Shown here: in pieces, positions 1-64,000 of the stretch
Layout: every line of letters begins with the position of its first letter
Numbering within the stretch: position 1 is the stretch's first letter
Origin: Oscillospiraceae bacterium
Lineage (GTDB): Bacteria > Bacillota > Clostridia > UBA1212 > UBA1255
Direction of reading: 5' to 3'
DNA: 64,000 bases
Assembly: GCA_015069185.1 (NCBI GenBank)
Contig: SVJB01000007.1
Coordinates: forward strand, 4,524 to 68,523
Translations under genes and position numbers: made by a program
The notes under the pieces: generated by a model
The model's input: the letters and a program-made list of their open reading frames with translations, nothing else
Databases searched by the model: none
What the model was told of the DNA's origin: nothing

Positions 1-1
1 T

Positions 2-148
2 ATTTTCGGCGCATCCCTGGTGTGCGGAGGTCTGGCTATATTAATGTTTATGGGCTCTGGCAAGGCGACAAAAGGCATTATTTGGCTCAGTAAGAAATTC
101 TTGCTGGCAATAAAAGGTTGTTTTATAAGAAAGGAGGAGTCAAAATGA
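2..148 (+). CDS. C-terminal end of a membrane protein (partial; begins upstream of window)
   Basis: Frame is open from the window edge: ...IFGASLVCGGLAILMFMGSGKATKGIIWLSKKFLLAIKGCFIRKEESK*. It has one TM helix plus a basic tail. Stop TGA 146-148 overlaps ATG 145 of the next gene (ATGA coupling). Confidence 0.45.
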   Translation: MFGASLVCGGLAILMFMGSGKATKGIIWLSKKFLLAIKGCFIRKEESK

Positions 149-990
149 AGCGATCTACGAAAATTGCCCTTTTCACCGCTATTACTTTTATTATTTTAGG
201 ATGCTTATTCTCCGCTGCCGCATTATTCGCGATAGAATTTGATTTTACAAAGCTTGACACTTCAGATTTTGTTACAAACACCTATACTGTCGAAGAAGGT
301 TTTACAAATATCTCTGTTGATATTGATACCTGCGATGTGGAGTTTGTATTATCACCTGACAATACCTGCAAGGTCGTTTGTGATGAGACCAAGAAGCTTT
401 CATATGAGATCCTTGTTAAGAACGACACATTGAGTATCTCATTGATTGATGGACGTGATTGGTTTGATTTTATCGGATTTAGTTTTGATTCAACTGAAAT
501 GTTCGTTTACCTGCCTGCTGTAGTATACAATAGCTTGTCTATCGACAGCAGCACAGGCGACATATCTGTTCCCAAAGACTTTTCCTTTGAGTCAGTGAAG
601 ATTACATGCTCTACTTCAGATATTGATTTTCGCGGAAAAGTAAACAACGATCTGTCTATCAAGACAGATACAGGCGATATTAAAATAATAGATTCTGATG
701 CCAGTACTATTAATGTCTCCGTAAGTACGGGCGATGTGGATATCAAGGATGTTACCTGTGAAAATATTACAGTAAAATCTTCTACAGGGGATGTTACACT
801 TACAGAAAGTGATGCCAACATGATTAACATTAAATCTTCTACCGGAGATGTTTGGTGCTCTCTCTTATCAGGAAAGGTTTTCACTGTTAAGACCTCTACC
901 GGAGATCGCTCTGTGCCCGCAGACACTATGGGCCAAGGTACTTGTCATATAACAACATCCACCGGTGATATAAAAGTCATTGTAAAGTAA
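145..990 (+). CDS. DUF4097-like beta-helix repeat protein with N-terminal TM anchor
   Basis: ATG 145 is preceded by AAGGAGG (131-137). TM segment IALFTAITFIILGCLFSAAALFAI. Seven [ST]-[ST]-G-D-[IVR] strands at ~20-aa spacing (SSTGDISV, TDTGDIKI, VSTGDVDI, SSTGDVTL, SSTGDVWC, TSTGDRSV, TSTGDIKV). The ORF-track start at 118 is in frame but has no SD. Confidence 0.7.
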   Translation: MKRSTKIALFTAITFIILGCLFSAAALFAIEFDFTKLDTSDFVTNTYTVEEGFTNISVDIDTCDVEFVLSPDNTCKVVCDETKKLSYEILVKNDTLSISLIDGRDWFDFIGFSFDSTEMFVYLPAVVYNSLSIDSSTGDISVPKDFSFESVKITCSTSDIDFRGKVNNDLSIKTDTGDIKIIDSDASTINVSVSTGDVDIKDVTCENITVKSSTGDVTLTESDANMINIKSSTGDVWCSLLSGKVFTVKTSTGDRSVPADTMGQGTCHITTSTGDIKVIVK

Positions 991-996
991 TTATCC

Positions 997-1542
997 TCAG
1001 CAATTTATCATCTTGCGTTTCTCACGCCAATCAGGCATATATAGGTCAAGCATTTCTTTGAAGTCTTTTCCGTGGCCGGGAATCTTAAGATGAATAAGTT
1101 CATGTAGTACAACATATTCAATAAACTCTATGGGTTGACGGGCAAGTTGGAGGCTAAGCCAGATCTTGCCCGTTTGTGTATTGCACGTACCCCAGCGTGT
1201 CTTCATATCTCTGATTTGCCATGACGAACAGCATAGGCCTGTAACCCGTTCCCATTTTGGCAGGATTATCTCTATTAGTTCCCTGAGTGTGTCACGATCA
1301 GATTCATTTGCCATGTTGCGAGACATGGCTGCGATTTTTTCTTGTTGTTTCTTAATCCATGTCATTTTTTCCTTAATAAAGGAAATAACCATTTCTTCCG
1401 GCACCTTTACCGGAGCAGATATATGTACGCGGCCATCAGGCGCTTTGACGCCTAAGCGAAGTGTCTTTATTTTCTTTCGTTCCAGCAAAACAGGCACACC
1501 GCAAACTGTAATCTGTTTCTCTGCCACTTTCTTATTCTGCAT
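997..1542 (-). CDS. YgjP/DUF45-type zinc metallohydrolase
   Basis: 181 aa. RWGTCN motif followed by VVLHELIHL (HExxH), which is the typical YgjP-like layout. ATG at 1542. Overlaps the upstream gene end by 11 nt. Confidence 0.7.
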   Translation of the reverse strand: MQNKKVAEKQITVCGVPVLLERKKIKTLRLGVKAPDGRVHISAPVKVPEEMVISFIKEKMTWIKKQQEKIAAMSRNMANESDRDTLRELIEIILPKWERVTGLCCSSWQIRDMKTRWGTCNTQTGKIWLSLQLARQPIEFIEYVVLHELIHLKIPGHGKDFKEMLDLYMPDWREKRKMINC

Positions 1543-4198
1543 ATATCAACTCCGGGGACCCTGTTACAGTGTTTCTTATAATCAATTTGCCGTTTTTAAT
1601 TGCAAAGACATTCCAATAACCTTCTGTGCCCTGATCTGTTGGTACATTGAATTGTGCAATCAGTTTGTTGCCCTGTTCTATCTTGACTTTACATTCCGAC
1701 GTAGACATGTTACCTTCACCATCATAATGATGAACATAGTAATAATAAGTGCCAAGGCCTGTTTCTTTTATTGTTATATGTTCAGGTCCATAGCTCGTTG
1801 TATCATCGTAATCCAGCTCGGCAACAACTTCTCCATCTTGTTTGTGTATTGTGTTCCGGAAATATATGTGAAAATTAGCACTATGATCAGGTATGCCTAT
1901 AAGATGTGAATCCATATCAACAGGGTTAGCACCCCATGTTAAGGTAATCAGGAAGTCAGAACCGGTAATAGTAGGAGTTATGGTACCATTCTGGTTTCCT
2001 GTCTCTCCCGGCTGAACAATAATATTAAAATATGATATTTCACATCCGTCTTTCGAGGCAACGATTGTATAGTTGCCAAGCGGCAGGATTATAGAGTATA
2101 CACCATCTGCGCCGCTAACCGTAGTTTTCACGACCGTGTCAGAATTACTTGTGTTGTTCCAACCCCTTTTCACAGAGAGCTGCACCCCTGATATGCCTTC
2201 GCCTGTTAATGAGTTTATTATCGTGCCACTGGCGGTACCTGTCTGGCTCTCACTGCCAAGTACAAGCAGGAAAGTTTCCATGTATGTATTGTTATTGCTG
2301 GTAACAGTAGCATTTGCGACGAAATCCACATATCCACTGGCCGCAATTTTAATCAGATACTCACCGGCCGGTAACTCTATCCTGTAATTACCAGTACTGT
2401 CGGATTTGGCAGTTGTATATAGCTTACCCGATTTGTACACATTGATAGTAGCGCCCACTATTTCCGTAACGCGGTCAGACGCCTTGCAAACCTTTCCGGA
2501 GAGGCTTCCGTAAGAATCTAACAATCTAAGCTCCGTGTCACCCAATATCTTCATCTCGGCAGCACCCGGCAACTCCATTCCTGCCAGAAAATATAAAAGC
2601 TTCTCCCACCAGCTATGATTCGTTGAGTCTACCTTACCATTATCTTCCTTAGCCTCAGCCAATGCTTTCTTGGCAGTCTTTGTCTTACCTGTATTGCCAT
2701 CAAGTTGAGACATCGTTGTGAAAATATCCTCACACATTTTCCTGTCATACGTAACAGAGACAGAATTCTTATACGCAAATATTGTAGCAACACCGCAATC
2801 AATAAGTGCCTGTGCCAATACATTGTCATCAGCTCCGTGACATACGCCCAAATAGAAAACAGTTCTGTTAAATGAATTTGGTTCATAATATGTAGTGAAG
2901 AAGTGCGATGTAATGCCAAGATTGCCACCGCTTAATGTTATAATTTCCGCCTTAATGCCAATCATATCCGAATAATATAAGTGACTATTGTCGTTACTCT
3001 CGCCTGTGCCTATAAATGAATGTGTTTCGGCAGAATATCCTCCGTGTCCGTCCCAGATTATGAGCTTATATTGATCCAATGTCTTCAAAAATGAAATTGA
3101 AACATCCTCGTTGTCAACATTTGTGCCAAATGTGTATCCATTTACATTGGATGCCACAGTCTTAGCTGCTTTGTCTACCGCGCTACCGGTAAGTTCACGC
3201 GCATAAGGTTGCACGGAAACAATTTGTTTGTTTGAATAATTTTGAGCCAGATTCTGTAGGAAAACATCATTATTACTTGCCACATTTTGCGTACCGGCGC
3301 TACCTTCTTTCATATCCTCCGGAGGCTCAAAAGTATATACATATGTCAGCGCAAGCAAGCGGACAACTATGTAGTTGTTCTCTTGATGATATTCGATAAC
3401 ATCACCATTTTCTACCAGACTCTTAATGTAATCTTCTACTTTTCTGAATATAGCCAGCGCATTCTGAGCCGTCTCATCTGAAGACCCTGCAATAACAAAT
3501 TCTCTCTCAATCGCCTCGATGCGTTCATCCATTATATTTGCCAATTGGTGGCATTTGACAACATCATCATAACAAATAAAGCACAGAGTAACATTCTCAC
3601 TTTGCTGTACATCATTTTTGACATAGTAATTGCGCCGGAGCGTGACATCTGAAAATACAATATCCGTCATTTTATATGTATATATACCATCATTGGGCTG
3701 TGTATCCCCTAAAGCTCCGTCATCATTTAGTGTGCCTACAATTTCATCATTTTCATTATATAAATTTATACTTCCGTTATTACTGTTATCCTCAACGGTA
3801 AAAAGAACAGTTATTTCTTCTCCACAAAGAAAATACAGCTCATCTGCAATAAAATTATCTAATCTTTTCTTGTCGGGATTATCAATGTTTGCTATTACCA
3901 CGGCTATGATTATAACTATCACAGATGCTATTATCGGTATAATAAACGCCAGGGGCGATTTTCTTTTCTTGTAAACAGGCTTGATAGCAGGTGCCTGTTG
4001 AGGAGTCGGCGGTGGTGGCGGGGTTTGTGGCTGTACAGGCGGTTGCGGGGTTTGCGGCTCTACCGGCGGTGGCGGGGTTTGCGGCTCTACCGGCGGTTGC
4101 GGGGTTTGGTGTCCCAATGCAACACGCTTGCCACAATGTTCACAGAAATGTGCATTGCTTCTTAATTTTGCTCCACAATATACACAGAAATTAGCCAT
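1532..4198 (-). CDS. Large membrane-anchored multidomain protein: N-terminal zinc ribbon, Pro/Gln-rich repeat, TM helix, clan-CD (caspase/gingipain-like) candidate domain, 2x CarboxypepD_reg-like domains, C-terminal DUF2135-like domain
   Basis: N-terminus CVYCGAKLRSNAHFCEHCGKR (CxxC...CxxC). PQTPPPPVE repeats. TM segment LAFIIPIIASVIVIIIAVVIA. Strand-HG (LIIWDGHGG) and strand-C (VFYLGVCHGAD) follow the clan CD His/Cys dyad pattern. SDSTGNYRIELPAGEYLIKIAASGY and GADGVYSIILPLGNYTIVASKDG are Cna/CarboxypepD_reg-like. The C-terminus reads LTWGANPVDMDSHL...LDYDDTTSYGPEHITI. Confidence 0.6.
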   Translation of the reverse strand: MANFCVYCGAKLRSNAHFCEHCGKRVALGHQTPQPPVEPQTPPPPVEPQTPQPPVQPQTPPPPPTPQQAPAIKPVYKKRKSPLAFIIPIIASVIVIIIAVVIANIDNPDKKRLDNFIADELYFLCGEEITVLFTVEDNSNNGSINLYNENDEIVGTLNDDGALGDTQPNDGIYTYKMTDIVFSDVTLRRNYYVKNDVQQSENVTLCFICYDDVVKCHQLANIMDERIEAIEREFVIAGSSDETAQNALAIFRKVEDYIKSLVENGDVIEYHQENNYIVVRLLALTYVYTFEPPEDMKEGSAGTQNVASNNDVFLQNLAQNYSNKQIVSVQPYARELTGSAVDKAAKTVASNVNGYTFGTNVDNEDVSISFLKTLDQYKLIIWDGHGGYSAETHSFIGTGESNDNSHLYYSDMIGIKAEIITLSGGNLGITSHFFTTYYEPNSFNRTVFYLGVCHGADDNVLAQALIDCGVATIFAYKNSVSVTYDRKMCEDIFTTMSQLDGNTGKTKTAKKALAEAKEDNGKVDSTNHSWWEKLLYFLAGMELPGAAEMKILGDTELRLLDSYGSLSGKVCKASDRVTEIVGATINVYKSGKLYTTAKSDSTGNYRIELPAGEYLIKIAASGYVDFVANATVTSNNNTYMETFLLVLGSESQTGTASGTIINSLTGEGISGVQLSVKRGWNNTSNSDTVVKTTVSGADGVYSIILPLGNYTIVASKDGCEISYFNIIVQPGETGNQNGTITPTITGSDFLITLTWGANPVDMDSHLIGIPDHSANFHIYFRNTIHKQDGEVVAELDYDDTTSYGPEHITIKETGLGTYYYYVHHYDGEGNMSTSECKVKIEQGNKLIAQFNVPTDQGTEGYWNVFAIKNGKLIIRNTVTGSPELIYAE
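4007..4117 (-). repeat. Coding tandem repeat (about 4 units of 27-30 bp) encoding the PQTPPPPVE linker
   Basis: Units at 4007-4036 (30 nt), 4037-4063, 4064-4090 and 4091-4117. Consensus cggcggtKgcggggtttgcggctctac. They lie inside the CDS 1532-4198. Confidence 0.85.
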
Positions 4199-4352
4199 AT
4201 AAATCTCTCCACAAAAGAATTACTCCAAGCTATTATAGGCTAATTTTGAAATGTAAACAATAGCTTAAAACTGTTATTGATGTTTTTGTTTCGTGTTTAT
4301 GTGTTCTTGTCATTCTTTGATAGTATTATAGCATATTTTTAGATAACATCAA

Positions 4353-4399
4353 GTTAACGAGGGTAAATTTGCTTATTTTATGATTTTACCCCCGTTAAC
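4353..4399. repeat. 15-bp near-perfect inverted repeat (one mismatch) with 17-nt spacer in a divergent intergenic region
   Basis: GTTAACGAGGGTAAA (4353-4367) pairs with TTTACCCCCGTTAAC (4385-4399). The reverse complement of the left arm differs at a single base. Confidence 0.6.
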
Positions 4400-4516
4400 A
4401 ATAAAATAAACGAAATACATGTAGTATCCTGTATGCGAAAAATTTATTTTATTTATTAATAGTGTTTACTATCTTTATTGACCTACAAAATCTTTACGTT
4501 GTCTTCTATTATATAT

Positions 4517-4545
4517 TTGATATCTGCGTTTATATGCTTTATAAT
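4517..4545 (+). promoter_or_regulatory. Sigma-70/SigA-type promoter for the Dabb/zinc-ribbon operon
   Basis: TTGATA (4517-4522), 17 nt spacer, TATAAT (4540-4545). It leaves a leader of about 118 nt before ATG 4670. Confidence 0.55.
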
Positions 4546-4669
4546 ATAATCCTACGGAGCATAGCACTGCACATAATGTTTTCCGTGAGAAGAAATAGTC
4601 AAAGAAGGCGCAAGCCGGATACAGTGAGATAAACGAGATTAATATTCAAGATTTATAAGGAGATAGATT

Positions 4670-4972
4670 ATGGTTAAGCATGTTATTTTATGGACCTTAA
4701 AAAGTGATTACACAGAGGAAGAAAAAGAGACTATCAAAGCAAATATAAAAAAAGGACTTGAGGGCCTCCTTGGTAAGGTTCCCGGCCTTATTGAGATCAA
4801 AGTCTATACCAACGGACTTGCCAGCTCTAATGTTGATCTAATGTTAGATTCTACTTTGGTAGATGAAGACGCACTAAAAGCTTACGCAGTTCACCCTGAC
4901 CATGTAGAGGTAGCAAACACACTGGTTCGTCCATACACAGCAGTACGTAGCTGCTTAGACTATATTATTTAA
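4670..4972 (+). CDS. Dabb (stress-responsive A/B barrel) family protein
   Basis: 100 aa. MVKHVILWTLK... N-terminus and ...HPDHVEV... are typical of Dabb domains. SD AAGGAG lies 8 nt upstream. Confidence 0.7.
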   Translation: MVKHVILWTLKSDYTEEEKETIKANIKKGLEGLLGKVPGLIEIKVYTNGLASSNVDLMLDSTLVDEDALKAYAVHPDHVEVANTLVRPYTAVRSCLDYII

Positions 4973-4989
4973 TATAAGGAGGATATGAA

Positions 4990-5301
4990 ATGGGTTATAC
5001 CAGAGCAAATTGGCATAGCGGCCTTACTTATCAGCAAACCTGTCACGAATGCAAGCAAATAATACAGTATACTGATTATAATCTGGATTTTCGTCCATGG
5101 TTCCCGGACGGCTTCGTATATTGTCCTAGATGCAAGTCACCGCTGCGTCACAACGAAATGTATGCTATAAATATTCCACAGCCCTCTCCTGTAGTCACAG
5201 CGAGTCCTAACAATGGAACACCAGCTGCATTCTGCTCTATGTGCGGAAAGAAGTTTAGCGATAACGATCGTTTTTGTTCCGGTTGCGGAGCAAAGCGCTA
5301 A
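4990..5301 (+). CDS. Double zinc-ribbon protein
   Basis: CHECKQ...CPRCKS and CSMCGKKFSDNDRFCSGCG Cys pairs. SD AAGGAGG upstream. Confidence 0.6.
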   Translation: MGYTRANWHSGLTYQQTCHECKQIIQYTDYNLDFRPWFPDGFVYCPRCKSPLRHNEMYAINIPQPSPVVTASPNNGTPAAFCSMCGKKFSDNDRFCSGCGAKR

Positions 5302-5360
5302 TCCAAAGCTCTAACGCAAAGCACCAATAGCTGAATAATATTAATAAACACTATTTGTAA

Positions 5361-5397
5361 AATGCGACCGGATTTATTTCCGGTCGCATTCTGTTTT
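5361..5397. terminator. Bidirectional rho-independent terminator between convergent genes
   Basis: AATGCGACCGGA (5361-5372), loop TTTATT, TCCGGTCGCATT (5379-5390), then CTGTTTT on the plus strand. On the minus strand the hairpin is followed by TTTACAAA. Confidence 0.8.
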
Positions 5398-6316
5398 ATA
5401 TATTTCCTGACAAAACATGCACAACGTACTTCTCTATCATTTTCACAGGATGATAGCTAAGCTTAGAGCGGCGCAAATTAAGATCGCCCGCGTCATCTTC
5501 CCGATTGATATAAGGAACATCTTGAGCAAACCGCTTGGCCATCTCGCTGACCAGTACCTGATGAGCGCCGGGATACGAGCTGTCACATTTCTCAAAATGT
5601 TCATAGAGCGTATCTCCTATCTTCTCTGCCAGGCAAACACCGATAATTTTTTCATCTACAATCAGCGCTCCACCGAGAAAATTATATATACCATAATTAT
5701 TAAAATATTCCGGTATCTTACCATATTCTGCCACTGCCGTATCCGCCGTTTTAGGATTATCGCGCACATATTGTGCGCAGAAATCATGGGCAGGTTGGAT
5801 AAAATCTTCTGTTATTTCCACAAACCTGTAATCAGGATACAACAATTTAAATTTATTCACATGATTGCGTTCCCCATGGTATTTCTTTCCTTTGAAAAAC
5901 ATCAGATCCTGTGAGTTATAAACGTAATCAAATGCATTTTCATCTGCAAAATATGTAATTGCAGAGCCATATTTTTCACAGATATTTGTAATTTCTGAGG
6001 CAGTCACAGTAACGAGAATAAATTCGGAATCGCCCATTAGATGATGCATGCTACGTAGCATATCGATCCCTTTGAGAAAGTCCTCGGATCTGCCACTAAG
6101 AGGTATGGGAGATGCATATACACAACCCTCATTAACAGAATTATATTGAATAAAGAGAATATCTTCCTCTACACAATATCTCACCCCATAAAACTCGCGC
6201 CAGCCAAAGAAGCAACCTACTGTATTATCACAGACACCATTTATATAGCTATTAACGTATTTTCTGACTGTGTCAACCATATTCAGGCTAAGAACATGAA
6301 AATCTTCCTGTCTCAT
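5396..6316 (-). CDS. DUF2156-like (lysyl-PG synthase C-terminal/GNAT-like) protein
   Basis: 306 aa. Size and the ...FFGWREFYGVRYCVEEDILFIQY... region fit my recollection of DUF2156; this needs HMM confirmation. 4-nt overlap with the upstream gene. Confidence 0.45.
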   Translation of the reverse strand: MRQEDFHVLSLNMVDTVRKYVNSYINGVCDNTVGCFFGWREFYGVRYCVEEDILFIQYNSVNEGCVYASPIPLSGRSEDFLKGIDMLRSMHHLMGDSEFILVTVTASEITNICEKYGSAITYFADENAFDYVYNSQDLMFFKGKKYHGERNHVNKFKLLYPDYRFVEITEDFIQPAHDFCAQYVRDNPKTADTAVAEYGKIPEYFNNYGIYNFLGGALIVDEKIIGVCLAEKIGDTLYEHFEKCDSSYPGAHQVLVSEMAKRFAQDVPYINREDDAGDLNLRRSKLSYHPVKMIEKYVVHVLSGNI

Positions 6317-7101
6317 TGGCCGCTCTCCCTGCTGATATCACGTACTCCATCGTTAGAACGGGCCCACACATCTCTCTTGACAGCCCCAAAAATATTGCGA
6401 CGAATATCATGATTGTCATTTTCTAACATTTTAATAGTATCTTTAATTTGAGAACGTTTGCTTGTCTTATCCATAGGACACAGATTAGTGACAACGGGAA
6501 TTGCATCTCCTTGTTCCCGTACAAAAGCTTTAATCTCACCTTCTGTAACATATATAAACGGACGTATTACACTGACACGGCTACGACTGAGCCATGTATT
6601 CGGAGAGAAACAGTAAAATCGTCCTTCGTACGACAGGCTAAGCATTGCAGTCTCGATAACATCATCCTTATGATGAGCAAGTGCAACAACATTGCATCCC
6701 AGACGTGCGGCATGGTCATTCAAAGCGCCGCGACGCAGATTTGCGCATAGTGCACAGGGATTTGACTCCTTGCGTATATCAAACACAACCTCTGCAATAG
6801 AAGACTCTACAAAAGTAAAATGAACACCAAGAGAGTCGCAATATTTCTGCAGCGCCTCGCGTGTTTCTTCCTTATTCGCAAAACCGAGGCTGATATGTAC
6901 AGCCTCGAGTTCAAATTTCTTAGGGTAAAAACGTTTCAAATACGCAAGTACAGCAAGCATCGCAGAGCTGTCTTTTCCTCCGGAAAGGCCAACGCAAACG
7001 CGATCACCGTCTTGTATCATATCGTAGTCCTGCACGCTTCTACGCGTCAAGCTTAAAAGTTTCTTCAATTTATCAGTCAGCTCCAAACGGACTGCCTCCA
7101 C
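6313..7101 (-). CDS. ttcA: TtcA-family PP-loop ATPase (tRNA 2-thiocytidine synthetase-like)
   Basis: PP-loop SGGKDS, CALCANLRRG and HHKDD motifs. The start is GTG at 7101, abutting the GT2 stop. An alternative TTG at 7086 has GGAGG 8 nt upstream. Confidence 0.7.
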   Translation of the reverse strand: MEAVRLELTDKLKKLLSLTRRSVQDYDMIQDGDRVCVGLSGGKDSSAMLAVLAYLKRFYPKKFELEAVHISLGFANKEETREALQKYCDSLGVHFTFVESSIAEVVFDIRKESNPCALCANLRRGALNDHAARLGCNVVALAHHKDDVIETAMLSLSYEGRFYCFSPNTWLSRSRVSVIRPFIYVTEGEIKAFVREQGDAIPVVTNLCPMDKTSKRSQIKDTIKMLENDNHDIRRNIFGAVKRDVWARSNDGVRDISRESGQ

Positions 7102-8037
7102 TCAATCAAAATTAATTTTTTCTTGTATAACGTATAGCGGTCTTCCCTTAACTTCTTCGTAAATACGACCGATATAACTACCAAGGATTCCCAGAATCAT
7201 AAGAATAATTCCGTTGAAAAACAGGGATATTGCCACAATAGAGGTCCATCCCATAACTGTAGATAATACACCGCACAGCTTGAGAATCACGAGAACAATA
7301 CCGTAAATCAGGCTGGCAATTGATATACCAACACCAAGATATGTGGCAAGTTTCAGTGGCTTTAATGAGAAAGACATGATAGCGTCTCCCGCAAACTTAA
7401 GCATTTTCTTAAGAGGATACTTAGTAGTGCCTGCAAATCTCTTTTCACGAACAAACTCAACCGGCGCACTCTTAAAACCAAGCCAGCTAATAATACCGCG
7501 AACGTAGCGATTCTTCTCTGAAATACTATTTTTAAGCGCGTCACAAACTTTACGGTCAATCAATCTGAAATCACCTGTATCAACAGGAATCTCAGTATCT
7601 GTCATTTTATTAAGAGTACGGTAGAAAACCTTAGCAGTAAACTTCTTAAAGAACGAATCACCTTCACGTTTGAGGCGCTTTCCATATACAACATCGTATC
7701 CCTCACGCCACTTTGCCATCATCTGAGGAATAACCTCCGGCGGATCCTGAAGGTCTGCATCTATAACAACCACAGCATCGCCACATGAATTATCCATGCC
7801 GGCAGATATAGCTACCTGATGTCCAAAATTACGGGCAAAATCAATCAACTTAACATTCTTATCCTTATAGCAGATAGCACTTGCCAGATCGCGTGTCTTA
7901 TCACGGCTACCATCATTTACAAAAATAAGCTCGTATGTTTCACCCGTGCCGTCCATAACAGACTTAAGTCTCTTATAAGTTTCCATAATAACTTCTTCTT
8001 CATTGTACATTGGTACAACAACTGATACAATACACAT
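7102..8037 (-). CDS. GT2 polyprenyl-phosphate sugar synthase (DPM1/Ppm1/GtrB/CsbB-like) with C-terminal TM helices
   Basis: VVVPMYNEEE, NDGSRD and IDADLQDPPE (DxD) motifs, plus two C-terminal TM helices. ATG 8037 has GGAGAG SD. The ORF-track start 8079 is less likely. Confidence 0.8.
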   Translation of the reverse strand: MCIVSVVVPMYNEEEVIMETYKRLKSVMDGTGETYELIFVNDGSRDKTRDLASAICYKDKNVKLIDFARNFGHQVAISAGMDNSCGDAVVVIDADLQDPPEVIPQMMAKWREGYDVVYGKRLKREGDSFFKKFTAKVFYRTLNKMTDTEIPVDTGDFRLIDRKVCDALKNSISEKNRYVRGIISWLGFKSAPVEFVREKRFAGTTKYPLKKMLKFAGDAIMSFSLKPLKLATYLGVGISIASLIYGIVLVILKLCGVLSTVMGWTSIVAISLFFNGIILMILGILGSYIGRIYEEVKGRPLYVIQEKINFD

Positions 8038-8054
8038 AGTTATCTCTCCTTTTC

Positions 8055-10595
8055 TTAAAAGTCCCAAGAACCAAACCAACGAAGTACGTTGTCAATATAC
8101 GTTTCCTTTACAGTCATACCGGTAAGAGCCGGATAGAACATGATAAACAGTATTGCCACAATTATCATATATCCCAATACAACATACTTAGATATAACCT
8201 TATCTTCACGTAACACCTTTATTACATATACAATCATAAACATCAGGAATGGAATTGCTGTGAAATAATGGTATATGAAGCACACTCTTGTAACTAAAAT
8301 CCACGGGAACAACTGCAAAGCATACGCAATAAATACCATAATCATGCCCTTTTCACGACGCTTGAAGGCAAAATACAGGCAAGGTATTATGCATATAAGT
8401 CCCAGCCACCAGATTGCAGGATTGCCCATCGATACGATCGTCGCGTCCATTCCACTGGCAAGGCCTGCGCCTGAGCCGGAGTAATACCAGATAGGTCTGT
8501 AATCAATCAGCCAGGTGTACCAAGGAGAACCAAAGCTGTGAGTTGCATCTAGTCCGGAATGGTAATTATACATGGCTTTCTGGTTGTCAAGCATAATCTG
8601 CCACAGCGACATATCCGGTTTTGATGCCATGTAAGGAAGATATGATAACAGGTAAATCGCGCCCGGTATTATAATAAAGAACACAACACAGGCAAGGCAT
8701 GTCGGCAAGAAATTCTTAAGCAGATAATCCTCAATAGTACCTTTTCCCTTAACCCGGCCTGATACATAATTATTGATTTCCAACGCTTTTGCCATAAAGA
8801 ACAATATTGCAAGTCCGGCCCCGGCATACAAGCACGTCCATTTTGACGCAGCACCCAAACCAAACATAATACCGCACAGGAAAAGTGGTATAAACGATTT
8901 CCACAACGGCTTGTTATATGATTTCTCAGTAAAGTAATCATACATAAAGTAATACATTGCGATAACAAAGAAGCATGAGTATGAGTCAATAGTAGCAAGA
9001 CGAGTCTGCGCCAGACGCATAAAGTCAAACATTATCAGGAACGCCGCCAGGAATGCATATCTGCGCTCTTTGAAAACTTTAAGGCCAAAGAGATACATAA
9101 GCGGCACCATCATCACACCAAATAAAGTTCCCATGAATCTCCAACCGAATGGATTCATGCCAAATATTCTGATGCCAATAGATATAAATGTTTTACCAAG
9201 CGGCGGATGTGTCCATTCGTAAATTGACAATCCGTTTATATGCTCATATGCCGTGCGTGGGAAGTAAATCTCATCAAAATAGGTACCGTTCTCAAATGTA
9301 CGATACATTTGTACATCTTTCTGTTCATCAAAGAGCTTACCGGGATTGCTGTCAGGGTTAACTGTCTTATCATAACTCTCTGATACAACAGTAACGGCAA
9401 CCTTTTCATACTCTCCGTTTTGATTTCTCTTAAAAAATCCCATTTCATTAAGACTGGTACCACTGCCACTGGCTTGTATAGTAACCCTCTTTGCCGTGAA
9501 AGTCTTGTCTATAAATTTCCACTCATAGAATGTTACATCCTTAATCTGGCCTACAGTTTTATTTATAGGCGTCACGGTACCATCCTCGGCTACCGAAGCA
9601 CCTTCATAAGTTATTGTAAATGTGCCCGAACCTGGGATGCCGGCACTGTAAGCAACTCGTGATATCTCTGTCTCCTCCGGGAATTCAACAGTAACAGACT
9701 CCCCTGTCTGAGCCGGCGTCCAATCAGAACTTGCAGCAGACATATCGCCCAGATTAGCAAATGACATTACCGCTGTAATCAATGTCATTACAATCAGGAT
9801 AATACAATCCTTCTTACCTAATCTGGGTTTCGTTTCCCCCAGGCGTCTCTTATTCTTGTTATTTTCTTCGTCAGACTTAATAGCCAGGAAAATAATATAT
9901 ACAACAAGACCGATGAGTAGCACGGTGAAAATAATTTTCATTAAGCGAGCTTCGGAAGCTTTTTCCGGATCTTCTGCCTCTGATTTATGTGCGTCAAAGC
10001 AATCAGCACCACTGGGAACTTTAGATACTTTTGTGATAGTTACATTATCAACACTGACCGTGCCCTGAGACTCTGCACTGAAGCCACCAAGACAAATACA
10101 AAATTCCATGGAAGTTTGTTTTCCTGTAGCCATATATGTTGTTACAGTTTTCCAAGCTCCCGAGGTATCATACATAGATGCTGAGTGCGCAGAATGACCT
10201 TTAGTTGAGATATTTACTCCGGCACCTTTCAGCCCATCCTCACGATTTGTATCAACATTTTCATACTTAACATCAAAAGTAACTTTATAATAGGAATTAC
10301 CTTTAACTTTCAGAGTCTGTACAAGTCGCACGTCATTTTTTGAGCTACTCGATATAACTGCGTACTTATTTCCGTTTTCCGATGCAATCTGTACTGTGCT
10401 GCAGTTGTTTCCCACCGATTTCTGGTAGTCATAAACACTCCAGTTTGCAATGGAAGCACCTTCTCCATTCTCAAAGTCACCGTTTTTCAGTTCTGTTTTC
10501 ACAGCGCCAATACAGCCGGTGGATAATATGCCTGTGATAATACACAGCAGTACAAGTACTGTGATAATCACTATGTGCTTCATGTGTTTCCTCAT
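8055..10595 (-). CDS. PMT-family (GT39-like) GT-C glycosyltransferase with N-terminal CBM4_9-like and internal discoidin-like ectodomains
   Basis: Loop-1 catalytic motif YFDEIYFPRTAYEH, with D441-E442 at 9270-9275. More than 9 TM helices. N-terminal jelly-roll NGDFENG...SYYKVTFDVKYENV...GTVSVDNVTI. Internal ...FYEWKFIDKTFTAKRVTIQASGSGTSLNEMGFF. Confidence 0.75.
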   Translation of the reverse strand: MRKHMKHIVIITVLVLLCIITGILSTGCIGAVKTELKNGDFENGEGASIANWSVYDYQKSVGNNCSTVQIASENGNKYAVISSSSKNDVRLVQTLKVKGNSYYKVTFDVKYENVDTNREDGLKGAGVNISTKGHSAHSASMYDTSGAWKTVTTYMATGKQTSMEFCICLGGFSAESQGTVSVDNVTITKVSKVPSGADCFDAHKSEAEDPEKASEARLMKIIFTVLLIGLVVYIIFLAIKSDEENNKNKRRLGETKPRLGKKDCIILIVMTLITAVMSFANLGDMSAASSDWTPAQTGESVTVEFPEETEISRVAYSAGIPGSGTFTITYEGASVAEDGTVTPINKTVGQIKDVTFYEWKFIDKTFTAKRVTIQASGSGTSLNEMGFFKRNQNGEYEKVAVTVVSESYDKTVNPDSNPGKLFDEQKDVQMYRTFENGTYFDEIYFPRTAYEHINGLSIYEWTHPPLGKTFISIGIRIFGMNPFGWRFMGTLFGVMMVPLMYLFGLKVFKERRYAFLAAFLIMFDFMRLAQTRLATIDSYSCFFVIAMYYFMYDYFTEKSYNKPLWKSFIPLFLCGIMFGLGAASKWTCLYAGAGLAILFFMAKALEINNYVSGRVKGKGTIEDYLLKNFLPTCLACVVFFIIIPGAIYLLSYLPYMASKPDMSLWQIMLDNQKAMYNYHSGLDATHSFGSPWYTWLIDYRPIWYYSGSGAGLASGMDATIVSMGNPAIWWLGLICIIPCLYFAFKRREKGMIMVFIAYALQLFPWILVTRVCFIYHYFTAIPFLMFMIVYVIKVLREDKVISKYVVLGYMIIVAILFIMFYPALTGMTVKETYIDNVLRWFGSWDF

Positions 10596-12775
10596 TTTAC
10601 GCGCCTTCCTTCATCTATAATAGACTCTTTCCAGATTTTGCTTTTTTCATTATCAGTTTTGATAACATTAAATACCATCAGAACAGTTATCGCTGTTAAT
10701 GCGATACATGTCAATACATTGCCCCAGGCCATCAGAAGTCTCTCAGGATTCAGATAGTTCCAATAATAATATGCCATTGCTTCATAGTCTGTTTCACGCA
10801 GCTCCCCGCCTACAGTAAGGCCGGTCATAACTTCTAATACAGTGAAGAAATTAGATAGAGTAGTGACTCCGAACAAAGCAAGCAATAGCTTGTTGTTTGA
10901 CAGAATAACAGCAAACAAAAGCAGTATTATAACCGGGAAGAAATATCTTTCATGCATTCTGGGTCCAAATGTTACAACATTATACAGAAGTGTTGCAGAG
11001 ATAAGCCATACAAGATACGGTTTTTTCTTAGTATCTGCAAACATATACAATACCCAGGCAAGTATGGCAGCCTCGACAATTGCCAACATACCCAGATGAT
11101 TCCATGTGATGCCAAGATTGCCTATAGGTAATACAACCTGGCTGTCAGATACCCAGTTCTTGCCAAGAATATAGAACGCATTAAACGCGTTTACACTGGC
11201 ATACTCATATCCGTCTACTGTGCCAATGTACAAATCATATATCCATACAAATATATTTGGCTCCATTTTGATACCAAACGGTAACATAATCGCAAGGAAT
11301 ACAGCAGAGAAAGCTGCAATACTTTTCACAATAAGCATTATTCTCCTTGATATCTTCATACTGCTGCGCGAACTGACAAGTATCTTAAACAGCGCGTATC
11401 CTATAATAGGGATCATCATAATACCCTGAGGCTTCAGCGCTACGGCAAAGGCCAACGCAATGGAAGCCGGAATGTAACGGTTCTGCGATATCCAGTAAAT
11501 AGCGCCTACTATAAACATGCTGAGAAGCGTATCAACCTGTCCCCATGCGGTGGAGTCAAGTATTACGATGGGATTGAACAACCAAAGCGATACTGCTATT
11601 AATGTCCAATTCTTATTGGCGTTGCGCAGATTCTTGCACCATGCATATATAACAAATGCTATCGCGCAATCTGCAAGCATTGACGGAAGTTTTATGAGCA
11701 CTGTGCATATCGCAGAGGCTGTGCCCACTTTGAAAATACTGCAAAACTTACCAACAAACCAAAGCCAATACATAAGCAGCGGCGGATAGTCAAGATTGAT
11801 AGATTCTGCATGTTTATATAGTTCTGTCGGGCCGTATTCCGCAACCTTCACGCCCCAATATTTAAATAAGTTAACGTCTATATCACATTGCGGCAAGGTT
11901 ACTGAACCTATCAGTCGAACAATAAATCCTATCAGAATAAGAATAATAACACTCCATATTATATTGGTATTACTCTCTTGCGGTCTTATCAACACGCCTT
12001 TATCTCTATTGCGGGCATACATCATACAAATAACAAACACTGCTATCGTTATAACCATAATAATGAATCCAGCAGATAAAGTGTCATCATGTTTTTCGTT
12101 TTTAAATCTATCCCTTTGTTGTTCCTGCTTAATCGCAGACATGGTGTCTTCCATAGAATATGCAATAACACCTTTTGGAAGCTCTGACAGTTGCTCTACA
12201 CATAGGTCATCAAACCATACCTTGCCTGTGTTGATACCACTGTAGAAGCCAAGTCTCAGGCAAAGATCAAAGCTTGTCTGCTCTTTACCCGTTTGTCCAA
12301 AGAATTCCAGCAAAGTCCAGTCCTGATTGCCGGTGTAGGTATAGCTACGATAGCTTGTATTCAGCACAGATATGTTGGCACCAATCGTACCATCCTCTTC
12401 ACTGACATTTTCCGTTTTAATCCAGACTGACACTCTATAGTAAGTGTTCTTACGTGCATCATCAACTTTGAGCACATATCTGGCATCGTTTTGTGAAATA
12501 TTCTGAATAGACAGGCATCGGCTATCGTCCATGCCACCCGCTTCTTCATACGTGAAAACGGTCACACCGCCTCTTGCGTCATATGCATCAGTCACAAGCC
12601 CGCCCTGAGTCTGGTTAAAGTCACATTCATATATAACCTTATCCTCTGCCGGAGTATTATCCTTGTCCGATTTTTTAAACAAGCAGCCGGTAAGAACGCC
12701 TGCGATGGCAGCAATGATACAGATACATGCTGCTATCATAACCATTCGCTTGTTGTTCTTAAAAAACTTCCTCAT
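10592..12775 (-). CDS. Second GT-C-type polytopic glycosyltransferase (DUF2029/Gpi18-like) with paralogous N-terminal CBM4_9-like ectodomain
   Basis: Lipobox-like VLTGC. Jelly-roll NDARYVLKVDDARKNTYYRVSVWIKTENV...GKVWFDDLCVEQL. INLDYPPLLMYWLWF motif and more than 10 TM helices. ATGA overlaps at both ends. Confidence 0.65.
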   Translation of the reverse strand: MRKFFKNNKRMVMIAACICIIAAIAGVLTGCLFKKSDKDNTPAEDKVIYECDFNQTQGGLVTDAYDARGGVTVFTYEEAGGMDDSRCLSIQNISQNDARYVLKVDDARKNTYYRVSVWIKTENVSEEDGTIGANISVLNTSYRSYTYTGNQDWTLLEFFGQTGKEQTSFDLCLRLGFYSGINTGKVWFDDLCVEQLSELPKGVIAYSMEDTMSAIKQEQQRDRFKNEKHDDTLSAGFIIMVITIAVFVICMMYARNRDKGVLIRPQESNTNIIWSVIILILIGFIVRLIGSVTLPQCDIDVNLFKYWGVKVAEYGPTELYKHAESINLDYPPLLMYWLWFVGKFCSIFKVGTASAICTVLIKLPSMLADCAIAFVIYAWCKNLRNANKNWTLIAVSLWLFNPIVILDSTAWGQVDTLLSMFIVGAIYWISQNRYIPASIALAFAVALKPQGIMMIPIIGYALFKILVSSRSSMKISRRIMLIVKSIAAFSAVFLAIMLPFGIKMEPNIFVWIYDLYIGTVDGYEYASVNAFNAFYILGKNWVSDSQVVLPIGNLGITWNHLGMLAIVEAAILAWVLYMFADTKKKPYLVWLISATLLYNVVTFGPRMHERYFFPVIILLLFAVILSNNKLLLALFGVTTLSNFFTVLEVMTGLTVGGELRETDYEAMAYYYWNYLNPERLLMAWGNVLTCIALTAITVLMVFNVIKTDNEKSKIWKESIIDEGRRVK

Positions 12776-13497
12776 GCCTTTACTAACCTTTCTACCACTG
12801 CACCGGGCTCAATCTCTACCTCTTTGTTGTACAGCAATTCATCAATAACACATCCGCTTCGTATAATAGCGCTATCGCAATACAGCTGTCCTATATAACA
12901 CGCAGACAAATCCGCTTCTATACAATCAATAAAATCTGAAGTTAGCGTATATTTTTTCTTACCTTCAAATTTGAGTTCTTCGTTTTCAGGTCTACGTACC
13001 ACAAGGATATCTGTTACAACGTTCCTTATCTCCGATTGTTTGCTGGATACGATATGGATCTCCGTACTTTTCACCGAAGATGTTGATCTTATTTTGCCAA
13101 AGACTTTTAAAACATCCGACTTAATCTTCGCAGTGGTATCCAGCATCGCATCTTTATTCAAATTTATTCTACCGCTGCGGATAACATCGTAGGCTGTTAT
13201 CTCTCCACTTGATAAAATAGACTCTGTATAAACCTTATCGTAAAACCAAATAGTGCCACCTCTTATCTTGATATGCTGTGTCATCACATCGCTCTTGGCA
13301 CGACATTCTCCGGTAATGGTCAGCTTGTCACAGGTAAGCCAAGAGCCAAACTGTGCCTGACCGGTTATCTCTACAACATTAGCATCTACATTTCTGGTGA
13401 AAAGTATCTGTCCCGTTACATTAAGATTACCGATATCAACTGCCTCATTTATGGTTTCTCTGCCATCTAAGACAATTCCGTCAAACTTACCGGTCAA
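12772..13497 (-). CDS. Hypothetical beta-helix repeat protein (bactofilin-like, low confidence)
   Basis: 241 aa with repetitive short-strand pattern (NLNVTGQILF, VVEITGQAQF, KLTITGECRA, IKIRGGTIWF...). TTG start overlaps the pepF stop (TTGA). Confidence 0.4.
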   Translation of the reverse strand: MTGKFDGIVLDGRETINEAVDIGNLNVTGQILFTRNVDANVVEITGQAQFGSWLTCDKLTITGECRAKSDVMTQHIKIRGGTIWFYDKVYTESILSSGEITAYDVIRSGRINLNKDAMLDTTAKIKSDVLKVFGKIRSTSSVKSTEIHIVSSKQSEIRNVVTDILVVRRPENEELKFEGKKKYTLTSDFIDCIEADLSACYIGQLYCDSAIIRSGCVIDELLYNKEVEIEPGAVVERLVKA

Positions 13498-15314
13498 TTA
13501 AAAACAGCCTCCAACTCTGCTACCTTTGCAGCAAATACGTCAAGAGCACTTTGGATTACAGCAGAATCCGTCAGATCCACGCCCGCTCTTTTAAGAATAT
13601 TAAGAGGATAATCACTACCACCACTCTTTAAGAAGTCAAGATATTTCTCAGTAGCACCGCCAGGCTCGTTATTTATATCCTTTAAGATGCCGGCGCTAAG
13701 TGCTGTAGCTGCGCTGAATCCTGTTGCATACTGATATACATAGAATGAATTATAAAAGTGTGGTATACGTGCCCACTCAAGTTGAATGTCTTTGTCAACA
13801 GAGCAGCCTTTTCCGTAATACTTCTTATTAAGCTTGTAATAAATATCACACATAGCTTCGCAAGTAAGCGGCTCGCCGGCCTGATCCTTGGCGTGAGCCT
13901 TCTTCTCAAACTCCGCAAACATTGTTTGTCTGTAAACTGTAGCGCGGAACTCTTCCAGATAATGGTTGAGAAGATATGCTTCCTTCACAGTATCTCCTGC
14001 TTTACGGGCTTCATCCAGCATGTATGTCATGAGTAGGTTTTCATTTACAGTAGAGGCAACCTCTGCCACAAATATTTTATACGAAGCATACTGATATGGT
14101 TGATTTGAGTTGCTGTAGAATGAATGCATTGCATGACCCAACTCATGAGCCAGAGTAAACACATCATTTATCTCTCCTTGCCAGTTAAGAAGTACATATG
14201 GGTGTGAATCGTAGCAGCCCCATGAATACGCGCCACTGGTCTTACCTCTGTTTTCATAGACATCGATCCAGCCATCTGTAAAGGCCTTCTTCATATCCTC
14301 CACATACTGCTGCCCCATAGGCTCTACTGCCTTGATAACAATCTCTTTTGCTTCTTCAAAGGTGTATTTTACTTTTGGCATCTCAACAATCGGCACATAC
14401 AAATCGTACATACGCAGACGTTTCACGCCCAGAACTTTCTTACGGAGCTGCAAATATCTTGTGAGCGTATCCAGATTTGCATGCATTGTACTGATAAGGT
14501 TATTATATACCTTCACTGAAATATCATCTGTACTAAGCTCTGCCTCCAGCGCACTCTTGTACTTACGTACCTTAGCGCTGAAATTGTCTGCCTTTACATT
14601 GCCACAATAAAGCTGTGCGATTGTATTCTTAAATGAACCATAAGTTTTATACAGCGCTGTGAAAGCATCTTTTCTGACTCTTCTGTCTTTAGATTCAAGG
14701 AATCCTGAATATCTGCCGTGAGTCAGTTCTATTTTCTTTCCTAATTCATCTTTTATTGCAGGGAATCTTAAGTCTGCATTATTGAGCATTGTAAATGCAT
14801 TATGTCCTGTCTGGAGCGCTTCACTTGCCAGTGCCAGTAACTTTTCTTCGTTTGCAGACAGAATATGCTCTTTGAGCTTAAGCATCTGACTTAAAATAAA
14901 TTCATATTCTTTGAGTTCCGGTGTTTTCTCCATAAAAAACTGAAGTTTGCCATCTTCCATAGCCAGCACTTCAGGCTCAAAGAAAGATACAGTACTCACT
15001 AATTTGTAGTAAAGGCTTGCTGCCTGTGCGAACATGTTCTGATACACAGCATTTGCATTGTCCTCATCGCGGCGCATCCTTGTGTACACGTAAAGTCTCT
15101 CTGTCTGGCGACTAGCTTCTGACTGTTTCTCAAGATATTCATACAAAATACGACCTGATTTTATATGAAGACGACCCTCATATTTCTTGAGCTCTGTAAT
15201 CAGGCTGTCTGCCTGTGCCATAGCCTCTGTACACACATCGTCATTTGTAAAAATATCTTCTAATTTCCATTTATATGCAGCGTCAATTTCGCTCCTTAAC
15301 TGTAGTTCTTCCAT
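13494..15314 (-). CDS. pepF: Oligoendopeptidase F (M3B)
   Basis: HELGHAMH zincin motif, ~606 aa, typical PepF N-terminus. ATG 15314 has AGGAGGG 6 nt upstream. Confidence 0.85.
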   Translation of the reverse strand: MEELQLRSEIDAAYKWKLEDIFTNDDVCTEAMAQADSLITELKKYEGRLHIKSGRILYEYLEKQSEASRQTERLYVYTRMRRDEDNANAVYQNMFAQAASLYYKLVSTVSFFEPEVLAMEDGKLQFFMEKTPELKEYEFILSQMLKLKEHILSANEEKLLALASEALQTGHNAFTMLNNADLRFPAIKDELGKKIELTHGRYSGFLESKDRRVRKDAFTALYKTYGSFKNTIAQLYCGNVKADNFSAKVRKYKSALEAELSTDDISVKVYNNLISTMHANLDTLTRYLQLRKKVLGVKRLRMYDLYVPIVEMPKVKYTFEEAKEIVIKAVEPMGQQYVEDMKKAFTDGWIDVYENRGKTSGAYSWGCYDSHPYVLLNWQGEINDVFTLAHELGHAMHSFYSNSNQPYQYASYKIFVAEVASTVNENLLMTYMLDEARKAGDTVKEAYLLNHYLEEFRATVYRQTMFAEFEKKAHAKDQAGEPLTCEAMCDIYYKLNKKYYGKGCSVDKDIQLEWARIPHFYNSFYVYQYATGFSAATALSAGILKDINNEPGGATEKYLDFLKSGGSDYPLNILKRAGVDLTDSAVIQSALDVFAAKVAELEAVFN

Positions 15315-15343
15315 TTCAAACCCTCCTATGTGATAACATTGGG

Positions 15344-15372
15344 ATATTAGCACAAAAAGAGGGTTTTTTCAA
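15344..15372 (-). promoter_or_regulatory. SigA-type promoter of the pepF-to-DUF2156 operon
   Basis: Minus strand: TTGAAA (15367-15372), 17 nt spacer, TAATAT (15344-15349). Confidence 0.5.
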
Positions 15373-15407
15373 CACGAATTGACACATTTTCACGAAAATC
15401 GGAAAAT

Positions 15408-15782
15408 TTATTCATTGTCTAAAATCCATGCTAATAAATCATCATATTTCATTACACCGGAGGCAACAGCAATACCTACTCGTGCCACATCATCTACATC
15501 AGGGTGGATTCGTATTCCATTAACCTCAAGAAATGTTAGCAGCACATACATTCCTATTCGTTTATTTCCATCAACAAAAGCATGATTTGATATTAATGCA
15601 TATCCAAGGCGAGCGCCTTTTTCCTCCTTTGTAGGATATAACTCTTTGCCATCAAAAGTTTGAAACGCAGATTCAAGCGCGCTCTCAAGGAGTGCGATAT
15701 CACGTATATTAGGATCTCCACCCGTTTCTTCAGTTATTAATTTATGCAGCAAAAGCACTTTTTCTTGACTAAATTTTATCAT
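15408..15782 (-). CDS. doc: Doc (death-on-curing, Fic-fold) toxin
   Basis: Doc/Fic motif HAFVDGNKR. 124 aa. 4-nt overlap with the upstream antitoxin gene. Confidence 0.85.
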   Translation of the reverse strand: MIKFSQEKVLLLHKLITEETGGDPNIRDIALLESALESAFQTFDGKELYPTKEEKGARLGYALISNHAFVDGNKRIGMYVLLTFLEVNGIRIHPDVDDVARVGIAVASGVMKYDDLLAWILDNE

Positions 15783-16021
15783 TTCGCAAGTTCCTCAAAA
15801 GCGCGGTGATATTGACGAAGAATTCTCGCAGCAACAAAATCAATTTTTTCATCATCAGACATATCAATATTTGAATCTTCTTCAAGATTAACAATCTTGT
15901 ATTTTGGCTTATTGTTTTTGAAAATATATATTTCACCTTTCTGGTCAACCATGCGTGCCACTCGTGAAAAGTTCTGATTTGCTTCTGAAATTGATATAAT
16001 CTTACTTGTGTTAATATCCAT
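15779..16021 (-). CDS. phd: Phd/YefM-family antitoxin
   Basis: 80 aa. ISISEANQNFSRVARMVDQKGEIYIFKNNKP is a typical Phd N-terminus. ATG 16021 has AGGAGG 7 nt upstream. Confidence 0.75.
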   Translation of the reverse strand: MDINTSKIISISEANQNFSRVARMVDQKGEIYIFKNNKPKYKIVNLEEDSNIDMSDDEKIDFVAARILRQYHRAFEELAK

Positions 16022-16120
16022 GTTAGCACCTCCTATTGTGCTATTAATATTATACACATATTTTAGGATATTTCTATACTAAAATATTTTTTCTTATTTA
16101 TTCGATACAAACATCATATC

Positions 16121-17548
16121 TCATCTACAATATACTCTATTCAAACTTCTATAGCGTCCTCTGTCTATAGAGTCCAACTGTTCTTTCGTTATTCTATATG
16201 CCCAGTTGCCCTGTGCCTCACCCGGTGTGTTGAGTCTGGTATCACAGCCATAACCAAGTAAATCCTGTATTGGCATCATAACCAGTCCCGCATGGCTGGC
16301 AAACATAGTTCTGATAATGCTCTCACATCCACTTTGCCAATTATCACGATGCCCGCAGTATTCAAGCATACGTGCGCGGGTGGCGTCATCTAATTCCCAA
16401 AGATAACCAAGTAGAGTGTTATTATCATGCGTACCTGTATAAGCGACACAATTATTCGGATAATTATGTGGCAAGTGCGAACTGTCACCATCAGATAAGA
16501 ATCCAAACTGGAAAACCCTCATACCCGGAAGGCCACTATCCCGCACAAGTTCATAAACCTCAGGTGTGATGTCTCCCAAATCCTCTGCTATAATCTGTGT
16601 ATCTCCGGCGGCTGCCTTCAAAGCCTTCACAAGCGACATTCCTGGTCCCTTGATCCACGCTCCTGCCTTAGCGCTTGCGCTGTCTGCCGGTATAGACCAA
16701 TAGGACTCAAAACCTCTGAAATGGTCAATTCTCACAGCGTCAAACATACTTGCCATATGTCTCATTCTATCCTGCCACCAACCATAGTCATCTCTTTCCA
16801 TTTCTTTCCAATTATAGAGAGGATTTCCCCATAGCTGACCTTCCGCACAAAAATAGTCCGGAGACACTCCTGCTACGTGGGTCGGTTTGCCGTGACTATC
16901 CAGCAGGAACTGCTGCCGCGCACTCCATACATCACTACTGTCCTCTGCCACATATATAGGAATATCACCGATAATTTTAATTCCTTTGCTGTTTGCGTAT
17001 GATCTTATCTGCGCCCACTGAGTATGAAATGTATATTGTATAAAGCGCCAGGTGAAAAGAATATCCTCATCCACCTTATCTTCGGTCCACTCCTGCCATG
17101 GCAAGTCATGGTTTGCTGCCTTCAGGGCCATAAAGCGGCAAAAAGTATCAATATATTTTGAATCTGTAACGAATTTTTCAACGATATTTCTATCTTCAAC
17201 CCGCATAGCCGCCTTATATAAAAGAGCAAAGCGCTGCGCTTTAAGTCTGTCAAATTCACACAGATAAGGAGACTGCTGCCTTGCGCAACTAAGCTCCTCG
17301 TCTGTGATAAGACCTTCTTCATACAATGAATTTAAATCAACGAAGAATAAATTCCCACTAAAGGATGAATATGATTTGTATGGAGAGTTATGTTCATCTG
17401 CCATACAAAAAGGCAGGACCTGCCAATACGAGAATCCGCAGTCCTGCAAGAAATCTATAAAATATTTTGCTTCAATGCCAAAGCTACCTATGGAATAGTC
17501 ACCAAACAAAGAAGATATGTGCATCAGTACGCCACTTTTTCGTTCCAT
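16121..17548 (-). CDS. malQ: 4-alpha-glucanotransferase (GH77 amylomaltase)
   Basis: SGVLMHISSLFG, WGNPLYNW, RIDHFRGF and IIAEDLG motifs. The start at 17548 (MERKSGVLMH) is preferred; 17566 is also in frame. Confidence 0.85.
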   Translation of the reverse strand: MERKSGVLMHISSLFGDYSIGSFGIEAKYFIDFLQDCGFSYWQVLPFCMADEHNSPYKSYSSFSGNLFFVDLNSLYEEGLITDEELSCARQQSPYLCEFDRLKAQRFALLYKAAMRVEDRNIVEKFVTDSKYIDTFCRFMALKAANHDLPWQEWTEDKVDEDILFTWRFIQYTFHTQWAQIRSYANSKGIKIIGDIPIYVAEDSSDVWSARQQFLLDSHGKPTHVAGVSPDYFCAEGQLWGNPLYNWKEMERDDYGWWQDRMRHMASMFDAVRIDHFRGFESYWSIPADSASAKAGAWIKGPGMSLVKALKAAAGDTQIIAEDLGDITPEVYELVRDSGLPGMRVFQFGFLSDGDSSHLPHNYPNNCVAYTGTHDNNTLLGYLWELDDATRARMLEYCGHRDNWQSGCESIIRTMFASHAGLVMMPIQDLLGYGCDTRLNTPGEAQGNWAYRITKEQLDSIDRGRYRSLNRVYCR

Positions 17549-17590
17549 GTCATCACCATCTTTCATAAAACTAAATCACGAAAATACCCT

Positions 17591-19018
17591 TTATCGTAAC
17601 ACTGAAACTGCATCACCAATTGTCTTCTCAAGAGCTTCACGACCGTATTTGTCAACTTCAGCCTTATTTTTTTCTCCGTGAGTAAGACAACCTGCGCCGC
17701 CGATACATCCTCCTACACAAGCCATACCTTCAATAAAATTACCATCAAGTATGCCTTTGTTCAACTTAAGTAATGCCATGCGACAAGCTTCAATACCATC
17801 ACAAACAACAGGCTTAATCTCAAAATCAATGTTTTGTTCCTTCATTGCCTGTGTTGTTGCATCAGTAAGTCCACCTGAGCGAGCAAAGATACGGCCAAAA
17901 TAAGAGGCATTATCCAGTACTCCTTCTTCAAGCGAGGCAATGTCAATATCACGGCTGTCAAACAACGCCTGCAGTTCCTCAAAAGTCATCACGTTATCTA
18001 CATACGGTTTTACTTCCTCAAGCTGTGCTTCTGCTTTCTTAGCCGTACATGGTCCCACAAAAATAACCTTTGCATTCGGTGTTGTATCTTTAATATATTT
18101 TGCCATTACAGCCATAGGCGACATGTTGTGTGAGATATGCTCAACCAGAGACGGGAAAGCAGATTTAATATACTGTACAAATGCCGGACAACAAGAACTG
18201 GTCAACAAACCTTTCTCTGACAATTCACGTGCCTCTTCCATCGCAACCATATCTGCACCAAGTGCTGCTTCTATCACATCCTGGAATCCCAGTTGCTTCA
18301 TACCTGTAACAACCTGTCCTAACCTTGCATAAGAAAACTGACTGGAAATAGATGGCGCTACAATTGCATATACCTTATAGCCACCTTGTTTATTGCGATT
18401 ACTTTTTTTCAATATCTCAATGGCATCTACCATGTATGATTTATCCATAATAGCGCCAAAAGGACATTGATATACACAGGCTCCGCACTGAATACATTTT
18501 GAATTGTCAATAGCTGCGGCTTTCTGCTCATTCATGTATATCGCCTTAACTTTACAGGCATTCTGGCACGGACGCTTGCGACTGACGATTGCAGTATACG
18601 GGCATACCTTAGCACATGCACCGCATTCCTTGCATTTAGTTTTATCAATATGCGCCACATGATTATGATCAAAAGAAATCGCACCAAATTTACAGGCATC
18701 CACGCACCGATGGGCAAGACAGCCACGGCAAGCGTTAGTGACCTCATATCCGCCTACAGGACATTCATCGCAGGCAATATCAATAACTTCGATCACATTA
18801 GGATTACTTATATCCCCGCCCATGGCAAGCTTAACCCGCTCGCCTAGAATTGCTCTTTCTTTGTAAACACAGCAACGCATAGTAGATTCTTTCCCCGGAA
18901 CAATAGTCTTTGGAATATCTAAGATATTCTCCAGCAAAACATCATCCCACGCCAGACGTGCCACCTCGCATAACACCTTGTGTTTCAGATACTGTACGTT
19001 TGTGTCAAACTTTCTCAT
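17591..19018 (-). CDS. [FeFe] hydrogenase, monomeric catalytic type (group B-like) with N-terminal ferredoxin-type clusters
   Basis: H-cluster motifs TSSCCP (L1), GPCTAKKAE (L2) and EGMACVGGCIGGAG (L3). Two CxxCxxCxxxCP 4Fe-4S motifs. Confidence 0.75.
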   Translation of the reverse strand: MRKFDTNVQYLKHKVLCEVARLAWDDVLLENILDIPKTIVPGKESTMRCCVYKERAILGERVKLAMGGDISNPNVIEVIDIACDECPVGGYEVTNACRGCLAHRCVDACKFGAISFDHNHVAHIDKTKCKECGACAKVCPYTAIVSRKRPCQNACKVKAIYMNEQKAAAIDNSKCIQCGACVYQCPFGAIMDKSYMVDAIEILKKSNRNKQGGYKVYAIVAPSISSQFSYARLGQVVTGMKQLGFQDVIEAALGADMVAMEEARELSEKGLLTSSCCPAFVQYIKSAFPSLVEHISHNMSPMAVMAKYIKDTTPNAKVIFVGPCTAKKAEAQLEEVKPYVDNVMTFEELQALFDSRDIDIASLEEGVLDNASYFGRIFARSGGLTDATTQAMKEQNIDFEIKPVVCDGIEACRMALLKLNKGILDGNFIEGMACVGGCIGGAGCLTHGEKNKAEVDKYGREALEKTIGDAVSVLR

Positions 19019-19027
19019 AGAACCTCC

Positions 19028-19969
19028 TTAGAAGTTAACATTCTTAATAACACTTTTGAGAGCCTCTGCTGACTTATAGAGCTTTTCCATCTCTTCATCA
19101 GATAATTTCTGTGTAACTATTGATCTAACACCGTCAGAGCCTACCAGGGTAAGAGAGCTGAGGCAAACATCATTTAACCCATATTCACCCTCATGCAGAG
19201 AAGAAACTGTCATCAGACTTTCTGTATTACCGCTAATTGTTTTTACAATTTGCATACTGGATGTTGCAATACCATATACGGTGCAGCCTTTTCGTGAAAT
19301 AATTTTACCGCCTGATTTTCTTACGTAATTTTCTACATCTTCACGCTTATATTCAGTAGGCAAGGTATATGCATTGGCAATTGATTCAGGGAATTCAGTC
19401 AGCGGTACACCGGCAATGGTTGCTGTAGACCATGCAACAAAAGAACTGTCACCATGTTCGCCCAGAACATTGGCGTGAACCTGCTTCTTATTAACATTGT
19501 ATATCTCTGCAAGACGTGTACGAAGTCTGATAGTATCCAATACTGTACCTGTACCAAATACCTTATTCTTAGGCAGACCTGTGTATTTCAAAAATGCATA
19601 TGTTAATATATCTACAGGATTAGCAACTAATATGTATGTAGCATCCGGAGCATACTTTACAATTTCAGAAGAAATACTTTTAATAATGCCAACATTATTC
19701 TGTACAAGCTCCAATCTTGTCTGACCCGGTTTACGTCCCATACCGGATGTAATAATTACAACTTGTGATCCCACTGCATCTCTATAATCACCTGCATATA
19801 TATCACAGTTGCCTAAGAAAGGAGTTGCTTGCTTTATATCAAGAGCCTCTCCTAATGCTTTTGTTGTATTTATATCAATCAATACCACCTCTGTTGCTGC
19901 TTCACATGCCAGCAAAGAATATGCTGTTGTAGATCCTACTGCTCCTGCGCCAATAATTGTTACTTTCAT
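19028..19969 (-). CDS. ldh: L-lactate dehydrogenase
   Basis: GAGAVG Rossmann motif and catalytic GEHGDS. ATG 19969 lies 8-9 nt from GGAG. ATG 19975 is also in frame. Confidence 0.85.
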   Translation of the reverse strand: MKVTIIGAGAVGSTTAYSLLACEAATEVVLIDINTTKALGEALDIKQATPFLGNCDIYAGDYRDAVGSQVVIITSGMGRKPGQTRLELVQNNVGIIKSISSEIVKYAPDATYILVANPVDILTYAFLKYTGLPKNKVFGTGTVLDTIRLRTRLAEIYNVNKKQVHANVLGEHGDSSFVAWSTATIAGVPLTEFPESIANAYTLPTEYKREDVENYVRKSGGKIISRKGCTVYGIATSSMQIVKTISGNTESLMTVSSLHEGEYGLNDVCLSSLTLVGSDGVRSIVTQKLSDEEMEKLYKSAEALKSVIKNVNF

Positions 19970-19993
19970 TTTCATTTCTCCTCTTTGTCATAT

Positions 19994-21166
19994 TTAAAAA
20001 TAGCTTACTTTTATACGTTTTCCCATTTTTTTCAAGCAAGCGGAAAGCTCTTCAACAAGATTCATCTTGATATTAAAATTAATTGGCAAATCCGGATTCT
20101 GGTGGGCCGGATTAACCGCCCTGCCAACATAAAAATTAATATCTGTAGCTTCTTCAAACAACAATCTGCTAATCATAGATGCGCCGTCTTTATTAAAGCT
20201 CCATTCTTCATACAATTCATTTTCACCAAGATAATCATTGGCATATTGTATGACCTTATTCATTGTGATAACACCCTCTGTCACAAGATCAACACCTTCT
20301 AATGTGGCAATCGGTGGGACATCACTACGCTCAAAGCTAAGACTTGCCCTAATAGGTTTGCCCAGATATTTTGCAGCAATAGATGATGTAGTACCACCGC
20401 AGATAATATGTTTACCTTCCTTTGAAAAGAAAAGAGACATCATACGGTTGGCATCGTCGCGATTAGATGGCGGGCCAAACAGAATATTCATAGGTTCTCG
20501 TTTACGGATTCTCACAACACATGCCGTAGTGTCGTCACCGGGCTCATGACCATATAGCATGTCGCACTCATCTACTAACATCGTAGACATATTCTTTGCT
20601 GTATATCCTCCGGCAACAACTGCCTGCATATAGTCAGCTATCTCCTCTCTCCTCCAGCCAAAATTATATCTACCACCCATACCGGCATGAGGACAACCAT
20701 CACTCATAGCCACAAACACATCATTTTCCTGCAATCTGATGGTAGATTTATATATTTTCTTTCCTCCGATATTCATCTCTGTCATAGGATAACTATATTG
20801 TTGATAATTCCTTATAACAATTACATGTGGATTATCATACTGAATAATCTCTGCCACTTCATTGTTCAGAAGATGAATTATCGTAAAGGTTGAATATGCT
20901 ACTCCGCGCACAGAACAAACAGGTAAAGTCGCTGCGATTGTTGACACACACTCCTCAATAGGTAACCCTGCTGCCATCATCGTTGAGATAATCTTAGCGG
21001 TAAGCGTAGATAGTATACTGGCCTTAACACCGGAGCCAAGGCCATCGGCAAGCACAATAACAGTTGAATTTTCGCTTTCCTCTACGATATCAACGTGATC
21101 TCCACAAAGCTCTTCGCCCACATGATTGATACTCTTATATCCGATATCTGCACATAAATCATTCAT
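19994..21166 (-). CDS. PP2C/SpoIIE-family protein phosphatase with ~160-aa C-terminal domain of unknown function
   Basis: GEELCGDHV...VLADGLGSGVKASILS...VAMSDG...DDTT metal-binding Asp pattern of SpoIIE/PPM. ATG 21166 has AGGAG 10 nt upstream. Overlaps the hydS 3' end. Confidence 0.7.
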   Translation of the reverse strand: MNDLCADIGYKSINHVGEELCGDHVDIVEESENSTVIVLADGLGSGVKASILSTLTAKIISTMMAAGLPIEECVSTIAATLPVCSVRGVAYSTFTIIHLLNNEVAEIIQYDNPHVIVIRNYQQYSYPMTEMNIGGKKIYKSTIRLQENDVFVAMSDGCPHAGMGGRYNFGWRREEIADYMQAVVAGGYTAKNMSTMLVDECDMLYGHEPGDDTTACVVRIRKREPMNILFGPPSNRDDANRMMSLFFSKEGKHIICGGTTSSIAAKYLGKPIRASLSFERSDVPPIATLEGVDLVTEGVITMNKVIQYANDYLGENELYEEWSFNKDGASMISRLLFEEATDINFYVGRAVNPAHQNPDLPINFNIKMNLVEELSACLKKMGKRIKVSYF

Positions 21167-22847
21167 CGCCAATAGACTCCTTTAATTTTGTCAAAGCGAT
21201 CTTAGTCTCTGCTGCAGTCTCTCCAAGTAATGACGCAATTTCCTGAACAATCCTCATCTGTTTCTCAACCACACTGTCTGCAACATCCAAAGTATGTTGG
21301 TTGATTCTTGCCTTCTTCTCACGCTCTGCCTCATCATCTGTAATATCTTTCATAATGCCAACAAGCATGTGTGATTCGTGATCATATACAACAGTCTGTT
21401 CTACATATCTCTTGTATTCTGCAAGATATGTTCTTTGATTACGAACTGATCTACCGCTGTCCTTAACCTGTACAAAGATCGCAGGATCAAGAATACGAAT
21501 TACAGGTTCTCCTAAAACGTCTGATTCGTCACGTATATTCATTATCTTACGGGCCGCTGTATTTACCTGCTGTACCTCAAGATTTTCATTAAGAACAATA
21601 AGGCCATTTGGTGTATTCTTAACAATAGTATCAGAGAAACTCTCTGCTTTATCCTTCAGGAACGGCAAGCACATAGAGCTCTCTGCTTTACCCTGGATAA
21701 TAGCAATTGCTTTCTCACGGCATGAATTATATCCGCAAGAGCCGCAGTTAAGCTCGTCAGAGGGCTTGAATTTACCCATTTGTCTGAGAGCTGCCATAAT
21801 TTCAGTCTCACTGGGTTGCGGCAGCTTGTGATGGATCATTGAAAAATGTTTCTTAAGCGCCATAGGATCCGGCTGTGTTACTTCAAAATCCTTTTCACCG
21901 GCAAAGTTTACAATTGTCATATAGTCCTTTATAGGCGAGGTGTTGTGGTATTTTTCCATAACAGGGCCACCAATACAGCTGCCTACACAAGCAGACATCT
22001 CAATGAAACATTTATGTATCTTGCCACCTTCAATATCTTTAAGCGCTGCAATACAGTTATCAACACCATCAAGCGCCAGATATGTATATCCAGGCATGTT
22101 TTGTTGCATTGTTTTCAGCACACCACCTGTAGTAGGGAAGAATCTTGCCTTACTCTCTGGCTTCGCATCAACCTTGCGTTCTAACTCAACATGCTCTGCT
22201 TTGAGCCAATTAGTAAGTTCCTCAAAAGTAAGTACCGCATCAACAACGCCTTCATAGTAATCTGCTTCATCTTTCTTAGCAACACAAGGACCAATAAATA
22301 CAGTCTTGGCATTTGGTATACGTCTCTTAATATCAACACAATGAGCCTGCATAGGAGACATTACATCTGCCAGATATTCAAGTGTAGCAGGAAAATATTT
22401 CTGGATCAGTAAATTAATCGAATGACAGCAGGAAGAAATAATAATGTCTCTCTGCTCATCACGTAGCATACGTTCGTATTCATTCTTTACAATAGTAGCA
22501 CCCATCGCTGTTTCCTCTACATCATAAAATCCCAGCTGTTTGAGCGCTTTGCGCATAGCCTCTATACCAACATCTTCATAATTTGCAATAAAAGACGGAG
22601 CAAGACTGACAATAACAGGATCTCCGCTCTGCAGCAAAACACGAACCTTCTCTGTGCTATCTACAATTTCTTTTGCATTTTGAGGACATACTACAAAGCA
22701 ATGGCCACATAAAATACATTCATTACCTATAATATGTGCCTGGTTTCCGGAAAAACGAATTGCCTTTACGGGACAGTGACGGATGCATTTATAACAATTC
22801 TTGCAATTTGATTTTTTTAAAGTAAGACAATCGGCCACAATTGTCAC
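21159..22847 (-). CDS. hydS: Sensory-type [FeFe] hydrogenase (group C, HydS-like) with C-terminal 4-Cys motif and PAS domain
   Basis: N-terminal 2x CxxCxxCxxxCP motifs. H-domain motifs SSCCH, GPCVAKKDE and EMSACVGSCIGG (21975-22001). CGSCGYNSC...C motif. PAS-like region at aa ~405-505. GTG start overlaps the upstream stop (GTGA). Confidence 0.7.
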   Translation of the reverse strand: MTIVADCLTLKKSNCKNCYKCIRHCPVKAIRFSGNQAHIIGNECILCGHCFVVCPQNAKEIVDSTEKVRVLLQSGDPVIVSLAPSFIANYEDVGIEAMRKALKQLGFYDVEETAMGATIVKNEYERMLRDEQRDIIISSCCHSINLLIQKYFPATLEYLADVMSPMQAHCVDIKRRIPNAKTVFIGPCVAKKDEADYYEGVVDAVLTFEELTNWLKAEHVELERKVDAKPESKARFFPTTGGVLKTMQQNMPGYTYLALDGVDNCIAALKDIEGGKIHKCFIEMSACVGSCIGGPVMEKYHNTSPIKDYMTIVNFAGEKDFEVTQPDPMALKKHFSMIHHKLPQPSETEIMAALRQMGKFKPSDELNCGSCGYNSCREKAIAIIQGKAESSMCLPFLKDKAESFSDTIVKNTPNGLIVLNENLEVQQVNTAARKIMNIRDESDVLGEPVIRILDPAIFVQVKDSGRSVRNQRTYLAEYKRYVEQTVVYDHESHMLVGIMKDITDDEAEREKKARINQHTLDVADSVVEKQMRIVQEIASLLGETAAETKIALTKLKESIGDE

Positions 22848-23107
22848 TTCCTTTCATGTTCAATAACATCAAGTATATTATTTTTGAAAAACTCTCTGAA
22901 GTTTTCTCTTGTCACGCCAACATGGACATCATCATTAACCTGGATGGTGACGCCGACACGATTGCACTTTCCTATACAAAAGCTGCCGCAAAGCACTACT
23001 TCATCTTCTATTTTATACTCTTTTAGAGCTTCCTGTAATAACGACACAATATCCTGCGATCCCTTCAGGTGGCAGGATGAACCAACACAAACTTGAATAA
23101 ATAACAT
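22844..23107 (-). CDS. Thioredoxin-like [2Fe-2S] mini-ferredoxin (paralog 2)
   Basis: C-x4-C...C-x3-C pattern (CVGSSCHLKGS...CIGKC). ATG 23107 has AGGGTG 7 nt upstream. Confidence 0.65.
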   Translation of the reverse strand: MLFIQVCVGSSCHLKGSQDIVSLLQEALKEYKIEDEVVLCGSFCIGKCNRVGVTIQVNDDVHVGVTRENFREFFKNNILDVIEHERK

Positions 23108-23111
23108 ATCA

Positions 23112-23354
23112 TTACACCCTTGCAATAATTTCTTTGTTGAAAAACTCGTCTACACTGTCCGGTGTCACTGAATGGAATGTGTCACCTACTGTAACACATA
23201 CTCCCTGTTGACAGTTTCCCATACAGAATGTGCCGCCCAGCTCAACCTTATCACCGATCTTGTTTTCTGCAATCAATGACTGTAGCTGTTCTACTACCTG
23301 TCTGGATCCCTTAATATGACAGGAACTTCCAATACAAACTGTAATCTTAAGCAT
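23112..23354 (-). CDS. Thioredoxin-like [2Fe-2S] mini-ferredoxin (paralog 1)
   Basis: 80 aa. CIGSSCHIKGS...CMGNC shows the same Cys spacing as NuoE/HydC-type 2Fe-2S domains. Confidence 0.65.
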   Translation of the reverse strand: MLKITVCIGSSCHIKGSRQVVEQLQSLIAENKIGDKVELGGTFCMGNCQQGVCVTVGDTFHSVTPDSVDEFFNKEIIARV

Positions 23355-23428
23355 AATGTTTACCTCTTTACCCTCGTAATTATATTTTGAAACAGGCCTA
23401 CGCCTTATGTAATTATTTAATTCGGTGA

Positions 23429-24178
23429 TTATTTATTTCTCACCGTATTTACCCATTTAATCAGAAATTCCCGTTCTCTTTCATTGCACTTAACTAAATC
23501 AGCAGCAGCTACAATAGGAATCCATTTCTGAAAATCTTTCTTGTTTGTATTACTCTTCGTACAAATCATATCCAAATATGTATCTGCTCCTGTCATGTCT
23601 TCATCTAACATAAACAAAAAATACGAGCGAATAACATCTGCCGATGTATTACCTTGTGTGGCACGAGACCAATCCAGAATATATGGAACTTCATTATTAT
23701 CTATAATTATATTAGACGGATTGAAATCTCCATGACATATTCTACTATCCTTTGGCATGTTGTCAAGGCACGAGCAAAGAGCATAGCGCATTGTGGCATC
23801 AATTTCCGTTTGAGCAATTTGCCGACTCATTTTTTCTCTGAGTTTGTCCAGACATGGTGCTGTTTTAGAATGTATATTCATCTGGAGATCTGTGAAAAAA
23901 CTAATGTACTCTTCTTTTTTCTCCGGACATTCTTCCATGTATTGTGCCAGAGTCTTGCCTTTGATAAACTCAGAAACAATTGCCCACTTACCATCCAACA
24001 TGGTAACCTCAATTATTTTAGGAACATTAATACCTGTTTCCTCTATCAGAGATTGGTTAAAAGCCTCCTTGAGCACCTTCGCTTTTGAGTATTCAGCATT
24101 AAACACTTTGATACATCTGTCACCATCTCGATACACTGTTTTATTATTTCTTACGGCAATTACTCTATCTAGTTTCAT
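23429..24178 (-). CDS. Small protein-kinase-like (APH/Bud32/RIO-like fold) kinase
   Basis: Beta3 Lys (RCIKVF), catalytic loop HGDFNPSNIII, and metal-binding ILDWSRA. 249 aa. Confidence 0.6.
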   Translation of the reverse strand: MKLDRVIAVRNNKTVYRDGDRCIKVFNAEYSKAKVLKEAFNQSLIEETGINVPKIIEVTMLDGKWAIVSEFIKGKTLAQYMEECPEKKEEYISFFTDLQMNIHSKTAPCLDKLREKMSRQIAQTEIDATMRYALCSCLDNMPKDSRICHGDFNPSNIIIDNNEVPYILDWSRATQGNTSADVIRSYFLFMLDEDMTGADTYLDMICTKSNTNKKDFQKWIPIVAAADLVKCNEREREFLIKWVNTVRNK

Positions 24179-24232
24179 TTATTGTCTCCTTATAATAATT
24201 ATCTGAATCTTTCAGCCATGTAAGCCAAATGG

Positions 24233-24261
24233 CCGGGTTCTCTTGTTGCAAGAGAACCCGG
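24233..24261 (-). terminator. Strong hairpin (13-bp stem, 3-nt loop) downstream of the Fe-ADH gene; poor U-tract
   Basis: CCGGGTTCTCTTG (24233-24245), loop TTG, CAAGAGAACCCGG (24249-24261). On the minus strand it is followed only by CCATTTGG. Confidence 0.4.
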
Positions 24262-24368
24262 CTCTCGATTACATACAGGATATAATTATTATACCAAGCT
24301 TTTTCTTATTTTTAAAACAGAAAGTATTCAATAAACGAAACTTTTTATTGTCTACAAGTCAGTTGTTA

Positions 24369-25586
24369 TCAGAAATCAACATCTGTATCGTAATAACAAC
24401 ACTTAAGAAGCTTTTCCATTTCTTCTACTGAAATAGCTCTTGGGTTAGAACCTGTGCAGGCATCTGCCACTGCGTTCTTAGCAATCTCAGGAAGTCTCTC
24501 AAGGAAAATATTTTCAGGAATGAAACCATTTTCACAGGGCAGACTGTCAAGACCATAATGCTTGATACACTGAGGAATGTTGAGTGCATCATTCATATTG
24601 CGCAAATATGCAATAAGGTTTGCAACCTTCTCTTCATCATTAGCGCCACCAAGACCCATATAGTCAGCGATCACACCATAACGCTTCTTTGCTGTCTCGT
24701 TCTTTGCGTTGAAAGCAATAACCTTAGGCAGGTACATAGCATTGGCTGCACCATGAATGATGTGTGAGCCAAGATCTTCAAATACAGCACCTGTTTTGTG
24801 TGCCATTGAGTGAACGATACCAAGCAGAGCATTTGAGAATGCCATACCTGCAAGGCACTGAGCATTGTGCATAGAAGCGCGCTTGCTCATATCGCCGTTA
24901 TATGATTCAACTAAATCTTCCTGAATCATTTTGATTGCAAATATAGCAAGAGGATCTGTAAACTCACAGTTAGCAGTAGATACGTATGCTTCAATTGCGT
25001 GAGTCATAGCGTCCATACCTGTGTGAGCTGTTAATTTCTTGGGCATTGTCTCTGCAAGCTCAGGATCAACGATAGCAACATCGGGAGTGATCTCAAAGTC
25101 AGCCAGAGGATACTTGATACCCTTTTTATAGTCTGTAATAACGGAGAACGCTGTCACTTCAGTAGCTGTACCTGATGTTGACGGGATTGCGCAGAAGCGA
25201 GCCTTCTTACGAAGCTCCGGAATACCAAATACTACGCACATTTCTTCAAATGTTATCTCAGGATACTCATATTTAATCCACATTGCCTTTGCTGCATCAA
25301 TAGGTGAACCACCACCGATTGCTACAATCCAGTCAGGCTGGAACTTTGCCATAGCCTCTGCACCCTTCATAACTGTGTCAACAGACGGGTCAGGCTCAAT
25401 ACCTTCAAATAATTCAACTTCCATACCTGCTTCCTTAAGGTATGAAACAACTTTATCAAGGAAACCAAAGCGCTTCATAGAACCGCCTCCGACGCAAACC
25501 ATTGCGCGTGTTCCTTTAAGTGTCTTCAGAGCTTCAAGAGCTCCCTTGCCATGATAAAGATCGCGTGGTAATGTAAAACGTGCCAT
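24369..25586 (-). CDS. Iron-containing (group III) alcohol dehydrogenase
   Basis: 405 aa. GGGSPID motif and His-rich metal site (HxxxH: HSMAH). Typical N-terminus FTLPRDLYHGKGALE. Confidence 0.8.
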   Translation of the reverse strand: MARFTLPRDLYHGKGALEALKTLKGTRAMVCVGGGSMKRFGFLDKVVSYLKEAGMEVELFEGIEPDPSVDTVMKGAEAMAKFQPDWIVAIGGGSPIDAAKAMWIKYEYPEITFEEMCVVFGIPELRKKARFCAIPSTSGTATEVTAFSVITDYKKGIKYPLADFEITPDVAIVDPELAETMPKKLTAHTGMDAMTHAIEAYVSTANCEFTDPLAIFAIKMIQEDLVESYNGDMSKRASMHNAQCLAGMAFSNALLGIVHSMAHKTGAVFEDLGSHIIHGAANAMYLPKVIAFNAKNETAKKRYGVIADYMGLGGANDEEKVANLIAYLRNMNDALNIPQCIKHYGLDSLPCENGFIPENIFLERLPEIAKNAVADACTGSNPRAISVEEMEKLLKCCYYDTDVDF

Positions 25587-25734
25587 AATTTTTCTCCTTT
25601 ATGTTAAATTAATTTTTCACGTATATTATTATACCCTAACTTCCATATCAGTCGGAATTATTAAAATGTTATATCAGTATTATCAATATAGATATAAGTA
25701 AAGAGCATGCTTATTATGCAAAGTTTCTTTCTGC

Positions 25735-26658
25735 TTATTTTATATATTTTCTCCTGGATTCACATAATTTGGTAATAAATTGCTTGTCCAGCTCTGACAA
25801 TTTATATCCTTCCCGGTATATCAGCACATCTTTGTATATTTTCTTATTATCAATACATTTCCTCTGTACAAGGCCATATCGGTCCAGAATTTTCTCCGAA
25901 GCCGGGGATACCCACATAAATGTCTCCGGATTCTCTGACAGTAAATCAAACTGACTTGCCCTCTCGAAAACGAAAATACGGCGCTCAATATTATCTGGCA
26001 ACTCGTCCTTAACAATCTTTGCCAGCGGCAGTGACGGTACATAAGGGTCTGCATGAGCAATCTCTATGTATGGAGTCAGATCCTCAAATGAAATCTCTTC
26101 CATTGCCGCCAACGGATTATCTTTGCTCATAATCAGAATATATGAAAACTCCGTAATCATCTCATACGCAAGGCCTTTTTCCTCCAACATAGCCTTGAAA
26201 TATTTATCATAATTCTCTGCGTATCGTATTATTCCCAGTTTGTAGTCATTATCAAGCACATGGTTTATCGTTCTTTGAGAATTCGTTTCCTTATAAATTA
26301 TTTCTGCCGGATCTTCACTAATACACTTTGAGAACTCTGCAAAAGCATTTGATATGTAGCAAGCCCTGGGTACTGAAATAGAAAACTTTTGTTTCTTGGG
26401 CGTTCCTCGCTTATACAGCATCTCCACTTCGTCTATTTGCTTAAGTATACTCTGTGCATAACTGATGAATTCCTCTCCCTCAGGTGTCAACACCATACCT
26501 TTGGCACTTCTGGTGAAAATAGTAATGCCAAGATCTGCTTCCAGCTCCTTGATAGATCGGCTTATATTCGGTTGTGCGATAACTAAAGTCTCTGCTGCCT
26601 TGTTGAGCGATCCAAGTCTGGCAACCTCAACAGCGTATTTCATATGCAGTATATTCAT
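25735..26658 (-). CDS. LysR-family transcriptional regulator
   Basis: N-terminal wHTH MKYAVEVARLGSLNKAAETLVIAQPNISRSIKELEADLGITIF followed by a ~200-aa effector domain. Confidence 0.8.
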   Translation of the reverse strand: MNILHMKYAVEVARLGSLNKAAETLVIAQPNISRSIKELEADLGITIFTRSAKGMVLTPEGEEFISYAQSILKQIDEVEMLYKRGTPKKQKFSISVPRACYISNAFAEFSKCISEDPAEIIYKETNSQRTINHVLDNDYKLGIIRYAENYDKYFKAMLEEKGLAYEMITEFSYILIMSKDNPLAAMEEISFEDLTPYIEIAHADPYVPSLPLAKIVKDELPDNIERRIFVFERASQFDLLSENPETFMWVSPASEKILDRYGLVQRKCIDNKKIYKDVLIYREGYKLSELDKQFITKLCESRRKYIK

Positions 26659-26752
26659 AATGTTATCACCCTCCTTATAGAATCCCTCTTAGAGCACCAC
26701 AATATCATAAAGGAACAAAGAAATCAAGGTGAGCGGACTTCATCGATTCCAA

Positions 26753-26781
26753 TTGCAACATCACTCCCATAATGCTATAAT
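26753..26781 (+). promoter_or_regulatory. SigA-type promoter of the Dlt-like operon
   Basis: TTGCAA (26753-26758), 17 nt spacer, TATAAT (26776-26781), 47 nt upstream of ATG 26829. Confidence 0.55.
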
Positions 26782-26828
26782 AAAAGGTGGCGTTTTGCGC
26801 CCAAAAATTATCGGAGCGATTTTAACAA

Positions 26829-29006
26829 ATGACAAAGAAAGATGATATAAATTACAAAAAACACAGCAGCAAAAGCAGCGTGAAAAAAGATACGCCAAAG
26901 AAGAAAAAGAAAGGCGAGAAATATCTCCACCTCTTCATTATTTTAGTATTGGCTGTGGTTGCCGCGCTGGTAATAATTAATGAATACAATTACAGAGGCG
27001 TAGAGAAGTCTGTGCGTCTGGAGCTGGGTGATGCTGTTCCGGAAGCCGGCATTTTCGCAAAGAATGATAAAGATAAATCAAATATTCAATATGTAACCGA
27101 TGTTTCTTCCCTTGTTTTCACCGAAGAAGGTACATATCCTGTTACAATTAAGATAGGCAAGAGAGAGCTGGAGGTCAAGTTCAAGGTTCGTGATACCTTG
27201 GCGCCTACAGCTGATGTAAGAGACATGACTATCGGTACTAAAGCTAAGATTACTCCTGACCAGTTGGTTGAGAATATTCAGGACGCAGGGCTGGTATCTG
27301 TTTCATGGAAGAAAGCACCGGATTTCGGCGTGATAGGCGATTATAAAATCACACTCACACTCAAGGATATGTCCGGAAACAAAACAAGGTTATATACTAC
27401 TCTCAAGATACGTGATGTGTACGACGAGCTTACGATAGAGGCAAACACAGAGGGAAATGTTCCTGATGCCAAAGATTTCTTTCTGAAAGATATCCGGGAG
27501 GCAGATTATATTGGCGATTTATCAAATGTAGATACTCATCTGCCGGGCATATATCCTATAAAACTTAAAGCAGATGGAGCCAACTATTCATCAAAGATCA
27601 AAGTCATCGACACCACCGCACCTGTTGTTACAGTTGCGCGCAAAGTCCTGCTTAAAGGATCAACTCCTGACGCTATGAGTTTTGTTGAATCTTATGATGA
27701 AATAACAGGATCTGTAACAGCAGCATTTGACATTGCTCCGGATACATCTAAAATCGGCGAAGGCACCGGCAAGATTATTGTATCAGATTCCTCCGGCAAT
27801 AAAACAGAAGCTACAATTTCATACATCGTTGCAGAGTTTGAGTCTGTATCCATAGAAGCCGATGAGCTACCTATTAAGCCTGAAAGCATCATTAAGAACT
27901 ATGAGCTATATAGCGATGTTACGTTGACAAGCGGAGATTTATCTCCTGAAACACTTGGTACAACAGAGCTTATTTTCACAGTTGACGGGGCAGAATTAAC
28001 TGTGTACGTGACTGTGGTAGATACCAAGGTGCCTCAGGCAGAGCCAAACCATGTAAAAAGCTTCGCTTGTTATCCGTTGGAGGCTGATTTATTTGTAAAA
28101 AACATCGTTGACGGCTCTTCAGTTACATGCACCTTCCAGGTGAAGCCTGACTGGACCAAGGTAGGCACACAAGATGTTGTGATTCTCCTTACAGACAGCG
28201 CCGGCAACAAGGCCACTGTTAATTCTAAAATCACCATGGAAAAAGATACACAGCCCCCTGTGATTACAGGTCTTATGGAAAGATTTACATACCTGAATGA
28301 AGCTGTTAGTTATCTTAAAGAGATTCGCGCCACAGACAATTTTGATAAGAACGTGTCAATTACCGTAGATTCAGAAGTAAATATACGTCAAACAGGTTCG
28401 TATAAGGTAACATTTATTGCGACAGACATGGCTGGTAATACTACACGGGCATCTACAACTTTTACAGTTATAGAAGCAACAATTACAGACGAAGAGATTA
28501 AGGAACTGGCCGATAAGGTTCTCTACGGAGACGCTACTACCCCCGGCATTATAAACGACAGCATGACAACAGCCGAGAAAGCCCGCGCTATTTTTGATTG
28601 GTGCTACAAGAAAATCACATACGTAGGTGATACTAACCATTCAGACTGGCGCCTTGCCGCAAAGAAAGGTTTTGAGAAGAAGAGCGGAGATTGCTATACA
28701 TTCTATGCTGTATCTCGTGCGCTGCTGGAACAGCTTGACAACGTGGAGCTGCTTGAGATCAGACGTTACAACGCAAGCACCAACCACTACTGGTTGCTTG
28801 TTAATATCATGGGTACAGGCTGGTATCACTTTGATACATGTAATTTAGGTCCGTGGATTGATACTGTAAACCAAACAGGTCCCAGATATCTGTGCTTTAT
28901 GGAAATTGATTCTAATTTGACAAAATATTCCAAGAGATACTGGAGATACAAGGCTGACTTGTATCCCCCGGTTGCGACTACCGAATTTGTGGATCCGGAG
29001 AAATAA
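26829..29006 (+). CDS. Membrane-anchored protein with at least 4 Ig-like repeats and a C-terminal transglutaminase-like Cys-protease core
   Basis: N-terminal TM helix. Repeats end in D.SGNKT/DMAGNTT motifs. C-terminal core has GDCYTF (Cys), HYWLLV (His) and WYHFDT (Asp). Confidence 0.65.
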   Translation: MTKKDDINYKKHSSKSSVKKDTPKKKKKGEKYLHLFIILVLAVVAALVIINEYNYRGVEKSVRLELGDAVPEAGIFAKNDKDKSNIQYVTDVSSLVFTEEGTYPVTIKIGKRELEVKFKVRDTLAPTADVRDMTIGTKAKITPDQLVENIQDAGLVSVSWKKAPDFGVIGDYKITLTLKDMSGNKTRLYTTLKIRDVYDELTIEANTEGNVPDAKDFFLKDIREADYIGDLSNVDTHLPGIYPIKLKADGANYSSKIKVIDTTAPVVTVARKVLLKGSTPDAMSFVESYDEITGSVTAAFDIAPDTSKIGEGTGKIIVSDSSGNKTEATISYIVAEFESVSIEADELPIKPESIIKNYELYSDVTLTSGDLSPETLGTTELIFTVDGAELTVYVTVVDTKVPQAEPNHVKSFACYPLEADLFVKNIVDGSSVTCTFQVKPDWTKVGTQDVVILLTDSAGNKATVNSKITMEKDTQPPVITGLMERFTYLNEAVSYLKEIRATDNFDKNVSITVDSEVNIRQTGSYKVTFIATDMAGNTTRASTTFTVIEATITDEEIKELADKVLYGDATTPGIINDSMTTAEKARAIFDWCYKKITYVGDTNHSDWRLAAKKGFEKKSGDCYTFYAVSRALLEQLDNVELLEIRRYNASTNHYWLLVNIMGTGWYHFDTCNLGPWIDTVNQTGPRYLCFMEIDSNLTKYSKRYWRYKADLYPPVATTEFVDPEK

Positions 29007-29018
29007 GAGGTAAATATC

Positions 29019-30521
29019 ATGATTAATGTTTTAGAATATCTTGAAAACAGTGCTGCAAAGTATCCGGATAAGGTTGCCTTCACAGGCACTGATACAAGTG
29101 TGACTTTTGGTCAGATGCTTGTAAACAGCCGTATTATTGGTAGCCGGTTGATAGAAGCAGGAGCAAACAAAGAGCCTGTCGTTATCCTTATGCACCGCTC
29201 ACCTGAGATGATAGTATCATTCTTCGGCGTTATCGCTGCCGGCTGTTACTATGTGCCAATCGACGAACAAATGCCGGCACACCGCACTGAGCTTATTATG
29301 GACCAGCTTCACGCCCGTTATGTAATTACAGACGACGTTAACAACCCTGCCATACCGGAAGACGCTACTGTATTATGCTATAATGACATTGTGTCAAACA
29401 CGGGTGAAAATGCGATTTGCCTTGATGCCCTTGCCACAAGGCGGGCCCACGCTATCGATAAAGATCCTATTTATATAGTGTTTACTTCCGGCTCCACAGG
29501 CGTACCCAAGGGAGTTGTCACTAACCATCGCTGCGTCATTGATTACGTAGAGCAGCTCACAAAGATAATCGGAGCCGGACATGACTCTGTTTTTGGCATG
29601 CAGTCGCCTCTTTATGTAGACGCTTGTCTTAAAGAAATATATTCAACACTGAAGTTTGGCGCCACCACACATATTGTACCCACAGTGCTTTTCACACAGC
29701 CTGTAAAGCTTGTAGAGTTTCTTAACGAGCATCAGGTAAATACTGTTTGTTGGGTCGTGCCGGCGCTTACATTTATTTCCGGACTCAAAACTTTTAAGAC
29801 AATTGTGCCTGAATATTTGAAGACAGTTGCGTTTGGCAGTGAAGTTTTCCCGCCTAAGCAGCTTAAAGTGTGGCGCGAGACTTTGCCTGAGGCACGATTT
29901 ATTAATCTATATGGCCCTACAGAGGCAACCGGTATGTGTTGCCATTACGAGGTAACAGATAAAACGGATCCGGAGAGGCCCGTACCTATTGGCAAGCCAT
30001 TCCCTAATAAGGAAATTTTTCTGCTTAACGATGATGGCAAGCAAGTACCGGACGGAGAGGTTGGCGAGATTTGCATACGTGGTATCTCTCTGGCTCCCGG
30101 GTACTTTAACAATCCTGAGGTTACAAACAAGGCCTTCGTACAGAATCCTCTTAACACACTCTATCCGGACATAATCTATAAAACAGGAGACTTGGGACGA
30201 TACAACCAAGACGGAGATCTGGAATTCGTTTCACGAAAAGATTTTCAGATAAAGCATATGGGCTACCGTATTGAGCTTGGCGAGATTGAGATGCTTACAT
30301 GCAAAGTAGAGGGCGTAGAGAATGTATGTTGCCTGTATGATAGTGAAAAAAAGAAAATTTCCATGTTCTACATGGGAACAATAGATAAAGGACAGTTGGT
30401 GTCATTACTTAAAGAAAAATTACCTCGATACATGATACCAAATACTGTAATTCAATTGGAGTTAATGCCACTTACTGCGGGTGGCAAAACAGACAGAAAC
30501 GCCTTAAAGCAAATGCTGTAA
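29019..30521 (+). CDS. DltA-like stand-alone adenylation enzyme (amino acid--carrier protein ligase)
   Basis: ANL core motifs FTSGSTGVPKGV, YGPTE, YKTGDLGRY and GGKTDRNAL. 500 aa. Confidence 0.8.
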   Translation: MINVLEYLENSAAKYPDKVAFTGTDTSVTFGQMLVNSRIIGSRLIEAGANKEPVVILMHRSPEMIVSFFGVIAAGCYYVPIDEQMPAHRTELIMDQLHARYVITDDVNNPAIPEDATVLCYNDIVSNTGENAICLDALATRRAHAIDKDPIYIVFTSGSTGVPKGVVTNHRCVIDYVEQLTKIIGAGHDSVFGMQSPLYVDACLKEIYSTLKFGATTHIVPTVLFTQPVKLVEFLNEHQVNTVCWVVPALTFISGLKTFKTIVPEYLKTVAFGSEVFPPKQLKVWRETLPEARFINLYGPTEATGMCCHYEVTDKTDPERPVPIGKPFPNKEIFLLNDDGKQVPDGEVGEICIRGISLAPGYFNNPEVTNKAFVQNPLNTLYPDIIYKTGDLGRYNQDGDLEFVSRKDFQIKHMGYRIELGEIEMLTCKVEGVENVCCLYDSEKKKISMFYMGTIDKGQLVSLLKEKLPRYMIPNTVIQLELMPLTAGGKTDRNALKQML

Positions 30522-30544
30522 TTTTATATAAAGGACGGTTATTT

Positions 30545-30778
30545 ATGGACGATTTGATGAATATTCTTCAGGAACTTCATCCGGATGTAGATTTTGACAC
30601 AGAAACAAGTCTCATCGACGATAAGATTCTTGACTCATTTGATATTGTTACTCTGATTGCTGAGATTTCAGATACTTATGATGTTGCCATTCCGGCGCAG
30701 GACATTGTACCTGAGAACTTTAACTCAGCACAGGCGTTATATGCATTAATACAAAGACTTGAAGAAGAGGACGATTAA
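30545..30778 (+). CDS. DltC-like carrier protein
   Basis: 77 aa. Phosphopantetheine-site context DDKILDSFDIVTLI. The stop overlaps the next start (TAATG). Confidence 0.75.
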   Translation: MDDLMNILQELHPDVDFDTETSLIDDKILDSFDIVTLIAEISDTYDVAIPAQDIVPENFNSAQALYALIQRLEEEDD

Positions 30779-32342
30779 TGTTTTTTACATCTCTTAACTT
30801 TTTGGTATTTTTAGGTATTCTCATACCACTGTATTTTCTTGTACCAAAGAAGATACAGTGGATTGTGTTGCTTATTGCAAATGCAGTTTTTTATGTGTTT
30901 GCAGGTACCTCAGGTCTTATTTTCATATCAATAACAATCGTAACTACCTATATCGCCACGATGATTATCGACCATCTATATGGTGTGCAGGAAAATTATC
31001 TTAAAGAAAACAAGGCCCTATTAAGTAAAGAAGATAAAAAATCTTATAAAAATAAAATGATGGTACGCCGTAGGATTGTAGCAGTTTCCTGCGCAGTTAT
31101 CAGCTTTGGCATTATTGCTGTTATGAAGTACTCAGGCCTTTTTCTCAGAGGAACTGAATTTGCAAAGTCACTATCATTGATACTGCCTCTTGGTATTTCA
31201 TATTACACATTCCAGACAATGGGCTACCTGATCGATGTATACAGAGGAACATATAAGCCGGAGAAAAATATTTTTAAGCTTGCTCTGTTCACTTCATTTT
31301 TCCCATTACTATTGCAAGGACCGATTACCAGATTCGGAGACATCGGAAAGAGCCTATATGAGCCGCACTCATTTGACATGCACAATTTTGTGTATGGCTT
31401 AGAGCGTATTTTATGGGGATATTTTAAGAAAGTAGTAATTGCTGACCGCATTTTAATCGCGGTAAAAACAATTATTGGCGCACCTGATACATATGACGGC
31501 GCTTATGTGCTATGCGGTATGGTGTTTTACGCTATACAGCTATACTGCGACTTTACAGGTGGTATTGACATAACAATCGGAATCGCCCAGATTTTGGGAA
31601 TTAAGCTGCCTGAAAACTTTATCAGACCTTTCTTCTCAAAGAATATTGCAGAATACTGGCGCAGATGGCATATTTCTTTGGGAGTATGGTTCAGAGAATA
31701 TTTATTCTATCCTATTTCCGTATCAAAGCCTCTGCTTAAGCTGTCAAAATTCACACGTAATAAATCGGAAACGGCATAGGCATGAGAATTCCGGTGTATG
31801 TTGCCACTATCGCTGTATGGTTTATAACAGGTTTGTGGCACGGAAGCGCATGGAACTTTATTGTATGGGGACTACTTAATGCTCTGATAATTATTGTATC
31901 CGAAGAGTTATCTCCTTTATACGCCAAATTCCACGGTCATTTCCCTGGACTAAAGCATAAATGGGGATACAGATTGTTTGAGATCGGACGAATGTTCTTT
32001 ATAATGTGTTCTCTTCGTGTGCTGGACTGCTATAGAAGTGTAGGCACATCATTTAAAATGTACTCTACCCTTTTCACCAAGTTTAATTATAATATTCTCT
32101 TTGACGGATCTCTCCTCAAGCTGGGGCTTAACCTGTATGACTATATCGTTATCTTTGTCGGTGTTGTTTTACTTGTTGTCTTCAGCCTGGTACAGCGCAA
32201 AGGCAGTGTCAGAGATATGATAGCCCGCAAGCCGATAGGCGTACAAATGGCAATATTTGCCACGCTCTTATTTGCCATACTTATCTTTGGTGCGTACGGC
32301 ATTGGATTTGACGCGTCACAATTTATATACACACAATTCTGA
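30778..32342 (+). pseudogene. MBOAT-family (DltB/AlgI-like) O-acyltransferase split by a 1-nt frameshift (or assembly indel)
   Basis: ORF 30778-31779 (333 aa, ...RWHISLGVWFREYLFYPIS...) and ORF 31782-32342 (186 aa, ...ITGLWHGSAWNF with the catalytic His) are the N- and C-halves of one MBOAT. One extra A at aataaa (31759-31764) would give a continuous ...TRNKIGNGIGMRIPVYV... Confidence 0.7.
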
Positions 32343-32362
32343 CACTAAGGAGGTAAACATTT

Positions 32363-33460
32363 GTGAAAAAGCACAGCAAATTAAAAATAATATTAAGTTT
32401 AACAATTACAACATGTTTGTTCCTTGTTGTCTGCTATCTGGCACAATGTGTTTTAATGCCTAAATATATAGGAATACGCAAAGAGGGTGCTCTGATTGGC
32501 GAATACTATGATGAGGTAAAGAATCACGATGTAATAATTATCGGCGACTGTGAAGTTTATGAAAACATTTCACCCATTACATTATGGGAAGAATACGGTA
32601 TCACCTCGTATATACGAGGAAGTTCCCAGATGCTGGTATGGCATTCTTACTATATTCTGGAAGAAACGCTTAAATACGAAAAGCCTGATGTGGTTATTTT
32701 CAACGTGCTTGCCATGAAGTACAACGAACCACAGAGCGAAGCGTATAACAGAATGTGTTTAGACGGCATGAAAATGTCTTCTTCCAAAATTAACGCCATT
32801 AAGGCTTCTATGACAGAGGAAGAAAATATGATTTCATATTTCGTGCCGCTGCTTCGTTTCCACTCCCGTTGGAACGAGCTGACGCGTGATGATTTTAAAT
32901 ATATGTTTGACATTCCCAAAGTATCTCACAATGGCTATTTGATGCGCTGTGATGTGAAGCCATTGGATACTTTACCTAATATGGGATACCCGAAAAATGA
33001 TGATTTCGGGGCAACAGCTTATGAATATCTTGATAAAATCACAGCTTTGTGCAAGGAAAACGACATAGAATTACTGCTGATTAAATCCCCTAGTGTTTTT
33101 CCTCATTGGTACGACGAATGGGATCAACAAATGATTGACTATGCCAAAGAAAATGGGTTACAATATGTGAACACAATTAAGCTGCAAGAGACTATCGGCA
33201 TTGACATGAAAACAGATACTTACGATGCCGGTCAGCACCTTAATCTCTATGGCGCCGAGAAATTCTCAAAGTGGCTTGGTCAGTATTTGCAAGACACCTA
33301 CAACGTAGCAGACCATTCCGATGATGCAAAGATCAGTAAGATATACGAAGAAAAGGTCAAGGCATATTATGAGGAAAAGGCCCAGCAAGAGGCAGAGATT
33401 GCAGAGTTTGGCTACCTGAAAATTTACGAGGAATTTTTGAAGGAGAATAAAGATGAATAA
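32363..33460 (+). CDS. SGNH/DltD-like membrane-anchored protein (block I reads GDC instead of GDS)
   Basis: GTG start with AAGGAGG 9 nt upstream. N-terminal TM helix. HDVIIIGDCEVYEN, with GDC at 32543-32551. C-terminal ...DAGQHLN... block. Confidence 0.5.
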   Translation: MKKHSKLKIILSLTITTCLFLVVCYLAQCVLMPKYIGIRKEGALIGEYYDEVKNHDVIIIGDCEVYENISPITLWEEYGITSYIRGSSQMLVWHSYYILEETLKYEKPDVVIFNVLAMKYNEPQSEAYNRMCLDGMKMSSSKINAIKASMTEEENMISYFVPLLRFHSRWNELTRDDFKYMFDIPKVSHNGYLMRCDVKPLDTLPNMGYPKNDDFGATAYEYLDKITALCKENDIELLLIKSPSVFPHWYDEWDQQMIDYAKENGLQYVNTIKLQETIGIDMKTDTYDAGQHLNLYGAEKFSKWLGQYLQDTYNVADHSDDAKISKIYEEKVKAYYEEKAQQEAEIAEFGYLKIYEEFLKENKDE

Positions 33461-33983
33461 ATCATTGAATAAAATTTTATTGATAGGACTACTTGTTGTT
33501 GCCCTTTGCGGTATTTTGTTGTTAAGCAGTTGCGGAGATGACAACGGTGTCATAATTGATCCTAACGCCACACAGAACCCCGACAGTTCTTCTCTTAAAT
33601 TTAAATCCGGAGACCTTGAGATTTATATTTATCAGGAAATTGCTCAAGTAAAGGCTACTCTTGGCGAGCCTGTCAGCTATTATGAGAGCGCCAGCTGTGG
33701 GTACACCGGCATGGATATGTTCTATCAGTATAAAGGTTTTGAGTTGACAGTAAATACTATTGACGGCAAAGATGTTGTTACTGCCATCTTTATTGCTGAC
33801 GATACCGTTACAATACCGGAAGGTTTGAAAATCGGAGACAGTGAAGATAAAATCCAGTCCTTACTCGGTAGCAGCTACGAAAAAGACGGCAGAGCATATA
33901 ACTTCAAGGCCGGAAGTACATTATTACAGATTTTAGTAAAAGACGGAGCGGTTATATCAATTGAATACAAGCCTGCAAACTAA
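33453..33983 (+). CDS. Small lipoprotein, unknown function
   Basis: Signal peptide plus lipobox LLLSSC. 176 aa. 8-nt overlap with the upstream gene. Confidence 0.55.
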   Translation: MNKSLNKILLIGLLVVALCGILLLSSCGDDNGVIIDPNATQNPDSSSLKFKSGDLEIYIYQEIAQVKATLGEPVSYYESASCGYTGMDMFYQYKGFELTVNTIDGKDVVTAIFIADDTVTIPEGLKIGDSEDKIQSLLGSSYEKDGRAYNFKAGSTLLQILVKDGAVISIEYKPAN

Positions 33984-34719
33984 CAACAAGAAAGTCCTTG
34001 GTATTATCGGCGGTATGGGGCCTTTGTCTACCGCTGAACTTTTCCATACCATTGTCAGCTTTACAGAAGCCCGGCAGGATGCTGACCACATTCACATCCT
34101 TATTGATAACGATCCTTCGGTGCCGGATCGCACCCGGGCCATTCTCGGTAGTAGCATGGAGCCAGCTACTCATATCGCACAAAACATACATAAACTAGCA
34201 GCGCAAGGGGCCCAGGTCTTTATAATATGTTGTAATACATCTCACTTTTTTTATGACAGTATTGTAGCATCTACCGGTGAAAATATAATTAGTATGCCGG
34301 AGGTTACTGCCCACCATGCAGCAAGTAAGGGGTACAAGCATGTATGTGTGCTGGCAACAGACGGCACAGTACGCAGCGGTGTATACGAAAGAGCGTTGGC
34401 GCAGGTAGGGATAGAGACAGTTTCTCTATCAGACGAAAATCAAAAGCAGATAATGGATATAATTTATAACGACATTAAGGCCGGCAGAGAAACATCGGAA
34501 AATGACTTTTGCCGCCTACTATCAAATATAAAAAGCAATAACAATGTAGACGGTTTCTTACTGGGGTGCACAGAATTGTCTGTTGCAGTAAAGAATATGT
34601 CGTCTTCTGTAAAAGATTTATTTAGGTTTATAGATCCTCTTATTATCAGTGCTGCAGAATGCGTCACAGCATGTGGTGGGCAGCTGACAGACGAGGCACG
34701 AAACATACTGAAAGAGTGA
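33961..34719 (+). CDS. Aspartate/glutamate-type (PLP-independent, two-Cys) amino-acid racemase
   Basis: GIIGGMGPLST, first catalytic Cys in CCNTSHFF, second in LGCTELS. TTG start at 33961 is required to include the conserved N-terminus. Confidence 0.75.
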   Translation: MNTSLQTNNKKVLGIIGGMGPLSTAELFHTIVSFTEARQDADHIHILIDNDPSVPDRTRAILGSSMEPATHIAQNIHKLAAQGAQVFIICCNTSHFFYDSIVASTGENIISMPEVTAHHAASKGYKHVCVLATDGTVRSGVYERALAQVGIETVSLSDENQKQIMDIIYNDIKAGRETSENDFCRLLSNIKSNNNVDGFLLGCTELSVAVKNMSSSVKDLFRFIDPLIISAAECVTACGGQLTDEARNILKE

Positions 34720-34724
34720 TGTAA

Positions 34725-36698
34725 ATGATTGGTATTCTTTTCTTATTGGTTTACTTATGTATCGGTTTATTTCTTGCGAATATTTTCATGCAAGATTCCA
34801 GACCGTTTACCAGAGTCTGGGCCGGAGCTACCACTGGTCTTATTTTGCTGATGTGCTCCCATGTACCCTTTTCTTTTTTAATGGGGTTTAATATTGGCTC
34901 TCATTTATTAGGACTGATTCTTTCCGGAGTGCTTGTGTTCATATCATGGTATGCAAAGAGTCGTACATTAACACGAGCCGGTAATCTAAACAGAAAAACA
35001 GGTTTAGAGCTTCTCTTAGGCAAGTGGCGTGTCCCGGCACTTAAAGGTGAATATATTTGCTTGGCGTTTATACTTCCTCTCACCCTTTATATTGGCATCT
35101 GCCTATATAATCACACATTAAACGAAGTGGAGCCCGGTGTTTATTATACGGGACAATGCACTTATGGAGACATGAATTTTCACCTTGGTATTATTACCTC
35201 AATTGCAGAGCAAGGTACTTTCCCACCGGATTACAGTATTTTTCCAGGTCAGCAACTTGACTATTACTTCTTCTGCGACTCTATCTCATCATCGCTGTAT
35301 ATTTTTGGAACATCCCTTCGCACCGCGTATATCTTGCCAATGTTGGTAGCATCATTCCTTGTATTTACAGGGTTCTGGCAGCTGGCTTTCTTGGTTTTAA
35401 AGCGTGCATCAAAAGCAGCTATTGCCTGGGTATTGTTTTTCTTCAACGGCGGATTTGGTCTTTTCTATTTCCTTGATGGGCTTGGCGGCGATGACAAGTC
35501 AAACTTTACAAGAATTTTCACAGAATTCTATCAGACGCCAACAAACTACAGGGACGGCAATGTTTCCGGCACAGCTAATATCCAATGGACCAATACAGTT
35601 GTAGATATGATGATTCCTCAAAGGGCCACCCTCTTTGGCTGGATGGCAGTATTTCTCGTCCTTTTCTTGCTGTATAAAGCAGTATTTCTGGAGGAAAAGA
35701 CGCTTTTCCTCCCTGCCGGTGTACTGGCAGGGTGCCTACCAATGATACAGACATACGCATACTTCACCGTAGGTATCACTGCAGTTTGCTGGATTATTTA
35801 TTCCGTTGTACGTACAAAATTCAACAAAGCAACGATTATCTCATGGTTAAAATTTGGTTTGCCGGCGCTTGTGTTATCTGTGCCGCAGCTGGCAATATGG
35901 ATATTTGGAGCTACAGACGGCGAAGGATTTATACGTTTTGATTTTAATGCATATAACGAAACAGATAATTGGCTCTGGTTCTGGGTAAAAAATGTAGGCA
36001 TAGTGTTCATCCTGTTGGTGCCCGCTATTATACACGCGCCAAAGAAGCTTAAACTATTTTACTCTGCAGGCCTGGCCATATTTATTCTTACTGAATTTAT
36101 TGTTTTCCAGACTTTGGTTTATGATAATAATAAGCTTTATCTCATGTGGTATGCCTTCTCAGTAATTATCGTAGCTAATTTTATGGTAGAGTGTTACGAT
36201 AAGCTTCGTGAGTTACGTGCCGCGAGAGTATTTATTGCAGTGTTTGTTATGATTATTGCCACCGCTTCTGCTTTCTTTACAATGGGCCGCGAGATTTACT
36301 CCGGCTTTGATAAGAATGCATATGTCCTATATGATGGTTCTCAGGTGGCTGCATCTGAATATATACTTGAAAACACAGAGCCTGATTCGTTATTCTTGTC
36401 AAATTACGATCATAATAACGCAATTTCCTCCTTAACAGGTCGTAATATTTTCGTTGGTGCCGGCACTTTCCTGTACTCACACGACGTAGATTACGGAGAG
36501 AGACAGCAAATTGTCCGCAAATGTTTCACAAATCAAGAAGCTTTTGAACAATATAAGGCACAATATGGCTTTGATTATGTATATGTCTCACAATCAGAGA
36601 GAAATACTTTCTCCGGTATTATTATAGAGTACTTCAAAGCAAACTACCCTTGCGTATACGACAGCAATAATGTAATGATCTTTGATGTACGCAACTAA
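34725..36698 (+). CDS. Large polytopic membrane protein (GT-C-like candidate), unknown function
   Basis: 657 aa with more than 12 predicted TM helices, an extracytoplasmic loop (YTGQCTYGDMNFHLGIITSIAEQGTFPPDYSIFPG) and a soluble C-terminal ~100 aa. No catalytic motif that I can name. Confidence 0.4.
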   Translation: MIGILFLLVYLCIGLFLANIFMQDSRPFTRVWAGATTGLILLMCSHVPFSFLMGFNIGSHLLGLILSGVLVFISWYAKSRTLTRAGNLNRKTGLELLLGKWRVPALKGEYICLAFILPLTLYIGICLYNHTLNEVEPGVYYTGQCTYGDMNFHLGIITSIAEQGTFPPDYSIFPGQQLDYYFFCDSISSSLYIFGTSLRTAYILPMLVASFLVFTGFWQLAFLVLKRASKAAIAWVLFFFNGGFGLFYFLDGLGGDDKSNFTRIFTEFYQTPTNYRDGNVSGTANIQWTNTVVDMMIPQRATLFGWMAVFLVLFLLYKAVFLEEKTLFLPAGVLAGCLPMIQTYAYFTVGITAVCWIIYSVVRTKFNKATIISWLKFGLPALVLSVPQLAIWIFGATDGEGFIRFDFNAYNETDNWLWFWVKNVGIVFILLVPAIIHAPKKLKLFYSAGLAIFILTEFIVFQTLVYDNNKLYLMWYAFSVIIVANFMVECYDKLRELRAARVFIAVFVMIIATASAFFTMGREIYSGFDKNAYVLYDGSQVAASEYILENTEPDSLFLSNYDHNNAISSLTGRNIFVGAGTFLYSHDVDYGERQQIVRKCFTNQEAFEQYKAQYGFDYVYVSQSERNTFSGIIIEYFKANYPCVYDSNNVMIFDVRN

Positions 36699-37444
36699 CC
36701 GCGTACTAAAATAGGTCTTACCATACGTTTATTTGCTTCATTAAAATAAAACAATCTATAACCATTGTATTTTTTATCTTTATACCGCCGGTGGGCACTT
36801 ACCCATCGGCCAAATTCGTTGTGTCCATATTCTTTATCCGCCGGAATGCCAATAATACAAAATTCCCCTTCAGGAGCAGTGTATTTCCCAACTAACAAAT
36901 GTTCATATCCTGCAAGTGCTCTCATAGCCATCTTTATAAACATCTGTCCATGGATCAGATTCTTCTCTAGCAACTGTTTTATATCCGTAATTACATTCCA
37001 TGAATATGCTGTATTTGTAGTATCAAAGGGATCAAAGGATGTTCCAATTTCCGGGGAGGCAGTCTTTTCCTTTTTTCTTTCTATAATCAAACAACTACAC
37101 ATAGTTTGTTCTTTATATCGCAGATTAATACGTATTGACACATTACTATTCATAGCCTTTGAGATAAAATTGTCGATGCTTTCTCTATTAATATTAAAAT
37201 ACGTAAAAACACCTGACTCATTTGGATTGATCCTGCGTATAACTATACATTCTTCGTTAATATCCTGTGAAAAGGATTCTGTGCAAAGTACAATCCTGTC
37301 ACACCTACAAGCCACCTTACATTTTACGCTGTATTCTCTTCCGTTTTTCGAATCATATGGAGAGAAAGATATGTATCCTAACTGTACATCTCCTGTACTC
37401 ATTAACTTATAGTACACATCTGTTTTTATTCCATTATTTTCCAT
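36695..37444 (-). CDS. Hypothetical cytoplasmic protein
   Basis: Protein-like 249-258-aa ORF. The antisense ORF 36765-37412 looks like a shadow. The start is uncertain (ATG 37444 or 37471). Confidence 0.45.
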   Translation of the reverse strand: MENNGIKTDVYYKLMSTGDVQLGYISFSPYDSKNGREYSVKCKVACRCDRIVLCTESFSQDINEECIVIRRINPNESGVFTYFNINRESIDNFISKAMNSNVSIRINLRYKEQTMCSCLIIERKKEKTASPEIGTSFDPFDTTNTAYSWNVITDIKQLLEKNLIHGQMFIKMAMRALAGYEHLLVGKYTAPEGEFCIIGIPADKEYGHNEFGRWVSAHRRYKDKKYNGYRLFYFNEANKRMVRPILVRG

Positions 37445-37490
37445 AATAAAACCGCCATAAAAACCAAGCATATGCTTAATTTTATGGCGG
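37445..37490 (-). terminator. Rho-independent terminator after the metG-YesL-DUF4846 transcription unit
   Basis: Minus strand: CCGCCATAAAA...(internal palindrome AAGCATATGCTT)...TTTTATGGCGG followed by TTTTATT. Arms at 37452-37462 and 37480-37490. Confidence 0.7.
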
Positions 37491-37518
37491 CATTTCGTTT
37501 TATATAACTTAAAATTAA

Positions 37519-38592
37519 TTATTTGAATCTATAAAGAGAATTCGCATAGAAGGTTTTATCTCCGCAAATAAAGGAACCGTCTGCTTCTAGTGTTTGCCAT
37601 ACATTCATAGTATCATCCGTAGTGTTATTATATACATGAATGTCGGTTGCCGGATTACCTCCACCTGCAACGATAAATGCTTTTTGTCCTGTAGTAGGAT
37701 TTACAGCAACATCAACAACCATCAGCGCAGCACCTGTGCCGGCTGTCGAACAGAATACATCTCCTATTTTCAAATCGCCGGTTGATACACTCTTCATTTG
37801 CAATCTCAAAGAAGCAACATTGCTATAAGTCATAACATTCTGCAAATAATATCTGAAAGAACCAGGAGAATCACCCAACTCTACATCTTTATGTCCACAA
37901 GTCGCACCATTCTCACCGTGATCTGTACACCATGATAATTTGTTTTCAGAAATAAGCGTTTTATTTAATCTGCCGCCATCAATCCAAGTCTGATATTCAC
38001 ACATGAACGCCGGTGTGGTACATAACTCAAATGCAATTGCTGCAATATCACCTTTGCCACGTAAATATTCTGAACGAAGTCTGATAATTGATCCTGCAGC
38101 ACCCTGAAGATTTCCTGTATTAATAAGCTCTATATTAAATACACCTGCAATAGACGCTCCGGGGGCTTCTATCATAGCTTTTGTTTCTGTATCATGCATC
38201 AGCGGTCTTGTTCCATATGCTTTGAGTCCAAAATTCCTTAAATATTCCTCAAAGCTTCCTTCCTCAACAGCAACTCTCTCAAAACCCTCTGGCGCAGTAA
38301 ATCTGGTGCTCACTGTGTTGTTCTGTACAAGTACCTCGTCCGGTCGTTTTGTCGGTGCCGGAGTTGGCGTCACTCTTTCCGTTGGAGGAACAAGCTCCGT
38401 AGCACTGGGGGCCGGCGTGTTTGTAGCAGACATCGTAGGCTGCTTTATAACATTGTCATCATCCTTAGTAAGAGCTGCTTTAAAATCATCAAAGAAAATA
38501 ATAACAAATACTAAAGATGCAATAATCAAACATAATGAAATAACTATAAGAATAAAGCCGGTATTACTTTTCTTACTATAATTATCCTTCAT
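37519..38592 (-). CDS. DUF4846-like secreted/anchored protein
   Basis: N-terminal TM helix, Pro/Thr linker, then ...NLQGAAGSIIRLRSEYL..., which resembles the DUF4846 signature as I recall it. ATG 38592 has AGGAGG 8 nt upstream. Confidence 0.5.
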   Translation of the reverse strand: MKDNYSKKSNTGFILIVISLCLIIASLVFVIIFFDDFKAALTKDDDNVIKQPTMSATNTPAPSATELVPPTERVTPTPAPTKRPDEVLVQNNTVSTRFTAPEGFERVAVEEGSFEEYLRNFGLKAYGTRPLMHDTETKAMIEAPGASIAGVFNIELINTGNLQGAAGSIIRLRSEYLRGKGDIAAIAFELCTTPAFMCEYQTWIDGGRLNKTLISENKLSWCTDHGENGATCGHKDVELGDSPGSFRYYLQNVMTYSNVASLRLQMKSVSTGDLKIGDVFCSTAGTGAALMVVDVAVNPTTGQKAFIVAGGGNPATDIHVYNNTTDDTMNVWQTLEADGSFICGDKTFYANSLYRFK

Positions 38593-39688
38593 TATACTCT
38601 CCTCCTTCGTCATCTTCTATATTTTCATCCTCAGCCAACACCTCATCAATGTCCTCTCCGTATATATCTTCGAGGCTATCGCTAGGTGGAGTCCAATCCG
38701 GAATGATACCATCATCGGCGTCTGCCACATTCTCACCGGCATTGTCCTCGCTTGGTGCTGCTTCCCCTGCCGGTCTTGATTTATCTGCCTTATAGTTGTC
38801 TATCATGTACTTCTTAAGAGCAGGATACGTATAGAAAGTATTTACAAAACTCATGAATCCCATACCAATAATTAAGTATACAAACAGAGTTACTATGATT
38901 GAAAATATGCCGTCAATAAAGATAAGCGGTACTGCAATAGCTACTATATTGAATATCAGCATACCAAGATTTGGTAACCACCTGATAAAAGCAAGGAGCA
39001 TAGCGTTCTTATAAAGCTGTTTGAGTGTCAACTTAAATGTTACAATCATAGGATAAATGTACATCATCATTATGAGGAACAGCACCGTAAGACAAATAAG
39101 GATGAGCGTAGAGAAGAACTGCATCCAGCCCGGAAAATATTGTTCCAAAGGAGCCCCAGGAGTAGTAATAGCCAATACGAATGACATATCAATCATTATG
39201 AGGAAACCTAAGAATCCATTTATCAAAGAGGCTTTTATTGCCAGGTTTGCGTTGCTGCGAGTCTTTGTCATGAAGTCATACCAAATGAAACATGGTTCTC
39301 TCTTCACAAAAGATTTTATTATATACATAAATCCGGCTTTGCACGGTCCCATAGCATATACAGGAATTATGGTGAAAAATAAAGTAACAAATATAAGCCC
39401 CATGGTATATAGCTGAGCGGCCTCAGGACTTGAAGATATAATCTCCCCTACTGTTTTCTCCGATGTAGATGTCAGCGTGAAATACATTGATACAGCCAAC
39501 ACATAGCTAAAGGCAGCAAGTGCCATAGGTATCAGATTGGCAACAAAATACATCAGGTTAACTGCCATCATTTTGTACTTTTTCAACCAGAATATTTCCC
39601 AGAATCTGAAGAACGCTCTCTTCTCAGGTGCGCCCTTTTCTATACCCTTTCCTTCATCTAAATAAAGGAGCTTTCTAAATAACTTCAC
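38582..39688 (-). CDS. YesL/DUF624-family membrane protein with acidic C-terminal tail
   Basis: FFRFWEIFWLKKYKMMAVNLMYFVANLIP N-terminus, 6 TM helices, and a D/E-rich tail. Confidence 0.6.
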   Translation of the reverse strand: MKLFRKLLYLDEGKGIEKGAPEKRAFFRFWEIFWLKKYKMMAVNLMYFVANLIPMALAAFSYVLAVSMYFTLTSTSEKTVGEIISSSPEAAQLYTMGLIFVTLFFTIIPVYAMGPCKAGFMYIIKSFVKREPCFIWYDFMTKTRSNANLAIKASLINGFLGFLIMIDMSFVLAITTPGAPLEQYFPGWMQFFSTLILICLTVLFLIMMMYIYPMIVTFKLTLKQLYKNAMLLAFIRWLPNLGMLIFNIVAIAVPLIFIDGIFSIIVTLFVYLIIGMGFMSFVNTFYTYPALKKYMIDNYKADKSRPAGEAAPSEDNAGENVADADDGIIPDWTPPSDSLEDIYGEDIDEVLAEDENIEDDEGGEYNEG

Positions 39689-39724
39689 TTCTTATACACC
39701 TCTTGCTACGTTATACGTGCGCTA

Positions 39725-41323
39725 TTATTTACCAATATTTGCCAACTCTTCTAATTCCTTTTCCAAATCAATACGCGGGAACAGTACTGCGCCCTTTGTT
39801 ACTTGTGTGCCCTTTGGATACTTGCCCCACTCATAACTACTCTCCCAGCCTACAATATCATCACCGGAAACACCAAGCTGTTCCTGAATCTTAGCAGGAG
39901 TAGATGGCATACAAGGTTCAATAAGCACAGAAACGATACGTATACCTTCCAGCAATGTATACATTACTGCTGCAAGACGTTTTCTTGTATCCTCATCATC
40001 GATATTCTTTGCCAGAATCCATGGGGTTGTCTCGTCAATATATTTGTTAAGGCGAGCTACACATTTCCAGATCTCAGCAAGTGCTGTGGGGAATTCAAGT
40101 TTATCATAGTTTGCTTCAACTTTCTTTGCTAAGTCAGCAAACATTTTTTGTATTTCAAAATCTACACCCTCATGTGTCCACTCATCAGGCATTATACCGC
40201 CGAAATATTTAATCTGCATAGAAACTGTACGTGATACCAAATTGCCCAGATCATTTGCCAGGTCAGAATTTATTCTATTAATGAGAGCTTCATTTGTGAA
40301 AGTACCATCAGCGCCAAAAGGAACTTCTCTTAACAGAAAATAACGTATAGCATCTGTGCCGTATTTGCCAACCAGGATCGCAGGATCTACTACATTACCA
40401 CGTGATTTACCCATTTTCTGTCCATCAATCAAGAGCCAGCCATGTCCGTAAACTTGCTCCGGCAAAGGTAAATTCAAAGCCATAAGTATGATCGGCCAGA
40501 TAATTGTATGGAAACGAACGATTTCCTTACCAACTAGGTGTAGTTGTGCCGGCCAATATTTTTTAAAGTCTGCATCTCCATTCTCTTCGTCCGAGCCATA
40601 TCCCATAGCCGTAATATAGTTTGAGAGGGCATCAAGCCACACATATACTACGTGTCCCGGATCAAAAGTAACAGGAATACCCCAGTCAAAAGAAGATCTT
40701 GATACACAAAGATCCTCTAATCCGGGTCTCAGGAAGTTATTCAACATCTCGTTCTTACGTGATACAGGCTGAATAAACTCATCATGTGTCTCAATATATT
40801 CAATCAACCTATCCTGATATTTTGACAATTTAAGGAAATAGCTTTCTTCCTTTGTCAGCTCTACACTTCTGCCACAATCCGGACACTTTCCATCTTTAAG
40901 CTGAGTCTCTGTCCAGAAGGATTCACAAGGAGTACAATACCATCCCTCATACTCGCTCTTATAAATATCTCCCTGATCATACAGTTGCTTAAAAATCTTC
41001 TGAACAGCCTTTACATGATAATCGTCTGTAGTTCTGATAAACTTATCGTTTGTGATATCCATAAGCTTCCAGAGTTCATGAATACCCTCAACTATTTCAT
41101 CAACGTATTCCTGAGGTGTGACACCCTTTTCTGCTGCTTTACGTTGAATCTTCTGGCCATGTTCATCCGTGCCTGTCAGGAACATAACATCATAGCCTTT
41201 GAGGCGTCTGTATCTTGCTGCGCTATCCGCAGCAACAGTTGTATATGAATGTCCGATATGAAGATTGCCGCTTGGGTAATAAATCGGTGTGGTTATATAA
41301 TATGTTTTCTTATTTTCCATCAT
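39725..41323 (-). CDS. metG: Methionine--tRNA ligase (short form, no C-terminal tRNA-binding domain)
   Basis: HIGH (NLHIGHSYT), KMSKS (KMGKSRGN), and zinc knuckle CTPC...CPDCG. ATG 41320 is a possible alternative start. Confidence 0.9.
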   Translation of the reverse strand: MMENKKTYYITTPIYYPSGNLHIGHSYTTVAADSAARYRRLKGYDVMFLTGTDEHGQKIQRKAAEKGVTPQEYVDEIVEGIHELWKLMDITNDKFIRTTDDYHVKAVQKIFKQLYDQGDIYKSEYEGWYCTPCESFWTETQLKDGKCPDCGRSVELTKEESYFLKLSKYQDRLIEYIETHDEFIQPVSRKNEMLNNFLRPGLEDLCVSRSSFDWGIPVTFDPGHVVYVWLDALSNYITAMGYGSDEENGDADFKKYWPAQLHLVGKEIVRFHTIIWPIILMALNLPLPEQVYGHGWLLIDGQKMGKSRGNVVDPAILVGKYGTDAIRYFLLREVPFGADGTFTNEALINRINSDLANDLGNLVSRTVSMQIKYFGGIMPDEWTHEGVDFEIQKMFADLAKKVEANYDKLEFPTALAEIWKCVARLNKYIDETTPWILAKNIDDEDTRKRLAAVMYTLLEGIRIVSVLIEPCMPSTPAKIQEQLGVSGDDIVGWESSYEWGKYPKGTQVTKGAVLFPRIDLEKELEELANIGK

Positions 41324-41351
41324 TAGTCCTCCTATTTAAAATTTACTTCTC

Positions 41352-42305
41352 TTACATAAGAAAATATCTTAAATCATCTAGTATCTTCTCTGCACGCTCA
41401 TCGGTATCTGTCAGCGCAGGGTACTTCTCTAAAAGTTCCTTAAACAGTCTTGCCGATTTCTTTGCGTGCTTATAGTTGCTCATATCATCATTTGTTTTAT
41501 GATTCTCAAGTAGCCCTGTGAAAATAGTACAAATTCCTCGGAACATCTGTTCTTTTGTATATTTGCCGAATACTTCTGTTCCATCCAGCATGGCTTGCAT
41601 AACGTCAGTCATTTTTCCTTTTGTCGCGCAAACATTTGCCAGATATGAAAGGCCGATTGTATTTTCACAGCCATGTGCCACAGTATAATAACGGGCATTC
41701 TCATCCGTATAATCTATCTCGTATGCAACAGCAATCTTACCCCAGCCACTTAAGTTCTCTGATAAATAAATCAAATTCTCATTGCCCGCCGGTCCGGGCA
41801 TCAATAAATGCAAAGCGCCGGCACAATAGAGAGAAAACTCCTCATGTCTGCCAAGTACCTTGAGCACTGTAATATCCTCTTCTTTGGCACAATATCCTAA
41901 AAGAGCAATACCAAATTTTACTATCTCCCTTTTGTCAGACTCTGTTGCCATACGTAGCGCTTCTTCACGCATCAGGCTTGTGTCAGGCTTGTATCTGGTA
42001 AGAAGAATTGATATTACGGGATCTGAAATAGAAATTGCAGAATACTTCCTGATTGCCTGGTAAGCCTTCAGGCTGTTCTTCTCAGAAGGATCCTCAATTT
42101 GTTTACGTATAATACGTGCCACCTTATAATTTACCAGAACATGTTGCTTGATACCGTAGTTATCACGAAGAACTACTCCCTCATACGCGCCGGGAGTCCA
42201 TACCTCGCCTTCTCCAAGACTCATATCGCTATGATCAGGAAGATTAACATCAGCATAAGGCTCATTATTGTTGTATTTCTGCAAAAGGAATTGGTAAATG
42301 CTCAT
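41352..42305 (-). CDS. Hypothetical 317-aa helical protein between pheT and metG
   Basis: Clean ORF. Its ATG shares one base with the pheT stop (TAATG at 42303-42307). No recognisable motif. Confidence 0.55.
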   Translation of the reverse strand: MSIYQFLLQKYNNNEPYADVNLPDHSDMSLGEGEVWTPGAYEGVVLRDNYGIKQHVLVNYKVARIIRKQIEDPSEKNSLKAYQAIRKYSAISISDPVISILLTRYKPDTSLMREEALRMATESDKREIVKFGIALLGYCAKEEDITVLKVLGRHEEFSLYCAGALHLLMPGPAGNENLIYLSENLSGWGKIAVAYEIDYTDENARYYTVAHGCENTIGLSYLANVCATKGKMTDVMQAMLDGTEVFGKYTKEQMFRGICTIFTGLLENHKTNDDMSNYKHAKKSARLFKELLEKYPALTDTDERAEKILDDLRYFLM

Positions 42306-44749
42306 TATTTATCTCTCAATACTGCTCCAAACTTATACTCTAATCCTGAAAGGATTTTCTTCATGCATCTATTAACATCATCGTCTGTAAGAGTCTTTGT
42401 TTCATCACGGAATGAAAGTGAATATGCAAGACTCTTCTTGTCGCTTTCAATTCTATCTCCCATATAGCAGTCAAAGAGTCTGCAGCTCTCTAAGGCTTTG
42501 CTGCCTCTCTCTCTTATCATCTGCTCTACATGTCCTGCAGGTACATTTCTATCAATTAAAACTGCTATATCTCTTGTTACTGCCGGATATTTAGGAAGTT
42601 CTTTGCTCTTCGGTATATCAATAGCATTCTTAAATAAGTCTGCTGTTCTGATGATAGCAACATAAGTTTCCTCTGGGCATTCAAAGTTAGCTGCAACTTG
42701 CGGATGTATCTGTCCTAATATACCTGCTTTCTTGCCACCGATAATAAGCTCTGCTGTGCGACCGGGATGCATCATTGGATCGTCAGTTACAGGCTCGAAT
42801 GAATATTTTGCTATTCTGAGCTTCGCAAGAAGAGCCTCTACATTGCTCTTGAGTGCGAAGAAGTCTCCTGCTCCATAGAATCCAAAAGTAATTAATTCTC
42901 TATGTTCAGGAAGCTCTTTCGGATAATCCGGAGTCTTAATATACACATATGAAATCTCAAATGCTTTAGCTTCTTCAACTCTATGAGCGTGGTTATGTGC
43001 CATTGTTTCTAAAATCGAAGGCATCATTGTTGTTCTCATTACGCTGTAGTCCTCTCCAAGAGGATTAGAAATAATAACTGCGTCTCTAAGCGGGCTGTCT
43101 GCAGGCAGGCACAGTTTATCAAAATATGATGGACTGCCAAAGGAGAATGTAAGCATTTCATTGTATCCCATACCTGTCATAGCCATTCTTATGTTATCGC
43201 GGAGCTTCTGCTCTCTTGTCTTGCCACCGATTGTATTTTCACAGCTAGCAAGTAAGCTTGATTTAATATTGTTATAACCATAGAATCTTGCAACTTCTTC
43301 TGCAATATCTGCCTGACAGATAAGGTCTTCACGGAAGCTGGGCGGGATAACATATCCTTCATCAAAGTTAACTTCACATTCAAGATTTGTAAGTATTTCT
43401 TCCATCTTCTGGCGAGTAGCGTCAATACCAATAAATGTATTAATTGCATCTACCGAGCATGGAACTTTACGTTTTGCCTTAGGGGTTGAGTAAATATCAA
43501 CAGCACCTGTGCAAACCTTACCTGCACCCAGTTCGTTTACTAAGCTTACAGCTCTGCAAATAGCTTCATAACATGTAACTGTATCAAGACCTTTCTCAAA
43601 GCGTGAAGAAGATTCTGTTCTGAGACCTACGCTCTTTGCGCCGCGTCTGATTGTAACAGCGTCAAAGATAGCTGCTTCGAATACAATCTCTGTAGTGTCA
43701 TCCTTAATCTCTGAGTTAAGGCCTCCCATAATACCGGCAAGACCGATTGCTTTCTCGCTGTCAGCAATTACCAACATGTTTGAATTGAGAGTACGGTCCT
43801 GCTCATCAAGAGTAGTAAGTATCTCGCCATCTTCTGCGCGTCTTACGACAATCTTGCTACCTGCTATATCACGTCTGTCAAAAGCATGCATCGGCTGGCC
43901 GTATTCAAGCATTACATAGTTGGTAATATCTACAATGTTGTTAATAGGACGTACGCCTGCAGCTGCTAATTCATCGCGCATCCACTTAGGAGATGGCTCA
44001 ATCTTAACATCCTTAACAAGCCAAGCACAGTAACGTGGACAAAGGTCCGGAGCCTGAATGTCAACAGTAATCTCATCTGAAGTCTTTATATCTGATGCCT
44101 CTACAACATTTACAATTGGCTTACTGAATTTACCACCCATTGTAATTGCAGTCTCTCTTGATAAACCAAGAATACTAAAGCAGTCTGCTCTGTTTGATGT
44201 AATCTCAAATTCTATAACAGTATCATCTGCGCCAAGTACGTTTATAATATTCTTGCCGATGAACTTATCAAGCTCTTCTTTGCTCATTCCTTTGAACATG
44301 TCTACATCTTCAAGGATCATTACGCCGTCATTGTTGCTGTTATAGTCATTGCAGTCAAGACCAATTTCTTCAAACGAACACATCATACCATTTGAGGCAA
44401 CACCACGGAGTTTACCACTTGTGATCTTGCGACCTTCTGCGATAATCGCACCGTTAAGTGCTACCGGGATATGTGCGTTCTCTCTTATATTAGGTGCTCC
44501 TGTTACGATTTGAACCGGCTCACCTGTGCCCATATCAAGCTGACAAACGTGTAAGTGGTCTGAATTTTCATGGTCCTTAACTTCAAAACAGTAACCTACA
44601 AGTACATTTTGAATATCTGCTCCCTTGGACACTATAGCCTCTACCTTGCTACCACTCATTGTCAGTTCACTACCAAGATTATGGATCTCTTCCGGACTGT
44701 CTGCCTTAACATCTGTATATTTTAATAACCATTTAATGGGTGCTATCAT
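42305..44749 (-). CDS. pheT: Phenylalanine--tRNA ligase beta subunit
   Basis: 814 aa. N-terminal tRNA-binding OB domain (VLVGYCFEVKDHENSDHLHVCQLDMG), B3/4 and B5 domains, and C-terminal FDX-ACB-like end. Confidence 0.9.
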   Translation of the reverse strand: MIAPIKWLLKYTDVKADSPEEIHNLGSELTMSGSKVEAIVSKGADIQNVLVGYCFEVKDHENSDHLHVCQLDMGTGEPVQIVTGAPNIRENAHIPVALNGAIIAEGRKITSGKLRGVASNGMMCSFEEIGLDCNDYNSNNDGVMILEDVDMFKGMSKEELDKFIGKNIINVLGADDTVIEFEITSNRADCFSILGLSRETAITMGGKFSKPIVNVVEASDIKTSDEITVDIQAPDLCPRYCAWLVKDVKIEPSPKWMRDELAAAGVRPINNIVDITNYVMLEYGQPMHAFDRRDIAGSKIVVRRAEDGEILTTLDEQDRTLNSNMLVIADSEKAIGLAGIMGGLNSEIKDDTTEIVFEAAIFDAVTIRRGAKSVGLRTESSSRFEKGLDTVTCYEAICRAVSLVNELGAGKVCTGAVDIYSTPKAKRKVPCSVDAINTFIGIDATRQKMEEILTNLECEVNFDEGYVIPPSFREDLICQADIAEEVARFYGYNNIKSSLLASCENTIGGKTREQKLRDNIRMAMTGMGYNEMLTFSFGSPSYFDKLCLPADSPLRDAVIISNPLGEDYSVMRTTMMPSILETMAHNHAHRVEEAKAFEISYVYIKTPDYPKELPEHRELITFGFYGAGDFFALKSNVEALLAKLRIAKYSFEPVTDDPMMHPGRTAELIIGGKKAGILGQIHPQVAANFECPEETYVAIIRTADLFKNAIDIPKSKELPKYPAVTRDIAVLIDRNVPAGHVEQMIRERGSKALESCRLFDCYMGDRIESDKKSLAYSLSFRDETKTLTDDDVNRCMKKILSGLEYKFGAVLRDK

Positions 44750-44780
44750 TTTATATAACTTCCTTTCCGTAAATCCTTGA

Positions 44781-45800
44781 TTAGAATTGTGACAAGAATC
44801 TCATGTCACCTTCAAAAAGATGTCTCATGTCTGTAATACCAAATCTTGCCATTGCTGTTCTCTCTACACCAATACCAAAAGCAAAACCGCTGTATACTTC
44901 AGGGTCAATATTACATCTTCTGAGAACATCAGGATGTACCATACCGCATCCGAGAACTTCTATCCAGCCCTCGCCCTTGCACATCTTGCAGCCTTTACCT
45001 CCGCAAGTCCAGCAAGATACATCAACTTCCGCGCTTGGTTCTGTGAAAGGAAAATGGTGAGGTCTCAAACGAATCTTTGTATTTTCACCAAACATGTGCT
45101 TAGCAAATACCTCTAATGTACCCTTAAGGTCTCCCATTGTCACTCCCTTATCCACAACAAGGCCCTCAATCTGGTGGAAAATAGGTGAATGGGTTGCGTC
45201 TACGTTATCTGCTCTATACACTTTGCCGGGGCAAATAATCTTAATAGGCGGCTTTGTATTCTCCATAACACGAACCTGCACGCTTGAGGTCTGTGATCTT
45301 AAAAGCATGTTATCTATAATGTAAAATGTATCTTGTGTATCTCTCGCAGGATGACTGTCAGGAATATTAAGAGCCTCGAAGTTATAGTAATCAAACTCAA
45401 CCTCAGGACCGTCTGCAACTGTATATCCCATACCGATGAAAAGATCCTTCATCTCATCTGCTACAACATTGATAGGATGAAGCGTACCCTGACGTTGAAA
45501 ACCGGAAGGCATTGTAACGTCGATTGCCTGAGAAGCAAGTTTCTTTTGTGTTTCGATAGCTTTGATCTCACTTGTCTTCGATGCAATCTGTTCTTCAATA
45601 TGATTTCTTACCACATTGGCAAGCTGACCAATAACTGGTCTTTCTTCTGCACTTAATGCACCCATGCCACGAAGCACTGATGTAAGCTCGCCCTTTTTAC
45701 CTAAGTAAGCAACTCTTAATGCATCAATTGAATTGATCGAATCAGCCTCTTTTATTTTATCATCAAACTGTTGTTGAATTTGTTCTAATTTCTCTTTCAT
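44781..45800 (-). CDS. pheS: Phenylalanine--tRNA ligase alpha subunit
   Basis: Class II motifs including [16 protein letters not shown] and [16 protein letters not shown] 45800 (MKEKLEQI) is preferred over the ORF-track start 45839. Confidence 0.9.
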
Positions 45801-45844
45801 TACAACCATAACCTCCGAATAATGTACATGAAAAGTCAACCTAC

Positions 45845-45874
45845 ATAATACCCCATAATGTGTGGTTTTGTCAA
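45845..45874 (-). promoter_or_regulatory. SigA-type promoter of pheS operon
   Basis: Minus strand: TTGACA (45869-45874), 18 nt spacer, TATTAT (45845-45850). Confidence 0.55.
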
Positions 45875-45910
45875 TAAAAAAGGGGCTTTTTCAACATAAA
45901 GAAAGCCCCT
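45875..45910 (-). terminator. Rho-independent terminator of the LRR-lipoprotein gene pair
   Basis: Minus strand: GGGGCTTT, 12-nt loop, AAAGCCCC, then TTTTTT. Arms at 45882-45889 and 45902-45909. Confidence 0.8.
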
Positions 45911-45957
45911 GCAAATGTCAGTAATCGTTTTATTTTTTACCGGTTATATCATGCGCA

Positions 45958-47229
45958 CTATTTTTCATAAATAGTAGGTACATCATTAACATATCTCCAA
46001 TAACCCCATTTAATTCCTTTTCTTGCTTCTATCTCAATTATTTCTGCTTCTGTCTCGGCATATAAATATACAGTTATTGGTTTGTTACATATATCATATA
46101 AGCTGTTATATAATTCCTCTGCGTCTTTATCCCCTTTATAGATAATATGTGCGAATCGATTACACTTATCAAATGCACTGAAATTTATCGAAATGGGCTC
46201 CGATATCATAATTGACGAAATTGCAGTATTACAAAATGCCTGCTTTTCAATTCTTGTTACACCTTTAGACAGATCTACTGTTTTGAGTTGTATACAATCC
46301 TCGAACGCACCTTCACCAATAGTTTTTAAACTTTCCGGCAATGTCACAGATTTAAGATATATGCACTCTTTAAATGCATATTTATCTATACTCTCTACAC
46401 CATTGGGAATAACAAGGTCTGTGATGTTATCATTTTCTTTAAACGCATTTACTCCAATATGCTTAATTCCCGTAGGAATTTTTGTGGCATTAACCGCCAG
46501 AACCAATGTGTCTTCTTTTATCAAGCAATTATCTTTAACTGAATATTTTTTATTCTCAAAGTCAACAGTTATTGTTTCTAATGTATCCAAAGGCAAAGCA
46601 TCAATAGCCACACTTGTCACAGAAGCAGGAATATGTATTGTTTTTATTTTGCATCCTTCAAAGCAAGACGAACCTAAAGTTACCAGAGAATCATTCAGTG
46701 TAATATTTTCTAAAGAGGAACATCCTGCAAAAGCACTTGACTTCAGTTTTATAATATTTTTACCAAGAGTAACTTTTTTTAGCGAGCTGCAATTCTCAAA
46801 AGCTGTTATTCCAATCTCTTCTACGCTATCCCCAATTACTACTTCTTCTAAGTTAGAGCATCCTCTAAATGCACTGGAATCAATTATTTCAACATCCCCT
46901 TCAATAACAACTTTCTTTATTTGTGTATTATCCGCAAAAGCGCAGAAATCAATCGATATAACCTTTTTTCCGTCGCGAGTTCTCGGAATAACAAGCACTT
47001 CATCCTTACAGGTTCCGATTCCCGATATTGAAACATAATTGCCATCTTTTCTGAATTCTAATCCTGTACTCTGACGTAGCGGAGCTTCGGTAGGCGCCAC
47101 GGTAGGAGCCAGTGTCGCTGTCGGGGCTATCGTCGGAGAAGCAGTATCTGCGGTATTGTCACATGCTATAGTCACACACAGAATCATTATGATTATCAGT
47201 CCACATAAAAATCCTTTTATAATTCTCAT
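45958..47229 (-). CDS. BspA-type leucine-rich-repeat surface (lipo)protein, paralog B
   Basis: Signal peptide ending VTIAC, PT-rich linker, and ~22-aa repeats of the I.IP.SVT.IG..AF..C..L..V type (IGITAFENCSSLKKVTL...). Confidence 0.75.
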   Translation of the reverse strand: MRIIKGFLCGLIIIMILCVTIACDNTADTASPTIAPTATLAPTVAPTEAPLRQSTGLEFRKDGNYVSISGIGTCKDEVLVIPRTRDGKKVISIDFCAFADNTQIKKVVIEGDVEIIDSSAFRGCSNLEEVVIGDSVEEIGITAFENCSSLKKVTLGKNIIKLKSSAFAGCSSLENITLNDSLVTLGSSCFEGCKIKTIHIPASVTSVAIDALPLDTLETITVDFENKKYSVKDNCLIKEDTLVLAVNATKIPTGIKHIGVNAFKENDNITDLVIPNGVESIDKYAFKECIYLKSVTLPESLKTIGEGAFEDCIQLKTVDLSKGVTRIEKQAFCNTAISSIMISEPISINFSAFDKCNRFAHIIYKGDKDAEELYNSLYDICNKPITVYLYAETEAEIIEIEARKGIKWGYWRYVNDVPTIYEK

Positions 47230-47251
47230 TTATTGCTCACTCCTTTCGTCG

Positions 47252-48478
47252 TCACCCTATGTTATCATAAATGATAGGTTTTCCATCAATATATCGCCAG
47301 AAGAACAACTCTGAATACTCAGATGTATCGGTTTGTCTTATTTCTTCTTCTGAGTCTGCATATACGCACAAATATAAGTCGCGTGTACTGATTTCGCTGG
47401 TCAGTGATACATAATTCCACTCAGACATCTTACCTTCATAATAAACATGCGTTAAATTATGGCACTCATAAAATGCTTGTTTCTGTAAAGATGTAGCTTT
47501 TGGTACTATAATATTTGTTAAATTGTCACATGCTGTAAACGCCCATGTTTCAATTAAGGCAAGGCTTTGTGGCAGTGAAATATTTTTTAGATTTTCACAG
47601 CCGCCAAACGAAAATTTCCCCAGAGATATAATTCCTTCCGGAATGATAAAATCTTCTAAGTTTGTATTCTGGTAAAAAGCACCATCTCCTATGATTACAG
47701 TACCTTCCGGGAGATTACCGTTTTTGTTGCTGAGCATGAGGGTATCACCTAACATCAAGCAATTGTCCTTAACTTGATATAATCTGTTTGCAGGATCAAT
47801 TGTTATTTGCTCTAAAGCATTTGTACAAATTGTTGATTCTGCCAGTAATTTAAAAGAAGCCGGAAAATATATGCTCTTAATATTACAACTTGCAAAACAT
47901 CCGGCTAATAATTTTTCTACTGATTTGCCTAAAACCACATTCTCTAAAGAAGTACATCCCATAAACGCAGCTTCTTCTATAACAGTTACTCTATCCGGAA
48001 TCTTAATTTCTTTTAAACCGGTACAAAAGCTGAAAGCTTCTCTTTCAATTGTGGTTAAGTTCTCACTAAATATGATTTCTTCTAATCCGCTACAATTTTT
48101 AAACGCCGTTTGCTCAATAACTTTTATACTATGCTGCATTATTACTTTTTTGATGTCTTGATTCCCGTCAAAAGCAGAGGATGCTATTCCTGTAACAGGA
48201 GCGCCATTGTATTCAACAGGAATAATAACGGTGGTATCTGTACATGTGCCAATGGCCGAAACATAATAACCATCCGTATGTTGCTTTGTAAACTTGAGAC
48301 CTTCACTGGCTACAAGCGGGGTTGCTGTAGGAGCAATCGTTGGTGTTAAAATTGTAGTGGCTGTGGGCTCTGTCTCAGGAGGTGAAGTAGGCTTACCAGC
48401 GGAATCTTTATCACAAGATGTAATAAGTAGTGTTAATAAAAATAGTAAACAAAATACAAATGGTTTTGCTCTCTTCAT
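47252..48478 (-). CDS. BspA-type leucine-rich-repeat lipoprotein, paralog A
   Basis: Lipobox LLITSC and a PT linker. Same LRR architecture as 45958-47229, collinear with it. Confidence 0.75.
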   Translation of the reverse strand: MKRAKPFVFCLLFLLTLLITSCDKDSAGKPTSPPETEPTATTILTPTIAPTATPLVASEGLKFTKQHTDGYYVSAIGTCTDTTVIIPVEYNGAPVTGIASSAFDGNQDIKKVIMQHSIKVIEQTAFKNCSGLEEIIFSENLTTIEREAFSFCTGLKEIKIPDRVTVIEEAAFMGCTSLENVVLGKSVEKLLAGCFASCNIKSIYFPASFKLLAESTICTNALEQITIDPANRLYQVKDNCLMLGDTLMLSNKNGNLPEGTVIIGDGAFYQNTNLEDFIIPEGIISLGKFSFGGCENLKNISLPQSLALIETWAFTACDNLTNIIVPKATSLQKQAFYECHNLTHVYYEGKMSEWNYVSLTSEISTRDLYLCVYADSEEEIRQTDTSEYSELFFWRYIDGKPIIYDNIG

Positions 48479-48637
48479 GTCTCTAGCCTCGTTTCAATAT
48501 GTTTTCTTTAGTATATATGAACATATATATAACGTCAAGATAAACTTAACTTCACGATAAGTATATGTGCAAGTCCTTTACTTTCCACTTCTTACCCTTT
48601 ATAATCAATGTCATATTTTAAAAGGGAGACGATGAAC

Positions 48638-49378
48638 ATGGATACGCCCAAAAAGTATTTCACACTGAGTATTGACGACGGAGTCACTCAGGATCTGAAA
48701 ATTATTGAGATTCTAAAAAAATATAACATGTATGGTTGTACTTTTAATATAAACACAGGCTTATGCGGCGCTAATTGGAAATGGGTTGGCGATCATATAG
48801 GACGTCCGGACGTAACACACCTGCGTTTCACAGAAGAAGAGCTCAGGGGTGGTATATACAATGGTTTTGATGTTGTGGTACATACACTCACACATCCCTC
48901 TCTTTCTATGTTTGATAACGACCCAAATAGTATAAGGAAAGAAATTTGCGAAGATGCAGAAAACATCCTGTCTATTACTGGTAAAAAGCCTATCGGAATG
49001 GCATGGCCCGGCGGAGATACTGAATACACAGAGAAAACTATCCGGTTGGTGTTAGAGCACACTGACATTCGTTACGCCCGCGCAACTACTCCCACAAATA
49101 ATTTTAACTTTCCGGATTATTTTATGAAATGGATGCCTACTTGTTCTTTTTCTGATAACAACTGCCTTGACTTAGCAGAACAGTTTATCAGTGCAGAGTG
49201 CAATGATAATATGCTATTTTATGTATGGGGACACGGATATGAGCTTGATATTTATCATTCATATGACAAATTCGAGAAGCTTGTCAAACTTATGACAAAT
49301 TCAAAAGATATTATTTATGTGACAAACACTGAATTCTATCATCTTTTTAAAGATGTCATTCCTTCCTGGAAAGACTAA
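48638..49378 (+). CDS. Polysaccharide deacetylase (CE4) family protein
   Basis: FTLSIDDG (motif 1) and HTLTHPS (motif 2). ATG 48638 is 9 nt from AAGGGAG. In-frame alternatives at 48632 and 48608. Confidence 0.7.
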   Translation: MDTPKKYFTLSIDDGVTQDLKIIEILKKYNMYGCTFNINTGLCGANWKWVGDHIGRPDVTHLRFTEEELRGGIYNGFDVVVHTLTHPSLSMFDNDPNSIRKEICEDAENILSITGKKPIGMAWPGGDTEYTEKTIRLVLEHTDIRYARATTPTNNFNFPDYFMKWMPTCSFSDNNCLDLAEQFISAECNDNMLFYVWGHGYELDIYHSYDKFEKLVKLMTNSKDIIYVTNTEFYHLFKDVIPSWKD

Positions 49379-49399
49379 AAAACAGAGAGAAGTGATTTT

Positions 49400-51394
49400 A
49401 TGCCCCCACCGTTTAAAAGGCATCGCGATGATAAGGTAAATGACCAATACAGAGTGGCAAAGCCTAAAAATATAAAAGAAGTACCTAAATACATAAAAAC
49501 AATTATTGTAAATTTCTTCCAACAACTTTTTTATACATTTAAGCTGGTATGGGATGCAAATAAGTTTGTGTTGTTTGTTATGCTTTTTATGGCAATTTTC
49601 AACGGTATTATTCCCGTAGTAGGATCACTTATCGGCAAAGAAATTCTGAATAAACTGGCCCAGGCATATGCAGGAAAGCTTACTACGTTTACCGTTATCA
49701 CTGCATTGTTAATTGTTCAATTTGCATATATGTTCGTTAACAACATAATAAGTCGTGTTTATAATGTTATTATGAGAATTTCCGGACAGCTTGTTTCTAA
49801 TCATATTAAGATGTCCATAATGCACAAGGCGAAGACAATCGATGTGGCAAGCTATGACAGTCCTGATTTTTATGCGAAAATGGAAAATGCCAGTCGTGAG
49901 GCCGGTTCTCGTCCGATTGAGATGATGCGTGCCACTTTCTCAATTGTCAGCACAATTATAAGCGCAGTAAGCTATATTATTATTTTAGTTGCCATCAGTC
50001 CCGTAGCGCCGCTACTCATCATCGCTATTTCCATTCCCTCTACAATTATTAACTTTATCTACAGACGTAAGCATGTAGATTATATGTTCCGCAGATCCAA
50101 AGACCGCAGACAAATGGAATATTATTCTCAAACACTTGTAAATAAAGATTTAGTTAAGGAGGTACGAATTTTTGACCTCTCGGATGAATTATGCAACAGA
50201 TACCAGACTGTCTTCAAACGATATTTTGCCGGCTTGAAAAAATTGATTTTAAGCGAATCTGCCTGGACATTGGGTGCATCTTTGCTTACTACTGCAGTAA
50301 ACTGCGCATTATTTATTTTTCTGGCTCGCGGTGTGTATGAAGGCGCATACGAAATCGGTAATTATTCACTGTATACCGGTGCGCTTACTTCAATTGCAGC
50401 TTGCGTGTCTTCCTTGATATCAACCACAGCTGACATCTACGAAGGTACGTTGTTTATAAATAATGTTCGTACTTTTATGAACGAAAAGCCTTCTATCGTC
50501 CCTACTCTTAATCCGCCAAGAAATGTTAATCGCCATACAGGTCATAAGATTCAATTTGAGAATGTTTCTTTCCGTTATCCCGGAACAGATAGAGATGTTT
50601 TGAAGAATATTAATCTGGAAATTACTCCCGGAGATACAGTGGTCATTGTCGGCCTTAATGGTGCCGGCAAGACAACATTAATAAAACTGCTTACCCGCTT
50701 ATATGATCCCACCGAAGGTCGTATATTGCTTGATGGATATGATCTCAAGGAGTACGATCTAAAGCAGTTATACGGTATCTTTGGCATTATTTTCCAGGAT
50801 TTCGGTAAATATGCTGTTAATGTAGGTGAGAATATCGCCTTCGGTCAAATTGATAAAGAAATAAATCCGAAAGCAATCAAAGAGGCTGCCCAGCAAAGTG
50901 ATGCCGACGATTTTATTAATGAACTGCCTGATAAATACGAAACACCACTTATGAGATTTTTTGAAGACAACGGAATAGAATTATCTATAGGTCAGTGGCA
51001 GAAAGTGGCTATTGCAAGAGCTTTCTATCGAGATTCTGATATTCTTGTATTAGATGAGCCTACTGCCTCTTTGGATCCTATGGCAGAGCAGGAAATATTC
51101 AAACAATTTGAAGAACTAAGAAAAGATAAGACTACTTTCTTTGTATCACACCGTCTATCCAGCGCCACTACGGCAGATAAAATCCTTGTAATCGAGCACG
51201 GTCAAATTCTGGAAGTTGGCACTCACAGCGAGCTTATGAATAAGAAAGGTCGCTATCATGAATTATTTTCTACACAAGCAAAACGCTACGTAACGGATCT
51301 TGATAACGGCCCCGGTGAGAAGATGCCACCGCCACAACACAGAGAAGGCCCGCCGATACCGAGGGGTACGGGCAGGCCTCCATTGGATGTATGA
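49400..51394 (+). CDS. ABC exporter, fused permease-ATPase (MsbA-like half transporter) with Pro-rich C-terminal tail
   Basis: 6 TM helices. Walker A GLNGAGKTT, signature LSIGQWQ, Walker B ILVLDEPT. Tail GPGEKMPPPQHREGPPIPRGTGRPP. Confidence 0.8.
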   Translation: MPPPFKRHRDDKVNDQYRVAKPKNIKEVPKYIKTIIVNFFQQLFYTFKLVWDANKFVLFVMLFMAIFNGIIPVVGSLIGKEILNKLAQAYAGKLTTFTVITALLIVQFAYMFVNNIISRVYNVIMRISGQLVSNHIKMSIMHKAKTIDVASYDSPDFYAKMENASREAGSRPIEMMRATFSIVSTIISAVSYIIILVAISPVAPLLIIAISIPSTIINFIYRRKHVDYMFRRSKDRRQMEYYSQTLVNKDLVKEVRIFDLSDELCNRYQTVFKRYFAGLKKLILSESAWTLGASLLTTAVNCALFIFLARGVYEGAYEIGNYSLYTGALTSIAACVSSLISTTADIYEGTLFINNVRTFMNEKPSIVPTLNPPRNVNRHTGHKIQFENVSFRYPGTDRDVLKNINLEITPGDTVVIVGLNGAGKTTLIKLLTRLYDPTEGRILLDGYDLKEYDLKQLYGIFGIIFQDFGKYAVNVGENIAFGQIDKEINPKAIKEAAQQSDADDFINELPDKYETPLMRFFEDNGIELSIGQWQKVAIARAFYRDSDILVLDEPTASLDPMAEQEIFKQFEELRKDKTTFFVSHRLSSATTADKILVIEHGQILEVGTHSELMNKKGRYHELFSTQAKRYVTDLDNGPGEKMPPPQHREGPPIPRGTGRPPLDV

Positions 51395-51403
51395 AAAGAG
51401 TGA

Positions 51404-52492
51404 TTAAATATTTGTCATTCTCTTTTTAGAAACCCCATATGCTGTAACAACAGCTACTGCTACTAAAACTAATATTACATAGTTCATATCTCCTGTAGGC
51501 GGGTTTGGTATTGGATTCTCATTCTCGCCGGGTTGATCTCCGCCAGCCGGTGGTGTTATTTCACTTTGTGTCGGTCCAAAATACTGTATTTCATATAATG
51601 TTATTGCTGGATATCTGCCTTCAGCGATAGACAAACAATTAAACTTAATCTTTGTTGTTGTGTATACTTGATCCAGTTTAACTGCTCCGTTTATTTTCTC
51701 TCCGGTATGCACTGTTACATACTCACCATTCTGGAATACCTGAATATTGTAGCTCTCAACATTAGCCCAAACAGTACATTCAATAATGTTAAAAGATGAC
51801 AGAGATACCTCTTGATCAAAAGTAACTTCTACCCAAGAATTAACATCGTTTGCAACAGCGGCCCAACGGGATTCACAATTTGGCAAAGATCCCACAACTC
51901 CATCAAAAGCAGCAGAAGCTGCATATGGTTCACCCTCGAAAGTAGAGGCTGTTGCTGTAAAGTTGTGTTCTTTTGTTAAAAGGGTTCTTTCCTCTGCATA
52001 ACCAAAAACAACCATTTCATATATTGTTGTGCCAAAGACTCCATTGCTATGCGCATTAACAAACAAGCGAATATCTGTCGTATCTACGGGCTCTGATAGT
52101 GTAATTTTCTCATTAATTATTTCTGTACCTTCATATACTGTAGCCCACGCTCCGTCAATAAGTGCCTGGATCTCAAAATCTAAAGCGCTACCCCAATCCT
52201 TGCATTCATCAATTTGAAATGCTGTAACAGTCACTTTGTCAATAAATGTAACCTGCAACCACTCATCATCAGTATTGGCCGGTGTCGCCCATCTTGAATC
52301 AAGGCTAGAAACTCCGTCAAATGCCTTTGATGCATCATATGCCGGATCTGCAGAACCTGCAGTAAAGTAGTTACCATTCAACCTTGTCAGATTGATCTCT
52401 TCTCCTGTTTCAGCAGCGGATACAATACCAACGCTTAAAAGTAACATCACTGTTGCAATTAAAATACTAATAAATTTTTTCATAATCTTCAT
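51404..52492 (-). CDS. Secreted protein with two discoidin (F5/8 type C)-like domains and a sortase-type C-terminal sorting signal (NPPTG)
   Basis: Signal peptide. Domain ends read ...TTIYEMVVFGY and ...ITLYEIQYFG. NPPTG (51491-51505) is followed by a hydrophobic helix and a KKR tail. Alternative ATG at 52483. Confidence 0.65.
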   Translation of the reverse strand: MKIMKKFISILIATVMLLLSVGIVSAAETGEEINLTRLNGNYFTAGSADPAYDASKAFDGVSSLDSRWATPANTDDEWLQVTFIDKVTVTAFQIDECKDWGSALDFEIQALIDGAWATVYEGTEIINEKITLSEPVDTTDIRLFVNAHSNGVFGTTIYEMVVFGYAEERTLLTKEHNFTATASTFEGEPYAASAAFDGVVGSLPNCESRWAAVANDVNSWVEVTFDQEVSLSSFNIIECTVWANVESYNIQVFQNGEYVTVHTGEKINGAVKLDQVYTTTKIKFNCLSIAEGRYPAITLYEIQYFGPTQSEITPPAGGDQPGENENPIPNPPTGDMNYVILVLVAVAVVTAYGVSKKRMTNI

Positions 52493-52508
52493 CCTCTCCT
52501 TTTATATT

Positions 52509-53609
52509 TTATGAATAAATCTCTATTTCCCAAAATGTTGCGGAACTACCTGTAGACGCATCTATAACCATTCGAAGGGCAGTTGCGTTTACAGTTTCAT
52601 TTAAACTAATATACGAGCCGTTAACGATATCTTCTCCTTCGTGGCATACGATCCACTGACCATTAACCTCGGCTTCAATAACATAAGATGTAACATATCC
52701 CCATGTTTTTTCTTCTTGAATAATCAATCCGGAAACACTTGTTGCCTCTCCGAATGTAACTGTAATGTCCTGTCCACTCAAATTCGGACCTACTTCTGAA
52801 CTCCATCTTGTTGTCATATCTCCATCAAACGCATGTTGAGCTGCATAATCATCACTGTAATTCGTTGTTGCGGAATATGTCCAATCGCCAGTTAATTTTG
52901 TGGAATTTTCCGGGATCTTATTTTTATCAAATAACGATAAAGCCGGCTGTCTTACCTCTGTGCCTTCCGGAACTTCAACAAATAAACCCTCAAGTGTGAT
53001 TTCTTTGAAGTTTGCAGTAGCACCTGTCACTGTATGCACTAATATTTTAATTGCATATGTTGCTTTTGTATTCTGCTCAAACTCATAGTACTCGTCTTCC
53101 TCTATTGTTATCTCTTCTAAAACGGTTATCCACTCTTGTGTTTCTTCGTCATAATACTGTACTTCCCATTCAATTATAGTCCCCCAATCAACATTTTCTA
53201 AAATAGAAAGGCCATCTAAAATAACAGGATAACCAAATTGAATAAGTAATGCATCCGGTTCAAACGGAATTTTGACGGTGGTTCCCCAATATGTATCAGG
53301 ATCATTATCAAAAGCTTTTTCTGCCCCGTATCCGTCAATATGCGTCAATGTCTCAAAGAACACATTTTCATTGTTCGCAACAACATCCACAAAAGTCAGA
53401 CCTTCATCCGGATCTGGTGTCGGCTCAGGTGTAGCTGTTGCTGTTGCCGGTACTTTTGTTGCTATAATGTCACTATTTTTTGTCGGCGCGGGACTCTGTA
53501 CAGTATTCGGAGTCGAACCTCCCTGAGGATTTTCCCCTTCTCCACAACCGAACAAAGCAAGCCCAAATACGACAATTAATAAAATAAGTCCTATTATTTT
53601 TCTTTTCAT
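52509..53609 (-). CDS. Lipoprotein with two discoidin-like domains
   Basis: Lipobox ALFGC and a PT linker. FKEITLEGLF and ATFWEIEIYS domain ends. ATGA overlap with the upstream gene. Confidence 0.65.
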   Translation of the reverse strand: MKRKIIGLILLIVVFGLALFGCGEGENPQGGSTPNTVQSPAPTKNSDIIATKVPATATATPEPTPDPDEGLTFVDVVANNENVFFETLTHIDGYGAEKAFDNDPDTYWGTTVKIPFEPDALLIQFGYPVILDGLSILENVDWGTIIEWEVQYYDEETQEWITVLEEITIEEDEYYEFEQNTKATYAIKILVHTVTGATANFKEITLEGLFVEVPEGTEVRQPALSLFDKNKIPENSTKLTGDWTYSATTNYSDDYAAQHAFDGDMTTRWSSEVGPNLSGQDITVTFGEATSVSGLIIQEEKTWGYVTSYVIEAEVNGQWIVCHEGEDIVNGSYISLNETVNATALRMVIDASTGSSATFWEIEIYS

Positions 53610-56131
53610 AACTCGTTCTTTCCTTTCTTCTTTTTAGCTTTTATTCCTACTGTTACTCCCATCGTCAGTAAACAGATCGTTGCGATTGTACTTCCTATAA
53701 TCAATCCTACTTTGCTTTTTCTGTTGTTATTGTTGTTTGCACTGTTATGAGGTTGTTTATTTGCCTCTTTCCACTCTTCTGGCCAATCAGGCAATTCTTC
53801 TACAGAATTACCGTATTTCAAAGCTATTTTTTGTTTTTCTTCTGTTGGCTTGAATGAAACCCATGCCCATGCACTATCTCCTGATTCAACAAGTTCACAA
53901 GAAGTAGGTGCGCCATTTATCTGAGCAGTAGCAACCTGCGTCTCTAACGGAAGAGGACCAAATCGAACCTTGACATCTTCAAACCCAGAGGTCTCCTTTA
54001 ATGTTACTTGTGCGGTCTGTATACCATCTTTGGGATATGTCACAAGCAAATCTACTGTTCCCGCAGCATTTGGAATCTCAAAGTTCTGAATATCAAGTTC
54101 CCAATTTTCCGGAAGTCTGGGCATGAGTTTGAGTGTATTATTGCGTACAGCAGATACACCGATTGCTAATGAATAACACTTCATTGCATCTGATACTTGA
54201 TAAAGGTTTCCTAAATCACCTTGTCTTGATACAATACCTTTTTCTATATTTACACTAACCATTTCCGGTATCATATATGGTTCCGGAAGCCCTGGCATGT
54301 ATGCTAATTTACTTAAATTATTCATCAATTTTGTAGCGTCACTCATTTGATCCATAATAAGTGCACTCTGTGTCATCATGGAATGGTCATATCCCACACC
54401 TGCAAAAGCGCCCCAATAATCATAATTACTAACAGATGTAATATCCTTCTCATATGAAATTCTTGATCTGGATAGCCAATTCTGGTCCATATCCATTGTG
54501 TCATATCCATAATAATCAGCCATCATTACAGTTACCGGATCATGACGGAATCCAAATGTAGTTGGCGTCCATCCTGTTTTATCGCTTCCTAACCTATCTG
54601 TAATTGCTTCGTATAATGCCTCTGCACAAGCTTTCCACTCCTGAGCTTCTTCAGTCTTTCCATATGCTTCTGCTATTTGCGCATAACCAAGCATACCAAA
54701 ATAACATGGTACGTTGCAGTATAATGTATATGCCATCATGCCCGCTTCTGATTCTGCATACAAAAGACCTCTTCGCGCAAAAGAAATATCCGGATTTTCA
54801 AAACTCCATGTAATCCATTTTGCTGCTTCTTTAATATATATCCAGTTGTCTTCAATCCACTTAAGATCTTTTCCGGATTCAAGCCATAATTGATAATTTG
54901 CCATCATGGTTAGTCCGTGACCATCTGTTTCTTGGTTTCCTAAATTCTGGTAGTCATCTCCAAACAGCTCTTTTGTATATCTTGTTGGCCAACCACCCGG
55001 TGCTAAAACAGTCGAATAAATCATAGGTTGATTTACTATTACTGTATAATGACCCGGAATATCTTTTCCTAGTATTTTTAAATTGTTTTCAGGAAAATAC
55101 ATCATCCATCTATTCGAGAAAGATGTTGCTCTTTGTGCTGTCTCCACCTGTCCAAATGAGATTAGAGACATTAGCCCTCTAGCAGTTCTGGTATACATTG
55201 CGTTATAAAAGCTGCCCGCATTCTCCATATATGCTCCAAAACTTTGTCTCCACGCAGGTGCATCTTTATAGGATTCATGCATCAACCCATCTTCAGCTGT
55301 ACGGTCAACCATACTTTTCAAATTAGTATATAAAATTCCTGTTGCAGCATTGGCAAGCGGCGTACCTGAAAAATACACATAACTGCCTTCATGATTGTCC
55401 GGATAATAAAATTCAGGAATATCAAGATATTCTTCTTCTTTTGTCATCAAACCATCAATAATACTATCAAGTGCCTTTGCTACACTATCCGGATATGGAT
55501 CTAGACTATCAATAGTATGAGAATCAAAAAATTTATCACTTGTATTTACTGTTATTTTGCCACCTGACAACACCCCTGTATTATCATTTGTCAAATAGAT
55601 TCCGTCAAAAACAGGATTTCCATTCTTTTCTTTGTTGTCTTCTAAAATAATAGACTTAATCTCTTTGTCTTGCAATTTTACTTTAAATACGCACTTATCT
55701 TCTCCTTCATAAGCACCTTTTAGATGCAAAACTGATTTAAGAGCTGTTTGGAGTCCAGTATTTGCATTCTCACCTTTGAATGGGAGAGAGGAGTGACTCC
55801 AGATATTGTAATACCACATCGTATATCCAAAGGTAAGAGGAATAATATCTTCACTACCATCTTTGTATGTAATAATAATCTCACCCATTTTCTCCCCGAT
55901 AAATCTAACATCAGCATTGTCAGCTGTGCCCCAAGCCGGAGAACCATCATCTATTGAGTGATATCCGCCTACAACATACATATATTTATATTTTGTTGCT
56001 TCCGTTGTTCTAAACGGGAAGGAACTCCAGTTGCTGTCATTTGTTGCTGCCCACACATTGTTTTTAAGTCCAATACAACAAACAATTACAAGTAATAAAA
56101 CTAAACTGATAATCATTATTTGTTCTCTCAT
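53606..56131 (-). CDS. Large secreted protein with C-terminal TM anchor; possible (alpha/alpha)6 glycosidase-like core
   Basis: 841 aa with signal peptide. The central W/Y-rich helical region (ETDGHGLTMMANYQLWLESGKDLKWIEDNWIYIKEAAKWITW) resembles six-hairpin glycosidases. C-terminal TM helix plus KKKKGK tail. SD AGGAG 6 nt upstream. Confidence 0.4.
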   Translation of the reverse strand: MREQIMIISLVLLLVIVCCIGLKNNVWAATNDSNWSSFPFRTTEATKYKYMYVVGGYHSIDDGSPAWGTADNADVRFIGEKMGEIIITYKDGSEDIIPLTFGYTMWYYNIWSHSSLPFKGENANTGLQTALKSVLHLKGAYEGEDKCVFKVKLQDKEIKSIILEDNKEKNGNPVFDGIYLTNDNTGVLSGGKITVNTSDKFFDSHTIDSLDPYPDSVAKALDSIIDGLMTKEEEYLDIPEFYYPDNHEGSYVYFSGTPLANAATGILYTNLKSMVDRTAEDGLMHESYKDAPAWRQSFGAYMENAGSFYNAMYTRTARGLMSLISFGQVETAQRATSFSNRWMMYFPENNLKILGKDIPGHYTVIVNQPMIYSTVLAPGGWPTRYTKELFGDDYQNLGNQETDGHGLTMMANYQLWLESGKDLKWIEDNWIYIKEAAKWITWSFENPDISFARRGLLYAESEAGMMAYTLYCNVPCYFGMLGYAQIAEAYGKTEEAQEWKACAEALYEAITDRLGSDKTGWTPTTFGFRHDPVTVMMADYYGYDTMDMDQNWLSRSRISYEKDITSVSNYDYWGAFAGVGYDHSMMTQSALIMDQMSDATKLMNNLSKLAYMPGLPEPYMIPEMVSVNIEKGIVSRQGDLGNLYQVSDAMKCYSLAIGVSAVRNNTLKLMPRLPENWELDIQNFEIPNAAGTVDLLVTYPKDGIQTAQVTLKETSGFEDVKVRFGPLPLETQVATAQINGAPTSCELVESGDSAWAWVSFKPTEEKQKIALKYGNSVEELPDWPEEWKEANKQPHNSANNNNNRKSKVGLIIGSTIATICLLTMGVTVGIKAKKKKGKNEL

Positions 56132-56217
56132 GGTGTTCTCCTTTCAAACATATAAAATATATGATTATTCACGTTTTTCCTGCTCTCAACGTAATCGATA
56201 TAGCTATTGATTTAATC

Positions 56218-56246
56218 ATTTTAAAAAAAGTTTAATTTTATATCAA
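56218..56246 (-). promoter_or_regulatory. Candidate SigA-type promoter of the surface-protein operon
   Basis: Minus strand: TTGATA (56241-56246), 17 nt spacer, TAAAAT (56218-56223). Confidence 0.45.
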
Positions 56247-56274
56247 TTGTTTTTGTTCCTAAATATTTTTTATT

Positions 56275-56317
56275 TTATAAAATAAAAATGAAACAAAAGC
56301 CATCTTCTGTTTCATTT
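56275..56317 (-). terminator. Rho-independent terminator (second hairpin) downstream of rpmB
   Basis: Minus strand: AAATGAAACA, 12-nt loop, TGTTTCATTT, then TTTTATTTTAT. Arms at 56286-56295 and 56308-56317. Confidence 0.65.
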
Positions 56318-56335
56318 CAAGTTCTATATATGCAA

Positions 56336-56366
56336 AAGACGCGCGTACCGTTGATACACGCGTCTT
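56336..56366 (-). terminator. GC-rich hairpin immediately downstream of rpmB
   Basis: AAGACGCG (56336-56343) pairs with CGCGTCTT (56359-56366). On the minus strand it runs into TTTTG. Confidence 0.5.
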
Positions 56367-56388
56367 ATTTGTTATGTGAAAATAAAGA

Positions 56389-56589
56389 TCAAACTGCTCT
56401 TGTTACTTTGCCGGATCTTAGACAGGAAGTACATACATGAGCATAGCGAGGAGTCCCGTTAACAACGATTTTTACCTTCCTGACATTCGGTTTCCAATTT
56501 CTCTTTGCACGTCTACTTACCTGTGAACGAGTAATGCTGATGTGGCGACCAAACATCATATCTTTTGAACAAAATTCACATCTTGCCAT
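56389..56589 (-). CDS. rpmB: 50S ribosomal protein L28
   Basis: 66 aa. MARCEFCSKDMMFGRHISITRSQVSRRAKRNWKPNVRKV... is a full-length L28 signature. Confidence 0.9.
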   Translation of the reverse strand: MARCEFCSKDMMFGRHISITRSQVSRRAKRNWKPNVRKVKIVVNGTPRYAHVCTSCLRSGKVTRAV

Positions 56590-56629
56590 TTAAACACACC
56601 TCCTTGAGTTCTAATAAACAGCAACGGCT

Positions 56630-56658
56630 ATTGTATCATACGTTATTACAAAGTGCAA
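56630..56658 (-). promoter_or_regulatory. SigA-type promoter of rpmB
   Basis: Minus strand: TTGCAC (56653-56658), 17 nt spacer, TACAAT (56630-56635). Confidence 0.55.
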
Positions 56659-56709
56659 ATATTTTTTTCACCGATTTTATATAAATTTCAGAAAGATAAA
56701 TAGTAACCA

Positions 56710-57939
56710 TTATATCAACCAAATTGGGACTATGAGGTTATCTCTGTCAAAGGCGGAAAGACAGTCGCTCATGCAGAGCACGGCAGCTGTGCCAAGCACC
56801 AGTGGCGATTTATCGATAATATTAAAAGTCTTTGTGATTCTTTTATCGGGGTTAGCCGTTTTCTTGATTTCCAACGGACACAATTTACCATCTCCTTCAA
56901 TGATAACATCAATCTCTCTTGCATCGCGGTCACGATAATAATTGAGATAAGGTTCTTTACCTGCATTTTGATAACTTTTCATAATTTCGGATACAGTAAA
57001 GTTTTCAAGTAACGCGCCACTCATTGCGCCGCTTTCTGCGACTTCGGGCGAAGACCATTTTGTAAGATAGCAGATGAGACCTGTATCATAAAAATATAAT
57101 TTTGGCGTTTTAATCGTGCGTTTTAGGACATTGTTGGAATATGGATGCAGAAGAAAGATAATTCCCAATGTTTCAAGTATCTGAAGCCATGCCTTTGCCG
57201 TAACCTGATCGATATCTGCATCTTCCGCCATGGCTTTGTAGTTAACAAGCTGTGATGCACGAGCGGCAACCGAGGTGATAAATCTTGTAAACTTTAAAAC
57301 ATCAATTGCTCCAGAGAGCTCGCGAACGTCACGCTCGATGTAGGTGGCTAAATAAGAGGAATAGTACATATTTCTGTCGGTGTACGCTCCGCTTGCGAGA
57401 CCGGGCATACAGCCGTTCCATATGCGCTCATACATTTGGGGAGTGGTAAGCACTTGGATGTGTTTGCTATCCTCGACAAGTGCATCAAAATCAGTGGTAA
57501 AGGGATGAGGTGCTGCACCAATAATTTCTCTTTGAGATAAAGGAGACATATGCAGAAGCGCAACACGACCTGCCAGTGATTCCTGAACACCTTTCATCAG
57601 ACTGAAAACTTGCGAACCTGTCAACCAAAAATCGCCAGGGTTATGATGTGTGTCTACATGAATTTTTATATATGTGAACAGCTCCGGTGCATACTGAACC
57701 TCATCGATAATAATCGGCGGCTTGTGAAGCTGCAAGAACATTTTAGGATCGTTTTTTGCCATTTCTCTTACAGTTAAATCGTCAAGAGAAATGTATCCTC
57801 GGCCGATATTTTCTTTTTCGGCAAGTTTTTTAAGCATCGTAGATTTACCAGACTGACGCGGACCGGTAAGCAAAATTGCCGACCAAGTTTTTGAAAGTTC
57901 TGTTATATGCCGTTCCATATGTCGATTAATATATCTCAT
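56710..57939 (-). CDS. AAA-type ATPase with C-terminal DUF4143-like domain
   Basis: Walker A GPRQSGKST and Walker B IIIDEVQ. ~409 aa; this is the common 'ATPase + DUF4143' architecture. ATG 57939 is preferred. Confidence 0.7.
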   Translation of the reverse strand: MRYINRHMERHITELSKTWSAILLTGPRQSGKSTMLKKLAEKENIGRGYISLDDLTVREMAKNDPKMFLQLHKPPIIIDEVQYAPELFTYIKIHVDTHHNPGDFWLTGSQVFSLMKGVQESLAGRVALLHMSPLSQREIIGAAPHPFTTDFDALVEDSKHIQVLTTPQMYERIWNGCMPGLASGAYTDRNMYYSSYLATYIERDVRELSGAIDVLKFTRFITSVAARASQLVNYKAMAEDADIDQVTAKAWLQILETLGIIFLLHPYSNNVLKRTIKTPKLYFYDTGLICYLTKWSSPEVAESGAMSGALLENFTVSEIMKSYQNAGKEPYLNYYRDRDAREIDVIIEGDGKLCPLEIKKTANPDKRITKTFNIIDKSPLVLGTAAVLCMSDCLSAFDRDNLIVPIWLI

Positions 57940-58000
57940 AATACACCTCATCAGAGTATAATTTCTCGTCTGCATTATATATTATTATATGTTTAAAAGC

Positions 58001-58050
58001 AATAAAAATCTCGGCTAAAATATGTAAGCTTCACATTTCAGCCGAGATTT
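58001..58050 (-). terminator. Rho-independent terminator ~110 nt downstream of the 895-aa fusion ORF
   Basis: Minus strand: AAATCTCGGCT, 23-nt loop, AGCCGAGATTT, then TTTATTGC. Arms at 58006-58016 and 58040-58050. Confidence 0.7.
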
Positions 58051-58161
58051 TCCGAAAAGACGCATTAAACGAGAAAAAGAATATAGTTGATTCTATTTGA
58101 AAAATTCGTTAATTATAGCTATCTTTTCGACACGTCGTTGACCATATACTATAATAAACTG

Positions 58162-60849
58162 TCAACATGTTTTACGATTATTATAGATTCTCTTTCTTAG
58201 TTCCTCTACAAAATATACATAATCCTTGTATGATATCTCAGGATTTATGAGGTGATCCAAAGCCGGATAGTATCCCGGTTTGCCAAGAAGTGGCTCGATT
58301 CTATCTAATTCTCTGTCAATTGCTTCTTTGCCTTTTGCAATTTCCATTTTATCTATACCGCCCATCAGTGACATATTAGGAAATCGCTTACGTAACTCTA
58401 CTACATCGTTGCCTGCTGCAACTTCAAACGGCATCATCATGTTAATACCCGCCTCTGCAAACAAGGGTATCAGGTCATCACAAATACCGTCTGTATCAAC
58501 AGCAATTACCGCAATATTATGTTTCTTGGCAAAATCACATATTTTTTTATAGTTTGGCAACATAAACTCTCGTACCATATCAGGAGATATAATCGATCCG
58601 GATTTGCCTGACATATCTTCCCAAATATGAATAATATCCACATCAATATATTGTACAATCTTTTCATATAATTTTAACCAGAAATCTGTTATGTAATCCA
58701 TCATTTCATGTATGAGCTCCGGCTCATCATAAAACATATAACACAGTTCTTCTACTCCTATCATATCTCTTAATGTGCCAAACAAACCATAAGGATATGC
58801 GCCAATCTGAACAGGAGCATCCATCTCTTTCACAGCCTTTACATAATCATAAAAGAAAGGTGTGAAACGCTCCTCTATATCCGGATTAAGTCTCTCGTCT
58901 CTAATTTTCTCCCAGTCCTCACGGCACGTAACAGCCGGTTTTAATATTTTAGGTATAGCGCTTTTTCCTTTCATACCTTGTAATATAGAGCCATGCATAT
59001 CCTGATATATAATATGTCTATCTGTTTCTTCTAACACTTTATATTCAAAAGCCGGATAATAAAACATATATACCGGACCACTTATAATTTGTATCCCTTG
59101 ATCAAAGCCAAATTCGGCAGCACACCATGCTCCGGGGTCTTCAATGCCATCTTCCTGTTTCCATCTCTCAATAGTCTCTCCCCATGGGCCGAAATAAAAC
59201 ATAAATGGTGTCCTATCAATGTCCTTGCCTATTGCACAATTTCTGAATCTTTCTTTGTTTGTCATTATATTCATTCCTTCCCTTTTTGTTTTTAACAAAA
59301 ATTCTTTTGCTGCCTGCGCCGCCGAAGCAGCATCTTTTGTATAACAATCTGCTCCGATCTCGTCTGCAAACTCCTGAGTCACCGGTGCGCCTCCTACCAT
59401 AATATATACCTGTTCCCGCAGCCCGGCTTCCGTCAGGGCATCAATAATTTCCTTCTGTCCTATCCTTGTTGTTGTAAGCAGCGCCGACGCACAAACAAGT
59501 TGAGCATCATGCTTCTTAACGGCAGATACAACCTCCTGCGGATCTACATCCACTCCCAAGTCAATACATCTTATATTCTGGGCTTCCAGCATGATTTTCA
59601 CAAGATTTTTACCTATATCATGCATATCTCCTTTGACTGTACATATAACAGCAGTGCCAATAGGTGTGCTTAATTCTGTGAAAACTGACGTTTTCAGTTG
59701 TTGAATTCCTTTGTTCATCGCTCTTGCTGCTACTAAAACCTCGGGAACAAACACTTTATTTTCACGAAATCTAGCTCCGATAATATTCATACCTGCAATG
59801 AGACCTTCATTAATAATAGTCTCCGGTTGCAAACCTACATCCAAAGCAGCCTCTATCGAAGAAATAATCTCATTTGTTTTTCCTCTTTGAAGGTTTTCAG
59901 ATATGGTTAGTAAAATGTCATTCTGTACTTTTTTTCTGTTGTTTGCGGTAAGTAATTGTTCTCTGTATCTTTGTGGTGTCACACCGTAAATCTTCTTAAA
60001 TTGCCTATAAAAAGTGGGAATATCTTTATATCCGCATTGCTCTGCAATGTTTTCATTAGACATCTGTGTATTCTGCATTAGATATATCGCTCTTTTGAAG
60101 CGGCTATTTCTCACATAATCTGAGAAATGTTCACCCATTATATTATAAAACTTACGACTTAATGATGCTTTGCTTATATATAATTCATCAGCTGTTTTTT
60201 GCATTGAGAAGGCAGGATCATTGTAATTATTATTGATATATTGTATGACACGTGAAACAATTTGCTCTTCCTCTGACATCTCCATATACGACACTGTTTC
60301 ATTGTTTTCAGCCAATCTCTTGGCATAAATAAGTAACATCATCATTTTAGATATTACTATTGTTTTCCATTCGCTTTTTTTCTTAACTTGTTCGTCCTGG
60401 ATATCATTATAGAAATCTTCTATTATTTTTTGCTGTTTTAAGTCAAGTTTAATATTTACTGCGAAATTATTACTGGAAAATAAATTGAATAAGAATCTTC
60501 TATTTCCAATTTCTGCTAATTCACCTATAAGTATATCATTAATATCAAATATTATATTTGACACCGTTACTGATTGGTCTTTATCCTTGGCAAACCATCC
60601 GTGCGGCACAGCAATATTCAGGATACTAAGACTACCCTTCTTACATGAGTATATTTTGTTCCAAATACGATGCAAGCCTGCACCCTCTGTAACATAACAG
60701 ATTTCTATATATCTGTGCTGAGATAAATCAAACAACGAGACTTCGTCAGAATATACCTTGTCATATCTAATGGTACCCAAAGAAACTAAATCTTTGACTT
60801 CTTTCTTTTCTTTATCTGTGTTTCGGATATTATCTGTCTCGTGTCTCAC
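58162..60849 (-). CDS. Tri-domain fusion protein: AraC-type regulator (cupin + HTH) / cobalamin-binding domain / URO-D (MtaA/CmuA-like) methyltransferase-type domain
   Basis: Continuous 895 codons. AraC HTH at aa ~195-297. B12 signature D408xH410xxG413-x41-S455xL457-x28-G486G487 (DMHDIG at 59611-59628). URO-D-like part starts at M526/M529 (MTNKERF...DRTP). Confidence 0.75.
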   Translation of the reverse strand: MRHETDNIRNTDKEKKEVKDLVSLGTIRYDKVYSDEVSLFDLSQHRYIEICYVTEGAGLHRIWNKIYSCKKGSLSILNIAVPHGWFAKDKDQSVTVSNIIFDINDILIGELAEIGNRRFLFNLFSSNNFAVNIKLDLKQQKIIEDFYNDIQDEQVKKKSEWKTIVISKMMMLLIYAKRLAENNETVSYMEMSEEEQIVSRVIQYINNNYNDPAFSMQKTADELYISKASLSRKFYNIMGEHFSDYVRNSRFKRAIYLMQNTQMSNENIAEQCGYKDIPTFYRQFKKIYGVTPQRYREQLLTANNRKKVQNDILLTISENLQRGKTNEIISSIEAALDVGLQPETIINEGLIAGMNIIGARFRENKVFVPEVLVAARAMNKGIQQLKTSVFTELSTPIGTAVICTVKGDMHDIGKNLVKIMLEAQNIRCIDLGVDVDPQEVVSAVKKHDAQLVCASALLTTTRIGQKEIIDALTEAGLREQVYIMVGGAPVTQEFADEIGADCYTKDAASAAQAAKEFLLKTKREGMNIMTNKERFRNCAIGKDIDRTPFMFYFGPWGETIERWKQEDGIEDPGAWCAAEFGFDQGIQIISGPVYMFYYPAFEYKVLEETDRHIIYQDMHGSILQGMKGKSAIPKILKPAVTCREDWEKIRDERLNPDIEERFTPFFYDYVKAVKEMDAPVQIGAYPYGLFGTLRDMIGVEELCYMFYDEPELIHEMMDYITDFWLKLYEKIVQYIDVDIIHIWEDMSGKSGSIISPDMVREFMLPNYKKICDFAKKHNIAVIAVDTDGICDDLIPLFAEAGINMMMPFEVAAGNDVVELRKRFPNMSLMGGIDKMEIAKGKEAIDRELDRIEPLLGKPGYYPALDHLINPEISYKDYVYFVEELRKRIYNNRKTC

Positions 60850-60979
60850 ATTTAACTAGCTTTCATTTTTCATTGTTTATCAGTTAGATTTTAGTATATA
60901 CGAGATTGGTGTACAATTGCTTTTGTTTTTTCTTGTGCAGGTTTTCTTTTTGTTTTTGGAACAAAACCACATCTGAAGC

Positions 60980-61885
60980 TTATTGTTTTCCTTCAAAATA
61001 CTGTTCTATTCCGTTTAACATGCCTTGGACCAGCTTATCCTGATATTTTTCTGTACCGAGCAATGCGTCCTCTGCTGCATTAGACATATATCCAACCTCA
61101 ACAATAGTAACCGGTACAGTACACCAGTTAATACCACTCATTGTATCTGTTTCCCACACATGAATCTTCTGAGCTCCGGTGGCCGCTACTAATTCATCAA
61201 GCATTGCAACAGAAAGTGCTTTGCTATCTTCATATATTTCAGAATTATATGGATTATTTTTCTTAGGACAAACAGTTAATATACCATTTTTTTCTTTATC
61301 GGTAGAACCATTTGCATGAATTCTTATGAAAGCATCCGCTCCCGCTTCGTTAGCAACCGCAGCTCGCTCTGCGTTACTTATATCAACATTATGCGTTGTC
61401 CTTATCATCAGAACTTTATATCCTTTAGCTTCCAATTGTGTTTGTAACTTGAGAGCTAGTATAAGATTAAGTTCGTATTCTGCTAGTCCTGAGACCTCAC
61501 CGCTGGTGCCACTTGTTACCTTTGCCTTTGTTTCTGAAGCCCCGGGCCCAATAGGTTCTTTGTCGTAATTTCCTTTTTTCTGATGACCTGCGTCGATAAC
61601 AACCAACAACGGCTCCGGCGTGGGTGTCGGCGTTGGTGTGGGTGTTGGTGTTGGAGTGGGTGTAGGTGTGGGTGTTGGCGTTGGAGTGGGTGTAGGTGTG
61701 GGTGTTGGCGTTGGTGTTGGTTCGTTAGTTGCGCCAGGTGTTGCACAAGTTGTTTCTGTCGGTGTTACAGTAAACTCCGGCTTTGCAGTTTTCATTGTTT
61801 CATCACTCTCGCTACAGCCAACAATACTACTAAATAATATAATTAAAAGAAGAAAAAAAATGCATTTTCTGCTTATTTTCCACAC
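60980..61885 (-). CDS. N-acetylmuramoyl-L-alanine amidase (Amidase_3) lipoprotein with (TP)n linker
   Basis: Lipobox SIVGC and a (PT)~22 linker. [15 protein letters not shown] and EVGYMSN zinc-site motifs. GTG start at 61885. Confidence 0.8.
61616..61720 (-). repeat. Coding hexanucleotide (GGTGTN)n repeat with a perfect 30-bp tandem duplication, encoding (Thr-Pro)n
   Basis: ttggagtgggtgtaggtgtgggtgttggcg occurs at 61651-61680 and again at 61681-61710. The flanking sequence is the same hexamer register. Confidence 0.9.
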
Positions 61886-61917
61886 AAGATATCACCCATT
61901 AATTAATATTTTATAAC

Positions 61918-61946
61918 GTTATAAATTATTTATGATTTTTTGTCAA
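61918..61946 (-). promoter_or_regulatory. SigA-type promoter of the amidase gene
   Basis: Minus strand: TTGACA (61941-61946), 17 nt spacer, TATAAC (61918-61923). Confidence 0.5.
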
Positions 61947-61959
61947 GCACTGAAATTTA

Positions 61960-62481
61960 TTATTTAACTTTTTTAGGGCAGGTATCACAATTTCCATCAC
62001 AACTACTAAAGTGACCCAACAACTTTTCACAGCCTTTGCAGAACAAAATATTATTAAATGCTTCCGGTGAGAAGGTGCGCTCTTCTTCAAATTCAATATA
62101 ATCAATCGCATATTGAAAAACTGTATAAATAATCTGTGTGTTAGTATGCTTTTGCTTCGGGAAAGTGTATTTACGACCTAATATAGTTATTTCTTTTCCC
62201 GCATCGGCAGTCTGCCACATATTATTGATGGCAACCCGAATGCTTTTCTCTACATTCTCAATTGTAATGGAAAGTCTCTTTCCAATGTCTATATACAATG
62301 CTTTTGGGATTATCTCCTTTATATCCACGGATGAATAATCCACGTCTGGATCCAATGATTCTATAAATAAAACAACTGCTTCTCTGATGTAAAAATATCC
62401 TTTATAACTAGGTTTTATACCTAATTCTAATAATATATAATTTATTGCGCGATATAACTTAGGTCTATTCAAGCTTTTCAT
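61960..62481 (-). CDS. Orphan Spo0A C-terminal (Spo0A_C) DNA-binding domain protein with Cys-rich tail; no receiver domain
   Basis: ELGIKPSYKGYFYIREAV aligns with Spo0A EIGVPAHIKGYLYLREAI. IPKALYIDIGKRLSITIENVEKSIRVAINNMW aligns with [32 protein letters not shown]. Tail CKGCEKLLGHFSSCDGNCDTCP. ATG 62481 is preferred. Confidence 0.75.
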   Translation of the reverse strand: MKSLNRPKLYRAINYILLELGIKPSYKGYFYIREAVVLFIESLDPDVDYSSVDIKEIIPKALYIDIGKRLSITIENVEKSIRVAINNMWQTADAGKEITILGRKYTFPKQKHTNTQIIYTVFQYAIDYIEFEEERTFSPEAFNNILFCKGCEKLLGHFSSCDGNCDTCPKKVK

Positions 62482-62485
62482 ATAT

Positions 62486-62788
62486 CTATTCCGCAACACG
62501 AGATGTATAAAAATTAATTTCCGGAAGTGGAAGCTGTATATCTCCCAGCAAGAATTCAACAGGTACTCTTAATGCATCGGCAAACACAACAAGTTCTATA
62601 TCAGAAACCATTCTTATACCCAACTCAATACGATTAACGGTAAGCCGATCGAGCATCAGACCTCTCGACTGTAATCTGGCAGCCAATTCATTTTGAGTAA
62701 TTCTAAGATGGTTCTTACTATATTTACCAAGACGAACATATCGGATTCTCTCTCCACATATATTTTTCTTGCCCCTTGCTTGTTTCAA
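62486..62788 (-). CDS. XRE-family HTH transcriptional regulator
   Basis: ITQNELAARLQSRGLMLDRLTVNRIE HTH_3 pattern. TTG start with AGGAGG 8 nt upstream. The stop lies 4 nt before the next ATG. Confidence 0.7.
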   Translation of the reverse strand: MKQARGKKNICGERIRYVRLGKYSKNHLRITQNELAARLQSRGLMLDRLTVNRIELGIRMVSDIELVVFADALRVPVEFLLGDIQLPLPEINFYTSRVAE

Positions 62789-62891
62789 CTACACAACCTC
62801 CTGTTTGAGGCTATTATGCAATAAACAAAAAGTCAAAAAGTTCTAATTGTGAACTTTTAACATTGGGGCCTTAAATCATGCTAAGATTTTA

Positions 62892-64000
62892 TTATTTTTT
62901 TCTTTTCTTGAATAATCCAATAAATTTTTTTATTAAAGTCGGTTTTTGTCCATATTCTGTATGTGTTAAATACTCACCTCTGGCCGATTCCGGTAACAGA
63001 CCATTTTCAATTTTATTATTAATTTTGTTTTTCACATAAGTATCATAGAAAAGGATCTTGATTATCGCGGCAAAGACGTCACCAAGAATCAATCCGGGTA
63101 AGCCAAATAAGCCACCGCAGATACATAATCCGATAAGAACCAACAAAGGGCTAATACCTATCTGACCTCCAACAATGTTTGGCGTGAGAATTGTATTATC
63201 AATAACCTGCATTATAAGTACGCAGATAAGAGCTGTGATTCCCGCAGGTAAACCTTGAGATAAGCTAAGTAATACGACCAATATACCGCCAATCCAAGGC
63301 CCGATATATGGAATCATATTTGTTATTCCCAGGATTACAGCGAACAAAATAGCATAATCCAATCCTGCAATCAGGAATATAATATAAGAAACAAACAAAA
63401 CGATTATTGCCTGTAATAGCTTTCCTGCAAAATACTGTGTAAAGACTACATTGATTTTCTTTGAGTTATGAAAAATCTTCTTGCTTGTATTTTCAGAAAA
63501 CAGGCCAATTGTAATTGTTTTCAGCGCCTTTATAACATTATCTTTTTCCAGAAGCATATAGAAAGAAACCATGATTCCCATAAACATATTAAATATACCT
63601 GAAAATGTTGTCGAGAACAGGGATGTAATAATAGATGTTACTTTGCCGGAATCAATGTAGGACACCAGAGTCTTTTCGATTTTAGTAATGCTATTTGCTA
63701 TAGCTTGTATCGCAGCCTCCGGTAAATCAAACTTTCCATTGTGCATTACATCATCATACAGAGCCAGAAGCTTATCAAACGCGCCCGGTAAATTCTTGGC
63801 AAGAGAAGAAACTGTATCAATCAAGGTGGGTATTAGAGCAAACAAAAGCAAAGCAACTACTGCAATAAGAGTTATGTAAGCAATGGCAATGCTGATAATC
63901 CTCTTTGCCTTAATATTTTTCATTTTCCTGAATACGCGATTTTCCCATATTTTCATATAAGCATTCAGGATAAAAGCAATTATAAATCCTACCAACAGAT
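62892..64000 (-). CDS. AI-2E family transporter (PerM-like), N-terminus outside window
   Basis: ITNMIPYIGPWIGG motif and multiple TM helices. The frame is still open at the window edge; the ORF-track 'M' at 63995 is an internal TTG. Confidence 0.7.
   Translation of the reverse strand, partial: LLVGFIIAFILNAYMKIWENRVFRKMKNIKAKRIISIAIAYITLIAVVALLLFALIPTLIDTVSSLAKNLPGAFDKLLALYDDVMHNGKFDLPEAAIQAIANSITKIEKTLVSYIDSGKVTSIITSLFSTTFSGIFNMFMGIMVSFYMLLEKDNVIKALKTITIGLFSENTSKKIFHNSKKINVVFTQYFAGKLLQAIIVLFVSYIIFLIAGLDYAILFAVILGITNMIPYIGPWIGGILVVLLSLSQGLPAGITALICVLIMQVIDNTILTPNIVGGQIGISPLLVLIGLCICGGLFGLPGLILGDVFAAIIKILFYDTYVKNKINNKIENGLLPESARGEYLTHTEYGQKPTLIKKFIGLFKKRKK

Follow-up and report, generated by a model that had tools for sequence, protein, structure and literature searches.

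The 64,000 nt window analysed here, from a gut/rumen Clostridia genome, carries at 5396–15314 a block of seven tightly packed genes, all on the minus strand. The longest ORFs of the block lie at 13494–15353, 12772–13497, 10592–12775, 8055–10595, 7102–8079, 6313–7101, and 5396–6316, with two starts amended against this list. GTG 15353 was rejected as the start of the first gene, pepF, because it falls within the promoter, while AGGAGG precedes ATG 15314; the longest reading of the GT2 gene (7102–8079) was also rejected, the start being placed at ATG 8037, preceded by AAGGAGAG. As ATG 8037 lies 17 nt past the stop of the PMT-like gene, the junction between these two genes has no overlap. The 4-nt overlaps claimed in an earlier note on this DNA agree with the ORF coordinates (TTGA at 13494–13497; ATGA at 12772–12775, 10592–10595, and 6313–6316), as does an abutting junction, with the GTG start of ttcA at 7101 touching the GT2 stop at 7102–7104.

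A sigma-70-type promoter (TTGAAA-17-TAATAT with an upstream TG, giving an extended −10) was found by pattern scan at 15344–15372 on the minus strand, where the earlier note had placed one. Comparison of the region upstream of pepF in three species of the genus shows the leader and the stretch from −35 to −10 to be invariant, with the DNA further upstream diverged. At the other end of the block, a GC-rich hairpin terminator with a 12-bp stem (5361–5390) is shared with a convergent plus-strand gene. Of the bidirectional terminator proposed at 5361–5397, the strong hairpin stands (−24.2 kcal/mol and z −8 on the operon strand), however on that strand it is followed by UUUUA only, and the scan flags the plus strand alone. 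It is unlikely, in our assessment, that the block is instead a set of packed transcription units with internal promoters, for example before the second gene or the GT2 gene, in which case operon membership would say little on function. Relatives without an upstream pepF must begin transcription at the second gene, and a promoter-like site matching at 10 of 12 positions lies within the PMT-like gene, upstream of GT2 (8695–8668); against this, five of the six junctions lack intergenic space, and the sole conserved promoter footprint found is that upstream of pepF, the region compared. Internal promoter-like (40 versus 36.8 ± 5.6) and terminator-like (10 versus 8.0 ± 2.9) matches are at chance level, which lends several units no support and gives no argument for or against one unit. 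The seven genes are probably co-transcribed, and would then share a single transcript.

The first gene, pepF (13494–15314, minus strand), encodes a cytoplasmic M3B oligoendopeptidase F of 606 residues, with HELGH at residue 390 and a score of 649 bits against TIGR00181 (cut-off 490.55), and is the sole copy in the genome (one tblastn match). The second (12772–13497, minus strand) encodes a cytoplasmic 241-residue protein with a 17-residue period, which on profile and model evidence is a diverged bactofilin-like β-solenoid. It scores 22.5 bits against PF04519, below the 27.9 cut-off, with the same family precomputed on its close relatives; its AF2 model is an all-β solenoid (pLDDT 93.9) with no significant match in the PDB, and Cys207 and Cys216 are invariant. 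The nearest kin outside the order are paired bactofilin-like genes behind a DUF4004/YhbD-like gene. The 17-residue period of the solenoid is common to the Firmicute bactofilins BacE and BacF of yhbD-yhbE-yhbF type operons. In contrast to these, the window protein falls under the Pfam cut-off and is predicted to be bactofilin-like only, and carries the two invariant cysteines; its gene stands alone, with pepF on one side and the GT-C genes on the other.

Both genes are, as judged from synteny, old neighbours of the GT-C genes within the order. Among its 41 genomes, all of which hold the GT-C pair, 36 have a copy of the bactofilin-like gene, in 34 of them on the same contig and directly upstream of the pair, and it is retained even in relatives that have lost pepF from the locus. 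pepF adjoins the cluster in 23 genomes of five families and lies elsewhere in 16 that keep the pair. The order pepF, bactofilin-like gene, GT-C, GT-C is kept in five of the six families, where the earlier note had allowed that it might recur in no relative. Across five families pepF is translationally coupled to, or no more than 15 nt from, the next gene, and is thus a more persistent neighbour than would be expected of a pure passenger. The view that the pathway is hard-wired to an oligopeptidase is sound as regards synteny, but the 16 displaced copies weigh against it; PepF is probably an ancestral operon-mate supplying the promoter, with any functional tie perhaps being mere co-expression. 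For the GT-C pair, the bactofilin-like protein would be a cytoplasmic partner specific to the order, and its role is probably that of a scaffold.

The third gene (10592–12775, minus strand) encodes a 727-residue GT-C glycosyltransferase of the GT87/ALG6/PIG-M kind, with an N-terminal TM–CBM4_9-like–TM module. No Pfam model matched the protein itself; 22 of 30 homologs match GT87, the family profile matches GPI mannosyltransferase 1 (E = 2e-12), and Foldseek relates the AF2 model (pLDDT 86.4) to ALG6 (E = 2e-6, TMt 0.67) and GPI-MT I (TMt 0.70), bearing out its earlier assignment as a GT-C. Residues ~45–196 give Foldseek matches to CBM70, CBM4, and CBM22, and D300, DYPP, WGQV, KPQ, and MHERY are invariant. 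The fourth gene (8055–10595, minus strand) encodes an 846-residue PMT-like (GT39-type) GT-C with Pfam matches to PMT_4TMC (74.5 bits), PMT (53.7 bits), and PMT_2 (43.6 bits), each over its cut-off, and a profile matching yeast Pmt1, Pmt2, and Pmt4. The loop 1 Asp-Glu ascribed to it is present as D441-E442 (FDEIYF, 9270–9275), is invariant in 15 of 15 homologs, and is preceded in the loop by an unassigned insert of ~150 residues. The N-terminal TM-CBM-TM modules of the two enzymes are paralogous (26–29% identity, E ~1e-11), and their CBM4_9-like ectodomains probably hold a glycan or wall substrate.

The fifth gene (7102–8037, minus strand) encodes a 311-residue GtrB/PgfS/ArnC-type GT2 (Glycos_transf_2, 127.6 bits), a putative polyprenyl-phosphate sugar synthase, whose best NCBIfam matches are PgfS (291 bits, cut-off 500) and ArnC (181 bits). 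Its DxD motif (DAD at residues 93–95, in VIDADLQDPP) and two hydrophobic C-terminal TM helices are as previously described, and the family and fold assignments of GT2 and GT-C enzymes together agree with a lipid-carrier-type glycosylation system.

The GT-C pair extends well beyond the order. Of 72 resolvable loci from across Bacillota (Paenibacillus, Lachnospiraceae, and Acetivibrio among others), 64 have the GT87-like gene immediately upstream of the PMT-like gene, and 29 have GT2 immediately downstream. In Paenibacillus loci and one metagenomic contig the two GT-Cs are fused into single proteins, of 1270–1287 residues in the Paenibacillus loci; one fusion (P0095, 1267 aa) is followed by GT2 and then GtrA, whilst Desulfosporosinus orientis has PMT, GT2, GtrA, NTP-transferase, and GT87 genes together. 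As the order of the pair is kept across Bacillota and fusions occur, one GT2 with two GT-Cs is a module that recurs, and its most likely task is to O-glycosylate secreted proteins. The proposal that one GT2 serves both enzymes is the natural reading of this recurring trio and of the fusions, but GT2 is no fixed partner; within the order its ortholog is often unlinked (as in one genus) or replaced, and ~15 of the 41 relatives that keep the pair lack it, so the donor synthase is interchangeable and the GT-Cs need not share one donor. The core can be regarded as a widespread yet uncharacterised Gram-positive sugar-attachment module in which a lipid-sugar synthase usually joins the two membrane glycosyltransferases.

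The last two genes encode a TtcA-family PP-loop/[4Fe-4S]-type sulfurtransferase of 262 residues (6313–7101, minus strand; SGGKDS, C116-x2-C119, and C208; 181.5 bits, below the TtcA model cut-off of 272) and a stand-alone DUF2156 protein of 306 residues (5396–6316, minus strand; LPG_synthase_C, 104.8 bits) homologous to the C-terminal domain of MprF. ttcA is single-copy in this genome, as DUF2156 is in 177 of 300 Clostridia genomes. That all seven products serve one pathway seems highly improbable, whether with PepF clearing peptides tied to export of glycosylated substrates, or with TtcA and DUF2156 giving tRNA-dependent aminoacyl decoration of a glycan or lipid carrier. The four coupled junctions and the fifth, abutting one, the adjacency of pepF in five families, the presence of ttcA near the cluster in three, and the homology of DUF2156 to the aminoacyl-tRNA-dependent transferase domain of MprF would suit such a pathway. 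However, only this genus and two sister-genus genomes (G006 and the L036 MAG) have DUF2156 adjoining either ttcA or the GT-Cs, most relatives within the order having it at other locations or on other contigs; families f2 and f4 have ttcA in convergent orientation on the other strand, and it is adjacent to DUF2156 in none of 27 other Clostridia loci; pepF is the only housekeeping copy and is displaced in the 16 genomes noted above; and outside the order the trio is accompanied by none of PepF, TtcA, or DUF2156. The hard-wiring to TtcA and DUF2156 thus finds no support, and, being single-copy and located elsewhere in most relatives, both are probably housekeeping passengers on this genomic evidence.

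We therefore consider it reasonably probable that the block is a co-transcribed unit rather than one pathway, with a GT2/GT-C core acting on secreted proteins and passengers alongside. Acting at the cytoplasmic face of the membrane, the GtrB-type GT2 would charge undecaprenyl phosphate with a sugar taken from a nucleotide sugar, and the lipid-sugar would then be flipped, with two GtrA-family genes present in this genome, both outside the cluster. Outside the membrane, the PMT-like enzyme would glycosylate Ser/Thr residues of secreted or membrane proteins, whilst the GT87/ALG6-like enzyme may take the same donor and either extend that glycan or serve a second acceptor. In streptococci, GtrB/GT-C pairs attach O-glycans to Ser/Thr-rich regions (10.1101/2024.05.05.592596), and secreted proteins of Caldicellulosiruptor bescii are no longer glycosylated once Cbes_1864, a GT39 whose loop 1 bears a CBM-like module, is deleted (PMC6151902, PMC3082886). 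This enzyme is, by analogy, the only experimental anchor for the module. Counting against this explanation, the NCBIfam equivalog of actinobacterial Pmt, with its cut-off at 800 bits, gives a score of 95, the PgfS match is also under its cut-off, and strongly Ser/Thr-rich ORFs are scarce (9 of 2033 in this genome pass a crude filter).

The scarcity of such substrates also favours a possible, though doubtful, alternative in which the same three-component chemistry acts on envelope glycopolymers or glycolipids (teichoic-acid-like, secondary cell-wall polysaccharide, or lipoglycan) and not on proteins, the GT87-like enzyme working as its counterparts do on the lipoglycans of mycobacteria, with polymer bound by the CBM-like ectodomains. 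GT87 enzymes of Actinobacteria act on lipoglycans, and LTA, WTA, and rhamnopolysaccharides are commonly decorated by Gram-positive GtrB/GT-C systems. SccN is quoted as an example of such envelope decoration in 10.1101/2024.05.05.592596. The CBM4/22/70-like folds are those of polysaccharide binders, and phosphonate-biosynthesis genes follow the GT-C pair in one genus, so that glycopolymer decoration would fit there as well as protein glycans. The 846-residue enzyme, however, has the PMT and PMT_4TMC signatures and invariant Asp-Glu of protein O-mannosyltransferases, and the sole characterised Firmicute GT39 works on proteins.

Among known systems, those of the GtrA/GtrB/GtrC type (including Bacillus subtilis YkcB/YkcC and CsbB/YfhO) likewise combine a DxD GT2 bearing C-terminal TM helices with a flippase and an extracytoplasmic GT-C, whereas the block lacks GtrA within the cluster and has two GT-Cs of different structural kinds. 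Its PMT-like enzyme ends in PMT_4TMC, where that of the Desulfosporosinus cluster has a YkcB_C end instead. Actinobacterial O-mannosylation (Ppm1/Pmt GT39) similarly pairs a polyprenyl-phosphate sugar synthase with a PMT carrying the loop 1 Asp-Glu, and the GT87 PimE-type GT-C draws on a donor of the kind proposed here; however, the GT2 of the block is GtrB-like, with C-terminal TM helices, and not Ppm1-like, and both its GT-Cs have additional TM-CBM-TM modules. Cbes_1864, likened to the block proteins by its published description, is also a membrane GT39/PMT-like GT-C from the Clostridia whose first extracytoplasmic loop holds a CBM-like domain (PMC6151902) and a presumed user of a lipid-phosphate sugar, as proposed for the block. 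It differs in its length (556 aa) and its cellulase locus, with published accounts (PMC6151902, PMC3082886) mentioning no adjoining GT87-like GT-C, GT2, bactofilin, or pepF. In the streptococcal Pgf (PgfS/PgfM1/PgfE/PgfM2) and GtrB/PgtC2 systems, one GtrB-type GT2 supplies GT-Cs whose targets for O-glycosylation are Ser/Thr-rich regions of proteins at the surface and in the membrane. Whilst the block has no PgfE epimerase in its cluster, and its PMT-like and GT87/ALG6-like enzymes are set beside PgfM1 and PgfM2 by gene number, two GT-C genes are likewise present in the Pgf system, and PgfS is the best NCBIfam match of the block GT2.

Seven co-directional open reading frames (ORFs) occupy the minus strand between 5396 and 15353 when the longest ORFs are taken, encoding, from first to last, PepF, a 241-aa bactofilin-like beta-helix protein, a 727-aa GT-C, an 846-aa PMT-like GT-C, a GT2, a TtcA-like protein, and a DUF2156 protein. 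The tight junctions read in the earlier note were found in place, with the pepF stop overlapping the beta-helix start as TTGA at 13494-13497, ATGA overlaps joining the beta-helix gene to the 727-aa gene (12772-12775), the 727-aa gene to the 846-aa gene (10592-10595), and ttcA to the DUF2156 gene (6313-6316), and the ttcA GTG at 7101 abutting the GT2 stop at 7102-7104. The start of pepF is placed at ATG 15314, preceded by AGGAGG, as the longest-ORF GTG at 15353 falls within the promoter, and the GT2 start, which also differs from that of the longest ORF, is placed at ATG 8037, 17 nt past the PMT stop and preceded by AAGGAGAG.

A pattern scan places a promoter-like site on the minus strand at 15372-15344 (TTGAAA-17-TAATAT with an upstream TG), lying within a block shared without change by the three species of the genus, with the DNA further upstream unalignable; this conserved promoter block ahead of pepF is a phylogenetic footprint. 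On the operon strand, the hairpin at 5361-5390 has a folding energy of -24.2 kcal/mol (z -8) and only UUUUA after it, and the scan scores it as a terminator solely for the convergent plus-strand gene. Inside the block, promoter-like and terminator-like matches occur at chance frequency, and the GC content is even throughout. Between malQ and the pepF promoter sits a phd/doc-like pair (15408-16057); in the other two species of this genus the DNA ahead of pepF contains neither the pair nor malQ, making the upstream block edge a synteny breakpoint.

The 846-aa protein matches the Pfam families PMT_4TMC, PMT, and PMT_2 (74.5, 53.7, and 43.6 bits, with cut-offs of 32.4, 22.7, and 26.1 respectively), its family profile matches yeast Pmt1/2/4, and D441-E442 of its loop-1 motif YFDEIYF are invariant in 15 of 15 homologs, with the score of 95.2 bits against the bacterial Pmt equivalog NF058602 lying below the cut-off of 800. 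The loop-1 insert of this enzyme (residues 286-440) has no Pfam match even at E 1, leaving a discoidin-like call unconfirmed. Despite the lack of a Pfam match at E <= 0.001, the 727-aa protein is assigned as a GT-C, since GT87 (PF09594) is matched by 22 of 30 aligned homologs, a PDB search with its family profile recovers GPI mannosyltransferase 1 (E 2e-12), and the membrane part of its AF2 model (pLDDT 86.4) matches yeast ALG6 (Foldseek E 2.3e-6, TMt 0.67) and GPI-MT I (E 2.3e-5, TMt 0.70). Residues ~45-196 of this model match CBM70, CBM4, CBM22, and CBM16 in Foldseek, and D300 (30/30), DYPP, WGQV, KPQ, and MHERY are invariant in the 30 homologs of the family. A conserved acidic residue is present in the first extracytoplasmic loop of both enzymes (D441-E442 and D300), and both open with a paralogous N-terminal TM-CBM-TM module, 26-29% identical (E ~1e-11). 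As single sequences, neither GT-C matched any PDB sequence, with family profiles alone succeeding.

Across the order, surveyed as 41 genomes of six families (families and genera are designated f1-f6 and by g-numbers), the PMT-like gene and an upstream GT-C bearing the paralogous module are present in 41/41 genomes, with related loci coming from Mageeibacillus sp., 'Ruminococcaceae', 'Oscillospiraceae', and Clostridia MAGs of rumen and gut. A scan with the PMT-like alignment, taking one genome per species, recovered at least 582 relatives, and among the best 80 loci, 72 of them resolvable, a 727-aa-type GT-C lies directly upstream on the same strand in 64 and a GT2 directly downstream of the PMT-like gene in 29. 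Hosts among these 80 include many Paenibacillus, Lachnospiraceae, Oscillospiraceae, Acetivibrio, Thermoclostridium, and Anaeromicropila. Fusions of the two GT-Cs occur in some Paenibacillus loci (ORFs of 1270-1287 aa) and on a metagenomic contig, where the fused protein of 1267 aa is followed by GT2 and GtrA, and the Desulfosporosinus orientis cluster reads epimerase/PMT-like/GT2/GtrA/NTP-transferase/GT87. Across these 80 of at least 582 matches, the PMT-like GT-C is almost always accompanied by a GT87/ALG6-like GT-C, and often by a GtrB-type synthase. The GT-C pair is the stable unit, and the conserved gene order together with these Rosetta-stone fusions argues that the two enzymes share one pathway.

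The remaining genes follow the pair to differing degrees. The bactofilin-like gene has a strong match in 36/41 genomes, sits immediately ahead of the pair, on one contig with it, in 34/41, and is absent from f3 and f6; pepF is adjacent in 23/41 genomes of five families, overlapping the next gene or separated from it by up to 15 nt in the loci checked, lies on another contig or is absent in 16 (g3, g13, and f3), and is unresolved in two. The linkage of these two genes to the glycosyltransferases in other genomes, proposed as a check in the earlier note, holds in these genomes of the order, with none of pepF, the bactofilin-like gene, ttcA, and DUF2156 found beside the trio of GT-Cs and GT2 in the beyond-order loci. 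An ortholog of the GT2, defined at >= 65% identity, is adjacent in about 19/41 genomes, unlinked in g13, and missing in about 15, which hold paralogs of 36-45% only.

Several lineages carry other neighbours. Behind the bactofilin-like/GT-C/GT-C block of g13 lie two genes (L027:10524-13719; also loci L026, L028, L047, L048, and L052), encoding a phosphonopyruvate-decarboxylase-like TPP enzyme and a nucleotidyltransferase/cytidylyltransferase/PEP mutase fusion, which suggest that the product glycan may be decorated with phosphonate. In g3 (Mageeibacillus-like MAGs), the gene after the GT2 encodes a ~1050-aa protein (L040:8014-11151 and L017:10924-14085) composed of a CotH kinase domain, RCC1 repeats, and chitobiase-C/Fn3-associated domains. 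The f3 locus, without pepF and without the bactofilin-like gene, has upstream of its GT-C pair a gene for a Cthe_2159-type secreted beta-helix carbohydrate-binding protein (L020:4653-5621).

The 241-aa protein scores 22.5 bits against PF04519, under the gathering score of 27.9, with relatives 59% and 90% identical to it bearing precomputed PF04519 annotations. Its AF2 model (pLDDT 93.9) is an all-beta solenoid with strand pairs every 17 residues, in line with the beta-helical windings of ~17-18 residues of bactofilins. Comparison by fold assigned it to no specific family, as Foldseek returned only generic beta-helix matches (best E 0.09) with no significant PDB neighbour, and no bactofilin structure is among the 50 of 85 matches listed. 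Outside the order, its closest relatives adjoin a DUF4004/YhbD-like gene, which is the B. subtilis yhbD-yhbE-yhbF arrangement, with tandem bactofilin-like pairs at L161:7564-10127, L162:7087-8981, and L167:6673-8672 and one gene only at L163:7739-9009. As the bactofilin-like gene follows the GT-C pair more faithfully than do pepF and the GT2, our best guess is that its product may serve as a scaffold or adaptor.

PepF scores 649.3 bits against TIGR00181 (cut-off 490.55), has a HELGH zinc site (HExxH) at residue 390, and is encoded by a single-copy gene in the 85%-complete, 2.1-Mb genome; it has been described as a housekeeping enzyme degrading peptides. The pepF link is ancient within the order, with three losses, and a rationale for it was not found. 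The unlinked copies of g3 (genomes G004, G007, G010, and others) and g13 (G032-G040) are 42-46% identical to the window PepF, compared with 51-60% for linked copies, which come from more distant families than g3 and g13, suggesting that the unlinked copies may reflect paralog displacement. A second pepF-like gene, of ~27% identity, is present in g3.

The TtcA-like protein has a PP-loop SGGKDS at residue 40, together with C116-x2-C119 and C208, and scores 181.5 bits against the equivalog NF007972, below the cut-off of 272. The DUF2156 protein matches LPG_synthase_C (104.8 bits, cut-off 27.5), with an MprF catalytic-domain match over residues 28-299, and lacks the MprF-type N-terminal membrane flippase domain, for which its 306 aa leave no room. 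Stand-alone DUF2156 proteins of ~300 aa (window 5396-6316; loci L116-L145) belong to a very widespread, uncharacterised cytosolic family, homologous to MprF in its aminoacyl-tRNA-dependent transferase domain; the gene is single-copy in 177 of 300 Clostridia genomes sampled and lacks a constant neighbour. A conserved tRNA-linked pair of TtcA and DUF2156 was considered and rejected, with ttcA adjoining DUF2156 in only three of 30 loci (this genus and genome G006) and in none of the 27 other Clostridia loci examined. Within the order, ttcA lies directly after the PMT gene in g5 and is convergent, on the opposite strand, in f2 and f4, an arrangement that speaks against the hard-wiring of the pathway to a tRNA-thiolation enzyme put forward in the earlier note. 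Hard-wiring fares no better for DUF2156, which is linked in this genus and two g5 genomes (G006 and the L036 MAG), nowhere else in the order, and was rejected as a glycosylation-module member, lying on separate contigs in six relatives. TtcA and DUF2156 are thus probably passengers outside the pathway; of the earlier interpretation, the glycosylation core stands and these two hard-wired parts fall away.

The operon GT2 (Glycos_transf_2, 127.6 bits) has a DxD motif, DAD, at residues 93-95 and two hydrophobic C-terminal helices, and is GtrB-like; in NCBIfam it comes closest to PgfS (291 bits, cut-off 500) and ArnC (181 bits), reaching neither cut-off. No GtrA-type flippase is encoded within the seven-gene cluster, with two PF04138 (GtrA-family) genes located elsewhere in the genome on contigs C14 and C53, and GtrA coming after GT2 in distant clusters. 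A second GtrB-like GT2 of the genome shares 36% identity with the operon copy (G000:C13:36064-36975; L164:8053-8994). ORFs judged by eye to be lspA-like and rluD-like precede it, membrane-protein ORFs come after it, and orthologs of ~37% identity are present in most relatives. GtrB-type GT2s make Und-P-sugar inside the cell, which is flipped and serves GT-C enzymes in transfer outside. Based on this chemistry, we propose that the GT2 would make Und-P-sugar on the inner side of the membrane, that this would be flipped, for which the GtrA-family genes elsewhere in the genome are available, and that the GT-Cs would transfer the sugar outside the membrane.

The acceptor of this transfer is the point on which readings diverge. 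Transfer to a glycopolymer is somewhat unlikely in our judgement, and is the reading towards which the phosphonopyruvate-decarboxylase-like and nucleotidyltransferase/PEP-mutase fusion genes following the pair in g13 would point. A protein acceptor is instead favoured, because the 846-aa enzyme bears PMT signatures and by analogy with two characterised cases, namely the GT39 enzyme of C. bescii, deletion of which abolishes glycosylation of secreted proteins (PMC6151902) and whose loop 1 likewise carries a CBM-like module (PMC3082886), and the streptococcal GtrB/GT-C systems, which glycosylate Ser/Thr-rich regions (10.1101/2024.05.05.592596). A crude scan finds 9 Ser/Thr-rich ORFs among 2033 in the genome, a count uninformative on acceptors. 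Taking a protein acceptor further, it is conceivable, though improbable, that in this order of gut and rumen Clostridia a bactofilin-derived cytoplasmic scaffold and the sole PepF belong functionally to a protein O-glycosylation machine that is spatially organised and coupled to export. On this improbable reading, the scaffold would position both CBM-bearing GT-Cs, PepF would clear away peptides, for instance the cleaved signal peptides of the glycosylated substrates, and the GT87-like and PMT-like pair would be the system by which many Bacillota generally O-glycosylate proteins, hitherto unrecognised.

Literature searches turned up no published account of the trio in Bacillota, nor, for bactofilins with glycosyltransferases or PepF with signal peptides, any account of the module or the PepF link, and the one C. 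bescii deletion is the only genetic anchor they yielded for a Firmicute GT39. New here are the dual GT-C make-up (PMT-like and GT87/ALG6-like), the CBM modules added to both GT-Cs, and the order-specific bactofilin-like partner adjoining the pair. Protein and envelope glycosylation is poorly mapped in Clostridia and Paenibacillus, and the GT-C pair pattern defines a concrete two-step module that is open to testing and carried by cultivable genetic hosts. Furthermore, the bactofilin-like association, if functional, would tie a cytoskeletal scaffold to extracytoplasmic glycosylation, and a false lead, TtcA and DUF2156 as pathway members, is removed if these are, as is probable, passengers.

Compared with Pgf of Streptococcus mutans, the cluster has no PgfE epimerase among its seven genes, and its GT2 falls short of the PgfS cut-off. 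With the GT39 PMTs, the 846-aa enzyme shares Pfam domains and the Asp-Glu motif, however not the NF058602 equivalog score. Whilst differing from GtrA/GtrB/GT-C systems in having no flippase gene in the cluster, the block shares both their GT2 and their GT-C features.

Follow-up and report, generated by a model that had tools for sequence, protein, structure and literature searches.

The operon studied here raises two questions: which amino acid does a Dlt-like set of genes load when it carries its own Asp/Glu-type racemase, and where is that amino acid delivered? It lies in the window, a stretch of 64,000 nucleotides from contig SVJB01000007.1 of an Oscillospiraceae bacterium. The system seems built for exporting a D-amino acid other than D-Ala, probably an acidic one, and attaching it to the cell envelope by way of extracellular cysteine-based enzymes; from its components we infer D-Asp as the most likely cargo, with D-cysteate or D-Glu possible, and an acceptor in the envelope. 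The reading that we favour, and consider fairly probable, is carrier-dependent aminoacyl export, in which the cytoplasmic logic of Dlt would be combined with the MBOAT-SGNH membrane logic of PatA/PatB to bring a D-amino acid to an envelope acceptor. The operon is common in gut and rumen Clostridia yet uncharacterised; the first-pass annotation knew of no characterised pathway of such composition, and a literature search likewise found no published description of the system.

Layout and conservation of the locus

The features of the locus, in order, are:

25735-26658, minus strand, divergent LysR-family regulator (HTH_1 and LysR models; context only)
26753-26781, plus strand, sigma-70-like promoter candidate (TTGCAA-17-TATAAT, extended -10 TG; 10 of 12 consensus matches)
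26829-29006, plus strand, TG, a membrane-anchored Ig-repeat/transglutaminase-core ecto-protein, 725 aa (Transglut_core, 28.8 bits, cut-off 23; Bact_surface_Ig-like)
29019-30521, plus strand, stand-alone NRPS-type adenylation enzyme, 500 aa (AMP-binding; TIGR01733, 346 bits, cut-off 317.4)
30545-30778, plus strand, carrier protein, 77 aa (PP-binding, 24.1, cut-off 20.8)
30778-31779 plus 31782-32342, plus strand, MBOAT, in two pieces in the window (MBOAT family match; 521 aa when intact)
32363-33460, plus strand, predicted SGNH-fold transferase, 365 aa (N-terminal TM anchor, aa 9-27; AlphaFold2 model, pLDDT 81)
33453-33983, plus strand, lipoprotein of unknown fold, 176 aa (lipobox LSSC, Cys27 at 33531-33533)
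33961-34719, plus strand, PLP-independent two-cysteine racemase of the aspartate/cysteate racemase family, 252 aa (PF01177, Asp_Glu_race)
34725-36698, plus strand, GT-C-fold membrane glycosyltransferase-like protein, 657 aa (about 13 TM helices, C-terminal soluble domain)

ORF calling over 26829-36698 bears out the eight plus-strand genes in position and in their tight spacing, with neighbours overlapping or at most 23 nt apart (in order 12 nt, 23 nt, a 1-nt overlap, 20 nt, an 8-nt overlap, a 23-nt overlap, and 5 nt); the families assigned in the first-pass annotation likewise agree with the profile searches, with the lipobox of the 176-aa protein, and with the AlphaFold models of the 365-aa and 657-aa proteins. 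The arrangement is a real operon, far beyond chance, since the same genes are found together in over 30 distinct genomes, which is the co-occurrence across Clostridia that the annotation had proposed looking for. Comparison of about 90 related loci yields a conserved system of seven genes, namely TG, adenylation enzyme, carrier, MBOAT, SGNH protein, lipoprotein and, in about two-thirds of the loci, the racemase; the organisms that carry it, Mobilitalea sibirica and Herbinix hemicellulosilytica among them, belong almost without exception to Clostridia sampled from gut, rumen or digester.

The eighth gene, originally counted as part of the operon, is a lineage-specific neighbour outside this conserved system. 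The AlphaFold2 model of its product has a pLDDT of 88 and its top 20 Foldseek matches are all GT-C enzymes (STT3, DPY19, PglB, AftA, ALG12, ArnT); the gene is probably co-transcribed with the operon here, and it adjoins the cluster only in the window organism (contig L001) and its closest relative (L094), with distant homologues in unrelated contexts.

The promoter claimed at 26753-26781 is recovered by a scan, with 48 nt separating it from the first ATG downstream, inside the 170-nt gap between the operon and the divergent LysR gene; it is a plausible candidate by position only, because promoter-like sites in the region are not rarer than chance (53 found against 39 expected). The LysR regulator could control either the operon or the adjoining Fe-ADH gene.

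The MBOAT gene is split in the window by a 1-nt deletion (AAA at 31762-31764, where contig L001, 100% identical elsewhere, has AAAA), a break that the eight-gene reading had overlooked. Contigs L002-L005 read through the site as well, and an intact 521-aa MBOAT is found on four independent metagenome contigs. The frameshift reflects either a mistake in the assembly or a knockout in this strain, and the system may therefore be inactive in this particular genome.

Proposed activation of the amino acid and possible role of the racemase

The adenylation enzyme has the pocket code DAKWAGLGMK, in which Asp201, Lys205 and Lys490 occupy positions 235, 239 and 517 and the alignment leaves a one-residue uncertainty at positions 299/301; as DAKWAGLG[MI]K, the code is kept in 121 database homologues and 31 loci. 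DltA lacks such a Lys at Stachelhaus position 239, which here adjoins the Asp235 that binds the alpha-amino group. The comparison with DltA specificity residues that the annotation had suggested thus reveals a different pocket: that of B. subtilis DltA, which we take to be DLMSMCTVAK in the alignment, has only two invariant positions in common with DAKWAGLGMK, and we know of no specificity code that fits a pocket with Trp278 and Gly330. The carrier protein has its phosphopantetheine site at Ser31 (30635-30637), in a DS motif kept in 68 homologues.

The best matches of the adenylation enzyme are NRPS adenylation domains (LgrA; TIGR01733), as would fit an NRPS-like small-molecule pathway consisting of this enzyme and the carrier, with the membrane proteins as unrelated neighbours. 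Such a pathway has hardly any probability, however: condensation, thioesterase and reductase domains are absent throughout the loci, the order adenylation-carrier-MBOAT-SGNH is kept in roughly 60 of them, and the C-terminal Tyr of the MBOAT is nearly always retained.

The annotation had placed an Asp/Glu-type racemase inside the operon, and its nearest kin are indeed genuine aspartate racemases, the best PDB match being that of P. horikoshii (1JFL, 2e-41); it scores 189 bits with TIGR00035 (cut-off 93.1) and 191.6 with CuyB (cut-off 190). The predicted catalytic residues are Cys91 (34231-34233) and Cys203 (34567-34569), and both Cys motifs are kept in 23 operon-linked homologues. That the gene would be conserved with the others in relatives holds in part. 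It is confined to loci of the DAK pocket class, 22 of which have it, whereas 0 of the 45 remaining loci do (Fisher p = 9e-9), and it occupies four different operon positions; such a pattern is difficult to account for unless the racemase and the adenylation step are functionally connected. It is absent, on the other hand, from about one-third of the complete loci with an identical pocket code, among them the closest relative, L094, whose adenylation enzyme is 86% identical to that of the window; the system therefore does not require a racemase in cis, and could draw on the L-isomer or on a racemase encoded elsewhere.

These loci also support an alternative with the same machinery and direction, in which the cargo is not the product of the racemase; candidates would be an L-amino acid or a different acid that Lys239 recognises, and the racemase would be a loosely linked gene for supply, salvage or detoxification, acting for example on cysteate or with broad specificity. 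It would agree with this that 7 of the 10 operon-linked racemases scored, including that of the window, pass the NCBI cut-off for the cysteate racemase CuyB, itself a member of the aspartate racemase family (PMC11193023). We nevertheless regard this alternative as unlikely, if deserving of some weight, given the confinement of the racemase to the DAK class, where it has been kept or recruited in four positions, and given that neither CuyA nor another catabolic partner lies near an operon-linked racemase in the loci examined. The proposal that a D-amino acid other than D-Ala is loaded, made from the outset, is thus favoured by a pocket unlike that of DltA and by an Asp-type racemase linked to the DAK class, and tempered by a racemase that is not universal.

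Probable transfer across the membrane and the extracellular enzymes

The MBOAT keeps both of its His motifs, WHISL (His298) and LWHG (His355), and continues at its C-terminus into two extra TM helices (aa 454-472 and 487-505) followed by FIYTQF (32322-32339); the same C-terminal motif ends most full-length MBOATs of related loci, with the Tyr kept in nearly all. To judge from its sequence, it is a PatA/AlgI-type enzyme with a fused C-terminal FxYxxF acyl-shuttle motif, as defined in PMC12148441, and without DltX. In PatA, the C-terminal Tyr of this motif is auto-acylated; PatA-type MBOAT pathways are otherwise without carrier proteins (PMC12148441).

The 365-aa SGNH protein has no match in Pfam or to the DltD model; the top Foldseek matches of its predicted structure are DltD (6pfx, 3bma, 7dxm), then GDSL lipases and TesA, at low TM-scores (0.33-0.37, normalised to the query) that result from insertions and the long helices. 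Its block I reads GDCE, with Cys63 (32549-32551) in the nucleophile position, and block V contributes Asp288 and His292; Cys63 is invariant in 44 SGNH sequences, and related systems have Ser in that column. In the lipoprotein, for which no relatives were found in Pfam or the PDB, an alignment of 15 orthologues shows Glu78, Ser81-Cys82 (33696-33698), Gly86, Tyr93 and Asp117 to be invariant. In TG, a Lys-rich N-terminal tail precedes a single TM helix (aa 32-50); some 4-5 Ig-like repeats follow, and the C-terminal part holds the transglutaminase core (aa 571-669), with predicted catalytic residues Cys622 (28692-28694), His653 and Asp669; the corresponding GDC / HxW / YHxD triad is kept in 41 homologues.

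These extracellular proteins are linked in their distribution. The TG gene, rightly assigned to the operon by the annotation, is a conserved member of the system, present in 31 of the 37 DAK-class loci and never with a Ser-type SGNH; all 35 loci with a Cys-type SGNH have at least one of the transglutaminase and lipoprotein genes, against none of the 25 Ser-type loci, and the lipoprotein gene co-occurs only with Cys-type SGNH.

This strict association of the Ser-to-Cys change with a transglutaminase-core enzyme and an invariant-Cys lipoprotein would suit the formation of an amide rather than an ester: an extracellular thioester chain would lead from SGNH Cys63 to lipoprotein Cys82 and/or transglutaminase Cys622, and finally to an amine, for example of a peptidoglycan stem-peptide side chain or a surface protein, yielding a D-Asp branch or cross-link. 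Transglutaminase-fold enzymes form thioester acyl-enzymes and transfer to amines; moreover, the Clostridia of gut, rumen and digester that make up nearly all carriers of the system live strictly anaerobically, so that their exposed thiols should remain reduced. Transglutaminase-core domains are, however, often plain hydrolases and the lipoprotein Cys could be structural, and we rate the amide route as quite improbable.

Across Clostridia the system is modular in its gene combinations: cytoplasmic donor modules (racemase with DAK-class enzyme, PLP decarboxylase with DVK-class enzyme, and others) pair with an acceptor module that is either a Ser-SGNH or the set of Cys-SGNH, lipoprotein and transglutaminase. 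In sister loci (pocket DVKW..CNK or IARW..), the gene of a LysA-like PLP decarboxylase separates those of the adenylation enzyme and the carrier; one locus (L058) joins a DVK-class adenylation enzyme and decarboxylase to the transglutaminase, Cys-SGNH and lipoprotein set, and another (L012) joins the racemase and a DAK-class enzyme to a Ser-type SGNH.

Proposed pathway and related systems

In the pathway that we favour, the racemase, judging by its family and operon linkage, would supply a D-amino acid whose side chain is short and acidic, D-Asp being the likeliest. The adenylation enzyme, whose domains and motifs are evident, would activate this amino acid, a substrate suggested by Asp235 and Lys239 in the pocket, and bind it in thioester linkage to the 77-aa carrier. 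The MBOAT, if it works as PatA and DltB/DltX do, would then move the aminoacyl group from the carrier to the Tyr of its own FIYTQF at the outer face, and the membrane-anchored SGNH protein would take it over on Cys63 as a thioester, to hand it to a putative envelope acceptor. The lipoprotein with its invariant Ser-Cys and the transglutaminase-core enzyme, held off the membrane by its Ig repeats, would be obligatory partners in this last step, in which they could either pass the group along or attach it at a greater distance within the wall.

The DltABCD/DltX system of Bacillota, which D-alanylates teichoic acids, shares the gene logic of adenylation enzyme, carrier, MBOAT and SGNH protein: a stand-alone adenylation enzyme loads a small carrier, an MBOAT transfers to the Tyr of FxYxxF, and a membrane-anchored SGNH-fold protein passes the group on. 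DltA, DltB and DltC are also the nearest named NCBIfam equivalogs, and DltD the top structural match. A divergent yet ordinary Dlt operon that places D-Ala onto teichoic acids is nonetheless very improbable. The Dlt equivalog models all stay far below their cut-offs (278-282 against 476-560 for DltA, 20-32 against 52-68 for DltC, 150 against 375 for DltB); the pocket has Lys239 and, but for the two invariant positions, lacks the residues of B. subtilis DltA; the MBOAT itself carries the shuttle, on two added helices, where Dlt uses DltX, a separate microprotein; the nucleophile of the SGNH protein is Cys, in Dlt Ser; conserved transglutaminase-core and lipoprotein genes are added; and an Asp-type racemase is linked, where Dlt relies on an unlinked Alr. 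The original description as Dlt-like was right in that this is no canonical Dlt system, and understates the difference in the PatA/AlgI-type MBOAT and the SGNH Cys.

The O-acetylation systems PatA/PatB, AlgI/AlgJ/AlgX and WssH/WssI share the long MBOAT with C-terminal FxYxxF and the extracytoplasmic SGNH partner (PMC12148441). They differ in that their donor is acetyl-CoA, with neither adenylation enzyme nor carrier, whereas the donor here would be an aminoacyl-carrier and the SGNH nucleophile a Cys. For Aslfm of E. faecium and L. lactis, the gene of a PLP-independent aspartate racemase adjoins that of the enzyme incorporating D-Asp into the wall, as is proposed for the operon; Aslfm, however, is a cytoplasmic ATP-grasp ligase acting on UDP-MurNAc-pentapeptide, without carrier, MBOAT or extracellular step. 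In AlmEFG, which attaches glycine to lipid A in Vibrio cholerae, a DltA-like enzyme and a DltC-like carrier have likewise been turned to an amino acid that is not D-Ala, but the transfer is made by AlmG, a lipid A acyltransferase of the cytoplasmic face, rather than by an MBOAT-SGNH pair, and there is no racemase.

In S. aureus, a second extracellular enzyme, FmtA, is required for moving D-Ala from LTA to WTA (PMC12505958). The transglutaminase-core protein may be comparable, as a further extracellular enzyme acting after the first acceptor. The two enzymes differ in kind, FmtA being a serine esterase that resembles penicillin-binding proteins and the extra enzyme of the operon a Cys-His-Asp transglutaminase-fold protein on Ig repeats. 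Finally, BtrI/J/K and VinN/L/O carry out carrier-tethered decarboxylation of Glu or 3-methyl-Asp in antibiotic pathways, and resemble the adenylation-decarboxylase-carrier trio of the sister loci; there, unlike in the antibiotic pathways, the trio feeds an MBOAT-SGNH exporter, and in the window operon the racemase stands in place of the decarboxylase.

The gene array and its neighbours

The array consists of eight plus-strand genes that overlap or stand 23 nt or less apart; its neighbours lie mostly on the minus strand, and the GC skew switches sign across it. The genes are, in order:

26829-29006, plus strand, transglutaminase-core protein with Ig-like repeats (TG), 725 aa
29019-30521, plus strand, adenylation enzyme, 500 aa
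30545-30778, plus strand, carrier protein, 77 aa
30778-31779 plus 31782-32342, plus strand, MBOAT in two reading frames (ORFs of 333 and 186 aa)
32363-33460, plus strand, SGNH protein, 365 aa
33453-33983, plus strand, lipoprotein, 176 aa
33961-34719, plus strand, racemase, 252 aa
34725-36698, plus strand, GT-C membrane protein, 657 aa

The MBOAT gene is split by a deletion of one base, the window having AAA at 31762-31764 where L001, a contig of essentially the same organism, has AAAA; elsewhere over the gene L001 is 100% identical, and it encodes an intact protein of 521 aa. Four further metagenome contigs (L002-L005) are also uninterrupted at this site. Either the assembly has an error here, or the frameshift is a natural mutation that knocks out the whole pathway in the window genome; since the gene is intact in L001-L005, the eight-gene array described in the first-pass annotation is right for the organism's lineage, with the frameshift as a caveat for the window assembly.

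Upstream, a scan finds a promoter-like site with an extended -10 at 26753-26781, inside the 170 nt that separate the array from a divergent LysR gene; as consensus matches are common in the region (53 observed against 39 expected), it is the position of this candidate that argues for it. Neither Rfam families, riboswitches included, nor tRNAs are found in the window, which thus provides no RNA clue to the ligand.

The GT-C protein has no sequence match in Pfam or the PDB. Its model (pLDDT 88) has GT-C enzymes for all of its top 20 Foldseek matches, the lowest E-value being 1.6e-7, and the matches include STT3, DPY19, PglB, AftA, ALG12 and ArnT; the protein has the GT-C fold. Its gene adjoins the array only in L001 and in L094, the closest relative, and is absent from all other related loci, and more distant homologues stand beside unrelated genes; it is thus treated as a lineage-specific neighbour and rejected as a component of the system, so that its place in the pathway, as first proposed, is not borne out. 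In this organism it is probably co-transcribed with the operon. A 664-aa ORF at 49400-51394, considered as a paralogue of the GT-C protein, is an ABC transporter and was rejected.

Other genes observed in the window are:

8055-10595, minus strand, second GT-C enzyme (PMT / PMT_2 / PMT_4TMC), 846 aa
10592-12775, minus strand, after the PMT-type gene, 727-aa protein without a Pfam family
36695-37471, minus strand, convergent to the GT-C gene and overlapping its stop codon by 4 nt, no family
37519-38613, minus strand, corresponds to a DUF4846 gene in the L001 gene table
38582-39688, minus strand, weak MusI-like membrane match only
45958-48478, minus strand, tandem pair of BspA-type leucine-rich-repeat surface proteins, 423 and 408 aa
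58162-60849, minus strand, 895-aa protein in which an AraC-type HTH is fused to two B12-binding domains and a URO-D (MtaA-like methyltransferase) domain

With the second GT-C enzyme, the organism has several envelope glycosyltransferases of the polyprenyl-phosphate-sugar type. The trio of minus-strand genes that begins at the GT-C stop codon (36695-37471, 37519-38613 and 38582-39688) is syntenic in L094, and the architecture of the AraC-type fusion is unusual for a regulator.

The conserved gene set and its membrane-side proteins

Related loci were drawn from look-ups of four adenylation enzymes, the window's and three homologues (eleven loci), and from one scan of a genome collection (eighty loci), and were analysed by our own ORF-plus-phmmer pipeline, except that L092-L097 were read from gene tables. 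A class of locus recurs among them that encodes TG, adenylation enzyme, carrier, MBOAT, SGNH protein and lipoprotein, always with the same adenylation pocket (the DAK class, with the code DAKWAGLG[MI]K); the check for co-occurrence across Clostridia thus finds a conserved set. In gut, rumen and digesters it is carried by, among others, Lachnospiraceae (Blautia, Mediterraneibacter, Hungatella, Herbinix), Oscillospiraceae/Ruminococcaceae and Acetivibrionales. The complete set, racemase included, is present in two cultured species, Mobilitalea sibirica (L097) and Herbinix hemicellulosilytica (L096, with a protein identical to that of the isolate), which makes the idea of such a system directly testable. 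A complete system with racemase is also seen in L020, on a contig binned as Candidatus Gastranaerophilales (Melainabacteria), and a partial sister system in L041, in an Anaerolineaceae MAG; both placements could be due to horizontal transfer or misbinning.

In Dlt systems the MBOAT, DltB, takes D-Ala over from DltC and places it on DltX, on a Tyr within an FxYxxF motif; MBOATs of the PatA type carry this motif themselves, fused at the C-terminus on two additional helices, where it is auto-acylated, and their pathways have no carrier protein (PMC12148441). DltB has about 400 aa and no C-terminal shuttle, whereas the intact MBOAT described here has 521 aa, two additional C-terminal transmembrane helices (454-472 and 487-505) and the terminus FIYTQF, and so has the C-terminal FxYxxF on two extra helices that characterizes the PatAB type (PMC12148441). 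Against the DltB equivalog TIGR04091 it scores 150.3 bits, below the cut-off of 375. The same terminal motif is found in most full-length MBOATs of the related loci, and its Tyr is kept in nearly all. No small ORF for a separate DltX microprotein with FxYxxF lies between the genes of the array; gaps of 23 nt or less leave no room for one, and the motif is fused to the MBOAT instead. Also as in PatAB systems, the gene after the MBOAT encodes an SGNH fold with an N-terminal transmembrane anchor. However, where PatA-type MBOATs draw on an acyl-CoA donor and have no carrier, this one, though fused, is fed by an adenylation enzyme and a carrier, encoded directly upstream here and in all related loci.

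The SGNH protein has no match in Pfam, in a PDB sequence search or to the DltD sequence model. Its fold is seen in an AlphaFold2 model (pLDDT 81) built on an alignment of 44 sequences, for which the best Foldseek matches are the DltD structures 6pfx, 3bma and 7dxm, then GDSL lipases and TesA, with TM-scores that are low against the query (0.33-0.37) and reach 0.7 against small SGNH targets. The nucleophile position in block I reads GDCE, and this Cys63 is invariant in 44 homologues; the protein thus has the fold and the anchor of DltD, but not its Ser nucleophile. Cys is found here in every DAK-class locus bar one (L012), and the column holds Ser in the sister systems, which have other pocket codes. 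A search of the full library, clustered at 50% identity, gives 6,602 matches (417 at E <= 1e-30); among 150 representatives the 29 closest all have Cys and the more distant ones Ser, so that Cys is a derived feature of one clade. A TG gene, a lipoprotein gene or both are present in all 35 loci with Cys-type SGNH proteins (both in 27, with most of the other eight reaching a contig end) and in none of the 25 with Ser-type ones; TG, listed from the outset as part of the operon, is a true member of a conserved system. In precomputed annotation the Cys-type SGNH proteins of L096 (8001-9080) and L097 (8001-9086) have a weak match to PF27429 ('LB_356', a recent Pfam entry).

The lipoprotein has a lipobox and an invariant Ser81-Cys82; it has no sequence match in the PDB, one weak sub-threshold match in Pfam, and belongs to no recognizable family. 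TG has a Lys-rich N-terminus, one transmembrane helix (aa 32-50) and Ig-like repeats (Bact_surface_Ig-like by Pfam), with four DTxxP linkers in its sequence, followed at the C-terminus by a transglutaminase core (PF01841, 28.8 bits, cut-off 23) whose Cys622/His653/Asp669 triad is kept in 41 homologues. As this catalytic domain forms the distal tip of a variable Ig-repeat stack, its site of action could be within the wall rather than at the membrane.

Adenylation pocket, racemase and candidate substrate

The adenylation enzyme scores 346 on TIGR01733, the generic model for amino-acid adenylation (cut-off 317.4), and falls short of the DltA equivalogs (277.7 and 281.9 bits, against 559.85 for TIGR01734 and 476 for NF003417); in a PDB search it is about equally close to NRPS adenylation domains and to DltA. 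Relatives at 55-58% identity number thousands and belong to the Lachnospiraceae, Oscillospiraceae/Ruminococcaceae and Acetivibrionales; counted as clusters at 90% identity, its matches exceed 7,000, and an identical enzyme is annotated in a Ruminococcaceae MAG. Likewise, the carrier is a generic PP-binding protein with its Ser in place, which scores below the DltC equivalogs NF003464 (31.7, cut-off 68) and TIGR01688 (19.9, cut-off 52.35).

The specificity pocket was anchored on the core motifs A4 (FD), A5 (NxYGPTE) and A10 (GKxDR), with positions 299 and 301 registered on the conserved Glu303 of 'GSE' via PltF and DltA alignments and MAFFT; residues 235, 236, 239, 330, 331 and 517 are independent of this register. 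The resulting Stachelhaus code is DAKWAGLGMK in the window, and DAKWAGLG[MI]K in 120 database homologues and 31 loci: Asp235, the ligand of the alpha-amino group, is kept, position 239 is Lys and position 330 is Gly. The D-Ala pocket of DltA has Cys at position 301. The pocket of Bacillus subtilis DltA, which we take to be DLMSMCTVAK (the reference sequence is provisional, so that the comparison has lower weight), has only Asp235 and Lys517 in common with this code, and the D-Ala pocket is thus not the one seen here. Basic residues in such pockets usually face substrates with anionic side chains, and Lys at 239 reportedly occurs in one published code for Glu, DAKDLGVVDK; since to our knowledge no specificity code matches DAKWAGLGMK overall, Lys239 would be a lead towards a substrate with an anionic side chain, and not an assignment.

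The racemase falls into the aspartate-racemase branch (PF01177, 124 bits; TIGR00035, 189, cut-off 93.1), with its catalytic Cys91 and Cys203 conserved and the aspartate racemase of Pyrococcus horikoshii (1JFL, 2e-41) as nearest solved structure. It retains the Arg of PDRT and the Lys of IY..K, which presumably bind the beta-carboxylate in the P. horikoshii enzyme. On account of this kinship, of these two residues and of Lys239 in the pocket, D-Asp would be the first choice of substrate. D-cysteate would be a real alternative: the window racemase reaches 191.6 bits on the CuyB model (cut-off 190) and nine other operon-linked racemases 168-221 bits, six of which pass (seven of ten with the window's), and CuyB itself belongs to the aspartate racemase family (PMC11193023). 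D-Glu appears less likely, as the MurI model scores just 32 bits. With D-Asp preferred, we infer the substrate, its stereochemistry and the carboxyl that would be activated.

The racemase gene occurs with the DAK pocket class only (22 loci, against 0 of 45 others; Fisher p = 9e-9). Of about 31 informative loci in this class about 21 have it, in one of four positions: behind TG; behind the lipoprotein gene, which is the window's arrangement; behind lipoprotein and TG genes; or between carrier and adenylation enzyme. About one-third of complete loci lack it, among them L094, whose adenylation enzyme is 86% identical and in which the GT-C gene comes next, 105 nt beyond the lipoprotein gene. In such genomes, which have the same pocket, either an unlinked racemase serves the system or the D-isomer is not obligatory. 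The first-pass proposal of an acidic D-amino acid other than D-Ala survives the tests run, helped by the linkage of racemase and pocket class, while the racemase gene that it counted as a component of the operon is a frequent member and not a universal one.

Domains, motifs, conserved residues and patterns of co-occurrence are observed. In the mechanism proposed, the racemase would supply a D-amino acid whose side chain is short and acidic, and the adenylation enzyme would load this amino acid onto the carrier. For the later steps we infer intermediates, acceptor and type of bond: the MBOAT would shift the aminoacyl group to its own C-terminal Tyr, at the outer face of the membrane; the anchored SGNH protein would receive it on Cys63, as a thioester; and the group would be handed to an acceptor in the envelope, helped by the lipoprotein and the transglutaminase-fold enzyme. 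For a role of TG as relay or editing enzyme, a precedent by analogy may be FmtA, which is required to move D-Ala from LTA to WTA in Staphylococcus aureus (PMC12505958). The D-amino acid added is probably zwitterionic or acidic, not cationic, so that the system would alter surface charge in another way than D-Ala does.

Sister systems, modularity and relation to Dlt and PatAB

Sister loci have the same skeleton of adenylation enzyme, carrier, MBOAT and SGNH protein with other pocket codes; in four pocket classes the racemase is replaced by a tailoring gene of the class's own, and in a fifth, SM[ST]WLALDIK, none was identified.

Tailoring genes of the sister systems, by adenylation pocket
DVKW[ML]SLCNK: LysA-like PLP decarboxylase
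IARW.SQASK: LysA-like PLP decarboxylase
DNLWLCLDAK: formyltransferase
DNLWLALVDK (L047): GNAT

Tailoring genes in individual loci
L044:11503-12684, decarboxylase, between adenylation enzyme and carrier genes
L065:7083-8264, decarboxylase, same position
L083:11771-12970, decarboxylase, same position
L058:11512-12714, decarboxylase, same position
L046:11544-12407, formyltransferase, beside a DNLW.. adenylation enzyme
L047:11502-12308, GNAT, beside a DNLW.. adenylation enzyme
L084:12429-13976, GtrII-like glucosyltransferase, beside a DNLW.. adenylation enzyme

The decarboxylases have the exosortase-A-associated decarboxylase TIGR03099 as their nearest NCBIfam model, and the decarboxylase-type pocket IARW..QASK is without the alpha-amino-binding Asp235; this suggests that in these systems an amino acid tethered to the carrier is decarboxylated before export, for example to beta-Ala or GABA. 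From the variety of tailoring genes, the adenylation-system family has radiated into many acyl and aminoacyl decorations.

Two hybrids are evidence that the system is built of two exchangeable halves, a cytoplasmic donor module and an extracytoplasmic acceptor module: L058 (9956-17328) joins a DVK-class enzyme and decarboxylase to the set of TG, Cys-type SGNH protein and lipoprotein, and L012 (1777-7059) a racemase and DAK-class enzyme to a Ser-type SGNH protein. We consider it improbable that Clostridia possess a combinatorial two-module envelope decoration in which an extracellular chain of Cys thioesters forms amide bonds where Dlt forms esters. A donor module would then consist of a racemase, decarboxylase, formyltransferase or GNAT together with the adenylation enzyme and carrier that match it, donor and acceptor modules alike being interchangeable, and the chain would run from the Tyr of the MBOAT to the Cys of the SGNH protein and on to the Cys of the lipoprotein, of the transglutaminase, or of both; if true, peptidoglycan or surface proteins would receive D-Asp branches or cross-links outside the cell.

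D-alanylation by Dlt is the textbook means by which Gram-positive bacteria tune surface charge, resistance to antimicrobial peptides and interaction with the host. The operon points to a system parallel to it and apparently unstudied, as a literature search that included comparative genomics found no description of it; the system offers a reason for abundant gut commensals to produce D-Asp (or D-cysteate). It is widespread among abundant anaerobes. What sets it apart mechanistically is a PatA-type MBOAT fed by a carrier, an SGNH transferase that naturally has Cys, and a transglutaminase-fold protein as obligatory partner. We file it as a variant of the MBOAT-SGNH transmembrane acylation systems. 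It resembles Dlt on the inside, having an adenylation enzyme and a carrier, but is not canonical Dlt, as had been suspected at first pass: it fails all four Dlt equivalogs and lacks the DltA pocket, DltX and the Ser nucleophile. On the membrane side it resembles PatA/PatB, but it differs from these in the acyl-CoA donor, one of their defining features.

Follow-up and report, generated by a model that had tools for sequence, protein, structure and literature searches.

What does a cell gain from an AraC-type regulator that carries a corrinoid-binding module and a methyltransferase-like barrel on the same polypeptide, and could the state of the bound cobalamin bear on transcription? The question is raised by a gene on the reverse strand (58162..60849) of the 64,000-nucleotide stretch of Oscillospiraceae DNA analysed here (the window). 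The ORF listing gives it as a single frame of 895 codons with a GTG start and zero internal stops, the uninterrupted frame that an earlier, sequence-only reading had described, and its product matches Pfam, NCBIfam and PDB profiles. From the N-terminus it consists of a cupin-type AraC domain, a double HTH, a B12-binding_2 cap, a B12-binding Rossmann domain and a barrel of the URO-D fold. All Pfam hits exceed the curated cut-offs—AraC_binding at aa 40-84 (23.2 bits, cut-off 21.1, with homologs scoring higher), HTH_18 at aa 220-298 (68.6, cut-off 33.6), HTH_AraC at aa 266-296 (42.7, cut-off 26.6), B12-binding_2 at aa 316-386 (66.3, cut-off 23), B12-binding at aa 399-505 (82, cut-off 32.1) and URO-D (PF01208) at aa 630-886 (69.6, cut-off 23.9)—and the AraC, corrinoid and URO-D assignments of that reading are thereby borne out.

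The cupin domain and its helical arm (aa ~26-187; 60289..60774, reverse strand) are recognised by Pfam and by the AraC_N family HMM, which matches aa 26-187 at 203 bits. Residues E49, G56, G58, H60 and G72 are invariant in this domain and P82 and H83 nearly so, and the AF2 model places a beta-sandwich at aa 22-101 with a pLDDT of about 90. The double HTH (59956..60264, reverse strand) is identified by HTH_18, HTH_AraC and PDB matches to AraC-family DNA-binding domains, including 3LSG, 3OOU, 4FE4, GadX, MarA and SoxS. It is followed by the four-helix cap (aa 316-386; 59692..59904, reverse strand), which is of the methyltransferase type (FVPEVLVAARAM) by Pfam and by alignment to the corrinoid proteins 1Y80 and 7XCN; a helix at residues 292-321 is modelled as continuous from the HTH into this cap. 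Every domain of the fusion is modelled confidently, and the full-length model has a pTM of 0.53, so that the interdomain geometry is not to be trusted. The Rossmann domain (aa 399-505; 59335..59655, reverse strand) carries the His-on signature D408-x-H410-x-x-G413 (59611..59628), 41 residues, S455-x-L457, 28 residues, G486-G487. The residue numbers and spacings first reported proved exact on recount, and the seven signature residues are invariant across 22 family members.

A frame of this length could be produced by a sequencing or assembly artefact, in which a stop or frameshift is missed at the T5/A5 runs of the junction and two ordinary genes are read as one, a concern already voiced in the sequence-only reading. 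The junction is vulnerable to such an error: a TAA lies in the +1 frame right after the T5 run, and a change of one nucleotide in length would split the ORFs. The identical ORF nevertheless recurs in the JGI metagenome assemblies 3300031555 and 3300032167, which are separate from each other, and in an NCBI MAG (MBE7066686.1). Further sequencing runs yielded alleles that differ by 6 and 15 substitutions, and in these too the frame of 895 aa is intact. The 15-substitution allele, found on three contigs from different runs, has 63 nucleotide differences across the gene and preserves the junction. An artefact is contradicted by the independent assemblies and by the diverged in-frame allele and is extremely unlikely; the single gene stands. 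Comparison of alleles gives an omega of 0.08 overall, 0.05 for the AraC part and 0.06 for the URO-D part, with 47 synonymous changes; the B12 part, with 3 synonymous and 4 non-synonymous changes, offers too few for a test of selection. Purifying selection has acted after the fusion, and the ORF is a genuine, selectively maintained three-module protein.

The C-terminal domain (aa 529-895; 58162..59265, reverse strand) is placed among the TIM barrels of the URO-D superfamily by Pfam, free-standing homologs, AF2 and Foldseek. The free-standing homologs, 51-89% identical, begin MTNKERF or MTxxER, which corresponds to M529 and agrees with the N-terminus picked out earlier for this part. They make up what we call clade X, with the invariant residues D17-R18-x-P20, HIWEDMSG, VD-T-DG and LDH and at least 1,028 matches in the word-indexed search alone. 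The AF2 model (pLDDT 93.8, pTM 0.91) shows a (beta/alpha)8 URO-D fold. Its top Foldseek match is MtaA 4AY7 (E 1e-11, TM 0.66/0.71), equalled by UROD; MtaA 4AY7 and the UROD structures together span E 1e-11 to 1e-9 and TM 0.6-0.7. The label MtaA/CmuA-like, proposed from the letters, did not survive in the strict sense. TIGR01463 (MtaA/CmuA), with a cut-off of 235.4 bits, gives the domain 42-44, phmmer finds MtaA 4AY7 only at E 0.002, a clade X profile has zero matches in the PDB by sequence, and the positions of the zinc ligands H-x-C...C read V-D-T-D-G and L-D-H. Strict membership in the MtaA/CmuA family is rejected on the score and on the replaced zinc site. The uroporphyrinogen decarboxylase HemE is likewise rejected, the TIGR01464 score of 19.4 bits being far under the cut-off of 303. 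The D-x-D-G...D-H signature is common to the fusion and to U2 and U3, two URO-D paralogs of the operons described below; a third paralog, U1, retains the zinc motif (Y-H-N-C-G...S-G-C-D).

Clade X genes are nearly always orphans, annotated as 'uroporphyrinogen decarboxylase family' and located in carbohydrate-rich neighbourhoods. Corrinoid or activase genes were found near clade-X URO-D genes in 0 of 46 metagenome loci and at none of the loci L013-L017. The case for corrinoid dependence of the domain is therefore built on paralogy, the fusion itself and one locus (L012), where an AraC-B12 gene divergently adjoins a clade-X URO-D gene 69% identical to that of the fusion.

The architecture of three domains does recur in a survey of homologs, but rarely. 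The two other triple fusions (P0039 and P0061) have URO-D domains 23-27% identical to that of the fusion and to each other, and with domains so distantly related they look like independent events. Gene order points to how the present one arose: a close relative (L144/L145) has amidase, URO-D and L28, and the window has amidase, fusion, ATPase and L28. The blastn breakpoints between L144 and the window delimit a segment of 1,624 bp (59294..60917, reverse strand) that is missing from the syntenic locus of the relative. It holds its own promoter region and codons 1-519, with only the last few codons and the stop missing. The AraC-B12 module has been inserted between the amidase gene and a URO-D gene of the D-x-D-G...D-H type that already stood there on its own; having lost its stop codon, the module is read in frame through the retained 5'-UTR and RBS of that gene. 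Junction DNA, reading frames and homology to the L144/L145 leader mark the linker, aa 520-528 (KTKREGMNI; 59266..59292, reverse strand), as the translated former 5'-UTR; at E524K it differs among fused alleles. A Shine-Dalgarno-like AAGGGAAGGA lies at 59275..59284 (reverse strand), 9 nt upstream of ATG-529, and since this internal RBS and ATG are retained, the free 367-aa enzyme may still be made. The URO-D protein of the relative without the fusion is 87-89% identical, at a dS of about 1.2. The triple fusion is thus a rare, recent, lineage-specific insertion and not an old designed architecture, and the window offers a dated, breakpoint-resolved birth of a multi-domain protein, by insertion and reading through a retained leader.

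Such an origin invites the explanation that the module landed in frame by chance, that its AraC-B12 part functions just as it had before, and that the URO-D domain is a passenger, also made alone from ATG-529, with no added function. The fusion is indeed recent and confined to one species-level lineage, its linker is an old leader with the Shine-Dalgarno-like site intact, a 367-aa product identical to residues 529-895 is called on one short contig, and zero triple fusions occur among the best 150 of 1.84 billion representatives. However, the diverged alleles have kept the frame while accumulating their synonymous changes, with omega of 0.05-0.06 for both outer domains. Two other lineages have built analogous fusions with other URO-D paralogs, B12-URO-D fusions recur, and AraC-B12 and clade X are neighbours in L012 as well. 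We consider a fusion of no consequence quite unlikely.

The first 519 residues place the protein in a large, uncharacterised AraC-corrinoid family. In a search of 5.8 billion proteins, almost every match among the best 120 of 6,444 combines HTH_18, B12-binding_2 and B12-binding in 500-540 aa, and residues 1-520 are homologous to more than 100 clusters at 38-53% identity over 53-58% of the query. These proteins share the order of cupin, double HTH, B12 cap and B12 Rossmann domain with the fusion, the AraC_N, AraC_HTH and B12 HMMs all matching; they are abundant in gut and rumen Clostridia and named 'helix-turn-helix domain-containing protein' or 'cobalamin-dependent protein' at NCBI. The AraC-B12 gene stands first in operons with two to three URO-D paralogs, a RACo-type reductive activase and DUF2284, in the order AraC-B12, U1, (U2), U3, RACo, DUF2284 (L004-L009, L018, L019 and L023, the last two genes varying in order); U1 is MtaA-like (144 bits) and RACo AcsV-like (269 bits). 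A second corrinoid gene is present in none of the 19 loci with fused AraC-B12, and homologous operons (L025, L026, L032, L056 and L064) have a stand-alone corrinoid protein in its place. The sequence-only reading had taken regulator, corrinoid protein and methyltransferase to be separate polypeptides in corrinoid methyltransferase systems. This is true only of characterised systems and fails beyond them: AraC-corrinoid fusions are abundant, and corrinoid-URO-D fusions without AraC are found in both domain orders. A literature search found no paper on a regulator covalently joined to a methyl carrier.

The corrinoid module finds its best PDB match in 1Y80 (E 5.8e-54) and scores 199 bits with TIGR02370, just under the curated cut-off of 215.3; the MtgC, MtbC and MtaC equivalog models leave the fusion protein far below each cut-off. 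The motif Wx9EH, which we take to be the cap motif of the CarH/LitR B12 photoreceptor regulators, is found neither in this cap nor in any of the 22 family members, and residues 300-400 contain zero Trp. The Pfam search gives no match to MerR, the DNA-binding domain being AraC-type. As judged by sequence, the module is of the methyltransferase-cognate type and not of the CarH type. In the B12 tree, fused domains interleave with stand-alone ones from the homologous operons, and the domain of the fusion lies 0.32 from a fused one (L006) and 0.34 from a stand-alone one (L025). Because of this interleaving, and because AraC-B12 is the only corrinoid protein of the relatives' operons, the B12 domain is by descent most probably a catalytic methyl carrier. 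For the same two reasons the earlier judgement that the protein is 'regulatory rather than catabolic' does not follow, since in the relatives AraC-B12 is the sole corrinoid protein among methyltransferase and activase genes.

That judgement had been drawn from missing partner genes, and their absence does hold across the window: its 64 kb contain no other URO-D, B12, AraC-B12, RACo or DUF2284 gene and no activase, MT2 or B12-uptake gene, the remaining ORFs being housekeeping or cell-surface. Of the cognate methyltransferase and activase that accompany the two-domain relatives, only the fused URO-D domain is at hand in the window. A sigma-70-like promoter candidate, TGTACA-16-TAAAAT (60888..60915, reverse strand; 9/12 matches in a consensus scan), sits about 40 nt upstream of the GTG start within the inserted segment, and no AraC-site direct repeats or operator were found upstream of the gene. 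A terminator scan places an intrinsic-terminator-like hairpin with a 20-bp stem and T-run (58005..58051, reverse strand) about 110 nt past the stop codon. The gene looks monocistronic.

Our tentative reading, which we hold possible though at less than an even chance, is that the AraC-B12-URO-D protein is a corrinoid-dependent methyltransferase with transcription control that responds to the state of the cobalt. The URO-D domain would be the substrate-side (MT1-like) methyltransferase, and the His-on cobalamin of the middle domain would serve as methyl acceptor and donor for it; to judge by the genes around relatives, the methyl donors may be methoxylated compounds of plant origin or methylated sugars. 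The AraC part is predicted to bind DNA. The corrinoid state (apo or holo, Co(I)/Co(II) or methyl-Co(III)) might be relayed to it through the continuous helix that links the last HTH helix with the B12 cap, and transcription would then follow the supply of methyl donor, the protein acting much as a trigger enzyme does. For turnover, genes outside the window would have to provide an activase and an enzyme that accepts the methyl group; deprived of both, the protein would act as a single-turnover switch. Gating of DNA binding by the corrinoid state is plausible. The more general proposition, that AraC-corrinoid proteins are trigger-enzyme transcription factors in which the cobalamin state directly sets DNA binding, seems somewhat unlikely. 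Under it a methyltransferase specific for the substrate would write the state, an activase and an acceptor methyltransferase would reset it, and the triple fusion could be the most self-contained example.

Regulation could also be conventional, the cupin sensing a small molecule and no information passing from cobalt to DNA: the B12 domain would be the corrinoid protein of the operon, URO-D its methyltransferase, and the fusion would provide only co-expression or proximity. The retained cupin, with its invariant E49 and H60 and near-invariant H83, means that ordinary small-molecule sensing could explain regulation without corrinoid input. B12-less AraC homologs exist at 38-40% identity, nothing sets the B12 domain apart from catalytic ones, and orphan clade-X URO-D genes often adjoin ordinary AraC regulators (L103, L113/114, L119 and L138). 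Non-fused systems, moreover, have a separate PocR-AraC (MtaR-type) regulator by the corrinoid gene (PMC13602510), and in many surveyed loci a PocR+HTH_18 regulator adjoins a stand-alone corrinoid gene. Yet this account gives no reason why a low-copy DNA-binder and a stoichiometric methyl carrier are kept as one polypeptide family-wide, and leaves unexplained the addition of URO-D on apparently three independent occasions; the modelled rigid helix between HTH and cap suggests mechanical coupling. We regard it as unlikely.

Many gut and rumen Clostridia rely on scavenged cobamides, and this reliance favours a further possibility, in which the B12 domain reports holo versus apo and cobamide-dependent methyltransferase genes are switched on only with the cofactor at hand, as a protein counterpart of the B12 riboswitch with the opposite sign. 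The invariant, complete His-on signature agrees with this, and so does the lack of an activase in the window, since a sensor of this kind could do without one. On the other hand, the operons of relatives encode no other corrinoid protein for their methyltransferases, so that the AraC-B12 domain must also carry methyl groups, and the tethering of methyltransferase domains is left unexplained. A sensor of cofactor availability is quite unlikely.

In gut and rumen anaerobes, corrinoid methyltransferase systems remove methyl groups from methoxylated plant compounds and from drugs, as well as from methylamines and methanol. How expression of these systems is controlled is barely known, MtaR having been characterised only recently. 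That regulator and methyl carrier are covalently joined across a large family suggests that methyl flux or the state of the cofactor is read out directly, and the triple fusion may hint at B12 chemistry feeding directly into gene control. If the reading of cobalt-state-responsive control is true, the protein would be without precedent in two respects, as a transcription factor that senses the state of B12 independently of light and as a catalytic methyl carrier that also serves as a regulator. The family would also tie the orphan clade X genes to cobamide chemistry, giving a function class to more than 1,000 unannotated proteins.

Among known systems, the CarH/LitR repressors are likewise transcription factors with a B12-binding_2 and B12-binding module; they have a MerR-type DNA-binding domain, AdoCbl light sensing and a Wx9EH cap, whereas the fusion has an AraC-type DNA-binding domain and a methyltransferase-type cap and its hosts are gut and rumen anaerobes. 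The cap, Rossmann domain and D-x-H-x-x-G/S-x-L/G-G signature are shared with MtaC, MtbC, MttC, MtgC, Moorella 1Y80 and the O-demethylase corrinoid proteins, whose operon slot is filled by the AraC-B12 protein of relatives; unlike in these proteins, the B12 domain of the fusion is internal, with the AraC regulator on its N-side and the methyltransferase on its C-side. Type 1 mlp clusters, widespread among anaerobic Firmicutes, combine several paralogs of the URO-D superfamily with a corrinoid protein and a bacterial activase (RACE/RamA) but have no H4folate methyltransferase (Kountz & Balskus, PMC10418091). By this published description they resemble the operons of the two-domain relatives, but their Mlps share about 30% identity with MtaA/MtbA and their corrinoid protein is free-standing, whereas in the relatives only U1 is MtaA-like. 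The text of PMC10418091 makes no mention of AraC, helix-turn-helix or DUF2284, and Mlp2, Mlp3, a free corrinoid protein and the RACE activase are absent from the window. Acetogen four-component O-demethylases consist of MT-I, corrinoid protein, MT-II and activating enzyme (PMC12915777). They follow the same logic as the fusion, a divergent URO-D-type MT-I setting the substrate and a reductive activase being required, but as four separate proteins, with an MT-II that is usually pterin-binding and a regulator that is not fused. MtaR, the AraC-type activator of the mta methanol-methyltransferase operon of Eubacterium limosum, is the first gene of a corrinoid methyltransferase operon, as in the two-domain relatives (PMC13602510); it is a separate protein with a PocR sensor, whereas the fusion has a cupin sensor and a covalently attached corrinoid protein. 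CmuA of Methylobacterium and MtsD/F/H of Methanosarcina combine a URO-D-superfamily methyltransferase and a corrinoid domain in one polypeptide, as the fusion does. In these proteins the methyltransferase comes first and a DNA-binding domain is missing, whereas in the fusion the corrinoid domain precedes a URO-D domain that is without the H-x-C...C zinc site.

The 895-codon reading frame that the sequence-only reading had described as one polypeptide is a real, uninterrupted ORF with a GTG start on the minus strand (58162..60849). All the domain names proposed for its product lie above the Pfam curated thresholds: AraC_binding at residues 40-84, HTH_18 at 220-298, HTH_AraC at 266-296, B12-binding_2 at 316-386, B12-binding at 399-505 and URO-D at 630-886. 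Judged by its profile matches, the protein belongs to the AraC/XylS family and to the URO-D superfamily. The corrinoid-binding signature had been counted exactly (D408, H410, G413, 41 residues, S455-x-L457, 28 residues, G486-G487), and none of its seven residues varies among 22 aligned family members. With 199 bits on TIGR02370, the corrinoid module is of the methyltransferase-cognate kind; among solved structures it comes closest to 1Y80, a corrinoid protein from Moorella (E 5.8e-54), with MttC, MtmC and MtaC ranking next and MetH after them. At the level of sequence, the fusion protein is a corrinoid-protein homolog slightly below the curated cut-off. A CarH-like photoreceptor identity was ruled out by the domain profiles and a check of the cap motif. 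The gene is preceded at ~40 nt by a promoter-like site and followed at ~110 nt by a terminator with a 20-bp stem, and therefore looks monocistronic; no direct repeats were found in its promoter region.

At the fusion junction, a TAA in the +1 frame lies directly 3' of a T5 run, so that two genes might in theory have been merged by a 1-nt error. Such an artefact is ruled out, as the frame is kept in independent assemblies and in a diverged allele. Contigs of two separate JGI metagenome assemblies match the window at 100% identity, and the same 895-aa protein is present at NCBI in a Ruminococcaceae/Oscillospiraceae MAG (MBE7066686.1). Two more alleles of 895 aa carry 6 and 15 amino-acid substitutions, one change (E524K) falling within the linker; the more diverged allele keeps the junction and was recovered in three contigs from different sequencing runs. 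Its DNA differs from the window by 47 synonymous and 16 non-synonymous changes, with a Nei-Gojobori omega of 0.08 for the whole gene; taken separately, the AraC and URO-D parts give 0.05 and 0.06, and the B12 part has changed too little for selection to be judged. Judged from these substitutions, the ORF has been under purifying selection since the fusion.

The fusion protein has 6,444 matches at E<=1e-10 among 5.8 billion proteins searched. The best 120 almost all measure 500-540 aa, combine cupin, HTH_18, B12-binding_2 and B12-binding domains, lack URO-D and are 38-53% identical to residues 1-522; they are encoded in MAGs of Clostridia, among them Ruminococcaceae and Lachnospiraceae, and their only names are 'helix-turn-helix domain-containing protein' or 'cobalamin-dependent protein'. 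We built component-wise HMMs and annotated 97 fetched loci with them. In the contexts examined, the AraC-B12 gene mostly leads an operon, followed by three URO-D paralogs, U1 (~334 aa), U2 (~350 aa) and U3 (~372 aa), and then by a RACo-type reductive activase (Fer2, Raco_middle and RACo_C_ter) and DUF2284; U2 is sometimes missing, and the last two genes occur in either order. A second corrinoid gene within 8-10 kb was found in none of 19 AraC-B12 loci. In homologous operons that share U1/U3, RACo and DUF2284, a free 210-aa corrinoid protein is encoded instead (L025, L026, L032, L056, L064). Fused B12 domains and free corrinoid proteins do not separate in a neighbour-joining tree but interleave, the window domain lying at a distance of 0.32 from a fused domain (L006) and 0.34 from a free one (L025). 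This interleaving, together with the lack of a second corrinoid gene in the 19 loci, argues that the fused B12 domain is no separate sensor class. By descent and position it is the predicted methyl carrier of the operon, and the comparison shows a module descended from, and on sequence grounds interchangeable with, catalytic corrinoid proteins.

Loci with a free corrinoid gene (n=73) contain RACo in 37 cases, a URO-D gene in 35 and a separate AraC regulator in 28. All five such regulators scanned with Pfam (L041, L044, L062, L086, L090) combine PocR with HTH_18, and are thus of the type of MtaR, recently characterised in Eubacterium limosum (PMC13602510). A gene for an AraC-type regulator of ~420 aa directly adjoins the free corrinoid gene in L027, L030, L035, L037, L041, L043, L044, L048, L052, L054, L062, L073, L075, L084, L086, L090, L092 and L096, at times overlapping it by 1-4 nt and often accompanied by DUF2284 and RACo; such adjacent pairs are a plausible parallel route to regulator-corrinoid fusions. 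In the cupin domain of the AraC-corrinoid family (residues 26-187; window 60289-60774), E49, G56, G58, H60 and G72 are invariant and P82-H83 nearly so. These residues could form a metal or ligand site, a feature unusual among AraC-type sensor domains. AraC-corrinoid fusions are undescribed in the literature searched, which did not reach most subscription journals; its matches on the topic were MtaR and the mlp clusters. We regard this family as the weightier result, and the triple fusion of the window as a recent curiosity.

The operon paralogs help to place the C-terminal barrel. U1 scores 144 bits on a methylcobalamin:CoM methyltransferase model and retains the MtaA zinc motif Y-H-N-C-G ... 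S-G-C-D. U2, U3 and the window URO-D domain score only 19-50 bits on the models applied to U1, and at the aligned positions of its zinc motif have D-x-D-G ... D-H in common. The alignment shows the window barrel to belong to a D-x-D-G class present in corrinoid operons; we infer that U1 is the methyl-corrinoid:acceptor enzyme and that the D-x-D-G class comprises the substrate-side enzymes. The scores and zinc ligands rule out an MtaA/CmuA ortholog or HemE. The clade of the window domain, here called clade X, has D17, R18, P20, H213, W215, E216, D217, D257, D259, E281, K306, D337 and H338 invariant in 42 sequences (numbered from M529). The modelled domain (pLDDT 93.8, pTM 0.91) retrieves MtaA 4AY7 first by fold (E 1e-11, TM 0.66/0.71), with true decarboxylases about equal and identities of 14-17%; by sequence the domain has almost no visible relatives in the PDB, where a clade-X profile found nothing at E<=1, and it took the fold comparison to show the relationship.

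Searched on its own, the C-terminal domain matches 1,028 homologs, and the 120 top-ranking ones are without exception free-standing proteins of 355-400 aa with 51-82% identity; to U3 the domain is only ~30% identical, and to U2 27-28%. Neither corrinoid nor activase genes were found near the free clade-X genes of L013-L017 or of 46 metagenome loci, and several of the free genes adjoin an ordinary cupin-AraC regulator. The lack of a corrinoid gene in the 46 loci makes a constant corrinoid dependence of clade X a less safe assumption. A second, independent pairing is found in locus L012, where a clade-X gene with 69% identity to ours has as its divergent neighbour an AraC-B12 gene whose identity to ours is only 35%. 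In the same locus, a Transposase_mut/MULE transposase (3087-4265) lies between two clade-X paralogs beside the divergent AraC-B12 gene; mobile elements may shuffle these modules.

The survey of homologs showed the two-domain AraC-B12 architecture to be common; the three-domain architecture recurs only in P0039 (860 aa) and P0061 (843 aa) among the matches listed, both likewise without an activase nearby. Compared in pairs, the URO-D domains of the three triple fusions share only 23-27% identity, so the fusions look like independent events; a truncated gene located upstream of AraC-B12 in L004 matches the URO-D domain of P0039 at 63% identity. P0039 is encoded close to a CE15 glucuronoyl esterase (L001 5407-6627). 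Among the best 150 matches of an exhaustive HMMER search of 1.84 billion representatives there was no triple fusion; the search did retrieve URO-D-then-B12 proteins (585-648 aa), a protein with the order B12-then-URO-D (613 aa), and AraC homologs of 38-40% identity that lack the B12 part.

Sequence relatives of the window reveal how its fusion arose. The 90%-identity cluster of the window protein includes a free 367-aa URO-D protein, P0243, which is 89% identical. In the P0243 loci (L144, L145) the order is amidase, 87 nt, URO-D, small ORF and ribosomal L28; in the window it is amidase, fusion gene, AAA_14/DUF4143 ATPase and L28. The breakpoints (blastn) are at window 60917/60918 and 59293/59294, and the 1,624 bp between them, comprising the promoter region and AraC-B12 codons 1-519, are missing from L144. 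The comparison shows, as far as sequence can tell, an origin of the triple fusion by insertion. Loss of a stop codon between neighbouring operon genes is ruled out for the window by this synteny, and is also contradicted by the identity of the fused URO-D domain to operon paralogs (~30%) versus orphan genes (82-89%). Among the best matches listed, the nearest AraC-B12 relative of the inserted module is 53% identical and lies within a full operon. Homology with L144 restarts ~30 nt upstream of ATG-529 and covers the old Shine-Dalgarno site, so that the nine-residue linker KTKREGMNI is a former leader, now translated. The SD-like AAGGGAAGGA still stands 9 nt before ATG-529, and the URO-D enzyme may therefore also be translated independently.

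The AAA_14/DUF4143 ATPase gene (56710-57975, minus strand) has a G+C content of 0.41-0.45, above the ~0.33-0.37 of its surroundings; in L144 its place is taken by no more than a 67-aa ORF, which marks the gene as a second insertion flanking the URO-D gene. A block of ~4.9 kb with three minus-strand genes (51404-56131) differs between strains, being missing both in L144 and in the fused-allele strain L147; it encodes an 841-aa protein that has a signal/anchor but matches no Pfam family, and two F5/8-type-C (discoidin) proteins of 366 and 362 aa. A similar pair, an 804-aa protein with no Pfam family and a discoidin protein, lies ~5.6 kb from an orphan clade-X gene in L013. The amidase gene (Amidase_3, N-acetylmuramoyl-L-alanine amidase; 60980-61885, minus strand) contains a long (Thr-Pro)n linker of ~24 repeats, which yields spurious antisense ORFs with Gly-Val and Cys/Trp/Arg repeats (61583-61916). 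Small proteins consisting of the Spo0A C-terminal DNA-binding domain alone are encoded at 61960-62559 and upstream in L010 (5060-5833, 8369-8890); they are orphan Spo0A_C paralogs, one of whose genes adjoins that of an HTH_3 protein. Elsewhere in the window, two adjacent plus-strand ORFs (30778-31779 and 31782-32342) match positions 80-253 and 260-327 of the MBOAT profile beside an AMP-binding gene for a DltA-like ligase (29019-30521); the pair resembles a DltB-like gene interrupted by a stop codon, perhaps a pseudogene, perhaps the product of a sequencing error. On the minus strand, a putative sensory-hydrogenase signalling pair is formed by the gene for an [FeFe]-hydrogenase-like protein that ends in a PAS domain (21159-22847) and, immediately after it, one for a SpoIIE/PP2C phosphatase (19994-21172); another hydrogenase is encoded at 17591-19018.

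The flanks had been described correctly: the 64 kb contain no further URO-D, corrinoid, activase, DUF2284, pterin-type methyltransferase or B12-transport gene. The conclusion drawn from them, a regulatory rather than catabolic role, is not compelled. In the mechanism we consider, the barrel would methylate the adjacent cobalamin from a methyl donor, and the state of the cobalt would act on the AraC DNA-binding domain. Such coupling is favoured by the retention of the regulator-carrier fusion throughout a very large family and by the repeated tethering of methyltransferase domains to AraC-B12. In the full-length model, one unbroken helix (292-321) connects the last helix of the HTH with the cap bundle, and the cap must move for methyl transfer; this, too, speaks for coupling. 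The same AF2 model reaches a pTM of only 0.53, at which domain docking is not deducible, and this weighs against coupling, as do the absence of an operator in the promoter region and of partner enzymes nearby, the youth of the triple fusion and the kept internal start site; the conserved cupin domain (E49/H60/H83) could also sense alone. Neighbourhoods of the relatives contain GH78 rhamnosidases, GH127, GH36, CE15 glucuronoyl esterase, SASA and uronate-pathway genes, hinting, as a lead only, that the donors could be O-methyl sugars or methoxylated glycosides of plants. Orphan clade-X genes lie near hexuronate-pathway genes (UxaC, altronate dehydratase) in L013-L015; together with the CE15 gene near P0039, they hint at 4-O-methylglucuronate or similar methylated sugars as possible substrates.

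Among known systems, the fusion protein falls outside the MtaA/CmuA family, HemE and CarH, and its locus is not an mlp cluster (PMC10418091). The canonical O-demethylase-type system consists of four separate proteins (PMC12915777); on its domain content, the fusion protein may be likened to the corrinoid protein and the substrate-side methyltransferase (MT-I) of that system, here joined to an AraC regulator.
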